From Macrostomum lignano (taxonomy: Eukaryota): a DNA stretch of 64,000 nucleotides. The stretch spans positions 1-64,000 of the forward strand of contig NIVC01000692.1 in assembly GCA_002269645.1 (NCBI GenBank), given 5' to 3'. Shown one piece after another: positions 1 through 64,000 of the stretch. The notes beneath the pieces were generated by a model that was not told the DNA's origin, ran no database searches, and saw nothing but the letters and a program-made list of their open reading frames with translations. How positions within the stretch are numbered: the stretch's first letter is position 1; every line of letters starts with the position of its first letter. The translations under genes were made by a program, and so were the position numbers.

Positions 1-3000
1 GAGCTCGTGAGCCCCGTCGCGCGAACGACGACGTCGCGATGAGCGCGCTCGCCGCGACATTGCAAGAGCGGAGCGCCGATTCGAAGACGATGAATTCGAG
101 GTCGACGAGATTGTTCAGGCCGAACAAGAAGTAGACGAGACGTGCGACACCAGATAGACCTGTTCGACGACAAAGTATTAGAAGATCGCGAGGCCAGCGA
201 GATCGAAGAGGATCTGCCTCCAATGCGCAAAGAAGACGAGTTGAAGGCGCCAGAGCGGGAGCGAGAGCGAGAAGCCGCGCGTCAAGAAGAGCTCGTGAGC
301 CACCGTCGCCGCGAACGACGACGTCGCGATGAGCGCGCTCGCCGCGACATTGCAAGGCGGAGCGCCGATTCGAAGACGATCAATTCAAGGTCGACGAGAT
401 TGTTCAGGCCGACGAAGAAGTACTGGTAGACGAGGACGTGCGACACCAGATAGACCTGTTCGACGACAAAGTATTAGAAGATCGCGAGGCCAGCGAGATC
501 GAAGAGGATCTGCCTCCAATGCGCAAAGAAGACGAGTTGAAGGCGCCAGAGCGGGAGCGAGAGCGAGAAGCCGCGCGTCAAGAAGAGCTCGTGAGCCACC
601 GTCGCCGCGAACGACGACGTCGCGATGAGCGCGCTCGCCGCGACATTGCAAGGCGGAGCGCCGATTCGAAGACGATCAATTCAAGGTCGACGAGATTGTT
701 CAGGCCGACGAAGAAGTACTGTAGACGAGACGTGCGACACCAGATAGACCTGTTCGACGACAAAGTATTAGAAGATCGCGAGGCCAGCGAGATCGAAGAG
801 GATCTGCCTCCAATGCGCAAAGAAGACGAGTTGAAGGCGCCAGAGCGGGAGCGAGAGCGAGAAGCCGCGCGTCAAGAAGAGCTCGTGAGCCACCGTCGCC
901 GCGAACGACGACGTCGCGATGAGCGCGCTCGCCGCGACATTGCAAGGCGGAGCGCCGATTCGAAGACGATCAATTCAAGGTCGACGAGATTGTTCAGGCC
1001 GACGAAGAAGTACTGGTAGACGAGGACGTGCGACACCAGATAGACCTGTTCGACGACAAAGTATTAGAAGATCGCGAGGCCAGCGAGATCGAAGAGGATC
1101 TGCCTCCAATGCGCAAAGAAGACGAGTTGAAGGCGCCAGAGCGGGAGCGAGAGCGAGAAGCCGCGCGTCAAGAAGAGCTCGTGAGCCACCGTCGCCGCGA
1201 ACGACGACGTCGCGATGAGCGCGCTCGCCGCGACATTGCAAGAGCGGAGCGCCGATTCAAACAGGATCAATTCAAGGTCGACGAGATTGTTCAGGCCGAC
1301 GAAGAAGTACTGGTAGACGAGGACGTGCGACACCAGATAGACCTGTTCGACGACAAAGTATTAGAAGATCGCGAGGCCAGCGAGATCGAAGAGGATCTGC
1401 CTCCAATGCGCAAAGAAGACGAGTTGAAGGCGCCAGAGCGGGAGCGAGAGCGAGAAGCCGCGCGTCAAGAAGAGCTCGTGAGCCACCGTCGCCGCGAACG
1501 ACGACGTCGCGATGAGCGCGCTCGCCGCGACATTGCAAGAGCGGAGCGCCGATTCGAAGACGATCAATTCAAGGTCGACGAGATTGTTCAGGCCGACGAA
1601 GAAGTAGACGAGACGTGCGACACCAGATAGACCTGTTCGACGACAAAGTATTAGAAGATCGCGAGGCCAGCGAGATCGAAGAGGATCTGCCTCCAATGCG
1701 CAAAGAAGACGAGTTGAAGGCGCCAGAGCGGGAGCGAGAGCGAGAAGCCGCGCGTCAAGAAGAGCTCGTGAGCCACCGTCGCCGCGAACGACGACGTCGC
1801 GATGAGCGCGCTCGCCGCGACATTGCAAGAGCGGAGCGCCGATTCGAAGACGATCAATTCAAGGTCGACGAGATTGTTCAGGCCGACAAGAAGTACTGGT
1901 AGACGAGGACGTGCGACACCAGATAGACCTGTTCGACGACAAAGTATTAGAAGATCGCGAGGCCAGCGAGATCGAAGAGGATCTGCCTCCAATGCGCAAA
2001 GAAGACGAGTTGAAGGCGCCAGAGCGGGAGCGAGAGCGAGAAGCCGCGCGTCAAGAAGAGCTCGTGAGCCACCGTCGCCGCGAACGACGACGTCGCGATG
2101 AGCGCGCTCGCCGCGACATTGCAAGGCGGAGCGCCGATTCGAAGACGATCAATTCAAGGTCGACGAGATTGTTCAGGCCGACGAAGAAGTACTGGTAGAC
2201 GAGGACGTGCGACACCAGATAGACCTGTTCGACGACAAAGTATTAGAAGATCGCGAGGCCAGCGAGATCGAAGAGGATCTGCCTCCAATGCGCAAAGAAG
2301 ACGAGTTGAAGGCGCCAGAGCGGGAGCGAGAGCGAGAAGCCGCGCGTCAAGAAGAGCTCGTGAGCCACCGTCGCCGCGAACGACGACGTCGCGATGAGCG
2401 CGCTCGCCGCGACATTGCAAGGCGGAGCGCCGATTCGAAGACGATCAATTCAAGGTCGACGAGATTGTTCAGGCCGACGAAGAAGTACTGGTAGACGAGG
2501 ACGTGCGACACCAGATAGACCTGTTCGACGACAAAGTATTAGAAGATCGCGAGGCCAGCGAGATCGAAGAGGATCTGCCTCCAATGCGCAAAGAAGACGA
2601 GTTGAAGGCGCCAGAGCGGGAGCGAGAGCGAGAAGCCGCGCGTCAAGAAGAGCTCGTGAGCCACCGTCGCCGCGAACGACGACGTCGCGATGAGCGCGCT
2701 CGCCGCGACATTGCAAGGCGGAGCGCCGATTCAAACAGGATCAATTCAAGGTCGACGAGATGTTCAGGCCGACGAAGAAGTACTGGTAGACGAGGACGTG
2801 CGACACCAGATAGACCTGTTCGACGACAAAGTATTAGAAGATCGCGAGGCCAGCGAGATCGAAGAGGATCTGCCTCCAATGCGCAAAGAAGACGAGTTGA
2901 AGGCGCCAGAGCGGGAGCGAGAGCGAGAAGCCGCGCGTCAAGAAGAGCTCGTGAGCCACCGTCGCCGCGAACGACGACGTCGCGATGAGCGCGCTCGCCG

Positions 3001-6000
3001 CGACATTGCAAGAGCGGAGCGCCGATTCGAAGACGATCAATTCAAGGTCGACGAGATTGTTCAGGCCGACGAAGAAGTAGACGAGGACGTGCGACACCAG
3101 ATAGACCTGTTCGACGACAAAGTATTAGAAGATCGCGAGGCCAGCGAGATCGAAGAGGATCTGCCTCCAATGCGCAAAGAAGACGAGTTGAAGGCGCCAG
3201 AGCGGGAGCGAGAGCGAGAAGCCGCGCGTCAAGAAGAGCTCGTGAGCCACCGTCGCCGCGAACGACGACGTCGCGATGAGCGCGCTCGCCGCGACATTGC
3301 AAGGCGGAGCGCCGATTCGAAGACGATCAATTCAAGGTCGACGAGATTGTTCAGGCCGACGAAGAAGTACTGGTAGACGAGGACGTGCGACACCAGATAG
3401 ACCTGTTCGACGACAAAGTATTAGAAGATCGCGAGGCCAGCGAGATCGAAGAGGATCTGCCTCCAATGCGCAAAGAAGACGAGTTGAAGGCGCCAGAGCG
3501 GGAGCGAGAGCGAGAAGCCGCGCGTCAAGAAGAGCTCGTGAGCCACCGTCGCCGCGAACGACGACGTCGCGATGAGCGCGCTCGCCGCGACATTGCAAGA
3601 GCGGAGCGCCGATTCGAAGACGATCAATTCAAGGTCGACGAGATTGTTCAGGCCGACGAAGAAGTACTGGTAGACGAGGACGTGCGACACCAGATAGACC
3701 TGTTCGACGACAAAGTATTAGAAGATCGCGAGGCCAGCGAGATCGAAGAGGATCTGCCTCCAATGCGCAAAGAAGACGAGTTGAAGGCGCCAGAGCGGGA
3801 GCGAGAGCGAGAAGCCGCGCGTCAAGAAGAGCTCGTGAGCCACCGTCGCCGCGAACGACGACGTCGCGATGAGCGCGCTCGCCGCGACATTGCAAGAGCG
3901 GAGCGCCGATTCAAACGATCAATTCAAGGTCGACAGATCGATCAGGCCGACGAAGAAGTACTGGTACGAGGACGTGCGACACCAGATAGACCTGTTCGAC
4001 GACAAAGTATTAGAAGATCGCGAGGCCAGCGAGATCGAAGAGGATCTGCCTCCAATGCGCAAAGAAGACGAGTTGAAGGCGCCAGAGCGGGAGCGAGAGC
4101 GAGAAGCCGCGCGTCAAGAAGAGCTCGTGAGCCACCGTCGCCGCGAACGACGACGTCGCGATGAGCGCGCTCGCCGCGACATTGCAAGAGCGGAGCGCCG
4201 ATTCAAACAGGATCAATTCAAGGTCGACAGATGATCAGGCCGACAAGCAAGTAGACGAAGACGTGCGACACCAGATGACCTGTTCGATGACGCAAAGTAT
4301 TAGAAGATCGCGAGGCCAGCGAGATCGAAGAGGATCTGCCTCCAATGCGCAAAGAAGACGAGTTGAAGGCGCCAGAGCGGGAGCGAGAGCGAGAAGCCGC
4401 GCGTCAAGAAGAGCTCGTGAGCCACCGTCGCCGCGAACGACGACGTCGCGATGAGCGCGCTCGCCGCGACATTGCAAGGCGGAGCGCCGATTCGAAGACG
4501 ATCAATTCAAGGTCGACGAGATTGTTCAGGCCGACGAAGAAGTACTGGTAGACGAGGACGTGCGACACCAGATAGACCTGTTCGACGACAAAGTATTAGA
4601 AGATCGCGAGGCCAGCGAGATCGAAGAGGATCTGCCTCCAATGCGCAAAGAAGACGAGTTGAAGGCGCCAGAGCGGGAGCGAGAGCGAGAAGCCGCGCGT
4701 CAAGAAGAGCTCGTGAGCCACCGTCGCCGCGAACGACGACGTCGCGATGAGCGCGCTCGCCGCGACATTGCAAGAGCGGAGCGCCGATTCGAAGACGATC
4801 AATTCAAGGTCGACGAGATTGTTCAGGCCGACAAGAAGTAGGTAGACGAGGACGTGCGACACCAGATAGACCTGTTCGACGACAAAGTATTAGAAGATCG
4901 CGAGGCCAGCGAGATCGAAGAGGATCTGCCTCCAATGCGCAAAGAAGACGAGTTGAAGGCGCCAGAGCGGGAGCGAGAGCGAGAAGCCGCGCGTCAAGAA
5001 GAGCTCGTGAGCCACCGTCGCCGCGAACGACGACGTCGCGATGAGCGCGCTCGCCGCGACATTGCAAGGCGGAGCGCCGATTCGAAGACGATCAATTCAA
5101 GGTCGACGAGATTGTTCAGGCCGACGAAGAAGTACTGGTAGACGAGGACGTGCGACACCAGATAGACCTGTTCGACGACAAAGTATTAGAAGATCGCGAG
5201 GCCAGCGAGATCGAAGAGGATCTGCCTCCAATGCGCAAAGAAGACGAGTTGAAGGCGCCAGAGCGGGAGCGAGAGCGAGAAGCCGCGCGTCAAGAAGAGC
5301 TCGTGAGCCACCGTCGCCGCGAACGACGACGTCGCGATGAGCGCGCTCGCCGCGACATTGCAAGAGCGGAGCGCCGATTCAAGAGATCAATTCAAGGTCG
5401 ACAGATCGATCAGGCCGACAAGCAAGTAGACGAGACGTGCGACACCAGATAGACCTGTTCGATGACAAAGTATTAGAAGATCGCGAGGCCAGCGAGATCG
5501 AAGAGGATCTGCCTCCAATGCGCAAAGAAGACGAGTTGAAGGCGCCAGAGCGGGAGCGAGAGCGAGAAGCCGCGCGTCAAGAAGAGCTCGTGAGCCACCG
5601 TCGCCGCGAACGACGACGTCGCGATGAGCGCGCTCGCCGCGACATTGCAAGAGCGGAGCGCCGATTCGAAGACGATCAATTCAAGGTCGACGAGATTGTT
5701 CAGGCCGACGAAGCAAGTAGACGAGGACGTGCGACACCAGATAGACCTGTTCGACGACAAAGTATTAGAAGATCGCGAGGCCAGCGAGATCGAAGAGGAT
5801 CTGCCTCCAATGCGCAAAGAAGACGAGTTGAAGGCGCCAGAGCGGGAGCGAGAGCGAGAAGCCGCGCGTCAAGAAGAGCTCGTGAGCCACCGTCGCCGCG
5901 AACGACGACGTCGCGATGAGCGCGCTCGCCGCGACATTGCAAGAGCGGAGCGCCGATTCGAAGACGATCAATTCAAGGTCGACGAGATTGTTCAGGCCGA

Positions 6001-9000
6001 CAAGCAAGTAGACGAAGACGTGCGACACCAGATAGACCTGTTCGACGACAAAGTATTAGAAGATCGCGAGGCCAGCGAGATCGAAGAGGATCTGCCTCCA
6101 ATGCGCAAAGAAGACGAGTTGAAGGCGCCAGAGCGGGAGCGAGAGCGAGAAGCCGCGCGTCAAGAAGAGCTCGTGAGCCACCGTCGCCGCGAACGACGAC
6201 GTCGCGATGAGCGCGCTCGCCGCGACATTGCAAGGGCGGAGCGCCGATTCGAAGACGATCAATTCAAGGTCGACGAGATTGTTCAGGCCGACGAAGAAGT
6301 ACTGGTAGACGAGGACGTGCGACACCAGATAGACCTGTTCGACGACAAAGTATTAGAAGATCGCGAGGCCAGCGAGATCGAAGAGGATCTGCCTCCAATG
6401 CGCAAAGAAGACGAGTTGAAGGCGCCAGAGCGGGAGCGAGAGCGAGAAGCCGCGCGTCAAGAAGAGCTCGTGAGCCACCGTCGCCGCGAACGACGACGTC
6501 GCGATGAGCGCGCTCGCCGCGACATTGCAAGGGCGAAGCGCCGATTCAAACAGGATCAATTCAAGGTCGATCAGATCGATCAGGCCGACAAGCAAGTAGA
6601 CGAAGACGTGCGACACCAGATAGACCTGTTCGACGACAAAGTATTAGAAGATCGCGAGGCCAGCGAGATCGAAGAGGATCTGCCTCCAATGCGCAAAGAA
6701 GACGAGTTGAAGGCGCCAGAGCGGGAGCGAGAGCGAGAAGCCGCGCGTCAAGAAGAGCTCGTGAGCCACCGTCGCCGCGAACGACGACGTCGCGATGAGC
6801 GCGCTCGCCGCGACATTGCAAGAGCGGAGCGCCGATTCAAGACGATCAATTCAAGGTCGACGAGATTGTTCAGGCCGACAAGAAGTAGACGAAGACGTGC
6901 GACACCAGATAGACCTGTTCGACGACAAAGTATTAGAAGATCGCGAGGCCAGCGAGATCGAAGAGGATCTGCCTCCAATGCGCAAAGAAGACGAGTTGAA
7001 GGCGCCAGAGCGGGAGCGAGAGCGAGAAGCCGCGCGTCAAGAAGAGCTCGTGAGCCACCGTCGCCGCGAACGACGACGTCGCGATGAGCGCGCTCGCCGC
7101 GACATTGCAAGGCGGAGCGCCGATTCGAAGACGATCAATTCAAGGTCGACGAGATTGTTCAGGCCGACGAAGAAGTACTGGTAGACGAGGACGTGCGACA
7201 CCAGATAGACCTGTTCGACGACAAAGTATTAGAAGATCGCGAGGCCAGCGAGATCGAAGAGGATCTGCCTCCAATGCGCAAAGAAGACGAGTTGAAGGCG
7301 CCAGAGCGGGAGCGAGAGCGAGAAGCCGCGCGTCAAGAAGAGCTCGTGAGCCACCGTCGCCGCGAACGACGACGTCGCGATGAGCGCGCTCGCCGCGACA
7401 TTGCAAGAGCGGAGCGCCGATTCAAACGATCAATTCAAGGTCGACGAGATTGTTCAGGCCGACGAAGAACTGGTAGACGAGGACGTGCGACACCAGATAG
7501 ACCTGTTCGACGACAAAGTATTAGAAGATCGCGAGGCCAGCGAGATCGAAGAGGATCTGCCTCCAATGCGCAAAGAAGACGAGTTGAAGGCGCCAGAGCG
7601 GGAGCGAGAGCGAGAAGCCGCGCGTCAAGAAGAGCTCGTGAGCCACCGTCGCCGCGAACGACGACGTCGCGATGAGCGCGCTCGCCGCGACATTGCAAGA
7701 GCGGAGCGCCGATTCGAAGACGATCAATTCAAGGTCGACGAGATTGTTCAGGCCGACGAAGAAGTACTGGTAGACGAGGACGTGCGACACCAGATAGACC
7801 TGTTCGACGACAAAGTATTAGAAGATCGCGAGGCCAGCGAGATCGAAGAGGATCTGCCTCCAATGCGCAAAGAAGACGAGTTGAAGGCGCCAGAGCGGAG
7901 CGAGAGCGAGAAGCCGCGCGTCAAGAAGAGCTCGTGAGCCACCGTCGCCGCGAACGACGACGTCGCGATGAGCGCGCTCGCCGCGACATTGCAAGAGCGG
8001 AGCGCCGATTCGAAGAGATCAATTCAAGGTCGATCAGATTGATCAGGCCGACAAGCAAGTAGACGAAGACGTGCGACACCAGATGACTGATCGATGACAA
8101 GTTTAGAAGATCGCGAGGCCAGCGAGATCGAAGAGGATCTGCCTCCAATGCGCAAAGAAGACGAGTTGAAGGCGCCAGAGCGGGAGCGAGAGCGAGAAGC
8201 CGCGCGTCAAGAAGAGCTCGTGAGCCACCTTCGCCACGAACGCCGACGTCGCGATGAGCGCGCTCGCCGCGACATTGCAAGAGCGGAGCGCCGATTCGAA
8301 GACGATGAATTCGACGTAGACGAGATTGTTCAGGCCGACGAAGAAGTACTGGTAGACGAGGACGTGCGACACCAGATAGACCTGTTCGACGACAAAGTAT
8401 TAGAAGATCGCGAGGCCAGCGAGATCGAAGAGGATCTGCCTCCAATGCGCAAAGAAGACGAGTTGAAGGCGCCAGAGCGGAGCGAGAGCGAGAAGCCGCG
8501 CGTCAAGAAGAGCTCGTGAGCCACCTTCGCCACGAACGCCGACGTCGCGATGAGCGCGCTCGCCGCGACATTGCAAGGGCGGAGCGCCGATTCAAGAGAT
8601 CAATTCAAGGTCGACAGATTGTTCAGGCCGACAAGCAAGTAGACGAAGACGTGCGACACCAGATGACTGTCGATGACAAAGTATTAGAAGATCGCGAGGA
8701 GCGAGATCGAAGAGGATCTGCCTCCAATGCGCAAAGAAGACGAGTTGAAGGCGCCAGAGCGGGAGCGAGAGCGAGAAGCCGCGCGTCAAGAAGAGCTCGT
8801 GAGCCACCGTCGCCGCGAACGACGACGTCGCGATGAGCGCGCTCGCCGCGACATTGCAAGGCGGAGCGCCGATTCGAAGACGATCAATTCAAGGTCGACG
8901 AGATTGTTCAGGCCGACGAAGAAGTACTGGTAGACGAGGACGTGCGACACCAGATAGACCTGTTCGACGACAAAGTATTAGAAGATCGCGAGCCAGCGAG

Positions 9001-11590
9001 ATCGAAGAGGATCTGCCTCCAATGCGCAAAGAAGACGAGTTGAAGGCGCCAGAGCGGGAGCGAGAGCGAGAAGCCGCGCGTCAAGAAGAGCTCGTGAGCC
9101 ACCGTCGCCGCGAACGACGACGTCGCGATGAGCGCGCTCGCCGCGACATTGCAAGAGCGGAGCGCCGATTCGAAGACGATCAATTCAAGGTCGACGAGAT
9201 TGTTCAGGCCGACAAGCAAGTAGACGAAGACGTGCGACACCAGATAGACCTGTTCGACGACAAAGTATTAGAAGATCGCGAGGCCAGCGAGATCGAAGAG
9301 GAGCTGCCTCCAATGCGCAAAGAAGACGAGTTGAAGGCGCCAGAGCGGAGCGAGAGCGAGAAGCCGCGCGTCAAGAAGAGCTCGTGAGCCACCGTCGCCG
9401 CGAACGACGACGTCGCGATGAGCGCGCTCGCCGCGACATTGCAAGGGCGGAGCGCCGATTCAAAGAGGATCAATTCAAGGTCGATCAGATCGATCAGGCC
9501 GACAAGCAAGTAGACGAAGACGTGCGACACCAGATAGACCTGTTCGATGACAAGTATTAGAAGATCGCGAGGCCAGCGAGATCGAAGAGGATCTGCCTCC
9601 AATGCGCAAAGAAGACGAGTTGAAGGCGCCAGAGCGGGAGCGAGAGCGAGAAGCCGCGCGTCAAGAAGAGCTCGTGAGCCACCGTCGCCGCGAACGACGA
9701 CGTCGCGATGAGCGCGCTCGCCGCGACATTGCAAGAGCGGAGCGCCGATTCGAAGACGATGAATTCGAGGTAGACGAGATTGTTCAGGCCGACAAGCAAG
9801 TAGACGAAGACGTGCGACGCCAGATAGACCTGTTCGATGACAAAGTATTAGAAGATCGCGAGGCCAGCGAGATCGAAGAGGATCTGCCTCCAATGCGCAA
9901 AGAAGACGAGTTGAAGGCGCCAGAGCGGGAGCGAGAGCGAGAAGCCGCGCGTCAAGAAGAGCTCGTGAGCCACCGTCGCCGCGAACGACGACGTCGCGAT
10001 GAGCGCGCTCGCCGCGACATTGCAAGAGCGGAGCGCCGATTCGAAGACGATCAATTCAAGGTAGACGAGATTGTTCAGGCCGACAAGCAAGTAGACGAAG
10101 ACGTGCGACGCCAGATAGACCTGTTCGATGACAAAGTATTAGAAGATCGCGAGCCAGCGAGATCGAAGAGGATCTGCCTCCAATGCGCAAAGAAGACGAG
10201 TTGAAGGCGCCAGAGCGGGAGCGAGAGCGAGAAGCCGCGCGTCAAGAAGAGCTCGTGAGCCACCGTCGCCGCGAACGACGACGTCGCGATGAGCGCGCTC
10301 GCCGCGACATTGCAAGGGCGGAGCGCCGATTCGAAGACGATGAATTTGAGGTAGACGAGATTTTCAGGCCGACAAGCAAGTAGACGAAGACGTGCGACGC
10401 CAGATAGACCTGTTCGATGACAAAGTATTAGAAGATCGCGAAGCCAGCGAGATCGAAGAGGATCTGCCTTCACTGGGCAAAGAAGACGAGTTGAAGGCGC
10501 CAGAGCGGGAGCGAGAGCGAGAAGCCGCGCGTCAAGAAGAGCTCGTGAGCCACCGTCGCCGCGAACGACGACGTCGCGATGAGCGCGCTCGCCGCGACAT
10601 TGCAAGAGCGGAGCGCCGATTCGAAGACGATGAATTCGAGGTAGACGAGATTGTTCAGGCCGACAAGCAAGTAGACGAAGACGTGCGACGCCAGATAGAC
10701 CTGTTCGATGACAAAGTATTAGAAGATCGCGAAGCCAGCGAGATCGAAGAGGATCTGCCTCCAATGCGCAAAGAAGACGAGTTGAAGGCGCCAGAGCGGG
10801 AGCGAGAGCGAGAAGCCGCGCGTCAAGAAGAGCTCGTGAGCCACCGTCGCCGCGAACGACGACGTCGCGATGAGCGCGCTCGCCGCGACATTGCAAGAGC
10901 GGAGCGCCGATTCGAAGACGATGAATTCGAGGTAGACGAGATTGTTCAGGCCGACAAGCAAGTAGACGAAGACGTGCGACGCCAGATAGACCTGTTCGAT
11001 GACAAAGTATTAGAAGATCGCGAAGCCAGCGAGATCGAAGAGGATCTGCCTTCACTGGCAAAGAAGACGAGTTGAAGGCGCCAGAGCGGGAGCGAGAGCG
11101 AGAAGCCGCGCGTCAAGAAGAGCTCGTGAGCCACCGTCGCCGCGAACGACGACGTCGCGATGAGCGCGCTCGCCGCGACATTGCAACAGCGGAGCGCCGA
11201 TTCGAAGACGATCAATTCAAGGTCGACGAGATTGTTCAGGCCGACGAAGAAGTACTGGTAGACGAGGAAGTGCGACACCAGATAGACCTGTTCGACGACA
11301 AAGTATTAGAAGATCGCGAGGCCAGCGAGATCGAAGAGGAGCTTCCTTCATTGTGCAAAGAAGACGATTTGAAGGCGCCAGAGAGAGAGCGAGAGCGGAA
11401 GCCATGCGTCTAGAAGAGCTCGTGAGCCACCGTCGCCGCGAACGACGACGTCGCGATGAGCGCGCTCGCCGCGACATTGCAAGAGCGGAGCGCCGATTCA
11501 AAGAGGATCAACTCAAGTTCGTCGAAATAGATCAGGCCGACAAGCAAGTAGACGAAGACGTGCGACACCAGCTGGACTTGCTCGATGAGG
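1..11590 (+). repeat. Tandem array of ~295 bp CpG-rich units (~39-40 copies)
   Basis: Motif gtgcgacaccagatagacctgttcgacgac recurs at 142, 438, ~732, 1028 ... ~11560 with near-identical intervening sequence; divergence rises in the last 2-3 units. Confidence 0.97.
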
Positions 11591-12822
11591 CAGGGTGTCT
11601 TAAGGAAAGGAATATTTTTGCAGCTTCTAGGATGACAGTTCGTTTTTTGGATGTTGTCAACGAGTTACGCTTTCTCCTTGATGTTATTTGTAACCCGGAG
11701 GTGGACGTTTTATCTGATGGTTTCGAATCATCAGAATTTTTCGATGGTAGCAGCAGTGTTTCGTTTAGTCAGCTTTGCTTGGATGTGCAAGAGGATGGAT
11801 ATTCGGCTGATCGAAGCATGAGTATTTCTCGTCGAGCTTTTTGGCGCGGTTCGTCTGATGAGTCTACTTTATTTTCTACTGGCTCTTTTTGCTCTGTGTC
11901 AGTTTTTGAACGCCCAGCTTCTGTTGAGCGCTTGTCTTCAAAGAGATGGAGGAGCCGATCTGTCGACCGTGCAATTTCTCCCTATCGAAGCGTTCGCAAT
12001 TTGTCGGATTTCGATGGCGAATCGTGGCTTCGAGTCCAACAGCGTTTTCCCATCCCTAAAAAAATACGAGTAAACAGTGATAAACTTTCAGAGCGTTCTC
12101 GAGAATCAACAAAGTGCTGGCCAATATGGTTTGCAGACTCTGAAAACTCCGATGAAGCTGGTGCCGATGCAGATGACTCTGGTTCAGGTGACGTAAAAGC
12201 TGTTGTTGAAAAAACTGGTGCTGGTGCTGATGAAGCGGCTGCAGGAGCCAATAAAGCTGGTGCTGCATCTGGCTCTAAAACTTCCTTCAGTGAAAGGGCG
12301 CCAATGGTTTCCACAATAAGCGCGCTTAGCGACGCCGACCAAAGCCAGCTACTTGGTCGCATTGTGTTTAGTCAGTTTCGTGGAGCCACCTCCGTAGACT
12401 GGGCTCAGCTGGAGTCCCAGATGGAGCGAGCAATGCGATATTTGGAAGGCAAGATTCGAGAGGTTCACGCGAGCAACGACGCCTCCACCGATGCTGACTC
12501 GGTGTCCACTGCTTCGGTTAGGAAGGATGAGCGGCCTGCTGAATATGATTGGGACGCGCGAGCGCGCTGGCTGCTTGACAATTGGACTCGGCCTGAGTTA
12601 GCCGACTGCGGCGCGCTCCGCCTGCTGCTCGGCCGCATCATTGTGAGCCAGTTTGTGGCCCGGCCAGCCCAGCCATGGTCAACTCTGCGCGAGAATTTGG
12701 CGCCGCCACCGCCTTCGCCGTCCGCGGCTTGGCCCGACTCGTCTGACCCGTCGCTGAAATCGGAGTCTTCGAAAGTCTCCACCGGCGGCGTCTGTTGCGG
12801 GTCGCGTCGCGGCAAGCGCTGA
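1..12822 (+). CDS. Giant tandem-repeat protein, 5' end outside window: ~39-40 copies of a 97-99 aa Glu/Arg/Asp-rich module plus ~400 aa unique C-terminus; many 1-bp frameshifts in the array
   Basis: One stop-free reading (VRHQIDLFDDKVLEDREASEIEEDLPPMRKEDELKAPEREREREAARQEELVSHRRRERRRRDERARRDIARAERRFEDDQFKVDEIVQADEEVLVDED) recurs in every unit. Intact units are 297 or 291 bp (multiples of 3), and several run in frame consecutively (ORFs 3385-4164, 5624-7087). The last units read without a stop into non-repetitive ORF 11353-12822, ending GGVCCGSRRGKR*. No homolog recognised. Confidence 0.6.
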
Positions 12823-13389
12823 CAAAATTTACTTTGACAGACTGTTGAGTAGAAACCGTTTTTCTTTCTCTTTTTTAACTTTATCGGAATAAGCGGAATC
12901 GACTGAAACAAATATACATGTTTGCGGCATTGAGGGCTGATTAAAGTTTTGCTTTAACTGTCTACTCTAATTTTGGTTTGAATCTTTTTAACCGGTTTTT
13001 ATAACATTCAGGCCGAAACAAAAATCATATGAGCCGAAACTATAAATGATAGCTTGCATTTACCTTGTATTTGACATTTTAATGCTTTATTTTATAGTAC
13101 TCGTAGTATCCAGGAAAAATTTTTGGTTAAAAAGTAAGGGCAATTTACTTGCAACCGGGAGAAAGTCTTACTGTGCTTCTGCTTTTTCTACCTGTTTTTC
13201 TGGGTCTACGTACAAGTTAGCCTACCTTCGTAGTGACATCAATAGGCCGTAATTTTCAAGCAATGAGTTCGTTAACTTGTAAACGTGAAACTTACGAGCA
13301 TACACTAAACGAATAAAGCTAGGTGCTATCTGGTCTCTTCGTAATATAACCCGATAATATTAAGCACACAAAACGAGTGTAGTGTACTC

Positions 13390-13490
13390 AGAGTAGTGTC
13401 CGAGTAATATCCGAGTAGTGTCCGAGTAGTGTCTGAGTAGTTTCCGACTAGCATTCGAGCAGTGTCTGGGTAGCAATCATGTAGTGTCTG
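13390..13490. repeat. Degenerate 11-bp tandem repeat (ccgagtagtgt)
   Basis: ccgagtagtgt/ctgagtagttt/ccgactagcat/tcgagcagtgt run visible directly. Confidence 0.6.
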
Positions 13491-13845
13491 AGAAGTACTT
13501 GGGTAATTTATTAACGAGTTCGAGCAGAGCGCCTGTAATAACTGATACGGAGTTAGAGTTATATGTAGTGAGAAATAATAACTAAAAAATGAAAATGCCT
13601 CTTCGGTCTGAATTGCGACTGTAGCGCGCTTCATTAACTGTAATTCAACATTATTGGCTTTCAAAAATACATGTCAATTAGCTACTAGAAGTAGGCAACT
13701 GGATTAACTGACTCGGCGATCTTTTATTTTCGACTGGCGATTGGTGGAAAGCCAACCGCGGAGTCCATTTGCTCCGCAGTTGCTCAAATATCCAAACAAA
13801 TTGCAACATGCCGATGCCAACTCAGCCTCAACAGGCTGCGCTAAC

Positions 13846-16800
13846 ATGGCTGAGAAGCTGGCACCACTGATGATGATGCTGCTTCTACTAGGGCTGCTCG
13901 AGAGTTTGCCTCTCAGTGCTGGACTGCTTGACCTCTATGTGACCCGCAATGATATGTGAGCTGCTGTCAGTAAGTTTCTTATGAATCTGGCTGTGAATCA
14001 GCCTCACTAATACTAACAGAAACTAAGTTAGATAGACACTAGGACGGACACTAAAACAATATGATAGACACTAAGACAGACACCCCGGACAAACACTAGA
14101 ACACTAGGACAGACACCCGGGGACACTAAAACACTAGGACAGACACAAAAACACTAGGATAGACACCCGGACAGACACTAGGACAGACACATAAACACTA
14201 GGACAGACACCCGGAGACACTAAAACAATAGGATAGACACAAAAACACTAGGACAGGCACAGAAACACTAGGACAGACACCCGGAGACACTAAAACAATA
14301 GGATAGACACAAAAACACTAGGACAGGCACAGAAACACTAGGACAGACACCCGGAGACACTAAAACAATAGGATAGACACAAAAACACTAGGATAGACAC
14401 CCGGACAGACACTAGGACAGACACATAAACACTAGGACAGACACCCGGAGACACTAAAACAATAGGATAGACACAAAAACACTAGGATAGACACCCGGAC
14501 AGACACTAGGACAGACACATAAACACTAGGACAGACACCCGGAGACACTAAAACAATAGGATAGACACAAAAACACTAGGATAGGCACAGAAACACTAGG
14601 ACAGGCACAGAAGCACTAGGACAGACATCCGGAGAGACACTAGGACAGACACAAAAACACTAGGATAGACACAAAAACACTAGGATAGGCACAGAAACAC
14701 TAGGATAGGCACAGAAACACTAGGACAGACACAAAAACAATAGGATAGACACAAAAACACTAGGACAGGCACAGAAACACTAGGACAGACACCCGGAGAC
14801 ACTAAAACAATAGGATAGACACAAAAACACTAGGATAGGCACCCGGACAGACACTAGGACAGACACATAAACACTAGGACAGACACCCGGAGACACTAAA
14901 ACAATAGGATAGACACAAAAACACTAGGATAGGCACAGAAACACTAGGACAGGCACAGAAGCACTAGGACAGACACCCGGAGAGACACTAGGACAGACAC
15001 AAAAACACTAGGACAGACATGACAGACACCCGGTCAGACACTGAGACAGACACAAGGACAGGCCCTATGAAAGGCAGACTGGCTCAACCCGCAGGATCAG
15101 GCAACGCCTCCAGGGTCTTTTACGTGTTCAATGGAACGGTGAACAAATACGCGCTCGGCTTCAGCATCTCCGTGCCGCTGTCGGTGGCAAAGCTGCGATT
15201 TCGCTGGGCCAACAGGGCCGGCCACGAGGCGAGTGGGCTATCGGCGGTTGGAAGAAAAGCCAACTGTTTCGGAACAACAAAAAACTCACTTTTCCACCAA
15301 TAATGGCATATTTTGCCACTGTTGCTTTCGCATTTGATACCACTTTGGGGACAGTTAGATGGTCGCAATGTAATTGAGCTCGCAATGTAGCTCGCAGTCA
15401 ACGTGAAGTGATTATTTAATTAATTCGTCTAGTTTTAGCAGTGAACGCGTAATCTATTCGTAAGCGATACAATAATTTCAGATGCCCTACTCGATCGGCT
15501 TCTCGGTGGAGGACCAGAAAGCCATGGGCTCGCCAGTGTTAAGCATTGCTGCCCAGGGATTCGTGCCGCACGCCGACTCAAGTAGGGATACTGGGTTGAG
15601 GATCTAAGACTGAGAGATTGAGGAAGTGAGACTGAGGGATTGAGGACATGAGACTGGGGGACTGAGGTACTGAGGGACTGAGGTACTGAGGGACTGAGGT
15701 ACTGAGGGACTGAGGTACTGAGGGACTGAGGTACTGAGGGACTGAGGTACTGAGGGACTGAGGTACTGAGGGACTGAGGTACTGAGGGACTGAGGTACTG
15801 AGGGACTGAGGTACTGAGGGACTGAGGTACTGAGGGACTGAGGTACTGAGGGACTGAGGTACTGAGGGACTGAGGTACTGAGGGACTGAGGTACTGAGGG
15901 ACTGAGGTACTGAGGTACTGAGGTACTGAGGGACTGAGGTACTGAGGGACTGAGGTACTGAGGGACTGAGGTACTGAGGGACTGAGGTACTGAGGGACTG
16001 AGGTACTGAGGGACTGAGGTACTGAGGGACTGAGGTACTGAGGGACTGAGGTACTGAGGGACTGAGGTACTGAGGGACTGAGGTACTGAGGGACTGAGGT
16101 ACTGAGGGACTGAGGTACTGAGGGACTGAGGTACTGAGGGACTGAGGTACTGAGGGACTGAGGTACTGAGGGACTGAGGTACTGAGGGACTGAGGTACTG
16201 AGGGACTGAGGTACTGAGGGACTGAGGTACTGAGGGACTGAGGTACTGAGGGACTAGGTACTGAGGGACTGAGGTACTGAGGGACTGAGGTTGAGGGACT
16301 GAGGTACTGAGGGACTGAGGTACTGAGGGACTGAGGTACTGAGGGACTGAGTACACGATACTGGAATTGAGTAACTGTGGGACAAAAGGGACTGAGGGGC
16401 TAAAGCTGAGTGACTGAAGACACGAGACTGAGGGACTGAGGCTGAGGGAATGAAACTGAGGGACTGAGGACACGAGACTGGGGGGCTGAGGACATGAGAC
16501 TGAGGGACTGAGGTACTGAGGTTGAGGGACTGAGTACACGAGACTGAGGGATTGAGCGGCCTAAGGTGAATAGTGTGTGTGTCCTGGTTTAATGTGGGGG
16601 ATCGGAGAGGCGCCAGGTGTGACAGCCAAGAGAAAAGCAAATCAAAATGGAAGCACATGTACTTCGCCCTGCTTTTCTATCCAATAAAGCTTCGAAAAAT
16701 AAGGCAATTCTTGGCGTCGAAAGACGTAAAGGAGACAGAAGGTGATAACGACTGCAAAGGTTGACGGAAAGGGAGCAAAATTATTGGCCAGTAGACGAAT

Positions 16801-19800
16801 ATTTTTCTCAGAACGAAAGCTATGCCGAATTTTTTTACAATCGCTTTTGTTTAAATTGCAGCATTCGACGCCTCGCTGCCCTGCACTGGGGCAGCGCTCG
16901 CCGAGGTGCCGCTGGCCATCCTGCTGAATGTCACCCTACGGCCTGGCGAGCCGCCCGTGCAACTGCGGATTCGCAGGCGAAAATTGTGCGGCCGGACTGC
17001 CGGGAATCGCCGGAGTTTGCTGAGCGGTAGGAAGGGAACTGGGGTGGTGGGAAGGGAACTGGGGTGGTGGGAAGGGAACTGGGGTGGTGGGAAGGGAACT
17101 GGGGTGGTGGGAAGGGAACTGGGGTGGTGGGAAGGGAACTGGGGTGGTGGGAAGGGAACTGGGGTGGTGGGAAGGGAACTGGGGTGGTGGGAAGGGAACT
17201 GGGGTGGTGGAAGGGAACTGGGGTGGTGGGAAGGGAACTGGGGTGGTGGGAAGGGAACTGGGGTGGTGGGAAGGGAACTGGGGTGGTGGGAAGGGAACTG
17301 GGGTGGTGGGAAGGGAACTGGGGTATTGGGAAGGGTGTTGTGATAAAAATTGAAGTATCTTGGAGAGCAAAAGCCAGAATTTAACTACCAATTACACTCG
17401 TATATTAAATACAAAAATACGTCAAACTCTCTCAATGAATTTAAAGCTTGATTTCATTAAAAAATTTACAGAAGAAGAGAAGCCAAAGTCAGATAAAAAG
17501 TCTACAGCAGAGACACGAGAGCAGTCAGTTCTCTCTGAAACAAATCAGGCGGCTGTCGCGGTGCGCACGCCAGCGGCATTGACACTGCTGCTCCCGCTGC
17601 TGTTTGTGTTGCTTGTGGCGCTGCTGGCCGCGGCAGCGGTCACCTACCTGCTGCTATGCCGCTGCTTCCGCTTGAAAAAAGCCAGCTCTGGCGCCGCCAC
17701 CGCAGCTGCGTCGGCTGGCAAAGCGGCGGCGTTAAAAGGCCGCACGCTGCAGAGCACGGCAGTGATTTGGAGCGACGGGTCGGACAGCTGCAGCCTGACC
17801 AGCAGGGCCACCTCCTCCAGTGAGACGACGCTGAGAATAGATCTGGGAATGCTCCTAATTATTCAATTTCTGAAAGCTGTGTATAACTCACAATAAATAG
17901 GCTGAGTGAGAATGTCTAAGGCTCAGAGTAGTGGTCTAAGGCTGGGAGAGTAGATGTCTAAGGCTAAGAGAGTACTCGTAGATGTCTAGGGCTGAGAGAT
18001 ATCCAAGGCTGAGAGATGTCTAAGGCTGAGAGAAAATGTCTCAGCCTTATTTAAGAGAAAATAATAATAACAATTGATTGCACCTGCCCCAGTTGGTCAG
18101 ATGTACAACCAACAGCTCAGCCGCAGTTATTGCTCGGCGCATCTGAAGGCTGCGTACGGCTGTTCAGTCCAAGGACTGGGGGGTCGCCACACACAGCCTC
18201 AATTACCCCAGCTAATGCTGGCACCCATTTTACAGCTGGGTGAACTGAAGCACTGCAGAGTTGTGTCTTGCTCAAGGACACAAATTGTTCGAGTGGGTCG
18301 AGAATGGAACCCCCGACCTTTAAATCGTGAGTCCGACGCTCTAATCACTAGACTACAGCCCATTAGGCTCAAAGTAGATGTCTAAGGCTCAGAGTAGATG
18401 TCTAAGGCTCAGAGTAGATGTCTAAGGCTCAGAGTAGATGTCTAAGGCTCAGAGTAGATGTCTAAGGCTCAGAGTAGATGTCTAAGGCTCAGAGTAGATG
18501 TCTAAGGCTCAGAGTAGATGTCTAAGGCTCAGAGTAGATGTCTAAGGCTCAGAGTAGATGTCTAAGGCTCAGAGTAAATGTCTAAGGTAGATGTCTAATA
18601 TCTAATATTAAATCCCTATCCTCGCTCCACCGCCTGCAGACCAGCCCAGCCACCAGTTGGGCGCCTCACCCATAGTGCAACGCCGCATCAGTAGCCCTCG
18701 GGAAATTCTGTTAGAGGTTCAAACCGCGTGGCATACAGTCAGCCTTGAGTACACCCTAATGGAAGGTGAGCCCTGTGACCAGATATATTGACTTCGGTCC
18801 AGATATTTCAGGTGCTGGCTGCGTGAGAACTCTGAAGCACGCCCGCCACACTGCAGGCTGCTACGGTCTGGTTTACCGAGGCAGCTGGGAGCCGCCCCAC
18901 GGCCGTGGTAGGAACATCGTCAAGAGTGGGCGCGAGGAGGTGCTGATCAAGACAGTGGTCGGTGAGTGGCTGAATCGAGGGCGATTTCGGTTTAGCCAAT
19001 AAACGTTCATAATTACATGTATGCTAATCGATGATTGGGGATGCTGATTAAAACTAACTCCAAATTTTAACAGCATATTCCAACGCCACCCAACTTCAAC
19101 ACTTCGATTCCAACACCCTAATTCCAGCACCCCAATTCCAGCATGCCAATTCCAGCACCCAGATTCCAGCACCCCAATTCCAGCCACCCAGATTATAGCA
19201 TCCCAATTCCAGCACCCAGATTCCAGCACCCCAATTCCAGCACCCCAAATCCAGCACCCCAATTCCAGCATCCCAATTCCAGCCACCCAGGTTCCAGCAC
19301 CCCAATTCCAGCATCCCAATTTCAGCCACCCAGGTTCCAGCACCCCAATTCCAGCATCCCAATTTCAGCCACCCAGGTTCCAGCACCCCAATTCCAGCCA
19401 CCCAGATTCCAGCACCCCAATTCCAGCGCCGAGATTCCAGCACCCCAATTCCAGCACCCAGATTCCAGCCACCCAGGTTCCAGCACCCCAATTCCAGCAC
19501 CCCAAATCCAGCACCCCAATTCCAGCATCCCAATTCCAGCCACCCAGGTTTCAGCACCCCAATTCCAGCACCCCAATTCCAGCCACCCAGGTTCCAGCAC
19601 CCCAATTCCAGCGCCGAGATTCCAGCACCCCAATTCCAGCACCCAGATTCCAGCCACCCAGGTTCCAGCACCCCAATTCCAGCACCCCAAATCCAGCACC
19701 CCAATTCCAGCATCCCAATTCCAGCCACCCAGGTTTCAGCACCCCAATTCCAGCACCCAGATTCCAGCACCCCAATTCCAGCACCCCAATTCCAGCACCC

Positions 19801-22800
19801 CAATTCCAGCATCCCAATTCCAGTCACCCAGATTCCAGCACCCCGATTCCAGCACTTCAACTCCGCCAGCCCCAATTACAGCACCTCAGTTCCAACTCCG
19901 CAACTCCAACTCCCATTCCAACACCGCAATTCTGCAAAGCATGATTCCAACACAGTCCCATTCCAAAGCACTAAATTCATAGACATCAATAAACGCACGA
20001 TTTTAGAATTTCTCTGATCCAACTATAAAAGCAAATTTCTGCCGAAAAAACACAAGCAAACTATGTCCCTCTTCTCTCATCTAAGCTCTTTGAGCGAATT
20101 TATTGTCCCTCTATCCGCAACTGCCAGGCGATTACAAACTGGACAGCAAAGTGCGTTTAGCCAGTGGAAACGAAAACCAACCAACTACCCGCAGTCCCGA
20201 TGGGAAACGTTGGATGGCGTGGGATATTTCTCACGCAGCCCCGCCCCCTGTTTCCCAACCTTGGGCATCGCAGTCCCGGTCGAATGCAATTTCCTGATTG
20301 CCAGGCAAAGTGAGCGTCGAGAAGCTGCGGGTTGAGCGGCAGCGGGCTCTCCGGGGCTGACGGGTGTGCGTGGGAACAGGCCTGGTCGAAGCCGACAGCC
20401 AGTGAGGCATCGATTGAAATGCAGGAATTGCTTAGAGCAAGCTTGCTAGCTTGGAATAGCGGCATACGAACTTAATAATCTAGCAGAGAAAAACTATTCC
20501 AGCTCGCCAGTTCCATTACGCCTATGGAAAAAGTTATTAATCCACTGATAAATCGATGTTAAAAAAGCAGAGCAGTTTTGTTTCCGCTGGCCAAGTCAAT
20601 TTAGAACAGCATAACTGTAAACTCAGGATAAATATCTAATTAATGACCGGCTGCAGGCAATTAAGAGATGGGTTCTGGTGTTCAGCAACCCATCAAGTTG
20701 CGGCTAGATGGTTGCTCATTTGCTCACTCTGGCCCTGTATGAAAGCACAGGTGTGCTCACTCTGGCCCTGTATGAAAAGCACAGGTGTGCTCACTCTGGC
20801 CCTGTATGAAAAGCACAGGTGTGCTCACTCTGGCCCTGTATGAAAGCACAGGTGTGCTCACTCTGGCCCTGTATGAAAGCACAGGTGTGCTCACTCTAAA
20901 TCTTGAAGACAAGCACAGGTGTGCTCACACTAGGTCCTGAAGACAAGCACAGGTGTTTCTCACACTAGGTCCTGAAGGCAAGCACAGGTGTGCTCACTCT
21001 GGCCCTGTATGAAAGCACAGGTGTGCTTACACTAGGTCCTGAAGACAAGCACAGGTGTGCTCACTCTAGGTCCTGAACTCAAAAAACTTAATGGGAGGTC
21101 GAGTAAGCTGTCCAGTTAAACCGGACAATGAAAGGCCCAGCTGCCGTTTTTCCTTCATCGCTGCACGAGCAGAGGCTGCCCGGCTTGACCAGCTGAGCGC
21201 CGTGTCGCAGTCGGGAGTCCTGCTGGCCGGCCTGCAGCACAGGCACGTCAATCCGCTGCTTGCCTCGACCATGCCGCCCGGCGATCCCAGACCGCACCTG
21301 ATCTACCCCAACCCGGCTGGCGGCAACCTGAAGCTGCGCTTGATCGACAGCTGCGCCGGCCGGCCGGACCACGTGAGCGTGAGCATTACAGCCCCGCATT
21401 CCCGTAGACTGTCGCTCATGGAGTATTAGACAAGGACTACTCAAGTAACATATACAGTGGCGCACAATGAATTACTATGAATGAATACTACTCCAAGCAA
21501 AAAATGATCTTGAACTCTCCCAGAATGGGAAAAGGCAGAGCTCTATCGCCTGAGTCGTGTAGCAAAATAAAGATCCTGTTCGACCAAGGAGTTTCCCAGC
21601 GAGCCAAAGCCACGCAGCTGGGAAAGTAAAAAAAACACGCGTCCAGCAAGCCCTCAGGCGCCTCAGCAGCACAGGCAGCACAGGCTGTGCCCCAAGACCT
21701 GGCAGGGCACCGAAAACTGACCACGGACTGGATCGACGAATTGTGCGAGTGTCCGAGTCAAACCGTCGGCTCACCGCTGTGGACATCAGCCGTGAACTTC
21801 TGGTGCCCAGTGGTGTCCAGCTGCACCCCATGACTGTCCGCCGCCGTCTGGTAGCTGCTGGACTGCAAGGCCGCATTGCTAGGAAGAAGCCGTTTATCTC
21901 CGACAAAAACCGGGAAGCGGCGCTTGAACTGGCCGAAGCAGCATGCAAGCTAGACACCCCAGGACTGGGCCAAGACCAACTGGAGTGACGAGAGCAAATT
22001 TCCCGCACTGATTCTGACGGCCGCCAATATGTGCGCCACCGAGCTGGTGAGGAACTCGATCCCAGGTGCACCGTAGGTGGTAATGTCATGGTGTGGGCTG
22101 GATTGTGAGCTGGGCCTGGGCCAATAACTCGCATTGAGGGCGTCATGGACAGTCAGAAGTACCGTGGCATCCTCGGTAGCCACCTACAAGAGGCAGTAGT
22201 TGCGCTGCCACTGGGTGTAGTGAACAGCTGGCAGTTTCAGCAGGACAACCATCCGAAGCAAACCTCCAAGTTTGTGAATGCATGGCTTGCTGAGAACAAC
22301 ATCCGCACCATGGACTGGCCAGCGCAGTCACCAGACCTCAATCCGATTAAGAAATGGTGGAACTGGGTTGAGCGGGACGGACATCCAGAGGCAGCAGCCA
22401 GCTTCCCTTGGTCAGCTGTACCGTGTCATTGAGGACTCGTGGGCTGCCATTGCGGCAGAAGTGTGCCAGAAGCTGGTGGACAGCATGCCTAGGCGGTGCA
22501 ATGCTGTGTGATTAAGTCAAAAGGACCTGCTACGAAGTATTAGAGTAGTTAGTTTGATATCAGTGACATTTGCTTGGCTTATTTCCCAAGTATTTATATA
22601 TGGTCTTATTTCAATGTTAAACCTAAAACTGTACTTCCCATTCAAATATCAGCTTTTTGAACTAAACACTGCTGGAAATTGAGCCAAAATACTAAATAAA
22701 TAACATAAAGTAATATTCCTACAAGTTTTACTTCCAATTTAGTACTTGAATTTAGTTCAAAGACCAGTATGCCAAAAAAATAATTTTACTTGGTGGTCCT

Positions 22801-24863
22801 AATTCATTGTGCGCCACGGTATATAGGACGCAACACTCGAAATCTATGGTAAATGTTTTGAAGGCCTCATCATCTCTGTTACACATATTGTTACAGTCAG
22901 CTAAGAATGACAAAATGGATTCATAAACCAATGAGCTGAGCCGTGCCATTTTAATGATTTTTAGGCACAGGAGAAATGCAAATGTACTTAGAATAAGAAT
23001 TGAACATTTGAATCCTAATTTTCTGAACGAAAAGCTTTATGAATATCAATAGAGCTATAAGGAAGGCACAACATATCAAAAGATGAACACTGGGTCTGCC
23101 TCCTATCGAAAGCAATAACAATTTTTGTGCTGAAAAATTAAAACCTCCAATCTCTGTAGTGTATTTTTGGGCGAAAAGTGGCCTTCAAAACATTTACCAT
23201 AGATTTCGAGTGTTGCGTCCTTCTACTAAAGTTGTCCTTGGTATTAGAATTATCTGTCTGGAGTGGAGTAGCTGGTCAATATTTCGTGGAATGCTTAGTA
23301 AGTCAATCCGATAGTGACTCGATAGCAACTGCAGGTCAATTTTTTAATTTCATCAGGTGTTGCAGCAGAGAGTCACGTTATGACAGGCAGGATTTTTAAT
23401 TTCGCTGGTAATTACTTGCTAAGCTAATGCATTCCGCGAGCAAATCACTAGTGGGAAATTTCACTCGCGGGGCAATTCACTTGCGATAAACTCTCATTGA
23501 CCCAAATTTCTTACCTATTAAGTACTCGTAGGAATTCAGTTCTTTTTAACCTTGTTAAATATGTTTCCCCCGAAAACTGGGATTTGAACAAGAAGTCACC
23601 AGTACCGGTAGGCAAGCGTTCGAATCTACAGTGTGCAACTCTTTGTGCAACACAATAAAAGATTCGCTTTGCAGTCCTTTCCTACTACTCGTTAGTAGGG
23701 CGATCTGTTGTAACCTTAATAAGCTCGGTTCTGTATAAGCTTATCCTGCTAGTGCATACACAAAACTTCATTCCATTTTTGAGAACACGGAAAGCATAGA
23801 CGAATGCGTGATGAAAATGATAGCTACGTGGCAAGGAAAAAAACGTTTGAAAGCCACTTGAATAACACGGGAGCTCTGCCTAGTAAATCTACTGATCTTG
23901 ATAGAATAGGGAAAATGGATGTGACCGGTCGGTTTCCCCATCCGGATGGTCTTATCTAAAACTCCTTGTATCGCTCGCATGCAGACTAAGAATTCGTACG
24001 CCCCCGACTACCTCCTCCAGACCCTGTCCACACAGCAGCTGCTGCACATGGTGGTGCAGATCGGCAAGGGTCTGGCCTATCTGCACCGCATGCAAGTGGT
24101 GCACAGGGATCTCGCCTGTCGCAACTGCGTGTGAGGATTTTTTAGAGCTTTTTATAACAAAGTGCGTCCATTGCTAGAGCTTGCTCCTGGCCACCCTCCG
24201 CAGCCTGACGGCGGACGGCACGGTGCGCATCGGGGACGCGGCCCTGGCCAAGGACCTGTTCCCGGCGGACTACGAGTGCACAGGGGACGGCGACAGCCGA
24301 CCAGTCAAGTGGCTGTCCGTCGAAGCCCTGATCGAGCAAAAGTTCTCGCCAGCCTCCGACATTTGGTCGCTGGGAGTGACGCTTTGGGAGCTCATCACCA
24401 GGTGCCATCAGCCGTACAGTCGAGTTGACCCGCTGGAGATGGGCCGCCATCTGCGCCAAGGCTTCAGATTGACGAAGCCTATCAACTGTCCGGACCAGCT
24501 GTGAGGTTTATTCTCTATTTCAAGTAGTCAGAATCGAACTTGAGGCACATCTTCTATTTAAGTTCGCAGAAAATGCAAAATGTACTTAGTCAAATAAACA
24601 CACCGTCTGTCGTCTCAATAACACGATGGAAAGATGTGGAGCCATCAGGCAAAATGTACTTAGTCAAATAAACACACCGTCTGTCGTCTCAATAACACGA
24701 TGGAAAGATGTGGAGCCATCAGGCTGTGTCGATGGTTTTAACACATTTCAGATTCTCCATCATGCATAGCTGCTGGCATTATCGACCGGACTGCCGGCCT
24801 CGACTGAAGCAACTTCAAGCGGCGCTTGCGGGATTTCATGACACGATAAGCGTCTATGTATGA
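13846..24863 (+). CDS. RYK: RYK/Derailed-family receptor tyrosine pseudokinase (signal peptide, WIF domain, TM helix, kinase-like domain, PDZ-binding C-terminus); 11 exons
   Basis: Exons ~13846-13955, 15078-15228, 15482-15581, 16862-17026, 17472-17819, 18640-18765, 18857(or 18812)-18961, 21173-21372, 24021-24130, 24204-24500, 24752-24863, with compatible phases. WIF motifs LDLYV..VFYVFNGTVNKYALGFSISVP..LPCTG..RRRKLC; TM LLLPLLFVLLVALLAAAAVTYLLL; RYK-type kinase motifs MEGCYG, VLIKTV, GNLKL, HRDLACRNC, DAALAKDLFPADYEC, RPVKW, PINCPDQL; C-terminus ISVYV* (vertebrate RYK ends ..AYV). Confidence 0.93.
14025..15060. repeat. Purine-rich minisatellite (acactaggacagacac family) filling RYK intron 1
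   Basis: Dozens of variants of aaacactagga(c/t)ag(a/g)cac in higher-order blocks. Confidence 0.9.
15604..16545. repeat. 16-bp minisatellite (ctgaggta-ctgaggga)n in RYK intron 3
   Basis: Near-perfect alternation of two octamers ~15660-16345, degenerate flanks. Confidence 0.95.
17028..17330 (+). repeat. 20-bp G-rich minisatellite (gggaagggaactggggtggt)n in RYK intron 4
   Basis: ~15 near-perfect copies starting immediately after the splice donor at 17027. Confidence 0.95.
17900..18595. repeat. 20-bp minisatellite (gtagatgtctaaggctcaga)n, split by a SINE
   Basis: ~11 near-perfect copies 18375-18590; degenerate copies 17900-18045 on the other side of the SINE. Confidence 0.9.
18055..18361 (-). 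mobile_element. tRNA-derived SINE with CORE-like central domain
   Basis: Minus strand begins GGGCTGTAGTCTAGTGATTAGAGCGTCGGACTCACGATTTAAAGGTCGGGGGTTCCATTCTC (Pol III A/B-box-like tRNA head), followed by gtgtccttgagcaagacac...ttcagttcacccagctgtaaaatggg, resembling the MIR/CORE-SINE domain, and ending in a (TTA)n tail. Confidence 0.75.
19095..19860. repeat. 14-15 bp minisatellite (ccaattccagcacc / cagattccagccacc) in RYK intron 7
   Basis: Directly visible tandem variants; explains ORFs 19096-19875 and 19143-19982. Confidence 0.92.
20725..21075. repeat. ~33-bp minisatellite (cacaggtgtgctcactctggccctgtatgaaag) with a second variant (..cactaggtcctgaagacaag)
   Basis: ~10 tandem copies of two alternating unit types. 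Confidence 0.9.
21455..22819 (+). mobile_element. Decayed Tc1/mariner DNA transposon (~1.37 kb) in RYK intron 8
   Basis: TA|CAGTGGCGCACAATGAATTA ... TAATTCATTGTGCGCCACGG|TA (20-bp TIRs with one mismatch, TA target duplication). Frameshifted transposase pieces MGKGRALSPES.., TVRRRLVAAGLQGRIARKKPFIS, SDESKF-like, FQQDNHPKQTS, WPAQSPDLNPIK (the DD34E catalytic Glu reads Lys). Confidence 0.92.
22825..23221. mobile_element. Non-autonomous MITE-like element with >=42-bp terminal inverted repeats
   Basis: aggacgcaacactcgaaatctatggtaaatgttttgaaggcc at 22825-22866 and its exact reverse complement at ~23180-23221; AT-rich non-coding interior. Confidence 0.8.
24575..24724. repeat. Perfect 74-bp tandem duplication in the last RYK intron
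   Basis: gcaaaatgtacttagtcaaataaacacaccgtctgtcgtctcaataacacgatggaaagatgtggagccatcagg occurs twice head-to-tail. Confidence 0.9.
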
Positions 24864-24870
24864 GAGGGTA

Positions 24871-25195
24871 GGAACTGAGCTGGTGGGAGATGCTGTGCGA
24901 CATCAGAAGAGGAACTGAGCTGGTGGGAGATGCTGTGCGACATCAGGGGAGGAACTGAGCTGGTGGGAGATGCTGTGCGACATCAGAAGAGGAACGAGCT
25001 GGTGGGAGATGCTGTGCGACATCAGAAGAGGAACTGAGCTGGTGGGAGATGCTGTGCGACATCAGAGGAGGAACTGAGCTGGTGGGAGATGCTGTGCGAC
25101 ATCAGAAGAGGAACGAGCTGGTGGGAGATGCTGTGCGACATCAGGGGAGATACTGAGCTGGTGGGAGATGCTGTGCGACATCAGGGGAGGAACTA
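24871..25195. repeat. 40-bp minisatellite (ggaactgagctggtgggagatgctgtgcgacatcagaaga) x~8 immediately after the RYK stop codon
   Basis: Head-to-tail copies with only 1-4 variable bases; no spacers. Confidence 0.92.
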
Positions 25196-25579
25196 AGAAG
25201 AGCTACAAGAGAAGAAAATGTGTATTCTTTATCAATTCCGCATGGCATCTTTGTTGGTAAATTTGTAACATATTCTTATTAGAATTGAAATAGAAAATAG
25301 AAAAAAGGTAAAAACCAATTCTTATGGTTTAGTCAGTACGAGCTGCTTATCAACTGCAGCAGCTTACTGGTGTTTGTAGCAGAAATCGCTGTACTATAGT
25401 TTATTCAAAACCAGGGAGACTTTATCAAGTAAAGTCGACTGAACTCGCAAATCGGAGCATTTAAAACTGACTAGCAAACTCTCGGGTCCAACATCCTAAG
25501 GAAGGGGATTCAGCAGTTTATGCAGTGGCGTACGGGCATTCGCAGTTTGACCCACAATACGGACTCTGAACAGCATTGG

Positions 25580-26706
25580 CTACAACTGGTCGATGGTGTG
25601 GGCGATGATGGACTGCAGCCGATTGGCGGCCAGCTTGCTGGCCTTGAGCACCTCCAGGTGCACGCCGGTCTGGTCAAGCTCCGAGTCCGAGTCGGTAACC
25701 ACCACGTTGGTGATGATGGAGAAGCCGATGACGCGGACTTTGCACTGCCTGGCCACGATGGTCTCGTGCACGGTGCTCATGCCGACCACGTCCGCGCCCA
25801 GACTGCGCAGCATTCGGCACTCAGCCGGAGTCTCGAAGTGCGGCCCGCCCAGCATAGCGTAGACACCGGTGCGGAGCGACACTCCGCTGGCTGCGGCTGC
25901 GGCTGCCACCTGCGGGAAAGCGGGACGGTGCACGGCGGCCGTGTCAGTCAATTGAGTTGTTTATGGTCATTCCCACATCGGTAGTAGATTCAGAGCTCAA
26001 GACAGAGACAGCGACTAAGTAAGTTTCGAATAATAGCGACTTATTTATCCGTGAATAGTATTTGACCTTCAAACGTTAGGATCCGATGTTGAGAACACTT
26101 TCCTTCAGTTGAATTCTGTGAACATGCTACGGTAAAGTGGGCTCCCAAAAAATCACCGTAGGGTCGCAGTCCTCTCACCTTGTCCCGCAGCTTCTTATCG
26201 TACGCATTATTCATCGGCACAAATCGGTCGCCGAACACCTCCGGGCTGAGGCCCTGCAACGGGCTGCGTCCGGAGAAGCCGGGAAAATTAATGTGATCCC
26301 GGATGGTCATGATGTCGCCTGGCTGGAACTCAGGCCGCAGTGAGCCGGCCGCGTTGGTCAAGATGACCACCGACACGCCCAGCTTGGCCATCACCCGCAT
26401 CGGGAAGGAGCACTGCAGGTAGGTGAGGCCCTCGTAGGGATGAAGCCGGCCCTGCATGACGCAGACCCGCCTGCCGGCCAGCCGACCGAGCACCAGCACG
26501 CCGGAGTGGCCGTGCACCGTGCTCTGCGCGAAATGCGGGATGTCGCCATAGCGGATGCGCACAGCCGGCTCCTCGACGCTGTCGGCCAGTTCACCCAGGC
26601 CAGAGCCGCAGACGATCCCGATCTCCGGCTGCTCCGAGTAGCGGGCGCGCACAAAGTCTGTCGCTTCAGTGATCATCTCCATGGTGACCGTGCACGGGGC
26701 TGCCAT
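25580..26706 (-). CDS. PNP: Purine nucleoside phosphorylase (trimeric PNP family), 2 exons
   Basis: Exons 26706-26179 and 25909-25580 (GT-AG, phase 0). Motifs GIVCGSGLG, GRLHPYEG, LTNAAG, DHINFPG, GPHFETPAE, VGMSTVHE, SIITN (catalytic Asn); ~285 aa. Confidence 0.96.
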
Positions 26707-28884
26707 AGCGACGGGATCTGAGGGGTGAATGAGGAGTTCTAAAGGGAGAGTCTAGCTAGTTAGCCCAGGTTTGCAGGGAGAATTGGGCGCTGCTGAAAAT
26801 CAAAACGGCAGTCATCCAGCAGCCAAAGAGGAGGCGAGCAGTCATGCCCGATCCGCTGACCCTGACGCTCACGCACTCACATAGGCTGCACCTCTCGGCA
26901 AAATTAACGTGGCTGCATGTGGAGGCGAGCTCTTCAAAGCTAGAGTTGCGCACAAGACGGTTGCAGGCAAGAATGGTGTGTAAGCTCCTACATTGATTCT
27001 GAATGTCTTTAGTGTACATCCTAATGTACTCAACTGACTGTATTATTAGAGTTGGCTTTTGAATATCCCCTTCGAGGACCATTAATTGGTAGTCCTTGGC
27101 GTGAGCCCTAGGTTTAAATGGATGCTATTCCGCCTATTGTCACAGCCAATGGGAGCGAAGTAAATAAAATGAGGATATAATTTTGGCTATGCAGACAAGC
27201 CATATCTGTTCTCTTATCTACTTAGAATATAGGAGAGACTTGGACGTGATTAGTTTTACGTATTCATGTTTCAAAATTCTTAGCCACGATTTGCTCTCCT
27301 CCTACTAATTACATCGAACACACCTTGGCTCATTATTTGAACTCACGAGCTCACCCATGAACTCACTGATTAACTCACTCAAGACCACATTCAGAGAATC
27401 AATCAACTCGCCTCGTACCTGTTTGAAGCTAGTGAAAACAACTGCTTTATAAGCTTGCCTTGGTCGCTTTAAATCGGTTGGGCAGCGCCGCGGAAATGCT
27501 GAGAAACTGAAACACTGGTCGGGTGCGCTATTGTGAACTCCGCTCGCTGCACCGCTTATATTGGCTGCAGCGGGGGGCATAACAGCCAGAGAAGCGGCGT
27601 TATCTGGTCTTCCTTATCTGTGAGGCCCAACGGCCGGCCTGACTCATTCCAGCTGGTCCGAGGAGGCCGTCAACAAGAATCTAGAGTAGCAACTCCTCGC
27701 GTTTCTACAAGAAAATGCCAAAATTTGCCTCTATTTGTCGGATAATGAGGAAAAGTTGTCACTCCAGATTCTAATTCAAGATCTCCTTGGCTGTTCACAC
27801 GTAGAACTGAAGGCTTTTCAAGCTTCTTAGCGGTGATAAGAGCCTCAACAGGCAATCTAGTTCTGTGCCAGATTGGCAGAAGGTGTGTCCGCAGAACCTG
27901 ATAGACACACTGCAGAACAGTGAGGCTAGAATGCTCTTTACCATTTAAAAGCAATATTGCGGTAAAGTTGCGCCCTTGATGAATAGTGAAAATAAGAATT
28001 TGAGCGCTATCACTTTTTGGTAAGCGACATGTTTCGCTTCGTGTCAGGCATCAGGCTCACATTCTTATCTTTACCACTCAACGATCTGTCAGCTTTTGAG
28101 ACACCACGTGTTCTCGTTTAGCTACCCTCAGCATTGCCAGACTGACTCGCCCTCGGTTTGGTCATCGAATCAGTATACGAGACCATGAGGTCAGACGGGT
28201 GTACACCCTGTGCGCACAGATCCGTGTGCGCAGGGGTTAGCGGGATGGCACGGCTGCTTGCCTCCTCGCCGACTAGGCAGCGGTTGCCAGACTGACTAAG
28301 ACTGACTAAAAAGGGGTGTCTACCACTCAATTCAGAGCTTGTTCAGCAAAGGCTGTGGCGTTATTGAAAATCTCAGCCCACATGAGTTCACATATGACCC
28401 GTATTTTCCCTATTATCACCCACTGCAGCTGAGGGAGATGAACAGGCGTAAAGAGAGAAAACATTCGCTGATTGTGTGCTCACTGCACTGCTGCCAGGTC
28501 AATTTTCTGACTAATTTGGCATCAACATTTTCAACCCCACAATCCGCAATACAAGAAAGAAGTTGTCCGTATGTATCATGTGATTGTAGTTTCTAACAAT
28601 CATTTAGTCTCACATTGCTGACTTGTATGCTAGCAAGAAGAGAAATCTATTGAAATCTCTTTTTTCGGTACTTCTATCCCGACTTTTTAAAGCTTGAAGT
28701 TTTGAATTTTATGCTGGCTAAAATAACCAAAACAAATAGAAAGTATTTAGAGTTTAGGCAGATTTAGACTCAAAGCAGATTTATTTCAACCAACCAGTCA
28801 GCATCGCCAACTCAGAATTCTACACCACCACCAGTATTGGAAGGCTAGCATTGAGAGAGTTCAATCCGGCAGTTTGGTGTCCGT

Positions 28885-30697
28885 TCACATGGGCGATCGG
28901 CTCTTCACGTTGTCCCTGTTCACCACGTTGAGATCGCGCAGCGTGACCGGCTTGCACAGGTTGCACTTCTTGGGGCACCTGGGCGCGTAGCTGCTGTAGC
29001 TGCAGATGGTGCTGTAGCTGCAGTAGTCGCTAGCGAGGGTGGAGTCGACGCACGGCTCTGCAAAGTTGCGGGGGCAGGACAGGGTTGGGGGTTGTCAGTC
29101 ATTTCACCACGAGCTCAATAAGTTTTTAGTAAGGGCCATAGTTTTAGACGCTGCCGCAGATCAAGACGACAGTGGAGCCGCAGCCAGCGAGGAAGCAGGC
29201 AATCATGCCCTGAGCACGCGCATACGTACGCAGGCACGCACTCACACAGAGTATACAGCGGCCCTGACGTTCACATGGTCAGGCATGTACACACAGCTTA
29301 TGCACAAGCCAACGGCTGAGCATCGAACCTTTGGCACATCAGCCGAGCCACTCCGTTCCCCCAGAGGCTTAGCTCCTAGATTCTACGGCAACTCACTCTC
29401 GCATTTGTTTCCGTAGAAGCCGTCCGGGCAGGTGCACTTGCAGTTGGCGGAGTCCAAAACGCCGCCGTTCAAGCAGCTCGAGATGCTGCAGGTGCAGTCG
29501 CCGGAGTTGCACTGGTCCTTGCGCATGCAGAGGCCGCGCTGCTTGAACACGTATTCGCCGTTGCACTGGCTGGCATCGTCGCCGCTCACGTATGGATATT
29601 CGCCATTGTAGTTGCCGCCTGTGGCGTAGTTGCACACAATGGTGTACGGGTAGTTGCTGCACCTGGAGACGCCGCAGCCAACCAATGTGGTCTTGGCCCA
29701 CACGACCTGGGTGTAATGGCCGCACACTGCCGAGCAAGACTTAGTAGCGAAGGTGTAATCCTTGTACTCGCGGAACCACAAGTCAACGTAGCTGTAACGG
29801 TGAGCAAAGTGAGTTAGCATACAAGTGCTCAATTCTGGAAATCATAATCTGACAACGTATTCTTGCAATATTGCACAAGACGCACTAGCTGAAGTTGCCG
29901 CTGTATCCGCCGGCCCAGTTCTGGCCAACCCAGCTATATCCGGTCAGGGCTCGGTCGGATCCGCTGTCATGTCCGGCCACGCACTGCTTCACCCAGTTGT
30001 TGGCGCTGTCCATCAGGCGGTCGTCCCACTCCTGCGAAGGAGAAAGGAAGGTGATTAGCGATAGCAGCTGGTTGCACCCACCAGGGCTGGTAATGATAGC
30101 AGAGGAATAGCTAGATAATAATAATATTTGCGGGAGGGCTTCTGGACAATTCTGTCACACCGCTAGGCTAAGCGCGTCAATACTGTGGGCAGGCACGCAC
30201 TCGTACACACGCTCACCCAGGGTGCACAGCGTCCTCGGACTTTCAAATCATCAGGCATTTACACTCTCTGAGCCTTGAAGGTTGGCACTGATTGGTGCGA
30301 ATCACACGATAGCCCCCCATTTTCGTGGACAAGCCCCAGCTTGCACGGCATTGAATCAGGATTCGTGACGCCAAGTGTCAGATGCGTTTACCGCTGAGGA
30401 GAACAGCCTAGCGAGGGAGGGAAGCGGCACTCACCAGAGCTGGCATATTGGCAGCCTTCGGCTGGTTCCCGACGAGACCCATCGCAGTCCGGGCCCTCAG
30501 CACGTTGTGCGCGTCCAGAATGGCCTGCTTCTGCTCGGCCGTCAGGGTCACCAGCTCGCCGCTGGCCATGGTTGACGTGGCAACCAAAGCCCAAATGAGA
30601 GCTGCAGACAAGTTTCGGTTTGAGCGCTGTTAGAGCAGATGAAGAGGAGGTGGTTCAGTCTGTCAGCCAGTTTATACTTACCGAACACAAAAGCCAT
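28885..30697 (-). CDS. Secreted CAP/SCP (CRISP/GLIPR/venom-allergen-like) protein with EGF-like and C-terminal ShKT domains, 5 exons
   Basis: Exons ~30697-30682, 30601-30435, 30031-29886, 29791-29397, 29057-28885, phase-compatible. Signal peptide MAFVFALIWALVATSTMASG; CAP motifs ILDAHNVLR, QPKAANM, WDDRL, GQNW, WFRE, CGHYTQVVWA, VGCG, IVCNY; EGF CLNGG..CKCTCPDGFYGNKCE; six-Cys ShKT CVDSTLASDYCSYSTICSYSSYAPRCPKKCNLC. Confidence 0.9.
30155..30345 (+). repeat. Dispersed ~200-bp repeat, copy 1 (CAP gene intron 2)
   Basis: ccgctaggctaagcgcgtcaatactgtgggcaggcacgcactcgtacacacgctcac...tcaggcatttacactctctgagccttg aligns to the reverse complement of 62325-62530; a weaker copy lies at ~29160-29340. Confidence 0.7.
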
Positions 30698-31637
30698 CGC
30701 CGTCGAATTGCTTGCGTAGAACCGGAGTCTGGGATCAGAAGTCGCTCAGAATGGACAATGCAAGACAATTCCGATCCGAAACGCACCTGTATATATAGTT
30801 TCTAAAGAGATTGTTGAACAGGATATTTGGCAGGCTGGAATTCTTGGCCCATCTTCTTCTAGGTGGTGGACTGACGCAGGAAATGAAAATTCGGGACTGC
30901 TTCCGCACCCACACGGCACGAAAACTTTTGTTTGCTGAGCGCCCACTTTCCATAAACTCTGAACGATAATTTCCGCCTGCAAGTCAAGGACAACTAGCTA
31001 GTAGGTAGGACGTTGCACTCTTTTACTTAAGAAGTCCTGTTGCTGCAGGTCGCACTCCAACTCAACAAAACTCCTCCTCTTCTGACGCGCGAGGTTATTA
31101 AAATTGTAATATTTGCAATCCGTGACACCATGCGCTTAGATTTTCCAATCCTGCTGGGATGCAATTAAGTGTAGAGAAACAGTTTTGTTACTAAATATTG
31201 ACTCTCAGCAAAAAAATCTCGCGCATTTTTCGAGGCTGTGTCAATGTTTTGTTAGCCCTGAACATTAAGATTGTTTCAGGGAAAACCGATCAGCTTTCTG
31301 ACTGATAGAAAGTAAAATCACCTTCAGCCTTGAGGTTCGCTCACACCGACGTCAAACTATTAAGCCAGTTTTTTCGTGATCACAACACACCATGAGCATC
31401 AGTCTTGAGAAACGGGGTTCGACCATAGACAATAGAAATCGCTCCCGAATTGGAAGTGATTTACCAGAGCGGCGCTTTCGCTGTCCGATCCTTCCATTGG
31501 ATCGGCAATGAGTGTACAATGAGTGTTATAACCGATGCGCCTTTGCCGCGATCAAGCAAAATAGATGTGTTAATAAAGTGAGCTTTCTCCGACTGATTTT
31601 ATCCAAGTAGTCGGTTGGATGTCGTCATCGATAACAG

Positions 31638-31930
31638 CAGGGGCGTCGCCACGTACTGGGGGGGGACATGTCCCCCCCCAGTAAAAGCTATGGCAGCCTT
31701 GTGACCCCTTGTGAAAATCAATAATTTTTTTCAGGGTGCAAAAATATAGCACATGTGGCACCAAAACGAGTGCCTGCTGCGCTAAAATGAGTGTCTGCGG
31801 CGCCAAAATAAATGCTGACAACACCGATTCTCAAAATAATGTACATGCAGGAATTTGGTAATTTACACGTACATGCAAAATTCTTGGCTTTGGCCCCCCC
31901 CCCACCATAAAATCCATGGCGACGCCCCTG
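31638..31930. mobile_element. hAT-superfamily MITE (293 bp)
   Basis: 14-bp TIRs CAGGGGCGTCGCCA / TGGCGACGCCCCTG, flanked by a perfect 8-bp TSD GATAACAG (31630-31637 and 31931-31938); internal G/C-run hairpin. Confidence 0.9.
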
Positions 31931-32940
31931 GATAACAGTGCTAGCATTGCGCTGTGCAACCGAGCACACAATGGATTCACGCTTATCAAAGCCTTGCACC
32001 CTAGTGGTCTGGTAGGTTGTCATTTGAGTATGGCAGCAACTTTACGACACAGTATTTTTACCGAATTCATTAGACTCTCTGGAAGGCGCTCAGTACAAGT
32101 GAGTCACCACGGTGGATTCCAGTGGATGCAACTGATCCAGTCTCTAGTTGGTTTCCAAAAATTGAGTACGCAAACTTAGAAGTTTCTGTTAACCACTTAA
32201 AGCAATCAAGCAATTAGCTTTCAACTTCCTCGAGCAATGAAGCGCTGGAAGTTCTGACAGACAGAGCAGCCTGGAAATTGGTCCGGCAGGCTTGGAACTT
32301 ACACATCTTCATGGACATCTACATGGTCGCCGTATTTATTTCATCATCTAAGACTTACTGCGTATTGCTGTGGATTAGTGATTCTTTCGAAAATAATCCT
32401 TTTGGATTTCTCGAGTGTTATGCACTCAAGCTTCAGAGGAAGTTCAACAATGACTGATAAAGCTAAAACACTGACTGATAAAGTTGCTAAGCAATCCACT
32501 TTCTTTACGGGCCCGGCTCTAAATGCCCATAATTATCACGCTAAGCCAGAAGGTTTCGGACTTACATAATAACATTTTACTATTAGCAATAGATACAATA
32601 TAAAAAGCAGTGTTTTACATCATGGCAAACCAAACATATTCTTGTACATGTACATTAATTTTCACTGCTACAGTTAGTAAGCTCAGAATTTACTCGTACT
32701 TGTTGGTTAACTTACATTTAAACACCCAGCCAAACATCCGGTTTTACAGGCAAAAAATTAAGCTTAAAGCATTATTAGCAAGCAGTGATCATCATTTTCA
32801 TTGCGACTCAACCCAACGGTTTCTAAATCAGTCTGAATTATTCTCAAACTTATTAGACATGGATTAGAAAAGTAAGGAAACCTAAAGAAAGCACAGAAAA
32901 TGCCAAATCGTACACTTAAATGGTTCACGAACTAGTACTA

Positions 32941-33130
32941 TAATCTACCCTACTGTACTCCAATCTACCCTACTGTACTCCAATCTACCCTACTGTACTC
33001 CAATCTACCCTACTGTACTCCAATCTACCCTACTGTACTCCAATCTACCCTACTGTACTCCAATCTACCCTACTGTACTCCATTCTACCCTACTGTACTC
33101 CATTCTACTCTACTGTACTCCAATCCAACC
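32941..33130. repeat. 20-bp minisatellite (caatctaccctactgtactc) x~9 just downstream of JMJD5
   Basis: Direct tandem copies. Confidence 0.92.
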
Positions 33131-33185
33131 CACACAACTGCCGGGTTGGTCAGAAGCTATCGCAAGCCAGAGCTGCAGGTCCAAC

Positions 33186-35418
33186 TTAAAACCAGAAGCT
33201 GACGCTCAGGCTGCAGGACAGGCTGCGCACGTGGTGCCACCAGCCGGCCGGGATGAACAGCGCCTCGCCTGGCCCGAGCAGCGCCAGCAGTTCGTCAGCT
33301 CCGTCGAACAGGGGAAACTCGGCCAGGTCGGGCCGCTCCACATCGATGCGGCTGGTGCCGGCCAGGAGGTGCCCGCCGCCAACCGGGTAGAGCCGGTCCG
33401 ACTGCTCCGCCGGGTAAAGGCGGACAGCTTTGAATCCGCGCACCTGGCAGAGCAGATTCGGTTTGGGATCTTGGTGACAGGGCGACACGGTGTGCGGCGG
33501 ACCGAACCAGCAGTTGACGTCGGGCTCGCCGTCGCCTAGGCAGCAGTAGTCGGGCACGTCCGTGTCACTGGCCAGGTCGGGCAGCTGGTCCAGCAGGCCG
33601 TGCTGCGCCAGGTAGCCACAGGGCAGCCGCTCGCAGGCCTTGGGACCGGAGTCGGCGGCAGCGGCGCATCGGGGCGCCACGAAGCGGCTAAAAAATTCGC
33701 TGAGCGGCATCAGCTGCTGGCCCCAGTCGTCGTCTGTGTAGCGGGAACCGATCTCGATCTTGATGAAGGCGGTTAGAGTGAATTGGAATCTACTATCTGG
33801 ATATGCTATCGGGAATGTGCCATCGAGAATGTGCCATCGGGAATGTGCCATCGGGAATGTGCTATCGGGAATGTGCCATCAAGAATGTGCCATCGAGAAT
33901 GTGCCATCGGGAATGTGACACCGGGAATGTGCCATCGGGAATATGCCATCGGGAATGTGCCATCGGGATTGTGCTATCGGGAATGTGCCATCGGGAATGT
34001 GCCATCGGGAATGTGCCATCGGGAATGTGCCATCGGGAATGTGCCATCGGGATTGTGCCATCGGGAATGTGACACCGGGAATGTGCCATCGGGAATATGC
34101 CATCGGGAATGTGCTATCGGGAATGTGACACCGGGAATGTGCCATCGGGAATATGCCATCCGGAATGTGCTATCGGGAATGTGCCATCGGGATTGTGCCA
34201 TCGGGAATGTGACACCGGGAATGTGCCATCGGGAATGTGCTATCGGGAATGTGCCATCGAGAATGTGCCATCGGGAATGTGCCATCGGGAATGTGCTATC
34301 GGGAATGTGCCATCGGGAATGTGCCATCGGGAATGTGCCATCGGGAATGTACCATCGGGATTGTGCCATCGGGAATGTGACACCGGGAATGTGCCATCGG
34401 GAATATGCCATCCGGAATGTGCTATCGGGAATGTGCCATCGGGATTGTGCCATCGGGAATGTGCTATCGGGAATGTGCCATCGAGAATGTGCCATCGGGA
34501 ATGTGCCATCGGGAATGTGCTATCGGGAATGTGCCATCGGGAATGTGCCATCGGGAATGTGCCATCGGGAATGTGCCATCGGGAATGTGCTATCGGGAAT
34601 GTGCCATCGGGAATGTGCCATCGGGAATTTTCTTTTGGAAATGTGTTATTGGGAATGTGTTACTGGGAATGTGTTATTGGGAATATGCTATTAGGAATGT
34701 GTTATTAGGAATGTGTTACTAAGAATTTGCTATCGTAAATCGTGTGCTATCTCACAGGCACAGTTCGGTGGCCCCATCTGTCCAGCAGGTACCGCCAGTC
34801 CCAGCGCTGCATAGCCGGCCAGTGGTCCATGACGCCGCATACAATGACTGGCTCTTTAAGGCGGCCGAACTCTTCTAAGGACGGCCGAGTCAGTCGGACG
34901 ACCGTGCGACCGCGGGCCGGCCCGGCGGACGCAGCGGGCCAGTCGCGAGTGGCTTCAGCCAGCGGACAGCAGCGGCAGGGCGGGCAGGCAGGCACAGCGG
35001 GGAGCCGTGCGTGCAGCCGATCGGCCAGGCCGGCCAGCTGGGCCAGCGGGTGTCCGAGCAGCAGGCCGCGGTCGCAGACGGCCAGGAGTTCGTGCAGGCG
35101 CTCGTCACCGACCTGACTGTCGGCAGCTTGGCGCTGCTGCTGTCCAAGCCAGACGACAATGAAAGCCAGGCGGGCGTAGAGCCGGCGCCAGAACACCGGC
35201 ACGTCCTTCCAGTGGCCGGTATGCAGCCGGTGCCAGGCCAGCTCCTGCATAGAGCGGCAATCGGCAGCCAGATTCTCCGCTTCATCCGGCCGAAGTTCCG
35301 TCGAGGCGAATCGGTCCATTAGGCGGCCGAATTCGTACAGCACCAGCGGAGCCACGTCCGCGTCAGCCGGCGGGAAATCCACGCAACCGGACAGGAAGTC
35401 AGCCAGCAGCTCGTCCGG
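33186..35418 (-). CDS. KDM8: JmjC 2-oxoglutarate oxygenase KDM8/JMJD5, 2 coding exons; no genomic ATG at the exon 1 start
   Basis: Exons 35418-34756 and 33758-33186. Motifs AWHRLHTGHWKDV, DRGLLLG, RPSLEEF, PVIV.G.MDHWPAM.RW, HRTVP|IEIGSRYTDDDW, YLAQHGLLDQLPDL..D..VPDYC, NCWFGPPHTVSPCHQDP (HxD), K, GEALFIPAGWWHHVRSL. Confidence 0.93.
33790..34720. repeat. 14-bp minisatellite (atcgggaatgtgcc)n filling the JMJD5 intron
   Basis: ~65 copies with variants; explains ORFs 33783-34694 etc. Confidence 0.95.
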
Positions 35419-35444
35419 CTGCGAAGGGATTATATAGACTGGTG

Positions 35445-35835
35445 CAATCAAGTCCCAACTCTGATGCAATCAAGTTCCAATTATGGTGCAGTTAAGTCCC
35501 AACTCTGGAGCAATCAGGTCCCAACTATGATGCAATCAAGTTCCAATTATGGTGCAGTTAAGTCCCAACTCTGGAGCAATCAGGTCCCAACTATGATGCA
35601 ATCAGGTCCCAACTCTGATGCAATCGAGTCCCAACTATGATGCAGAGAAGTCCCAACTATGGTGCAAGTAAGTCCCAACTCTGATGCAATCAAATCCCAA
35701 CTCTGATGCAATCAAATCTCAACTCTGATGCAATCAAGTCCCAATTATGGTGCAGTTAAGTCCCAACTATGGTGCAATCAAGTCCCAACTATGGTGCAAT
35801 CAAGTCCCAACTATGGTGCAATCAAGTGCTAATTC
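35445..35835. repeat. 22-bp minisatellite (caatcaagtcccaactctgatg)n upstream of JMJD5
   Basis: ~17 tandem variants. Confidence 0.9.
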
Positions 35836-36679
35836 TGAAGCAATGGCTGAGAAAAGCACATTAGTATTATTCCACTGCGAGGCATATCCTCTAGAAGCAA
35901 TCAAATAAGTTCGGGGAAGTTTTCTGTGCTAATGGAAACAGAGCTATGCAGTCCCTAAACGGCCCGGCTTTTTAGGTCAATCACCACATAAAGCCTCAAT
36001 ACTTACTACTCTAAGTAATCAACTAATGCAAAACAAACATTTTGTCACCATGGAGAAGTTGAATAGAAACAAGTTTTGCCAAGGACTGGGATTGTATTTG
36101 ACAAAAATTAATTTAATACAATAAAACCAGTGCATAGTATAGAAATGTTTAAACAATGAACTATCGTATTAATCAGAAGTATGTGTAGAATAATATTAAT
36201 CTAAAAAGTCGTAGACAAGTTGCTCAAGGAGTAAATCGTAGAAATAAGTTAACTCGAGACGAAAGCACCAATTTTTTGTCAATTTTTATCTAATTTTAAA
36301 TGCTGCAATCAAAAACTAATCAAACTTAGGAAAAAATCTATCAAAAAACAGAAAAACTTTGAATGAATGAATCAAATTGAATTATTACACTATATCAATT
36401 AAACAATTAGATCAAAATGATTGCGGGTAAAAAAGTTGAAAAGTTCAATTCACGAAAATTGAGGTATTCAAACAAAACTGTTTGCCGTCAAGCAATCAAA
36501 AAATAGTATAAAAATACTTGTAAAACTTCTAATTAGGTTTATAGCTCAATACCAGCCACCGAGTTTTCGCTCGCGTTGAAAACAGAGGCGAAGAGGCAGA
36601 GCGGCACGACGGAGCCCCCTGGCTGACAGCGGGCACACCTGCGAAGCGGCAGTGCGGCGAGCTGGGTCTATGATAGGTA

Positions 36680-38270
36680 TTGTGTCCCTGTTTCCCATGG
36701 GGATGGTGTCCCTGTTTCCCATGGGGATGGTGTCCCTGTTTCCCATGGGGATGGTGTCCCTGTTTCCCATGGGGATGGTGTCCCTGTTTCCCATGGGGAT
36801 GGTGTCCCTGTTTCCCATGGGGATGGTGTCCCTGTTTCCCATGGGGATGGTGTCCCTGTTTCCCATGGGGATGGTGTCCCTGTTTCCCATGGGGATGGTG
36901 TCCCTGTTTCCCATGGGGATGGTGTCCCTGTTTCCCATGGGGATTGTGTCCCTGTTTCCCATGGGGATGGTGTCCCTGTTTCCCATGGGGATTGTGTCCC
37001 TGTTTCCCATGGGGATGGTGTCCCTGTTTCCCATGGGGATTGTGTCCCTGTTTCCCATGGGGATGGTGTCCCTGTTTCCCATGGAGATGGTGTCCCTGTT
37101 TCCTATGGGGATGGTGTCCCTGTTTCCCATGGGGATGGTGTCCCTGTTTCCCATGGGGATGGTGTCTCTGTTTCCCATGGGGATGGTGTCTCTGTTTCCC
37201 ATGGGGATGGTGTCCCTGTTTCCCATGGGGATGGTGTCCCTGTTTCCCATGGGGATGGTGTCCCTGTTTCCCATGGGGATGGTGTCCCTGTTTCCCATGG
37301 GGATGGTGTCCCTGTTTCCCATGGGGATGGTGTCTCTGTTTCCCATGGGGATGGTGTCCCTGTTTCCCATGGGGATGGTGTCCCTGTTTCCCATGGGGAT
37401 GGTGTCCCTGTTTCCCATGGGGATGGTGTCCCTGTTTCCCATGGGGATGGTGTCCCTGTTTCCCATGGGGATTGTGTCCCTGTTTCCCATGGGGATGGTG
37501 TCCCTGTTTCCCATGGGATTGTGTCCCTGTTTCCCATGGGGATGGTGTCCCTGTTTCCCATGGGGATGGTGTCCCTGTTTCCCATGGGGATGGTGTCCCT
37601 GTTTCCCATGGGGATGGTGTCCCTGTTTCCCATGGGGATGGTGTCCCTGTTTCCCATGGGGATGGTGTCCCTGTTTCCCATGGGGATGGTGTCTTTGTTT
37701 CCCATGGGGATGGTGTCCCTGTTTCCCATGGGGATGGTGTCCCTGTTTCCCATGGGGATGGTGTCCCTGTTTCCCATGGGGATGGTGTCCCTGTTTCCCA
37801 TGGGGATGGTGTCCCTGTTTCCCATGGGGATGGTGTCTCTGTTTCCCATGGGGATGGTGTCCCTGTTTCCCATGGGGATGGTGTCCCTGTTTCCATGGGG
37901 ATGGTGTCCCTGTTTCCCATGGGGATGGTGTCCCTGTTTCCCATGGGGATGGTGTCCCTGTTTCCCATGGGGATTGTGTCCCTGTTTCCCATGGGGATGG
38001 TGTCCCTGTTTCCCATGGGGATTGTGTCCCTGTTTCCCATGGGGATTGTGTCCCTGTTTCCCATGGGGATTGTGTCCCTGTTTCCCATGGGGATGGTGTC
38101 CCTGTTTCCCATGGGGATGGTGTCTCTGTTTCCCATGGGGATGGTATCCCTGTTTCCCATGGGGATGGTACCCCTATTTCCCGTGGGGATGGTATCCCTG
38201 TTTCCAATGGGGATGGTATCCCTTTTTGCATGGGGATAGTATCCCTATTTCCTATGGAGATTGGATCCCT
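36680..38270. repeat. 24-bp minisatellite (gtgtccctgtttcccatggggatg)n, ~65 copies
   Basis: Near-perfect array with an internal CCCATGGG palindrome; lacks stop codons, hence the spurious long ORFs on both strands. Confidence 0.96.
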
Positions 38271-38579
38271 GTTTCTCATGACTGAATCCTGCTTTAAAAC
38301 TATAGTATCCCAACTTCTTGGGGATAAATAAGGTCGGAGAAGCGACAGCTCATAAGCTGTGATGCAAACTACGCGCTACAGGTAACAGTAATCAAATGTA
38401 ATATCGAGATCGCAACATTGATTGAAAATTTAGGATCAAATATAATTTTCAGCGACAAATCGATCTCAATGAAAATTTTCAGTCTTAAGGTAAACGCAGC
38501 TCTCTACGATTGCTGCCAATCAGCGCACAATTATTACTAATTTTACTTTTTTCTCTTGAAGTTTGTCTGTCCCGCACAG

Positions 38580-41500
38580 CTACAGCGGGCAGCACCCGCG
38601 TCGCAGGGTGCGAGCAAACAGTGCCGACAGCGTAGAACTCTGTAAATCAGAGCACAGCCAATTCGAAACAAATTTTAAACTCCTTCAGTAATTAAATGCC
38701 TAAATGCTAAAATTTACAACGTTCAAAAAATTATTTAGCTCTCACTTTTTGGTCACCGGAATCGATGCGGTCTGCATCCGACTCCACCTTGTCAGTATCT
38801 GAAGCTGCTCCACTATTAGCTGGCTGATCGACACGCTCTGCATCCGGCTCCACCAGGTCCGTGTCTGAAGCTGCTGCACTATTAGCTGGCTGATCGACAC
38901 GCTCTGCATCCGGCTCCACCTGGTCAGTGTCTGAAGCTGCTCCATTATTAGCTGGCTCTGCATCCGGCTCCACCTGGTTAATACCTGAAGCTGCTGCACT
39001 ATTAGCTGGCTGATCGACACGCTCTGCATCCGGCTCCACCTGGTCAACACCTGCGAATGCACTGGACTGAGATGATTGATCAACACGCTCTGCACCTGGA
39101 TGCACCTGGTCAACGCCTGAAGCTGCTTTACTCTTATCTTGATGATCAACACGTTCCGCATTTAGCTCCACCTGGTCAACACCTGCGACTGCTCTGGACT
39201 GAGATGATTGATCAACACGCTCTACTTCCGGTTCCACCTCGTAAACACCAGATTCCAATCCACTATTAGTTGACTGATCATTAAGCTCTGCACCGGGCTT
39301 CACTTGGTTAATACCTACAGGTGCTTCACTCTTAGCTGGCTGAACGAAATGCCCTGCCTTTGGCTCTACATGGTAAACACCTGTAACTACCCTGGACTGT
39401 GATGATGAGTGATCAACAGGCTCTGCACTTAAATCCACCTTATCAACGCCTGAAGCTGCTACACTCTTAGTTAGCTGATCGATACGCTCTGCATCCGGCT
39501 CCACCTGGTCAGTATCTGAAGCTGCTGCACTATTAGCTGGCTCTGCCTCCGGCTCCACCAGGTCACTGTCTGAAGCTGCTGCACTATTAGCTGGCTCTGC
39601 CTCCGGCTCCACCAGGTCAGTGTCTGAAGCTGCTGCACTATTAGCTGGCTCTGCCTCCGGCTCCACCAGGTCAGTGTCTGAAGCTGCTGCACTATTAGCT
39701 GGCTCTGCCTCCGGCTCCACCAGGTCAGTGTCTGAAGCTGCTGCACTATTAGCTGGCTCTGCCTCCGGCTCCACCTGGTTAATACCTGAAGCTGCTGCAC
39801 TATTAGCTGGCTGATCGACACGCTCTGCATCCGGCTCCACCTGGTCAACACCTGCGACTGCTCTGGACTGAGATGATTGATCAACACGCTCTACTTCCGG
39901 TTCCACCTCGTAAACACCAGATTCCAATCCACTATTAGTTGACTGATCATTAAGCTCTGCACCGGGCTTCACTTGGTTAATACCTACAGGTGCTTCACTC
40001 TTAGCTGGCTGAACGAAATGCCCTGCCTTTGGCTCTACATGGTAAACACCTGTAACTACCCTGGACTGTGATGATGAGTGATCAACAGGCTCTGCACTTA
40101 AATCCACCTTATCAACGCCTGAAGCTGCTACACTCTTAGTTAGCTGATCGATACGCTCTGCATCCGGCTCCACCTGGTCAGTATCTGAAGCTGCTGCACT
40201 ATTAGCTGGCTCTGCCTCCGGCTCCACCAGGTCACTGTCTGAAGCTGCTGCACTATTAGCTGGCTCTGCCTCCGGCTCCACCAGGTCAGTGTCTGAAGCT
40301 GCTGCACTATTAGCTGGCTCTGCCTCCGGCTCCACCAGGTCAGTGTCTGAAGCTGCTGCACTATTAGCTGGCTCTGCCTCCGGCTCCACCAGGTCAGTGT
40401 CTGAAGCAGCTGCACTATTAGCTGGCTCTGCCTCCGGCTCCACCTTGTCAGCGTCTGAAGCTGCTGCACTATTAGCTGGCTGATCGACACGCTCTGCATC
40501 CGGCTCCACCAGGTCAGTGTCTGAAGCTGCTCCATTATTAGCTGGCTCTGCATCCGGCTCCACCTGGTTAATACCTGAAGCTGCTGCACTATTAGCTGGC
40601 TGATCGACACGCTCTGCATCCGGCTCCACCTTGTCAGTATCTGAAGCTGCTCCACTATTAGCTGGCTGATCGACACGCTCTGCATCCGGCTCCACCAGGT
40701 CAGTGTCTGAAGCTGCTCCACTATTAGCTGGCTGATCGACACGCTCTACATCCGGCTCCACCTTGTCAGTATCTGAAGCTGCTCCACTATTAGCTGGCTG
40801 ATCGACACGCTCTGCATCCGGCTCCACCAGGTCCGTGTCTGAAGCTGCTGCACTATTAGCTGGCTGATCGACACGCTCTGCATCCGGCTCCACCTTGTCA
40901 GTATCTGAAGCTGCTGCACTATTAGCTGGCTGATCGACACGCTCTGCATCCGGCTCCACCAGGTCAGTGTCTGAAGCTGCTGCACTATTAGCTGGCTCTG
41001 CCTCCAGCTCCACCAGGTCAGTGTCTGAAGCTGCTGCACTATTAGCTGGCTCTGCCTCCGGCTCCACCAGGTCACTGTCTGAAGCTGCTGCACTATTAGC
41101 TGGCTCTGCCTCCGGCTCCACCAGGTCAGTATCTGAAGCTGCTGCACTATTAGCTGGCTCTGCCTCCGGCTCCACCAGGTCAGTGTCTGAAGCTGCTGCA
41201 CTATTAGCTGGCTGATCGACACGCTCTGCATCCGGCTCCACCTTGTCAGTATCTGAAGCTGCTGCACTATTAGCTGGCTGATCGACACGCTCTGCATCCG
41301 GCTCCACCAGGTCAGTGTCTGAAGCTGCTGCACTATTAGCTGGCTCTGCCTCCAGCTCCACCAGGTCAGTGTCTGAAGCTGCTGCACTATTAGCTGGCTC
41401 TGCCTCCGGCTCCACCAGGTCACTGTCTGAAGCTGCTGCACTATTAGCTGGCTCTGCCTCCGGCTCCACCAGGTCAGTATCTGAAGCTGCTGCACTATTA

Positions 41501-44500
41501 GCTGGCTCTGCCTCCGGCTCCACCAGGTCAGTGTCTGAAGCTGCTGCACTATTAGCTGGCTCTGCCTCCGGCTCCACCAGGTCAGTGTCTGAAGCTGCTG
41601 CACTATTAGCTGGCTCTGCCTCCGGCTCCACCTGGTTAATACCTGAAGCTGCTGCACTATTAGCTGGCTGATCGACACGCTCTGCATCCGGCTCCACCTG
41701 GTCAACACCTGCGACTGCTCTGGACTGAGATGATTGATCAACACGCTCTACTTCCGGTTCCACCTCGTAAACACCAGATTCCAATCCACTATTAGTTGAC
41801 TGATCATTAAGCTCTGCACCGGGCTTCACTTGGTTAATACCTACAGGTGCTTCACTCTTAGCTGGCTGAACGAAATGCCCTGCCTTTGGCTCTACATGGT
41901 AAACACCTGTAACTACCCTGGACTGTGATGATGAGTGATCAACAGGCTCTGCACTTAAATCCACCTTATCAACGCCTGAAGCTGCTACACTCTTAGTTAG
42001 CTGATCGATACGCTCTGCATCCGGCTCCACCTGGTCAGTATCTGAAGCTGCTGCACTATTAGCTGGCTCTGCCTCCGGCTCCACCAGGTCACTGTCTGAA
42101 GCTGCTGCACTATTAGCTGGCTCTGCCTCCGGCTCCACCAGGTCAGTGTCTGAAGCTGCTGCACTATTAGCTGGCTCTGCCTCCGGCTCCACCAGGTCAG
42201 TGTCTGAAGCTGCTGCACTATTAGCTGGCTCTGCCTCCGGCTCCACCAGGTCAGTGTCTGAAGCTGCTGCACTATTAGCTGGCTCTGCCTCCGGCTCCAC
42301 CTTGTCAGCGTCTGAAGCTGCTGCACTATTAGCTGGCTGATCGACACGCTCTGCATCCGGCTCCACCAGGTCAGTGTCTGAAGCTGCTCCATTATTAGCT
42401 GGCTCTGCATCCGGCTCCACCTGGTTAATACCTGAAGCTGCTGCACTATTAGCTGGCTGATCGACACGCTCTGCATCCGGCTCCACCTTGTCAGTATCTG
42501 AAGCTGCTCCACTATTAGCTGGCTGATCGACACGCTCTGCATCCGGCTCCACCAGGTCAGTGTCTGAAGCTGCTCCACTATTAGCTGGCTGATCGACACG
42601 CTCTACATCCGGCTCCACCTTGTCAGTATCTGAAGCTGCTCCACTATTAGCTGGCTGATCGACACGCTCTGCATCCGGCTCCACCAGGTCCGTGTCTGAA
42701 GCTGCTGCACTATTAGCTGGCTGATCGACACGCTCTGCATCCGGCTCCACCTTGTCAGTATCTGAAGCTGCTGCACTATTAGCTGGCTGATCGACACGCT
42801 CTGCATCCGGCTCCACCAGGTCAGTGTCTGAAGCTGCTGCACTATTAGCTGGCTCTGCCTCCAGCTCCACCAGGTCAGTGTCTGAAGCTGCTGCACTATT
42901 AGCTGGCTCTGCCTCCGGCTCCACCAGGTCACTGTCTGAAGCTGCTGCACTATTAGCTGGCTCTGCCTCCGGCTCCACCAGGTCAGTATCTGAAGCTGCT
43001 GCACTATTAGCTGGCTCTGCCTCCGGCTCCACCAGGTCAGTGTCTGAAGCTGCTGCACTATTAGCTGGCTGATCGACACGCTCTGCATCCGGCTCCACCT
43101 TGTCAGTATCTGAAGCTGCTGCACTATTAGCTGGCTGATCGACACGCTCTGCATCCGGCTCCACCAGGTCAGTGTCTGAAGCTGCTGCACTATTAGCTGG
43201 CTCTGCCTCCAGCTCCACCAGGTCAGTGTCTGAAGCTGCTGCACTATTAGCTGGCTCTGCCTCCGGCTCCACCAGGTCACTGTCTGAAGCTGCTGCACTA
43301 TTAGCTGGCTCTGCCTCCGGCTCCACCAGGTCAGTATCTGAAGCTGCTGCACTATTAGCTGGCTCTGCCTCCGGCTCCACCAGGTCAGTGTCTGAAGCTG
43401 CTGCACTATTAGCTGGCTCTGCCTCCGGCTCCACCAGGTAAGTGTCTGAAGCTGCTGCACTATTAGCTGGCTCTGCCTCCGGCTCCACCTTGTCAGCGTC
43501 TGAAGCTGCTGCACTATTAGCTGGCTGATCGACACGCTCTGCATCCGGCTCCACCAGGTCAGCGTCTGAAGCTGCTGCACTATTAGCTGGCTGATCGACA
43601 TGCTCTGCATCCGGCTCCACCAGGTCAGTGTCTGAAGCTGCTCCACTATTAGCTGGCTGATCGACACGCTCTGCATCCGGCTCCACCAGGTCAGTGTCTG
43701 AAGCTGCTGCACTATTAGCTGGCTGATCGACACGCTCTGCCTCCGGCTCCACCAGGTCAGTGTCTGAAGCTGCTGCACTATTAGCTGGCTCTGCCTCCGG
43801 CTCCACCTTGTCAGCGTCTGAAGCTGCTGCACTATTAGCTGGCTGATCGACACGCTCTGCATCCGGCTCCACCTGGTCAGTGTCTGAAGCTGCTCCATTA
43901 TTAGCTGGCTCTGCATCCGGCTCCACCTGGTTAATACCTGAAGCTGCTGCACTATTAGCTGGCTGATCGACACGCTCTGCATCCGGCTCCACCTGGTCAA
44001 CACCTGCGACTGCTCTGGACTGAGATGATTGATCAACACGCTCTACTTCCGGTTCCACCTCGTAAACACCAGATTCCAATCCACTATTAGTTGACTGATC
44101 ATTAAGCTCTGCACCGGGCTTCACTTGGTTAATACCTACAGGTGCTTCACTCTTAGCTGGCTGAACGAAATGCCCTGCCTTTGGCTCTACATGGTAAACA
44201 CCTGTAACTACCCTGGACTGTGATGATGAGTGATCAACAGGCTCTGCACTTAAATCCACCTTATCAACGCCTGAAGCTGCTACACTCTTAGTTAGCTGAT
44301 CGATACGCTCTGCATCCGGCTCCACCTGGTCAGTATCTGAAGCTGCTGCACTATTAGCTGGCTCTGCCTCCGGCTCCACCAGGTCACTGTCTGAAGCTGC
44401 TGCACTATTAGCTGGCTGATCGACACGCTCTGCATCCGGCTCCACCAGGTCAGTGTCTGAAGCTGCTGCACTCTTAGCTGGCTGATCGACACGCTCAGCA

Positions 44501-47500
44501 TCCGGCTCCACCAGGTCAGTATCTGAAGCTGCTCCACTATTAGCTGGCTGATCGACACGCTCTGCATCCGGCTCCACCTTGTCAGTATCTGAAGCTGCTG
44601 CACTATTAGCTGGCTGATCGACACGCTCTGCATCCGGCTCCACCAGGTAAGTGTCTGAAGCTGGTCCACTATTAGCTGGCTCTGCCTCCGGCTTCACCTT
44701 GTCAGCGTCTGAAGCTGCTGCACTATTAGCTGGCTGATCGACACGCTCTGCATCCGGCTCCACCAGGTCAGTATCTGAAGCTGCTCCACTATTAGCTGGC
44801 TGATCGACACGCTCTGCATCCGGCTCCACCTTTTCAGTATCTGAAGCTGCTCCACTATTAGCTGGCTGATCGACACGCTCTGCATCCGGCTCCACTAGGT
44901 CAGCGTCTGAAGCTGCTTCACTATTAGCTGGCTGATCGACACGCTCTGCATCCGGCTCCACCTTGTCAGTATCTGAAGCTGCTGCACTATTAGCTGGCTG
45001 ATCGACACGCTCTGCATCCGGCTCCACCTGGTCAGTGTCTGAAGCTGCTCCATTATTAGCTGGCTCTGCATCTGGCTCCACCAGGTCAGTATCTGAAGCT
45101 GGTCCACTATTAGCTGGCTCTGCATCTGGCTCCACCAGGTCAGTATCTGAAGCTGCTGCACTATTAGCTGGCTGATCGACACGCTCTGCATCCGGCTCCA
45201 CCAGGTCAGTGTCTGAAGCTGCTCCACTATTAGCTGGCTGATCGACACGCTCTGCCTCCGGCTCCACCAGGTCAGTATCTGAAGCTGCTCCACTATTAGC
45301 TGGCTGATCGACACGCTCTGCATCCGGCTCCACCTTGTCAGTATCTGAAGCTGCTGCACTATTAGCTGGCTGATCAACCCGCTCTGCATCCGGCTCCACC
45401 AGGTCAGTATCTGAAGCTGCTCCACTATTAGCTGGCTGATCGACACGCTCTGCATCCGGCTCCACCTTGTCAGTATCTGAAGCTGCTGCACTATTAGCTG
45501 GCTGATCGACACGCTCTGCATCCGGCTCCACCTGGTCAGTGTCTGAAGCTGCTCCATTATTAGCTGGCTCTGTATCCGGCTCCACCTGGTTAATACTTGA
45601 AGCTGCTGCACTATTAGCTGGCTGATCGACACGCTCTGCATCCGGCTCCACCTTGTCAGTATCTGAAGCTGCTCCACTATTAGCTGGCTGATCGACACGC
45701 TCTGCATCCGGCTCCACCTTTTCAGTATCTGAAGCTGCTCCACTATTAGCTGGCTGATCGACACGCTCTGCATCCGGCTCCACTAGGTCAGCGTCTGAAG
45801 CTGCTCCACTATTAGCTGGCTGATCGACACGCTCTGCATCCGGCTCCACCTTGTCAGTATCTGAAGCTGCTGCACTATTAACTGGCTGATCGACACGCTC
45901 TGCATCCGGCTCCACCTTGTCAGTATCTGAAGCTGCTGCACTATTAGCTGGCTCTGCATCTGGCTCCACCAGGTCAGTATCTGAAGCTGGTCCACTATTA
46001 GCTGGCTCTGCATCTGGCTCCACCAGGTCAGTATCTGAAGCTGCTGCACTATTAGCTGGCTGATCGACACGCTCTGCATCCGGCTCCACCAGGTCAGTGT
46101 CTGAAGCTGCTGCACTCTTAGCTGGCTGATCGACACGCTCAGCATCCGGCTCCACCAGGTCAGTATCTGAAGCTGCTCCACTATTAGCTGGCTGATCGAC
46201 ACGCTCTGCATCCGGCTCCACCTTGTCAGTATCTGAAGCTGCTGCACTATTAGCTGGCTGATCGACACGCTCTGCCTCCAGCTTCACCAGGTAAGTGTCT
46301 GAAGCTGGTCCACTATTAGCTGGCTCTGCCTCCGGCTTCACCTTGTCAGCGTCTGAAGCTGCTGCACTATTAGCTGGCTGATCGACACGCTCTGCATCCG
46401 GCTCCGCCAGGTCAGTGTCTGAAGCTGCTGCACTATTAGCTGGCTGATCGACACGCTCTGCCTCCGGCTCCACCTTGTCAGTATCTGAAGCTGCTCCACT
46501 ATTAGCTGGCTGATCGACACGCTCTGCATCCGGCTCCACCAGGTCAGTATCTGAAGCTGCTGCACTATTAGCTGGCTGATCGACACGCTCTGCCTCCAGC
46601 TCCACCAGGTAAGTGTCTGAAGCTGGTCCACTATTAGCTGGCTCTGCCTCTGGCTCCACCTTGTCAGCGTCTGAAGCTGCTGCACTATTAGCTGGCTGAT
46701 CGACACGCTCTGCATCCGGCTCCACCAGGTCAGTATCTGAAGCTGCTCCACTATTAGCTGGCTGATCGACACGCTCTGCATCCGGCTCCACCAGGTCAGT
46801 ATCTGAAGCTGCTGCACTATTAGCTGGCTGATCGACACGCTCTGCATCCGGCTCCACCAGGTCAGTGTCTGAAGCTGCTGCACTATTAGCTGGCTGATCG
46901 ACACGCTCTGCATCCGGCTCCACCAGGTCAGTATCTGAAGCTGCTGCACTATTAGCTGGCTGATCGACACGCTCTGCATCCGGCTCCACCTTGTCAGTAT
47001 CTGAAGCTGCTGCACTATTAGCTGGCTGATCGACACGCTCTGCATCCGGCTCCACCTGGTCAGTGTCTGAAGCTGCTCCATTATTAGCTGGCTCTGTATC
47101 CGGCTCCACCTGGTTAATACTTGAAGCTGCTGCACTATTAGCTGGCTGATCGACACGCTCTGCATCCGGCTCCACCTTGTCAGTATCTGAAGCTGCTGCA
47201 CTCTTAGCTGGCTGATCGACACGCTCTGCATCCGGCTCCACCTTTTCAGTATCTGAAGCTGCTCCACTATTAGCTGGCTGATCGACACGCTCTGCATCCG
47301 GCTCCACTAGGTCAGCGTCTGAAGCTGCTTCACTATTAGCTGGCTGATCGACACGCTCTGCATCCGGCTCCACCTTGTCAGTATCTGAAGCTGCTGCACT
47401 ATTAGCTGGCTGATCGACACGCTCTGCATCCGGCTCCACCTGGTCAGTGTCTGAAGCTGCTCCATTATTAGCTGGCTCTGCATCTGGCTCCACCAGGTCA

Positions 47501-50500
47501 GTATCTGAAGCTGGTCCACTATTAGCTGGCTCTGCATCTGGCTCCACCAGGTCAGTATCTGAAGCTGCTGCACTATTAGCTGGCTGATCGACACGCTCAG
47601 CATCCGGCTCCACCAGGTCAGTGTCTGAAGCTGCTGCACTCTTAGCTGGCTGATCGACACGCTCAGCATCCGGCTCCACCAGGTCAGTATCTGAAGCTGC
47701 TCCACTATTAGCTGGCTGATCGACACGCTCTGCATCCGGCTCCACCAGGTCAGTATCTGAAGCTGCTGCACTATTAGCTGGCTGATCGACACGCTCTGCA
47801 TCCGGCTCCACCTGGTCAGCGTCTGAAGCTGCTCCATTATTAGCTGGCTCTGCATCCGGCTCCACCTGGTTAATACTTGAAGCTGCTGCACTATTAGCTG
47901 GCTGATCGACACGCTCTGCATCTGGCTCCACCAGGTCAGTATCTGAAGCTGCTGCATTCTTAGCTGGCTGATCGACACGCTCAGCATCCGGCTCCACCTT
48001 GTCAGTATCTGAAGCTGCTGCACTATTAGCTGGCTGATCGACACGCTCTGCATCCGTCTCCACCTTGTCAGTGTCTGAAGCTGCTCCACTAGTAGCTGGC
48101 TGACCGACACGCTTTGAACCCGGCTCTACATGTTGAAAACCTGCAGGCGTTTTACTTTTCTTTAAAGTGAAATTCTCCTCATTCAGGCTTAAACCTTCAG
48201 TCTCTGAGGTAAGTTTTCTATCCTCAGTATCCTCCCTGAGAAAACATTCTGACATTAAAGTCGGAAGCTGTCGGAATGACAGATTATTTTCTTCAGCATC
48301 CTTACTGACTGAACCTTCGGTGTCTGATTTCAAAGTCTCTTCCTGACAGTCTATTCCCAGTGCTAGCGAAGTTTGGGCATTTAAAGCGGAAGTATTCGTC
48401 ATAGGGTCCATTACGCGCAAAACTTTCGTCTTTGAAGTCAGATTCACTTTCTCTGTGTCAATGACGCGTGGAAATTCGGTCTCTAATTCTTTTGAAATTT
48501 CTATCGCTGAAGTTTGAGCATCTTCTGCGGCGTCAATCAGGCTTGAACCTTTGGACTCAGGGGTTTTATTCAGTTCTTCGGCATCTTTGACGCGTAGAAC
48601 GTTGATACTTGATGTTGGAATTCTTCCATCTGCTGAACTCTGAACATCTGCTGTAATAGGAGACGTTTTCTTAGTGTTTATCATGCCTATACGCGAATTT
48701 TCAGCCGCTGACGTTGACTTCTGTTTCTTCGCGGTACTATTCATCACACATAAGTCCTCCGGCGTTTCTTTGGAATTTTCTACGTGTGATCTCTGAATCG
48801 GAATGTTTGAAGGATAGAGGCCTTCAGTCTCTGATGTCGGGGCTGAACCCGTAGTTTCCGATGCGTGAGAAATTTCGGTCTCTACAGTCGGTGTCTCATC
48901 TAGGCTTACTGAAAAATTATGCTCGTATAGGATTTTCATTCCAATTGTTTGAGAAACCGTCTCTAATGTTGGAGTCTCTTTCAAAGTGCCCGTCACGTAT
49001 AAATCTTGAGTCTGTGAAGCTGGACTCTCATCCTCTGTATCTTCTGCGTCGGTCCCAGACGCCAGATTCTCTTTCGTTCTGCTTACTACGGATGAATTTT
49101 CAGTCACTGAAATCAGTGATTCTTCGTCGGAGTCTATCACGCGTGAAACTTCGGCCTTTCGAGTAAGCGTCAGTTTCGCAATGTCATTCGCATTTAAAAT
49201 GCTCTCAAAAGTCGGCTTTTGTTTAGGGAAGCTCTGAATTTCGTGATTGCAACTTCTGGAAAGTGTTAAAGACGCCTTATCTGACGTGGGTCTGTCTTCA
49301 TCGATTACCTTAGCCTGTAAAGTTTGCGTCTCAAAAGTAGGAATTTCTTCGCAGCATTCGCCTACAGAAGCGAATTGGTTCTTAGAAGTCTGTTCATCTT
49401 CTACACTACCCTTAGTAGATGCTGGAGCTTCGATTTGTGAAACCTCTTTCAACACCGCGATTTTAGGAAACATCCGAGAAGGCAAAGTGGGCTCGTGCTC
49501 AACAGTGCCTCTAGTCTGTGGGGTGAAGATATCCTCTAAAGCGCTTTGCGTACGTAAAACATCCGACTGTAAGTTCGGCTCGCTTTCAACAGCACTGGCA
49601 AAAATGTCAGCTTCAAAAAATGACTCAACTTGCATCACAGCCTTCATGTGCGGAAGTTTAGTTTTACAAGCCTGAGACTCACTGACTGGTGAAACATTGG
49701 CCGAAAAATTTGGATTCTTCGCAACAAAACTAGCCAAAATTGAATGTTCAGCAATAGAGCTTCGCCTCTCTTCAACATTATCCATCACATGCGTATGTAA
49801 GTGAGAGGTCGGCTTCTCTTCTAAATCCCTCTTCGGCAATATGAGTTTGCTCCCAGCATTCGAGTCTCTTTCTTTCATATGTGAAACTTCTAATTCCAAA
49901 TTCGACTCACTGTACTTATCCTGGTAAGCTTTGGTCTCAGAAGCCAGCATTGCTCTCTGAACAAACTCTGTAGTTAAAACATCTGTCTCAGTAGTGGACG
50001 CACCTTTAATTATGCTTCCGTCTGAAGAGGCTTGGATTTCTGACGCCCAGTTGTTTTTCAATGTTGTCTTTGATGCTACAAGGGACTTTCTTGCTGAGTT
50101 CGGGGTTTCCTCCATGACATCCTGCACTTTGGACGCTTTAGCGTCAGGCAAGGGCACCTCTACAGCAATACCAGTTTCGAGTGATGCGATTTTCGCTCCT
50201 AAAGCTTGTCTGCCATCAACGATAGAATCGCAGTGCGAACTTTCAATCTTCGATATCGGTAGGTTCTCTTCAATACCTTCAACTGTGGCGGGGGCAGGTT
50301 CCGTCAAAGTCAGCTTTTCATCATTAGCCTCATTTAGAGAAGCCCCGGCTTGCGAAATAAGCCTGCTTTCAACCATAGCATTTTCGCTTGAAACTTGGCT
50401 TCGTGATAGCGACCCGTCTTTGGTAGTATTGCTACTAGTAGGAAAATCGTATTCCTCCCGATGCACTGCGGATGACAGGAAGCTTGTCCTCAGACTTTCA

Positions 50501-53444
50501 TCTCCAGCAAATTGGTCCACTTTACTAGTCAAATGGATACTCAAATTCAGTTTCGCACTATTATCAGCTTTGATTGCACAGGTTCCGCGTTTGTAGTTGC
50601 AACTACTTCTATCTTTATTTCCTTGATTGGAGGAGCAAAGCAGCTGTTCCAGCTGTTGTCTGTTGTTGGAGTTCGCACTGGCACTGCTGACACAATCGGT
50701 GACAGCATCAGAATCTCCACCGGGCTTAATCGAAACAATTGACCGGATTTCAGACGATTCTTCACTCGAAATCTCATCAAAGGTAGCAGCTTCGTATTTA
50801 ATTCTCTCCTCAGAATCAAAATACTTTGTGCTTGGAGCCAGTAGCAGACTCAGGTCAACGTCCGTTTGATGAGTGCTTGCAACTGATCGGCCAACTTTTG
50901 CACTAGAACCGAATAATGGTCAGAATCGTCATTAAGAACGGTCAAAAAGCCGTCCTCTGCCAACTCAACAGCATTTGAGTCTGTTGTGAGAACTTTCAGC
51001 TCCCTAGCTTTTGATATGCTTTCAATAACTTCCGCTCCTTTGCGAGACGATTGTTGGGTGAGATCAGTGGCTGCTACAAGCTCACCAACTCGGGGCTCTG
51101 TGGGAACTTCAGACTGGTTAGCAGACTTTGTCCCATTGGAAACTTGTAGAGTTGTTGGGTCCTTGTCAGCTGAACTGCTATGCGAAATCAAATCCACGAA
51201 TGAGGACACAACGGAACTAGCATCTTCAGGGATACTGGCCTGGGTGCAACTTCTGGCAGAATTTCCTGAACCAGGTCTTGATGCAGCTGAATTTGGTTCC
51301 ACTTCAACTCCATGCGGCTTTCCAATGAGCTCTTCTGGTTCGCTATAATCCAAAGCCTGTCTAGAAATTTCTAAATTCCTGCGCGCCTCCGCCTCATCAG
51401 AATTCGGTTTATCAATGTAAGCCGCCGCCGCACGTGCTTTGCTTTCGGTCAACTGGTTGGTTTTACCTGCAGCTTGAAGCGTCTCTTCCTGTATAAATAG
51501 GTCGTAGTTATTATATCGGTATGTAAATATCCTTCATTCAAGCTATTCATTTTACAACAATAAATATCATAAACGAATTACTCACTCGAATAATCTGGAG
51601 CAGACTTTTGATCGCGGTCTCGCCAAGGTACTCTTTGTTCAAATCGATTCGATTCCTGGCATTGCGAAAAATTCTGTTGGCAACGGCTTTTAGCTAAAAA
51701 AAATTTCGTAAGATTTTTTTTTCTTTGCTAGCTCTAAACTATCCTGACACGGTACAATTTGCCCATGCACTAACCATGACGGTTGCCTCCACTGGATTCG
51801 GTTCCAGCTCTGTTTCAGACAACAGATCCTCCAATCTGGCTGAAGTCCGCTCGTGCTCCTCTGCAGCAGAGTTCAAGAGTTCCAACAGTTTTCGCTGCGT
51901 TTCCATAGCAACCGAATAGGCCAGCTCCATCTAAAGACGAAACGGTAAAAGCACTACAGTCAAGTGCAGTTTGAGGGTTTTCGAAAAGACACAGTGTAAG
52001 AAGAACTAAAATTTAACGTCCTCAATCACCTGCTCTCCAGTTGCTTTCAGTTGAAACAGCAACTCGGTGGAATCGGCGCCAAACGCCGCTGACGAAGCCT
52101 CAGTCTGGCAGTCTGGCAGTCTGGCCAGCTGCTCAGAGAGGCGGCGACACTCCGACTCAAGCTCGGGTAGGCGCTCCGCCGCCTGATAGACTGACACCTG
52201 CAATTTCGGCCGGTGAAGATAATCAGTGAATTAGCGAGAACAAATGTGCCCTGTATGCATCTAGCGATCGTACTGGTGAGCATAAACAGACACATTAACA
52301 ATTTTTACTGAAGAGTCCGAGAATTGCCCCGAAAACTTTTCCCTGCAATTTCCCGCCTGAAAGGCTGAAAGGTAGTCATGCACTCACTGAAAAGCAGCTG
52401 GTTCCAAACAGCTTTCAGCATCAGTCACAGGGATCTGCGCCTCTGTAGATGGTGTCTCCTGTTACTGACACCCCACTGTTACTGGCAAGATACTTGAGGC
52501 AGGCCTGAAAGCTTCATAGACTTTCAGCCTCATAGCCCCGTTTGAAGACCATTAGGCATTTTCATGACGGTAAACATTTGGCACAACATTCCTCAATCTT
52601 GCCTGCATTATATTGTCAGCAAGATTCAAATTAACTACAGCCAAGATAATCGAGAGTTATTAAAGGATTTCGACGAAAATTCTTCAATCTCAACCAGTCC
52701 TAGTTAACTAGCCCAAGGTGTCAAGAACACCTGGTCAGTACACATCAACTTTCTAAAAAGTCCGCACTGAAAACTGCCTATTCTGCCTCTCCAGTATTGT
52801 GAATGCGAAGCACTTCATCAGCGAATGCCCCGCCTTTACTCGGAACAGACTAACTATATCGACCCGAACCCCGATCTCTCCTGTATTTTCAGACAGCTCG
52901 TCCGCTACCAAAGTGCTACTGGTCCGTAACATTGAGGACGGACACAGGCACTACCCGGATCTCCCTGCTGCATCCGAATCGGAGCCACTGCTGCTAGGGG
53001 TGGGTGGAATAGCATGGCTCTCCTAACCAACTGGCAGTTCTACTGTAAAATAACTGTTGCCGAGTGCGGAGCTACGGGGGCCTCAACGCACCTGGTCCAG
53101 CAGTAGTCGCAGTGAGCACTCCTGCTCAGCAACTTGGTCTCTCAGCATCTCGTTGCGCTGCATCAGGCCGGCAAGACCGCGCAGCAGGTCCGCACTCGGC
53201 AGGTCGGGGGCATCGACGCGCAGCCGCCCAAGTCGGCATTGCTCAGCTTCAACCGGCTTGAGTCGCTCTGTCAGCTGTTGAAGGCGCCGTTGAGCGCGCC
53301 AAGCGCCGCTGCGTAATTCAACGCCAAGTAGGCGCGCTTCTTCGGCCAGCTGGCTGACCGCTTCATCAATATTGGCACCAGAGTCCGCTGGCGCTTCCGC
53401 CATCAGGGAGAAGAGCCGTGCACAAGTGCTGGAGCTATTTATTG
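38580..53444 (-). CDS. Giant (~4,500 aa) protein: coiled-coil N-terminus with FKBP15/WAFL-like C-terminal helical motif, Ser/Thr/Glu-rich region, ~3,100 aa of acidic 18/22-aa repeats, short terminal exon
   Basis: Exons 53444-53092, 52197-52030, 51930-51775, 51693-51586, 51488-38746, 38639-38580; all downstream junctions GT-AG phase 0. One -1 frame discordance at ~50850-50915. ORF 38731-50544 is 3937 aa uninterrupted. LKAVANRIFRNARNRIDLNKEYLGETAIKSLLQIIREETLQ resembles FKBP15 VKKIMNQVFQSLRREFELEESYNGRTILGTIMNTIKMVTLQ (recalled sequence, not a computed alignment). Confidence 0.8.
38760..48110 (-). repeat. Coding tandem repeat: 66-bp (AASDTDLVEPDAERVDQPANSA) and 54-bp (AASDTDLVEPEAEPANSA) units with higher-order duplications
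   Basis: Units visible in the 3937 aa ORF; a diverged ~110 aa block (ERIDQLTKSV...VAGVDQV) occurs four times; by-product ORF coordinates repeat with 1857-bp and 669-bp offsets. Confidence 0.95.
52700..52960 (+). mobile_element. Possible degenerate 3' fragment of a non-LTR retrotransposon ORF2
   Basis: Reads CLFCLSSIVNAKHFISECPAF, a CxxC..H....C zinc-knuckle typical of LINE ORF2 C-termini; upstream frame broken. Confidence 0.35.
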
Positions 53445-55740
53445 CTGCAGAAATCAGTTATCAGAATCTAATTCTAATCGCAGATCTAAGAGTTGTTTTG
53501 TTCATTTTTCTGCTACACTCGTACTAACTCTTAACAATGAGAGTTAACTGCAGATTTAGAAGTGCCTTCTCTATTACCAAATAGAAAAATCATATATAGG
53601 ATTTTGAAGGCTTGAATTTGAACTGAGTTATAATAAGGCTAGTCTTCTTTTGATCTTTAATTATGTTGGCTTGCCCCATCCTGTGTTATAACTGTTTTAT
53701 AATAAAACTAGTTTCATTTATTTAAGAATCTCCAAAGCTTTAGGAAATCTAGTAACAAGATTTTATAGCATATTTGCTTCTACCACAACAATATTTTAAA
53801 AAATTGGCAAATCTAGCAAAACTAGCAAATTATATCATAAATAATGTTATTTAGTTAATATATCAAAATATTATATCTATCTATAATATAGATATAGATT
53901 ATATCTATCTTTATATACATATATAAAGATCATGTTTTTTATTTTGGAATATTGTAGAAATTAGTGATAATTTGGTAATAAAAGGCATGCTAAGTATTTA
54001 AATGATATATGCATTATCTTTCTATAAATACTTTGTAAGACAAAAATATTTTCTTTTATTATAAATATAAAGTTTGTTAACATTTCTATTCTATGATCTT
54101 TAAACAAAGTTTTAGATTATAGACTTTATATAAATTTTATTCCTAATATTTATTTATGACTTGGACTATGTTTAAATAAAATTACCATTTCCTATCAATT
54201 ACCATGTCAAGACTAATTAATAAATTCATGTTAAAATTTATAGCTGCTAGAAATGTTTCTTTAAATTAATAGAACCATTTATTTTTCTATTTTCTTAGCA
54301 GATGAAATGTAAACATACAATCTTGTATAGGACTTTGTTTCACATGTTTAAAAAATAAGGTTGAGTGTTAACATGTCCTATCCTAGCTTCTAGTTTAGAT
54401 TTTTTCTAAAAGCAACCATAGCTATCAATAAATAGATTAGTTTTTGTATATATAACTTAGTGAATATACCTAGGCTATAGTATAATCATATTTTTTTAAT
54501 GAATTGACTGATCGAATCGAAATTATTGATATACAAGACGAATGAAGTTTGTGACTTCTACTAGCGTAAAAATTTACCAAGTAAGGTTTTTAGAATTAAA
54601 ACAGTTGATTAGGGTAAATTGATTGATTTTATCCCATTATTAAGGAGAAAAAACATTGTTATAAAAGTCTAGGTTCACAGGCAACAGCATTATTTTATGA
54701 AATTCTAGACTTTCAATCAATCAAGCCATCTGTGAGCTGGAAACTTGGTGCTTCGCAGAAGTTTCTCAGAAAATATCGGTTTTAAGTTTGTACTCAATTC
54801 GAGGTCGATTGCCTGTTTTAACACAGAGTTTCTGCTACTGAAAGAAATTATGCTGTCCAAACACCGACTAAACTGTACTGTTAAAATTTCTTTGAAACAA
54901 ATTCTTTCCTAAATTCGAAGGCTATTTCCGAATCCCGTGTATGGTTTGGGGTTGACTAAATAAAAAAATATGAAGCAGTATACGAGACATCAGGCAAAGC
55001 AGAAGGCGAGGATCAAGGACTTCTAGACTAATGGTCCGATCTTTGGTCCTACAATATGTAGATACACCATTAAAGAGTTTGCTACCACTCAGTAGAGTTA
55101 CACCTCAAAAGGTTTTGTTGACAGGCTTTATCTTTTTACTTCAAGTTAATTGCTAGCTCCCTTGACCCATTATACGAGCGTATTTATGCTAATTTATCAG
55201 CTTTCTTTCACACCATATATCACAATTTGAGATTATAACATCCGGGTTCCGATCTCTCCCAGCTTTCTAAGCCTTTATGGATTCATGACGCTTGGTTCTC
55301 CACATAATACATATTAGTCTGTCGGCAATTTCGAATGCCACACAAACATTTGAGCAAGCTGACGGGCAAATAATCCGCAGTTAATTACATCAATATAATA
55401 CTTCCTTCTTTGACTGGAAATACTTAAAAAAGACTCTGAAGAGAGGCAACTTTAAAGAAAGTTTAGGTTGAAATGAAATACAATGGCCATGGGACTTGTG
55501 GGTAACTCTGTGTGATGGTGTACATATAAAAAATGAAGTAGCTAAGCTGGACAATTTAAAGATCTGGAACAATCCGCACCGTGAATGCAGCCTACAATAC
55601 GAATGCAAAACGATATCAGAAGCAAGGTCGAGTGCAATGTAGTTGCACCTGGCTGCTCACCTGGAGTTTACTTAAACCTGATTGGAATTAGCTAGGACAA
55701 TTATTATTATTATTATTATTATTATTTATATTATTACATT

Positions 55741-56006
55741 CGGTGCAGGAGGTGCTGTTGCTCACGCTGCAGACACCCTACCGGAGGGGGCAGGCGCGCA
55801 CTCGGCGTTTCGTCGACTGCCTGCTGGCTAGCTGATGCCGGCGCCCCGGACATTGCCGGCGCCCCGGACATTGCCGGCGCCCCGGACATTGCCGGCGCCC
55901 CGGACATTGCCGGTGGTGCGGCCTACGTTCGCGCCTAGGGCCCTGAAACGCGCCCTGTGACGTCTCTCGTTTGACTGGCTGACAACGTATTTTGTTGTTG
56001 TGTTGT
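55741..56006 (+). mobile_element. Severely 5'-truncated RTE-clade LINE, 3' end (same family as 59891-60644)
   Basis: Translates VQEVLLLTLQTPYRRGQARTRRFVDCLL..AGAPDI..RALKRAL*, then cgtattttgttgttg tail, matching the 60410-60644 copy; internal 18-bp unit (ccggcgccccggacattg) expanded x4; sits next to a (TTA)n run. Confidence 0.75.
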
Positions 56007-56483
56007 AGAATTATTAAGCAAGAATTGCAATTTTTCCCACTGTCTACAAATAGTTTAAGGATCATTTAATTTATTTGGAAATATTTCACCTCTAGTTGAC
56101 TTTTGACTTGTTTGTGTACACTCGCATCACGGGGGGTCAAGGTGCCTATTGTCATGATGCCGATCCGATGCCTGATTATAGTCAATGCACTTAAAAAATT
56201 GATGAACTTTTAAAGCATTCGAAAACGTTTTTGCGCACGGGACAAAGCCAAGCCAATAGCTATTTTTAGGCTTGAACCAATGCCGTAGACAAAATTTCTG
56301 CTTTGATCTACGCAGCTCAGTCTCAAGTCGTCGTCTATGGATATTGGCATATTCTACTAGTGTTCTTACAAGTACAGTGCTGAGTTTTTCTATATCGCCG
56401 TGCAGAGAATCAAACACTAGTTACTCAATTATATTTGTTCCCAAAGCTATATCCAGGCGATATAGTGCGGACGCTCTAAAGCC

Positions 56484-58388
56484 ATGGCTGACGCTAGCAA
56501 GAAGCGGTCAAAAAAGAGGACAGTGAATCCGGCCGAGAAGGAGGAAATCGTCAAGAAGAAGCTGACCGAGTTCTACTCTAACGAAATCTACAAGGATCCG
56601 ATCTTGAAGAAGAGTTTCAACTCAGAATCTGCTATATTTCTGGGCGCTGGAGCATTCGGTCACGTGTTTCTCATCACGGCCAAGAAGGATGTCACATTCG
56701 ACGATCTCGAAAGCATTACTGTCACACTGGGCAGGGACGAGAAGCACGAATACCTCAATCAGGTAGAGGCCCTGAAGGCGCCCAATAAATCGGACGTGGT
56801 ACTGAAGAAAAACCAAGGCGTGGCCATGAAATGCGAAACAGCGTTTCTCTTCCAAGTGGAGAACTTCCCCATTACACCTAAGAACCTACCAGACGCAGAC
56901 CCCGAGAGATTCTCTGTTTACAAGGAGTACAACACGCTGAACAACATTTTTTCTAGGTAATATTTCAAGTTATTTATTAAATTTTCAATTTATATTTCTA
57001 TGGACATAGCAATAGTTGCTTGGAGCCGGTCGTACTTGCATTTCCTTATTAGGTTCGGCTACAAAGATACCCGGGGCTTCACTCGACCGTACGCGTTTGG
57101 TCACCTTGGCGACTACACCTACATGCATATTGAGAGCTCGAAAAAGACCAAAATGTACGGCTTTCACTTTCTCATGTTCGAAATCTGCGGCCCGGATATG
57201 GAGGACATGATGGAAATCTGCAGCTACAATTGCCGTCAAAACGAGCAGCGTCTGTCAACTCGGTAGGATTCTTAATTTTTCTTTTCTTTGTACACTTTCG
57301 GCGATACTATAGATTTTACTTAACAGCAACCAATATGCAAAACTCCCCGCTGATGTCAGCACCGTCTTCATGGTTGGGGATCAGTTCTTCGCCAGGATGC
57401 AGTGCATTCAGGACACGGCTCTAGGCCTGACGCACAATGATCTCAAGTGCGATCAGCTGATGACTGGCAAAGGTGAGAACGGCAACACTATCTACCTGAT
57501 CGATTATGGTCTTGTGACAAAGTACAAGGAGACCTGGACGTCTACTCTGGTGGCTCCGCTGGGCAACCGCAGGTGGGCGCCTCGCTCCAACCACCAGATG
57601 GCGCCGCGGACTCCGCTGTGTGAGATTGAGTCCTCCTGCTACGTGCTGCTGCGACTGCTCAAGAACCACTTCCCCTGGGACGGCATGTTCGATAGGCAGA
57701 TGATGAAGCTTCAAGAGCTGAAGGACCGCGGTGAGGAGGACATGACTATGAAGACTGGTGATGAGGTTCTGTACGAGGAAAAGCAGTACCTTTGGTTCTT
57801 TCTCAAGAAGGAGTCCGGCAAAAAGCTTGGCCATCTCACTGAGGATGTTGAGCAAGAAATAGAAAAGTACAAAGACTTTTTTGAAGAGCGAAACGACAAA
57901 TGGGGGGACGGCGGCTCCCAGATGAAGGACATGATGGTGGACATGGCCAAGATGGGCGACCCCAACTACTGCGGCTTCGTTGAAAAGAAAATCGACTTCG
58001 CCGACGTGAACTACATCGGCATCCGTAAGCACCTGCTGAACATCTTTGACCTGTCGATGTACGCTCACAACCTTGAAACTGCGGGCCTTACCGGCCTTAT
58101 GAAGCTGAATGTCGAAAACTTCTTCAAAGAAAACAAGGAGAAAAAGCAGCAGAGGACGGAATGCGGCCGGCCGGTGTACTATTACTTCCCGAGGGCGAGC
58201 ATCACTGCTACTTTGAGTGGTTCTGTCGGAGCAAGGACTTCTGGGAGAACAAGCCGGAGTACTGGCACAAACTGCTGGCGAATCGAGACGAGCTGGCCGA
58301 AATGCTGCGCAAGCGGCAAGCCGGCGCTAAGGCCGGTGGCGCCTCGCCCGCGCCGGCCGCGTCAGCCGCCGCGCCGGATAAGAAATGA
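56484..58388 (+). CDS. Divergent casein kinase 1 (CK1/TTBK/VRK group)-like protein kinase, 3 exons, probable 1-bp homopolymer frameshift near 58187
   Basis: Exons 56484-56956, 57053-57262, 57327-~58388 (phase-2 GT-AG introns). G-loop LGAGAFGHVF, VAMKCE, FLMFEICGPDMEDM (CK1 VMELLGPSLEDL), THNDLKCDQ, IYLIDYGL, LGNRRWAPRSNH, EIESSCYVLLRLLKNHFPWDG. Adding one C at ttccc(c)gag joins YYYFP to EGEHHCYFEWF...APDKK*. Confidence 0.85.
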
Positions 58389-58749
58389 CAACCAGACTGA
58401 GGACTTCTGTTGTTCACCACTCCCTCTGAAACTTTCTGCTGGGCGAACCCAAAGCTGGTGTGGGATCAGTTTCTGTGTCTCATTTTTAACGGTTTTTCTG
58501 CAAGCAAAACCTTTTGAAGAAACCTGTTCTGGTTGGCCATGTTAAGAGGATCGAGTGGCTCTAAAAATTATTGCGAGAAAGAAAGAATTGAGAACAAAAT
58601 TGCTTGCTCATTTTATTTTATAATTCTTCAGCAAATACAAGAATTCCCCGGAGCATTGTATTGCAATTCTTAAAAATTTTCACTTCGTTTCATTTTAAGT
58701 GCTTTTTAGTAGCGAAGAAACTTATGATATCTAATGAGCTAGAGAGTTC

Positions 58750-59860
58750 GTGAGTGAGGTCATGAGTGAGGTCATGAGTGGCTACATAAGTTAGTGCATG
58801 AGTGATTAAATGAGTGAGTGCATGAGTGAGTGCATGAATGAGTGCATGAGTGAGTGCATGAGTGAGTGCATGAGTGAGTGCATGAGTGAGTGAGTGCATA
58901 AGTGAGTGCATAAGTGAGTGCATGAGTGAGTGCATGAGTGAGTGCATGAATGAGTGCATGAGTGAGTGAGTGCATAAGTGAGTGCATAAGTGAGTGCATG
59001 AGTGAGTGCATGAGTGAGTGCATGAGTGAGTGAGTGCATAAGTGAGTGCATAAGTGAGTGCATGAGTGAGTGCATGAGTGAGTGCATGAGTGAGTGCATG
59101 AGTGAGTGAGTGCATGAGTGAGTGCATGAGTGAGTGCATGAGTGAGTGCATGAGTGAGTGCATGAGTGAGTGCATGAATGAGTGCATGAGTGAGTGAGTG
59201 CATAAGTGAGTGCATAAGTGAGTGCATGAGTGAGTGCATGAGTGAGTGCATGAGTGAGTGCATGAGTGAGTGAGTGCATAAGTGAGTGCATGAGTGAGTG
59301 CATGAGTGAGTGCATGAATGAGTGCATGAGTGAGTGAGTGCATAAGTGAGTGCATAAGTGAGTGCATGAGTGAGTGCATGAGTGAGTGCATGAGTGAGTG
59401 CATGAGTGAGTGCATGAGTGAGTGAGTGCATAAGTGAGTGCATGAGTGAGTGCATGAGTGAGTGCATGAGTGAGTGCATGAGTGAGTGCATGAATGAGTG
59501 CATGAGTGAGTGAGTGCATAAGTGAGTGCATAAGTGAGTGCATGAGTGAGTGCATGAGTGAGTGCATGAGTGAGTGCATGAGTGAGTGCATGAGTGAGTG
59601 AGTGCATGAGTGAGTGCATGAGTGAGTGAGTGCATAAGTGAGTGCATGAGTGAGTGCATGAGTGAGTGCATGAGTGAGTGAGTGCATAAGTGAGTGCATG
59701 AGTGAGTGCATGAGTGAGTGCATGAGTGAGTGCATGAGTGAGTGCATGAATGAGTGCATGAGTGAGTGAGTGCATAAGTGAGTGCATAAGTGAGTGCATG
59801 AGTGAGTGCATGAGTGAGTGCATGAGTGAGTGCATGAGTGTGTGCATGAGTGAGTTCATT
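58750..59860. repeat. (GAGT)2-3 GCAT simple-sequence satellite
   Basis: gagtgagtgcat units with periodic gcataa/gaat variants; degenerate continuation at 60645-60775 beyond the LINE. Confidence 0.95.
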
Positions 59861-59890
59861 TGTTAGTTCATGAGTTTATGAGTTCATGAG

Positions 59891-60615
59891 CGCCCAGCGC
59901 CAGATCGACAGGCTGGTCGAGGTGGCATCGAGCGTCGGTCTGGTTGTCAACATGCTGAAGACCGAGGTGCTGAATGCACTTGCTGGCCGAGGTCCCAGCG
60001 GACCCAGACGACCAGGCTCGCACGCTGCCAGCGGTTCACCTACCTCGGCGGTCTGGTGCCTCACGTAGAGGAAGACCTCCGGCGGCGCAGAGGACTTGCC
60101 TGAGCGGCCTTGCGCTCGATCCGGGCCGTTGTCCAATCCGAAACGCTGCCCGACCGCCAGAGGGCTCGGCTGTGGCAGGCGGTGGTTGAAACCGCTACAA
60201 CGCCGAGACGTGGACGCTGACGGCTACGCTAAAGCGGCAGCTGGACTCGGCGCACTCAGGGCTGCTCAGTGCGGCCTTTTGAGCTGACGAGAGCGTCGGG
60301 ACTGAGGCCCTGAACAATCGGGCCAGCTGCAGCGCCCGTCCACCATCCTGCGCCGGCGGCGACTACAACTGGCGGGCCACGTGATCCTGGCCGAAGGCTA
60401 CTGCCCCTAACTTGTTCAGGACGTCCTGCTGCTCACCTTCAGGGCCCGTTCAGGCGGGGTCAGGCCCGAACCCGTCGATATGTGGACTGCCTGCTATGCG
60501 AAGCAGGGGCGCCCGACACTGCCAATGGGGCGAACTTTGTTCGCTTTCAGGCTCTGCAGCGCGCCATCTGACGCGCCCTGCTCTAACTGTGACTTTGCAT
60601 GCGGGGTCGCGTATT

Positions 60616-60644
<29 letters not shown>
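59891..60644 (+). mobile_element. 5'-truncated, decayed RTE-clade LINE with (TTG)n tail and 9-bp TSD
   Basis: AQRQIDRLVEVASSVGLVVNMLKTEVL, RFTYLGG, RLQLAGHV (post-YADD RT and C-terminal motifs) with stops and frameshifts; tail gtattttgttgttg...; TSD gttcatgag at 59882-59890 and 60645-60653. Confidence 0.85.
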
Positions 60645-60647
<3 letters not shown>

Positions 60648-62324
60648 CATGAGTAAGTGATAGAGTGAGTATATAAGTAAGATCTTGAGTGTGGTCATGA
60701 GTGAGTACATGGGTGAGTTCATGAGTGAATGCATGAGCGAGTTCATGAGCGAATTTATAAGCAAGCTCATGAATTTTTAGAGCACAAGTATTGCTGCGCT
60801 ACACTACTTAAAGTAGCCGATACGAGTAGCACAGTGTTATATATTTGTCTACAAGCCAAGAGTTCAGTTGCTGGTGATTTAGCAATTCAATAATGATGCT
60901 CACAAGCTTTGGCCATCAAATTTACAATTGCGTGAGCAGCTTTGGTTTCAAGTCCTGTTAAAAGGCAGGAGCTCCATGATGCCAGGGAAGGTGCTTCTTC
61001 CCTGTGCAGCTTCCGAGCTCCCGAGTCCCGAGAGACCGGCAAGCAAACTATTGAATAGCTGTGCTGGTCAGGGATGTCAGAGGCTGCAGCAATTACGTCC
61101 GTGTGTCTCACTCACGCACATTATTTACCTTGCCAGCAGGCTGTTTAATGATGCAAAAAATCTTTCAATTCCAGGGAACAGAAAAAAAAGGATCTTAAAG
61201 CTGGAAACTGTCGGTAGGCAAGCTCTCCGCTGCCACGCAGTCGTCTGGCTACAATTAAAAAGAAGAATAATGGCACTGTTGCTTTGTGCGCAAAAATTAA
61301 TAGAATTATGCCTTCGCAGCACTTGAGACGAGTGGCTGGGGTAACGGAAAGAGGCGCGGAGTTCAGAGAGGCAGCGGCCGCTGACAGAGGTTTGGGGCCG
61401 GCAATTAGCGGGAGGAAGCCTAATTATTAATAATCATTGCATTGGAATGCGCGAGTCTTCCGCAAAAACTCAGCCTGCCACTCCATTAGCTTACAAAGAA
61501 ATCAAGGAACTCATGCTCTGCTCAGACTGGGAATACAATGACAAAATTGATGCAGATAGTGGAAAAGTCGCTCTAAGCAATCTTGGGATTGGCTCCTTGC
61601 CTGAGAGAATTTCTGTACCAGACCGGCACTACGCACTGGCCTGGCCTCGCGCCGGTCCAGTTAACTTTAATGGATCAATTAAGACAACATTAAGCCTGCC
61701 CGATCCCAGTTTCTCCCTAGCGCTGGGCAGAGCCTTTTCAAGCGGCGGTGCCGGCCCTGATTGGCCAATTTTACGGCTGGCTGGTCTCCAATGAAATGTG
61801 ACGGATGAGACGCCGCTCTCCTGCCAGTCAGCCAAGCAGTCCCAGCAGTTCTGCGCTGGCTGGGGCCTCCTTAAGGAGCCTTTCTTCTACTACCCCCACT
61901 CCGCAGAAATCGGTTCTGCAGCTCACGCAGCCCCCCCCCCCCTATTCCAGTGCTGAATGAGCGGAGCAGGAAATTTTCTATGAAATGCAACGCCGCTCGT
62001 TTGAGGGGGGGGGGCTTTTCCTGATGGGCCGCAGGATTAGCCTTTTAAATTGGGGAGGCAGAGAAGCGGATGAGGCGAGGGAGAAGCTGAGGAAGGAGGG
62101 AGGTTGGCGTGTTTTGTTAAGAGCCAAAGGCGAACAACAAGAATGGAATTTGTTGTGCGATGCGATACTTCCTCAGCGGGGCGATGGAGTGTGATCAGAG
62201 CTGCCTGCTGGTCTCCTGACTGCAACCAAGGACCGCTGGTAGTCCTGAACAGCTTTCCGTGAAGGACAGTCCAATAGAAGCCAGTATGCGTTTGGCCCGA
62301 GATGCTGTTTCATCTGGACGGATC

Positions 62325-62530
62325 AGGGGGGGGGGGCTGGACGAATCATCAATCTGGGGGTTGTCGTGCGATTCAAAGCCATGAGGGCCAACCCCAAGGC
62401 ACAGAGAGTGCACATGCCTGACGGTTAGAAAGTCAAAGGGCTACTGTACACTCTGTGTGAGCGTGTGTATAAGTGCGTGCCTGCCTACAGTATTGGCGCG
62501 CTTGATTCAGCGGATTGGGCAGAATTGCCT
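62325..62530 (-). repeat. Dispersed ~200-bp repeat, inverted copy of 30155-30345
   Basis: Reverse complement ccgctgaatcaagcgcgccaatactgtaggcaggcacgcacttatacacacgctcacacagagtgtacag...tcaggcatgtgcactctctgtgccttg matches copy 1. Confidence 0.7.
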
Positions 62531-64000
62531 TAGCGGGTAGCTGGTTGTGGGCGCCCTTCTGAGAATATTATTGTCTACTTTACACTAGGCCTGCTCCGTG
62601 GGCCTCAGTGTAAAGTGTGTTAACCCCACCCCACTCTCTACGCCCACCTCTCCTCCGGCCCCCCCCCCTCCGCCGCGTGCCGGGGGTTCTTAAACCCAGT
62701 ATTTTCTGGCTTGGCCGTTTGTGTGCTAAGTGCTCAGATTTTTTATTTTGTTTATTTCTCTTGTTTTATTCTCCCCGGTTTTATCGATCAATTTCGAATT
62801 CAACGTACGCCTGTGTATTGCGCAAAAAAAATGCAACATCTGAAGGGGTCGCCTTCCCCACCTCGTCGCTGCTTTGTGCTCGCTGCCAACCCGCCGCCTT
62901 TGCCTTCCTTTTGCTGCTTGTGGGGTTGCGGGTTAGTGTTAGTATTATTATTATCATTATTGTTGTTATCATCAATATTATTAGCATTAATGGAAATAGA
63001 TTCTTATACGCCTAGCCCCATCCAGTTCTGACGCTTTAATATTTGCCTTGTTGCTTGAGTTTAGCCAGCTTCTTGTCTTCATCAGATTCAATTAGCAAAG
63101 AGTGCCAGAAATGAGAAGCCCAGTGCGCCTGCAGAGCCACCCCCCCCCCAAAACTGAGACAGGGCGGCAGGCAAACAATTGTGGCGCCTCAAAGCCCAAC
63201 TAATTCAATTGACTGAAGGATGGAATTTAATTGGTTAGCGAGCCGGCGGCGCACCTGGGATAATTAGCCACCCGCGGATAGAAGGTCTCATAATGCAGCT
63301 GCCGGCACCTCAGACCGGGCAGCACCGACACGTGTTTACAGAATTTTGAGTCGCGGACCACCTCAACTGCAACCTCCGCCACTCCGCCCTCTGCCCTCCG
63401 CATGCTGAGCAGCTCTTTTTTCCCCTGGGAATTGCTGCCGCCAATTTGCTCTAATTAATTATAGCCCCCCCCCCCCTACTTCCTCATCGGCAATTGCCGG
63501 CCAAGCACAAGGCGCAGCTTCTTTTCCGCAGTCAGACCGACTTGGAGGCCAGAGACGCGCAGAGACGACAAAATGATTTGTTCCTGTCAGGAGGTACAGG
63601 GGGCGCTTGCGACAGGAAATTTCCTTCCTTCGACTGAGAAGCCGGTATTGGGAAATCTTTCTGCCCCCCTTGGCACACAGAAGCATCCCTTCCTTGTCCC
63701 GCTCTTTGTTTAAGGATTTCCCAAACGCCCCCCCCCCTACTCCCAGTGTAAAAAATAGCGGCAAGAAAATCCGCTTGCTTCCGCGCTTGTTCCCAGAAGC
63801 AAACAGACCCGGGCGCCCCTTCAGCTAATAGCTTAATAGGCTGTGTAATTAAGTCGGCAAATGGCGGCCCACCCCGCGACCCGGCAATATCCGGCGGGTT
63901 GCAGAGAAGTGAGGATTGCCTCGCCGCCTCGATCGCTAGCAGCCCCCCAACAGCAGCGGCGAGCCTGTCCGTCCGTCCGGCCGTCTGTGCCGCACCTCAG

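Follow-up and report, generated by a model that had tools for sequence, protein, structure and literature searches.

A tandem array of coding origin in Macrostomum lignano, probably a decaying copy of a Macrostomum-specific repeat-protein gene

We present an analysis of a tandem array that opens a 64,000-nt stretch of the Macrostomum lignano genome (contig NIVC01000692.1; this whole stretch is referred to as the window). The array is a macrosatellite that probably originated from coding sequence, and most likely represents a decaying (pseudogenising) copy of a Macrostomum-specific repeat-protein gene. An initial interpretation made from the letters alone (the sequence-only reading) had proposed a repeat protein of more than 4,200 aa. 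The sequence as given contains no such continuous protein: about 30 of the 39 full units are broken by propagated 1- or 2-nt deletions, there is therefore no single giant translation product, and the encoding of a single giant protein is not supported.

Architecture and composition of the array

Tandem Repeats Finder (TRF) reports a single array at 1–11585 with a period of 296, 39.6 copies and 96% matches, and a count of the anchor GAGCTCGTGAGCC, which occurs in each unit, yields 40 head-to-tail units, which bears out the approximately 40 copies counted initially. The start of the window cuts the array, so that the genomic array is longer than the 11.6-kb part contained in the window, and the unit is found nowhere else in the window outside the array. 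The features referred to below are as follows.

1..11415, + strand: units u01–u39, from TRF, anchor spacing, unit alignment and the variant table
3532..3828, + strand: u13, cleanest of the 297-nt units, with one open frame and assessed by codon-usage score
5624..7087, + strand: the longest ORF with an ATG start within the array, 487 aa or about 5 units, within a 552-codon stop-free stretch
11416..11595, + strand: u40, the last unit, truncated and most diverged (RRFKEDQLKFVEIDQADKQVDEDVRHQLDLLDEAG), at the junction to unique sequence
11353 (GTG) or 11404 (ATG)..12822, + strand: the terminal ORF, 489 or 472 codons, with TGA at 12820–12822

There are two main types of units, namely a long type (EEVLVDE) and a short type (KQVDE, 6 nt less). 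Both this 6-nt indel and the substitutions Q>E, K>E, R>L and R>H leave the frame intact, as the sequence-only reading had maintained for its variant units. The translation of u13 is stop-free (ELVSHRRRERRRRDERARRDIARAERRFEDDQFKVDEIVQADEEVLVDEDVRHQIDLFDDKVLEDREASEIEEDLPPMRKEDELKAPEREREREAARQE, 99 aa) and its composition matches the earlier hand count exactly (E21, R20, D14, K4; 59.6% charged; no C, G, N, T, W or Y). The unit measures 97–99 aa and has a net charge of -11, with a basic R/E block first and, after it, a long acidic block interrupted by prolines.

Macrosatellites that contain or derive from ORFs consist of tandem units of hundreds of bp and evolve by unequal crossing-over. The array resembles them in its head-to-tail units of ~300 bp extending over at least 11.6 kb, the block-wise identity of neighbouring units, the presence of subfamilies and the decayed or diverged edges (in the unit alignment, u39 and u40 at the 3' edge are the most diverged), and this combination of a long head-to-tail array, local homogenisation and diverged edge units places it with the satellites and macrosatellites. 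It differs from them in that the unit is part of one long frame instead of a self-contained gene, and in that only one locus family is seen here.

The sequence-only reading had also argued for a single alpha-helix (SAH) on the basis of an i,i+4 pattern of charges. An AlphaFold2 model of three units (mean pLDDT 80, pTM 0.28) predicts long helices that are broken at the DLPPMRK..KAP segment, and the helices predicted from the single sequence extend over ~60–90 residues (pLDDT 85–95, pTM 0.28), although the peptide may not be made. Opposite-charge pairs at i,i+4 are not enriched above 2,000 composition-preserving shuffles (z = -0.63; z = +1.49 at i+3). The long, broken helices remain a prediction, the charge pairing stays at the shuffle level, and the SAH argument drawn from it is not supported. 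Like SAH or trichohyalin-like E-R-K repeats, the unit is very rich in E and R and is predicted, at high pLDDT, to form one long unbroken helix over the R/E block, but its charges are segregated into basic and acidic parts without i,i+4 enrichment, and there is no sequence homology.

Reading frame and coding ancestry

The 39 unit lengths are distributed as 296 nt (12 units), 290 (7), 291 (5), 297 (3), 292 (3) and others, with 296 and 290 nt the commonest. Eleven are multiples of 3 and 28 are not, which is no excess over one third (p = 0.80). The statement that intact units have lengths in multiples of 3 consequently holds for a minority, and the excess of frame-preserving changes among units, the lack of which the sequence-only reading had itself named as a refutation, does not appear. 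Most units carry 1- or 2-nt deletions in the variant table, and about 9 full units are cleanly open. Almost all indels among units are deletions, and of ~30 events ~27 are frameshifts and ~3 are multiples of 3, so neither the events nor the lengths show a preference for frame preservation. Within the first 13 kb each + frame contains 80–144 stops; none stays open through the array, whose longest open run is the stretch of 552 codons listed above.

Some observations point the other way. Units u32–u39 carry only one private or recurrent 1-nt deletion each, so that the true sequence of this 3' part of the array could be open. Furthermore, some frameshifts are compensated within 8–9 codons (-2 then -1 in u14, u19 and u30, and also the 294-nt units on an independently assembled M. 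lignano contig, L001), which hints that the frame still matters. L001 contains 46 copies of the repeat, 45 of them full units, of which 24 have lengths in frame (p = 0.004), with decayed units at the 5' edge of its array (6276–7340).

Evidence of coding ancestry comes from both contigs. Among 65 substitution events in the window units, none creates a stop in the frame translated by the sequence-only reading while five do so in each of the other frames, and the codon-usage score of u13 is positive in this frame only. The indels that separate subfamily A (297 nt) from subfamily B (282 nt) are 3 and 12 nt long and stay in frame, and comparison of the diverged half of A and B on L001 gives dS 1.16, dN 0.32 and dN/dS 0.28. 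The synonymous excess within the window is mild (22 synonymous and 43 non-synonymous events, ratio ~0.5, P ~ 0.06), such that the dN/dS comparison among units proposed earlier indicates constraint between A and B and reaches no more than this P value for the window units. Taken together, the dN/dS of 0.28, the lack of stop-creating substitutions, the codon usage and the in-frame junction with a unique ORF support past selection on this reading frame. A satellite that was never under coding constraint is at odds with this dN/dS, the in-frame subfamily indels and the unique-ORF junction; coding ancestry combined with present frameshifts that are probably real corresponds to a pseudogene or decaying coding repeat.

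Origin of the frameshifts and alternative explanations

The interpretation depends on whether the frameshifts occur in the animal or arose in the assembly. The commonest of them, a deletion at unit position 69 present in ~28% of units as assembled, occurs in 11 of 19 long-type units and in none of the 20 short-type units (Fisher p = 4.5e-5), even though the two types have the same local context; u22, otherwise identical, reads GGG there. The deletion is identified by the k-mer ATTGCAAGGCGGAGCG, with ATTGCAAGAGCGGAGCG and ATTGCAAGGGCGGAGCG as its counterparts, and further deletion-diagnostic sets are GTAGACGAGACGTGCGAC versus GTAGACGAGGACGTGCGAC, and CGTCAGAAGAGCTC versus CGTCAAGAAGAGCTC and CGTCCAGAAGAGCTC. 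Indels are concentrated within unit positions 69–186 (38 of 48 instances), where substitutions cluster as well (chi-square p = 1e-7). The same window provides a control in a 66-nt array (38771–48126) located inside an intact ORF of 3,937 codons: every anchor spacing in it is divisible by 3, and a direct shift scan finds that 6.5 of its 9.4 kb consist of ungapped duplicates of at least 400 nt at no less than ~97.5% identity, among them 2,119 nt at 99.86%. This coding sequence is equally repetitive and has zero frameshifts over 11.8 kb. On L001, just 2 versions of the first 160 nt of the unit are found among the 46 copies, the second halves carry shared 1- or 2-nt deletions in blocks of neighbouring units, and a 234-nt array consists of 26 identical units without an indel, in which the 78-aa acidic repeats are intact. 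From the haplotype link at position 69, the co-clustering of indels and substitutions, the intact 66-nt array and the pattern on L001, we infer that the animal itself carries the frameshifts and that they are not assembly noise.

The strongest alternative, which we nevertheless consider unlikely, is that the array is one exon of more than 4,000 codons for a true giant polyampholyte protein, possibly continuing from the upstream 234-nt repeat region, and that the frameshifts are long-read consensus errors that short reads could not polish. The published M. lignano assemblies rest on PacBio data and have been called error-prone (PMC10733133). The near absence of insertions would fit such errors, and the deletions at positions 147, 201 and 266 recur on different unit backgrounds at GG or GGG runs and therefore resemble consensus errors. 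The substitutions that never make a stop in frame, the frame-keeping old variants with their dN/dS of 0.28, the in-frame junction of the array with a long unique ORF and the compensated frameshifts are all expected of such a protein, and Mlig-ap1 and Mlig-ap2 provide a precedent in this species (PMC6410801). Against it stand the binding of the commonest frameshift to one unit haplotype, the restriction of indels to the third of the unit where substitutions occur, and the frameshift-free 66-nt array; in addition, ~7 kb of unit first halves and the 26 copies of 234 nt on L001 are noise-free, whereas particular sites there carry frameshifts shared block-wise. With about the same low probability, a paralogous or error-corrected copy would encode an intact flatworm-specific protein of several thousand residues built of helical, block-polyampholyte modules, with the 78-aa acidic repeats of L001 perhaps in front of them; it would lack relatives elsewhere and might act as a giant charged rod or form condensates.

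It is improbable, to a greater degree, that the real gene is the terminal ORF alone (ATG 11404 to 12822, 472 aa) and that the array is its amplified 5' coding end, now serving at most as upstream or UTR sequence without coding function. A 1-nt deletion in u39 puts the last full unit out of frame with this ORF and causes a stop, directly past which the ORF opens at 11353. It comprises one unit followed by a unique part of ~410 aa with an internal duplication, LLGRI(V/I)(F/V)SQF, and u40 is in frame with the unique ORF to 12822, in agreement with the original description of an array that reads into a unique C-terminus. Chance is very unlikely to produce a unique open frame of 410 codons, the codon-usage score is positive in the ORF frame only, and ATG 11404, created by a unit variant GCG>ATG, is also found in the ML2 gene model P0001 (EAMRQEEL). 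However, the ORF has no match in Pfam or PDB, an exhaustive HMMER search finds no homologue of its unique part, its AlphaFold2 model is mostly of low confidence (pLDDT 42.9) except for the unit-derived helix, and identical facts are compatible with a decaying larger gene. We also considered this ORF as the first exon of a RYK-like gene and rejected this reading because the RYK-like gene has its own signal-peptide exon at 13846.

An ordinary non-coding satellite with an accidental open frame is very improbable: stop codons are rare on the T-poor, purine-rich + strand (AT skew ~+0.39), the other two + frames have one stop per unit and non-coding minisatellites abound in the window, but such a satellite does not account for the constraint between A and B and their in-frame indels, the single frame free of stop-creating substitutions and favoured by codon usage, the in-frame junction with the unique ORF, or the open array that adjoins the repeat on L001.

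In the decaying-copy reading, a ~99-aa module of a Macrostomum-specific gene would have been amplified head to tail, with unequal crossing-over and gene conversion keeping the units similar. Selection would have acted on the reading frame in its older history, and in the present copy the propagated deletions would have destroyed the continuous frame, presumably because constraint had relaxed on a copy made redundant; some 85% of the M. lignano genome exists in 3 copies (PMC10733133). Only the terminal ORF and a handful of stretches no longer than 5 units would still be translatable. If the decay is real, the array, in a genome that became polyploid recently, presents a coding repeat on its way to satellite-like DNA, in which young frameshifts stand beside older variation that keeps the frame; if an intact copy exists, it would be a third kind of giant lineage-specific repeat protein for M. 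lignano, a laboratory model in which in situ hybridisation and RNAi are routine.

Relatives and known systems

The unit has no match in Pfam or PDB, in keeping with the earlier remark that no family could be named. The protein is not unrecognised as then stated, however, since the locus is already public in the form of uncharacterised M. lignano proteins. Three M. lignano entries, none of them characterised, are the array's only relatives, and all share the repeat family with the array in the window.

A0A1I8HPW6: 3,445 aa, UniProt, M. lignano, uncharacterised automatic model
A0A1I8F6H6: 231 aa, UniProt, M. lignano, uncharacterised automatic model
PAA56389.1 (BOX15_Mlig012748g2): partial, 141 aa, GenBank, on NIVC01002625.1 of GCA_002269645.1, automatic model

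The first of these is collinear with the window (units, C-terminal region, then RYK-like exons; 88–100% identity), but the model bypasses the frameshifts by means of invented introns, fuses the array to the adjacent RYK-like kinase and extends into + strand frames at ~26.2–35.3 kb that lie over minus-strand PNP, CAP and cupin ORFs. In GenBank the array contains an annotated partial CDS (PAA56389.1), and two gene models cross the array solely by splicing around the frame breaks. Two cautions follow from this locus: a clean consensus unit gave a broken array the look of a giant protein, and the automatic model A0A1I8HPW6 hides the breaks through its introns and kinase fusion. A further candidate relative, P0003 (2,715 aa), was dismissed because its match was limited to a stretch of low complexity in the C-terminal ORF.

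Giant lineage-specific repeat proteins are known in M. lignano, namely Mlig-ap1 (5,407 aa) and Mlig-ap2 (14,794 aa), which like the array have very large repeat regions without homologues outside the lineage; the units of Mlig-ap2 are also long (221–255 aa) and the KR regions of Mlig-ap1 are extremely charged (PMC6410801). These proteins differ from the array in their intact ORFs, proven expression and secretion, and known binding domains; they combine KR-rich or 221/255-aa repeats with Cys-rich regions and vWD, TIL, TSP1, EGF and C-lectin domains (PMC6410801). The unit in the window, in contrast, is 97–99 aa long, of mixed charge and broken in frame, and its freedom from Cys together with the lack of a Pfam domain in the unit and the C-terminal ORF sets it apart from the Mlig-ap1/ap2 group. 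Literature searches listed no paper on Mlig012748 and none that reports satellites or tandem repeats of M. lignano. Neither the Rfam nor the tRNA scan gave a hit in the whole window, and TRF detects many non-coding minisatellites throughout it.

Array structure and reading frame

The repeat array at 1-11585 and its coding history are both real. In the window sequence the array does not amount to an intact gene for a giant protein. Tandem Repeats Finder detects one array there (period 296, 39.6 copies, 96% matches, 1% indels), and the anchor GAGCTCGTGAGCC occurs 40 times within it. On the + strand the region is purine-rich, with 58% G+C and an AT skew of about +0.39. Alignment of the head-to-tail units (u01 to u40) separates two main types, long and short, and the in-frame variants listed by the sequence-only reading are present among the units. 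The peptide of u13 agrees exactly with the composition reported there: it has 99 aa (E21, R20, D14, K4), is 59.6% charged with a net charge of -11, and is without C, G, N, T, W and Y. The junction with a unique C-terminus is likewise confirmed, u40 continuing in frame into an ORF that ends at 12822.

Units and terminal ORF of the array
Long-type unit: carries GAAGAAGTACTGGTAGAC, peptide EEVLVDE (unit alignment)
Short-type unit: 6 nt less than the long type, carries AAGCAAGTAGAC, peptide KQVDE (unit alignment)
3532-3828, + strand: u13, 297 nt, one frame open
From 11416, + strand: u40, the last unit, diverged, passing in frame into unique sequence
11353 (GTG) or 11404 (ATG) to 12822, + strand: terminal ORF, 489 or 472 codons

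Broken frames, stops in every + frame and a deletion in u39 mean that the assembled sequence does not encode the unbroken protein of >4,200 aa that had been proposed. The units measure 296 nt (12 units), 290 (7), 291 (5), 297 (3), 292 (3) or other lengths, and the claim that intact lengths are multiples of three fails, only 11 of 39 being divisible by three, which is not above chance (p=0.80). About 30 distinct indel events, nearly all deletions, occur among the window units; three are divisible by three (two deletions of 3 nt, and the 6 nt by which long and short types differ) and ~27 break the frame. The first 13 kb contain 80-144 stops per + frame and no stop-free stretch longer than 552 codons; some nine full units have a clean open frame, and the largest ORFs within the array are about five units long. 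Every unit of the alignment has a stop in each of the two alternative frames, so any frameshift terminates translation within one unit. Near its end u39, the last full unit, has lost 1 nt and is itself out of frame with the terminal ORF.

In the unit peptide a basic block, HRRRERRRRDERARR, has a net charge of about +6, and the acidic block after it one of about -15. For three consecutive intact units (5876-6754) AlphaFold2 predicts helices of 58-91 residues with breaks around DLPPMRK..KAP (mean pLDDT 80, pTM 0.28); for the terminal ORF, confidence is limited to about the first 60 residues, which derive from the unit. The earlier argument for single alpha-helices fails in its original form: opposite charges at i,i+4 show no enrichment over shuffles (z = -0.6).

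Signs of probable past coding

The unit was very probably once coding, to judge from its substitutions and codons. The 65 substitution events in the window make no stops in the frame of the sequence-only reading versus five in each other frame, and the ratio of 22 synonymous to 43 non-synonymous changes is a mild synonymous excess (P ~0.06, spectrum-matched null). A codon-usage score trained on ~2,100 codons of other window genes is positive in that frame only, for the unit as well as for the terminal ORF.

The 5' end of the repeat family is carried by a separate 20.4-kb stretch, L001, on contig NIVC01002625.1 of the M. lignano Mlig_3_7 assembly (GCA_002269645.1).

Repeat regions of L001
1-6275: 234-nt array, 26 units at 100% DNA identity, with two frames open over 2,092 codons or more
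6276-7340: decayed unit copies
7342-20423: 297-nt-family units, a mosaic with the first 160 nt near-invariant in all 46 copies

These family units are 268 to 297 nt long, and 24 of 45 lengths are in frame, an excess (p=0.004). Their first 160 nt exist in only two versions over the 46 copies (45 full units). Subfamily A (297 nt) is set apart from subfamily B (282 nt) by frame-preserving indels of 3 nt and 12 nt, and in the diverged second half the two differ with dS 1.16 and dN 0.32 (dN/dS 0.28). Such a contrast between halves, with dS above 1 in the second, suggests that gene conversion is confined to one half of the unit, or that subfamily B arose by recombination. The second half also carries specific 1- and 2-nt deletions common to blocks of neighbouring units, including the CGTCAGAA deletion in ~17 units and a 2-nt loss in a GAGCG run in ~10. 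The coding-like variation expected by the earlier reading appears as past constraint between the L001 subfamilies, but not as an excess of in-frame unit lengths in the window (11/39).

Some of the frameshifts, in the window and in L001, are offset within 8-9 codons. In u14 (3829), u19 (5297) and u30 (8510) a 2-nt deletion, present in two forms, is followed 20 nt on by a shared 1-nt deletion; KRSIQGRQ replaces KEDQFKVDE and the frame is regained. A similar FKKRSIQ is seen in the ML2 gene model. The overall pattern is that of older in-frame variation apparently overlaid by young frameshifts.

The 234-nt array lies directly upstream of the 297-nt family; its identical units have zero indels, and one of its frames gives a 78-aa acidic unit VPDERGLLQEHEAFDKMYVYAEECVSWEEEAAHFEEERVPPALAREEELWRREEKKHFFEAVEEEAKKKPSAEEADL. 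Since decayed units and this open array both precede the family, the ancestral gene may have held several repeat regions. The perfect identity of the 234-nt units may stem from a very recent expansion or be an artefact of the consensus.

Frameshifts or assembly errors

Whether the frameshifts are real was judged from internal sequence evidence. The commonest, loss of one base at position 69 of the unit (CAAGAGCGG to CAAGGCGG), is found in 11 of 19 long-type units and in none of the 20 short-type ones (Fisher p=4.5e-5). Both types share the local context, the site at which they differ being ~60 nt away, and u22 has GGG at this position while being otherwise identical to the deletion carriers. 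In this distribution the deletion behaves as an inherited variant would, unlike a context-dependent error. Positions 69-186 hold 38 of the 48 indel instances, the same zone as the substitution cluster (chi-square p=1e-7, or p=1e-4 when the position-69 deletion is left out). A control is available in the same window:

38731-50544, minus strand: second repeat ORF, 3,937 codons, intact, 5' end open so may be longer

All anchor spacings in the 66-nt array inside this ORF (38771-48126) are multiples of three. Ungapped duplicates of at least 400 nt at ~97.5% identity or more cover 6.5 of its 9.4 kb, including a 2.1-kb internal duplicate (2,119 nt at 99.86%), and the array is just as hard to polish as the 297-nt array. 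In L001, an independent contig, noise would not leave 7 kb untouched and strike selected sites alone. Pointing the other way, deletions at positions 147, 201 and 266 recur on unrelated backgrounds at GG/GGG runs in an error-like manner, and u32-u39 have no more than one private or recurrent deletion each. We consider it likely that the array is truly broken in the window copy. Some 85% of the M. lignano genome occurs in triplicate (PMC10733133), which leaves room for one copy to decay; that an intact copy exists elsewhere, or would emerge after error correction, seems to us rather improbable.

Relatives and neighbouring genes

Among 1.84 billion representative proteins, an exhaustive HMMER search picked out three true relatives only, all from M. 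lignano:

A0A1I8HPW6: 3,445 aa
A0A1I8F6H6: 231 aa
PAA56389.1: partial BOX15_Mlig012748g2

Pfam and PDB sequence searches returned zero matches for the unit or the C-terminal ORF. The label "unrecognised" is apt in that respect, but the family is already in databases through these three entries and is of known kind. A0A1I8HPW6 is collinear with the window, yet a chimera: it jumps over frameshifts, removes 11597-12372 as an intron although the sequence is open in frame there, and spans 12373-35319 alongside repeat units and part of the C-terminal ORF. It is joined to a RYK-like receptor kinase with WIF and PK_Tyr domains and, farther on, to + strand frames at ~26.2-35.3 kb, where minus-strand PNP, CAP and cupin ORFs lie. 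The entry is named "Ig-like domain-containing protein"; no such domain was seen. A0A1I8F6H6 switches among three frames of the unit. The closest known cases are these uncharacterised entries, ORF-derived macrosatellites in general, and Mlig-ap1 and Mlig-ap2, giant lineage-specific repeat proteins of M. lignano (PMC6410801) that are unlike the array in unit, composition, domains and integrity.

As a window candidate for a genuine giant protein of repeats, the ORF at 38731-50544 is better than the array; in it ~150 copies of a 22-aa (66-nt) or 18-aa (54-nt) unit, ERVDQPANSAAASDTDLVEPDA, come after an 800-aa unique N-terminal part without Pfam match.

Other genes and repeats in the window
13846-25945, + strand: gene for a RYK-like receptor tyrosine kinase with WIF and PK_Tyr domains, a signal-peptide exon at 13846 (MAEKLAPLMMMLLLLGLLESLPLSAG...) and ~11 further exons
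14036-15019, 15596-16556, 17026-17335, 18365-18587, 19107-19932, 24870-25194: minisatellites in introns of the RYK-like gene
26041-26706, minus strand: exon-sized ORF, PNP_UDP_1 phosphorylase (Pfam)
29383-29832, minus strand: exon-sized ORF, CAP and EGF-like (Pfam)
33186-33851, minus strand: exon-sized ORF, Cupin_8/JmjC (Pfam)
33804-34726: minisatellite, 14-nt x 64
36682-38280: minisatellite, 24-nt x 67, with several open frames on each strand
58751-59875: minisatellite, 12-nt x 89

The three exon-sized ORFs are ordinary animal genes, and tandem repeats are unusually abundant in the window as a whole, which agrees with reports for the M. lignano genome.

Follow-up and report, generated by a model that had tools for sequence, protein, structure and literature searches.

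The minus strand of Macrostomum lignano contig NIVC01000692.1 carries a protein-coding gene whose tail end is an in-frame 66-bp minisatellite, and this array in turn holds recent higher-order duplications of 1.86 kb. Within the window (the whole stretch of 64,000 nucleotides that we analysed), four phase-0 GT-AG exons (53433-51586) are followed by a single terminal exon (51488-38731). On balance, we consider it somewhat more likely than not that a coding minisatellite has expanded an already acidic, disordered tail, giving rise to what we infer to be a coiled-coil-anchored polyanionic tether of ~4,500 aa.

Reading from the 5′ end of the gene (all exons on the minus strand), exon A (53092-53433) matches models P0001, P0002 and P0023 exactly; the transcript-model 5′ end lies at 53433 and the likely ATG at 53403-53401, with 104 helical coding codons leading to the donor CAG/gtgcgt. 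Exon B (52030-52197; ttgcag/GTGTCA ... GAGCAG/gtgatt), which is included in P0002, supplies 56 helical codons in phase 0/0, and exon C (51775-51930) a further 52, again in phase 0/0. The last of the short exons, exon D (51586-51693; 36 codons, phase 0/0; LKAVANRIFRNARNRIDLNKEYLGETAIKSLLQIIR), encodes an FKBP15-like helix. The initial annotation of this DNA had described four short phase-0 exons, and this holds; all have GT-AG borders, with the exons positioned just outside the interval 38746-51488 that it assigned to the feature; it had missed the minus strand, a break of frame at 50908 and the competing model P0001. Beyond exon D, the giant terminal exon (exon E; 38731-51488, 12,758 bases including the stop codon at 38733-38731) begins EETLQAAG and is built from three parts: a non-repeat part (48112-51488; ~1,116 codons that are rich in Ser, Glu and Thr, carry a net charge of -69 and contain no domain known to Pfam), the minisatellite (38770-48111), and a unique C-terminus, RIDSGDQKVRAK, with its stop codon (38731-38769), an end that is identical in a sister copy of the locus (L001).

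As assembled in the window, the giant exon is split between two frames: its first ~580 bases (51488-50850, with a stop at 50850) are in a different frame from the big frame, which opens only at 50919 and runs to 38734. Thus the ~12.7-kb exon first proposed stands as an exon (51488-38731) but not as one ORF. The 3,937-codon stop-free ORF that was claimed within it is indeed listed by the ORF program (38731-50544; 3,937 aa), the full stop-free frame being longer still (38734-50919, 4,062 codons). The break maps to an apparent 1-base loss at 50905-50911 (minus strand; TCGGTTCTAG in the window, TCGGTTTCTAG in L001) that is confined to the window copy; in a pairwise alignment, L001 carries one extra T at 50908, uniting both giant-exon frames. 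L001, P0002 and P0023 all cross this point without a frame break, read-through sequences having DHYSV/SSAKV or DHYSG/SSAKV at the junction (one ML2 copy has Gly there). Because single-base indels outnumber substitutions by 7:3 between the window copy and L001 (in 5.3 kb, the 3 substitutions leaving dN/dS between the two genomic copies not computable), and because three other sequences read through, the loss is probably a consensus error, the indel-heavy differences being typical of long reads. A short intron spanning the change of frame was rejected: the two frames overlap by only ~70 nt, and in the sister copies a single additional base suffices for uninterrupted reading. Once the lost base is bridged, no in-frame stop lies ahead of the array.

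The array itself comprises 151 units (TRF: period 66 bp, 151 copies, 82% matches) with the consensus RVDQPANSAAASDTDLVEPDAE; 94 units are of 22 aa, 53 of 18 aa (lacking RVDQ) and 4 of 23 aa, making about 3,114-3,126 aa in total. Unit lengths are therefore only 66, 54 and 69 bp, all multiples of three and in frame with the unique flanks, as in the tandem-unit definition of a coding minisatellite (VNTR exon). Ala (20.9%), Asp (13.8%), Glu (11.2%), Ser (10.3%), Val (9.1%) and Pro (9.1%) dominate the repeat, Cys and Trp are absent, and Phe occurs 5 times in 3,126 residues; the net charge is -623, or ~-5 per 22-aa unit, which bears out the >140 units and ~3,100 acidic residues reported at the outset. 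A peptide quoted in that first description occurs 9 times in the array; VDQPANSAAASDTDLVEPDAER, from the repeat, and VDQPANSAAASDTDKVEPDAER are among the peptides predicted for this protein.

Superimposed on the 66-bp period is a higher-order one. A 31-unit block (41480-43439, minus strand; 1,857 bp, 619 aa) recurs near-exactly 1,857 bp downstream, with exact runs of 1,174 and 785 bp between the copies by shift analysis and a string of unit lengths that repeats likewise. A divergent 5-unit block (RIDQLTKS...PVDHSSSQ...HFVQPAKS...LNDQSTNS...RVDQSSQS) is present on the same strand in four copies (43975-44307, 42012-41680, 40155-39823 and 39486-39154), as against one in the sister copy. The two arrays differ about two-fold in size, with 151 units in the window and ~80 in L001, so that copy number varies in the manner of a coding minisatellite, while the flanks are 99.9% identical. 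Of the 48 and 41 unit types found, 19 are common to both copies, and the start, end and type of unit repertoire agree. Simple and tandem repeats make up 15% of the genome (PMC5730564).

What is maintained in this sequence can be judged from its reading frames. The 4,062-codon coding frame has 0 stops, compared with 41 and 440 in the other minus frames and 116-168 in the plus frames; upstream of the array, 936 unique stop-free codons share its frame (1,116 non-repeat codons with the lost base bridged), and downstream a further 12. Across 48127-50870, the other frames contain 18-82 stops per 914 codons. Inside the array the consensus unit is open in a second frame too, and an open frame across a pure 66-bp array is cheap. 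Among distinct unit types, 10 carry a stop in this alternative frame (~7 expected) and 0 in the coding frame (~3.5 expected), a lack of stops that is only modestly improbable (~0.03) because the array is young. Changes within the array are evenly spread over the codon positions (40/50/48), from which only frame and composition look maintained, and synonymous and non-synonymous changes number 22:116 for 16.3:49.7 sites; the resulting dN/dS is not below 1, as is expected for junk and for composition-only constraint alike. A 296-bp satellite elsewhere in the window, with units of 283-297 bp and 63-105 stops in every frame, keeps no frame.

These data bear directly on the strongest alternative, namely that the repeat is a functionless expansion tolerated in a dispensable disordered tail, or part of a decaying duplicate, any activity residing in the coiled coil and helix. 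Even codon-position variation, with a dN/dS-like ratio at or above 1, is in keeping with such an origin, and so are the two-fold difference in copy number with rapid turnover of units between copies, the very recent growth evident from near-exact 1.86-kb internal duplications, the other expanding tandem arrays that crowd the window, the frame break at 50908 in the window copy, and the redundant copies of a recently polyploid genome (PMC5730564). We nevertheless regard it as rather unlikely, though a serious contender: frame has been kept over 151 units and three unit lengths, which is true neither of the adjacent non-coding frame nor of the 296-bp satellite; the unique C-terminus and stop are identical in both copies; and the 50908 break, given its indel-rich surroundings and the three sequences that read through it, resembles a consensus error.

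A second alternative, which we judge improbable, questions the assembly in place of the biology: how large the array is and how its parts are ordered (151 units, the divergent block in four copies, 1.86-kb duplications) could in part be an artefact of noisy PacBio reads drawn from at least two near-identical subgenome copies. The genome was assembled with Canu from early PacBio reads and polished with Pilon, with a redundancy of 180-312 Mb (PMC5730564). Clustered 1-base deletions are seen in L001, a model from an older assembly joins two copies of the gene end to end via a collapsed array, and mis-joins can yield near-exact duplications of 1,857 bp. Set against this, the 9.3 kb of array is free of frame errors, which would not be expected of a badly resolved consensus, PacBio reads at that time often exceeded 10 kb, and the agreement of array start, end and repertoire type between the two copies has already been described.

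Turning to expression, the M. lignano annotation was built by genome-guided assembly of RNA-seq data (PMC5730564), and its models agree with the initial proposal that the giant exon is transcribed and spliced to the coiled-coil exons: both P0002 (= BOX15_Mlig002709g1) and UniProt entry A0A1I8HM22 make this join. P0002 and P0023 connect exons A to E and reach 0.6-1.1 kaa into the giant exon, the P0002-type transcript-based models deriving from the near-identical sister copy, and the array itself contains, on this strand, additional gene calls derived from transcripts. On the matter of inclusion or skipping, which had been raised from the outset, the picture is mixed, since P0002 and P0023 include the giant exon but P0001, an annotated model at this very locus, skips both it and exon D, linking the donor of exon C to 35418, the first acceptor of a KDM8/JMJD5-like gene (33189-35418, minus strand) that is the downstream neighbour and is complete (ARM_KDM8_N + Cupin_8). 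A single transcript model covering the whole array was not found, nor was protein-level evidence, and M. lignano papers and supplementary data yielded no expression entry for Mlig002709 or Mlig024268. The window is crowded with other expanding tandem arrays. A 24-bp minisatellite (36682-38280), ~450 bp 3′ of the stop and open in at least four frames, is probably 3′UTR or flank; an annotated 654-aa ‘gene’ covers it.

A further alternative is that the array is mostly absent from the mature protein, with short isoforms (by a P0001-like splice, or an internal splice or early 3′ end within the giant exon) being the functional ones. This we consider quite improbable, even with a splice from exon C to a gene 16 kb downstream, upstream exons that are all phase 0 and so can be skipped without change of frame, transcript models that extend no more than 0.6-1.1 kaa into the giant exon, and no AATAAA or ATTAAA within 2.3 kb 3′ of its stop. 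The P0001 fusion looks chimeric, or the product of read-through, because its partner is a complete KDM8 orthologue and because, in the sister locus, that gene's own model has its 5′ end at the very acceptor concerned; truncated models are in any case expected from short-read assemblies, which are unable to span 9 kb of repeats; and transcript-derived calls exist within the array, ahead of which the bridged frame has no stop. The gene, in short, is real and poorly annotated, its public models being fragments, a KDM8-like chimera and a two-copy concatenation, and its true product is probably a protein of about 4,500 aa that appears in none of them.

A clue to the likely origin of this protein lies at the junction of exon D with the giant exon. 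The initial annotation likened the end of the coiled coil to the FKBP15 C-terminal helix, and at the level of sequence this similarity is statistically real. An alignment without gaps over 48 aa, of exon D plus the first giant-exon codons against the mammalian motif exon plus the start of the acidic exon has 11 identical residues and a Smith-Waterman score of 69 (z ~9; 0/5,000 shuffles reach 69), and a profile of the motif made from mammals only ranks exon D best of 1,276 six-frame pieces of the window, with E = 0.047. In both flatworm and mammals the motif exon has 36 codons in phase 0/0, the intron position is identical, and the exon that follows opens with xxTLQ and codes for a tail that is acidic and disordered. 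The mammalian motif, with its structure taken from mammalian contigs, reads VKKIMNQVFQSLRGEFELEESYxGRxxLGTIMNTIK/MVTLQLL, the intron falling after the 36th codon. These comparison contigs, unnamed in the database, we tentatively take to be FKBP15 from their likeness to the human sequence and from their fit to a published domain order. For WAFL, that order runs from WH1 through FKBP and the coiled coil (about 500-950) to an acidic end (PMC2850539).

The family link as first drawn therefore survives for the helix, its phase and its intron position, but not for the remainder of the protein, in which no FKBP or WH1 domain was found and for which large-scale searches gave no homologue. Searching the window with FKBP12 by tblastn gave a best E of 0.28, in a microsatellite region; an approximate probe for the FKBP15 N-terminus (WH1/FKBP), a provisional guide, gave 7.5 against the window and L001; neither the 64-kb window nor the 10 kb that precede the sister copy yielded an FKBP or WH1 exon; and Pfam FKBP_C is absent from P0002 and P0023. 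With MAEAP as their first residues, the protein models enter the coiled coil at once, and an acidic/Trp terminus of FKBP15 type (...DDDDDIDWLG, as seen in L003) is absent, the flatworm protein ending ...GDQKVRAK. What is shared with FKBP15/WAFL/FKBP133 is a conserved helix closing a predicted coiled coil, then an acidic disordered C-terminal exon; what differs is a coiled-coil-type region of ~260 aa as opposed to ~450 in WAFL, a tail of ~4,240 aa (three quarters of it tandem repeat) as opposed to ~300 in FKBP15, the C-terminus, and the WH1 and FKBP domains. By its predicted architecture, then, the flatworm protein is not an FKBP15. That it is a true orthologue, with exons for WH1 and FKBP at some greater distance upstream that partial models have missed, is very improbable in spite of the 5′-partial flags on P0001 and P0002 and the FKBP15-like helix/tail junction, as no FKBP/WH1 similarity occurs in the sequence just listed, an opposite-strand gene lies only ~3 kb upstream, in-frame stops are found just upstream of exon A, and the UniProt models, like P0023 and P0024, begin at MAEAP.

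An ortholog search had been suggested for this protein: a word-indexed search of 5.8 billion proteins matched only M. lignano's own models, as did a HMMER search of 1.84 billion representative proteins, which gave no significant family match. This silence does not refute the FKBP15 link, because the libraries apparently contain exon-sized ORF fragments only and no full-length vertebrate FKBP15. Where the initial annotation had the repeat ‘grafted’ onto a coiled coil, we instead favour expansion in place, given that the FKBP15 helix already precedes an acidic disordered exon.

The composite protein of ~4,500 aa (~468 kDa, net charge ~-705) would consist of a ~260-aa helical N-terminus, the 48-aa helix over the exon D/giant-exon junction, and a ~4,240-aa domain-free tail. 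AF2, run on the single sequence, places helices over residues 8-295 at low confidence (mean pLDDT 59). Neither a signal peptide nor a transmembrane segment is present (maximum 19-aa hydropathy 1.12), and in charge-hydropathy terms the repeats fall on the natively unfolded side (0.412 against a boundary of 0.485), with the non-repeat tail at the boundary. When the coiled-coil exons, the tail outside the repeats and 711 aa of repeat sequence were scanned against Pfam, nothing came near any gathering score; PDB sequence searches gave no match, and no named protein bearing this repeat turned up in protein and Pfam searches, in line with the earlier remark that no such described protein was known. 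Three specific candidates were rejected: the apolipoprotein A1/A4/E 22-mer (PF01442), which scores 19.2 bits against a cut-off of 90 and shares only a 22-residue, Pro-punctuated periodicity; a CH/Dynactin-domain protein, as the UniRef names of A0A1I8HM22 and A0A1I8I7D2 have it, neither domain being detected when P0023 and P0024 were run through hmmscan with E values as high as 10 allowed; and a secreted biomineral or Ca-binding acidic protein, there being no signal peptide.

Closer parallels are found among known repeat proteins. Coding minisatellites, or VNTR exons, occur in mucins, involucrin and the like; the flatworm array shares with them a multiple-of-three unit, higher-order repeats, a difference in copy number and an apparent constraint on frame and composition, at 151 units lies at the upper end of their range, and differs from the mucin type in belonging to a protein that is predicted to be cytosolic (no signal peptide) and lacks a Ser/Thr/Pro mucin composition. 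Titin PEVK and other giant entropic-spring repeats are Pro/Glu/Val-rich, ~20-28 aa long, unfolded and present in hundreds, their number tuning length. The likeness here is of unfolded short repeats in bulk within a giant exon and protein, but the flatworm repeat is rich in Asp, Ala and Ser, has no Lys, no flanking Ig/Fn3 and no known muscle context, and Pfam revealed no sequence relation to PEVK. FAM21, for its part, binds FKBP15. It has 21 LFa motifs in an acidic unstructured tail of >1,000 aa, with repeat number setting the avidity of binding (WASHC2; PMC3374753), and so resembles our protein in joining a small folded or helical head to a long, acidic, unstructured and multivalent tail; its motifs, however, are dispersed and individually diverged, whereas the flatworm array is young and tandem, and the LFa motif ([LIVM]F-acidic-[LIVM]F; L-F-[D/E]3-10-L-F) has no regex match in the 4,500-aa composite.

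Bringing these strands together, the preferred reading, expansion of an existing tail into a tether, would run as follows. An ancestral FKBP15-type acidic tail was most likely enlarged in place, because the FKBP15 helix, too, precedes an acidic disordered exon across an intron at the same position; a multiple-of-three unit would have multiplied through recombination between misaligned copies (unequal recombination) or through slippage during replication, with selection acting on reading frame and on an acidic, Pro-punctuated composition and not on individual residues. The coiled coil would dimerise and anchor the protein, possibly because the conserved helix binds a partner, likewise conserved, on endosomes or the cytoskeleton. 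The polyanionic, unfolded tail might serve as a flexible tether of great length, a spacer or an entropic brush, its reach scaling with repeat number, or, alternatively, as a low-affinity sink for cations or basic proteins. More speculatively, and in our estimation improbably, a flatworm lineage could have made of the short acidic tail behind an FKBP15-type helix a hypervariable polyanionic tether of 1,700-3,100 residues. The number of minisatellite copies would set its length, which would not be the same in each subgenome copy, so that nature would have supplied a graded set of entropic spacers anchored to endosomes or cytoskeleton; the conserved 48-aa helix would be the ancient, separable module by which FKBP15 binds its partner.

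The giant acidic repeat exon represents an extreme of something already known, not a new kind. If the FKBP15 link holds, nothing of FKBP15 but the 48-aa helix and its intron would have been conserved as far as flatworms, and this helix would become the candidate partner-binding core of a protein that is still poorly understood in mechanistic terms; the tail would have grown ten-fold through a coding minisatellite, with frame and composition alone kept. The gene is a helpful example of how disordered regions evolve, albeit one that changes no concept.

The window is bases 1–64000 of NIVC01000692.1 in the Macrostomum lignano assembly Mlig_3_7 (GCA_002269645.1): a protein search pointed to this flatworm, and the annotated gene occupies the same range in its record as in the window. 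Reading along the minus strand, we see four short coiled-coil exons, A (53433, with its ATG at 53403, to 53092), B (52197–52030), C (51930–51775) and D (51693–51586), each in phase 0 with canonical AG/GT borders, followed by a giant terminal exon that starts at 51488, again in phase 0 behind a canonical acceptor. The initial annotation had proposed four such exons, which we confirm, albeit just outside its interval. Its splicing of the giant exon to them is borne out by BOX15_Mlig002709g1, a partial model from a sister locus (L001; NIVC01000769.1:261815–286255), whose junctions are identical to those of the window exons and which continues from exon D into the giant exon for ~830 residues; the Mlig_3_7 annotation is a genome-guided RNA-seq assembly (PMC5730564). 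An older ML2-assembly model, A0A1I8HM22 (2,738 aa), covers the entire non-repeat part plus the first repeat units; it is an artefact in which two gene copies were concatenated, the non-repeat part appearing twice in head-to-tail order across a repeat that has collapsed. A current Pfam scan did not bear out the automatic names of this model and of A0A1I8I7D2 (‘Calponin-homology domain-containing’, ‘Dynactin domain-containing’).

The ~12.7 kb coding exon originally proposed has the right length but, as assembled, is split into two frames: that from 51488 ends at a stop at 50850, and the giant frame does not open until 50919. In L001 one extra T at 50908 joins both frames. The two loci are 99.9% identical in exons and introns, a 5.3-kb comparison giving 3 substitutions and 7 indels of a single base (1 in the window, 6 in L001); the six deletions of L001 cluster in the stretch matching window 49041–48130 (L001 about 14441–15300). 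At the 50908 site the two copies within A0A1I8HM22 read DHYSG/SSAKV and DHYSV/SSAKV. We infer, short of proof, that the break is a consensus error affecting a position where the copies vary, and that the gene is not dead; the assembly was built with Canu on PacBio reads and polished with Pilon, and is highly redundant, with simple or tandem repeat making up 15% (PMC5730564). With this base counted, the giant exon has 12,759 bases (4,252 codons) and the composite protein ~4,500 aa (~468 kDa, pI ~4.05, net charge ~-705).

The 3937-codon ORF reported previously is indeed listed as 3,937 aa (38731..50544, minus strand), but the stop-free frame extends further, to 4,062 codons (38734..50919), the final 3,126 residues of which are tandem repeats. 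TRF describes the array (38771..48126) as 151 copies of a 66-bp period with 82% matches; the initial count of more than 140 units in a stop-free frame is thus upheld, all 151 units parsing with zero stops as 22 aa (94), 18 aa (53) or 23 aa (4). The 22-aa consensus is RVDQPANSAAASDTDLVEPDAE, the 18-aa units being those without RVDQ; the 147 units of these two lengths comprise 48 different peptides and 58 different DNA sequences. The repeat region (A 20.9, D 13.8, E 11.2, S 10.3, V 9.1, P 9.1%) contains neither Cys nor Trp and carries a net charge of -623.

An array with a multiple-of-3 unit stays open at no cost: a 24-bp minisatellite (36682–38280, 66.8 copies, ~450 bp 3′ of the giant ORF stop) is open for >500 aa in at least four frames, and the 66-bp consensus unit is itself open in a second minus-strand frame. 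That second frame has 10 distinct stop-bearing unit types against ~7 expected (from ~138 inferred changes), the coding frame 0 against ~3.5 (P ~0.03). The coding frame has 0 stops, against 41 and 440 for the two remaining frames of the minus strand and 116–168 for those of the plus strand. Unit lengths are limited to 54, 66 or 69 bp in 151/151, and the array shares its frame with unique sequence on both sides: 936 stop-free codons upstream (1,116 with the one-base loss bridged) and a 12-codon end downstream. As an internal control, a 296-bp plus-strand satellite (1–11585, continuing to 12819; 39.6 copies, 96% match) also has a protein-like translation, with unit lengths of 283–297 bp and 63–105 stops in every frame. 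Its unit translates to ~99 highly charged residues (...DEDVRHQIDLFDDKVLEDREASEIEEDLPPMRKEDELKAPEREREREAARQEELVSHRRRERRRRDERARRDIAR) that have no Pfam match, and its final open piece (11164–12819, 552 codons) continues past the array into unique sequence. The satellite could represent a second giant repeat exon, one that has decayed or been poorly assembled, or else have arisen from coding sequence.

When unit haplotypes are joined in a minimum spanning tree, the changes are spread evenly over codon positions 1/2/3 (40/50/48), with a synonymous:non-synonymous ratio of 22:116 for 16.3:49.7 sites, so we see no purifying selection on array residues; what is maintained is at most the frame and the composition. 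A higher-order repeat of 31 units (1,857 bp) is duplicated almost exactly, and a divergent 5-unit block occurs four times. The L001 array (about 15300–20793) is about half as long as the one in the window, with ~80 units and one divergent block; 19 unit types are common to both, the flanks are 99.9% identical and the unique C-terminus is identical. The array is either young and unstable or else partly mis-assembled.

A competing model at the window locus, BOX15_Mlig024268g3, contains exons A to C and splices exon C to 35418, across a 16-kb ‘intron’ holding the giant exon; the case for isoforms lacking that exon rests mainly on this model. Position 35418 is also the first acceptor of a complete minus-strand KDM8/JMJD5-like gene (35418–33189; ARM_KDM8_N and Cupin_8), which at the sister locus forms a separate model starting at the same acceptor; we read the competing model as a read-through or chimera. 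Its junction from 51775 to 35418 would fit a trans-splice acceptor used in cis, or chimeric assembly.

Pfam, PDB and two large protein searches (libraries evidently without full-length vertebrate FKBP15) gave no family assignment. For a query that we take to be human FKBP15, matches were confined to exon-sized, unnamed ORFs in mammalian DNA. In these fragments, and in L003, a mammalian contig of 13 kb, the motif exon has exactly 36 codons in phase 0/0 (VKKIMNQVFQSLRGEFELEESYxGRxxLGTIMNTIK); the exon after it starts MVTLQLLNQ and is long, acidic and disordered, and the gene ends ...FGDDDDDDDIDWLG. This order appears to agree with the arrangement published for WAFL/FKBP15, in which WH1 and FKBP domains precede a coiled coil and then an acidic end (PMC2850539). 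Flatworm exon D likewise has 36 codons in phase 0/0, and the acidic exon after it starts EETLQAAG. Smith–Waterman alignment of a mammalian 50-mer to the 1,374 non-repeat flatworm residues gave an ungapped 48-aa match spanning the same intron position with a score of 69, reached by 0/5,000 shuffles (31 ± 4, maximum 57), and a profile built from 11 motif exons of mammalian origin placed exon D at the top of 1,276 six-frame window pieces (E = 0.047; runner-up 3.8). On this shuffle-tested alignment, profile rank and shared intron position, the helix-and-tail module is credibly homologous to that of FKBP15. By architecture the gene is not FKBP15, because there is no FKBP or WH1 exon within the window or in the 10 kb that precede the sister copy, the upstream neighbour is divergently oriented ~3 kb away, and A0A1I8HM22 and A0A1I8I7D2 begin at MAEAP. 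Of the FKBP15-like coiled coil first described, a link limited to this one module is what remains credible.

That neighbour (56484–58545, plus strand; 622 aa, 570 aa in the sister locus) is annotated, has no Pfam domain and is directly followed by a (TGAGTGAGTGCA)n array. Micro- and minisatellites (periods 12–94 bp) are unusually dense in the window (14036–15019, 15596–16351, 17026–17335, 18365–18587, 19105–19932, 20721–21077, 24870–25194, 32942–33125, 33804–34701, 35440–35827, 58751–59875), several giving ORFs >200 aa on both strands; a 14-bp array lies inside an intron of the KDM8-like gene and a 22-bp array immediately upstream of its first acceptor. An annotated 654-aa ‘gene’ (43044–36546) spanning the 24-bp minisatellite is probably a longest-ORF artefact on a 3′UTR or fragment transcript; its weak Pfam match to T4 gp5 was rejected as a repeat artefact. 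Downstream lie two ordinary minus-strand genes, a purine or uridine phosphorylase-family gene (26041–26706; PNP_UDP_1, E = 9e-25) and an annotated CAP-domain gene (about 28900–30700).

The gene is real but poorly annotated, its repeat expansion extreme yet mechanistically ordinary. No signal peptide or transmembrane segment is predicted in the protein; the N-terminal 300 aa are predicted to be helical, with low confidence, and by the charge–hydropathy boundary the repeats classify as unfolded. In vertebrates, endosomal targeting of WAFL is reportedly mediated by its coiled coil (PMC2850539), and FKBP15 binds the tail of FAM21 (PMC3374753). The flatworm repeats are not FAM21-type LFa motifs. 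The most economical reading would be a cytosolic protein, anchored through its coiled coil and with the conserved helix as a putative partner-binding element, in which an ancestral acidic tail may have been enlarged in place by a coding minisatellite to give what would function as a very long polyanionic tether or spacer.
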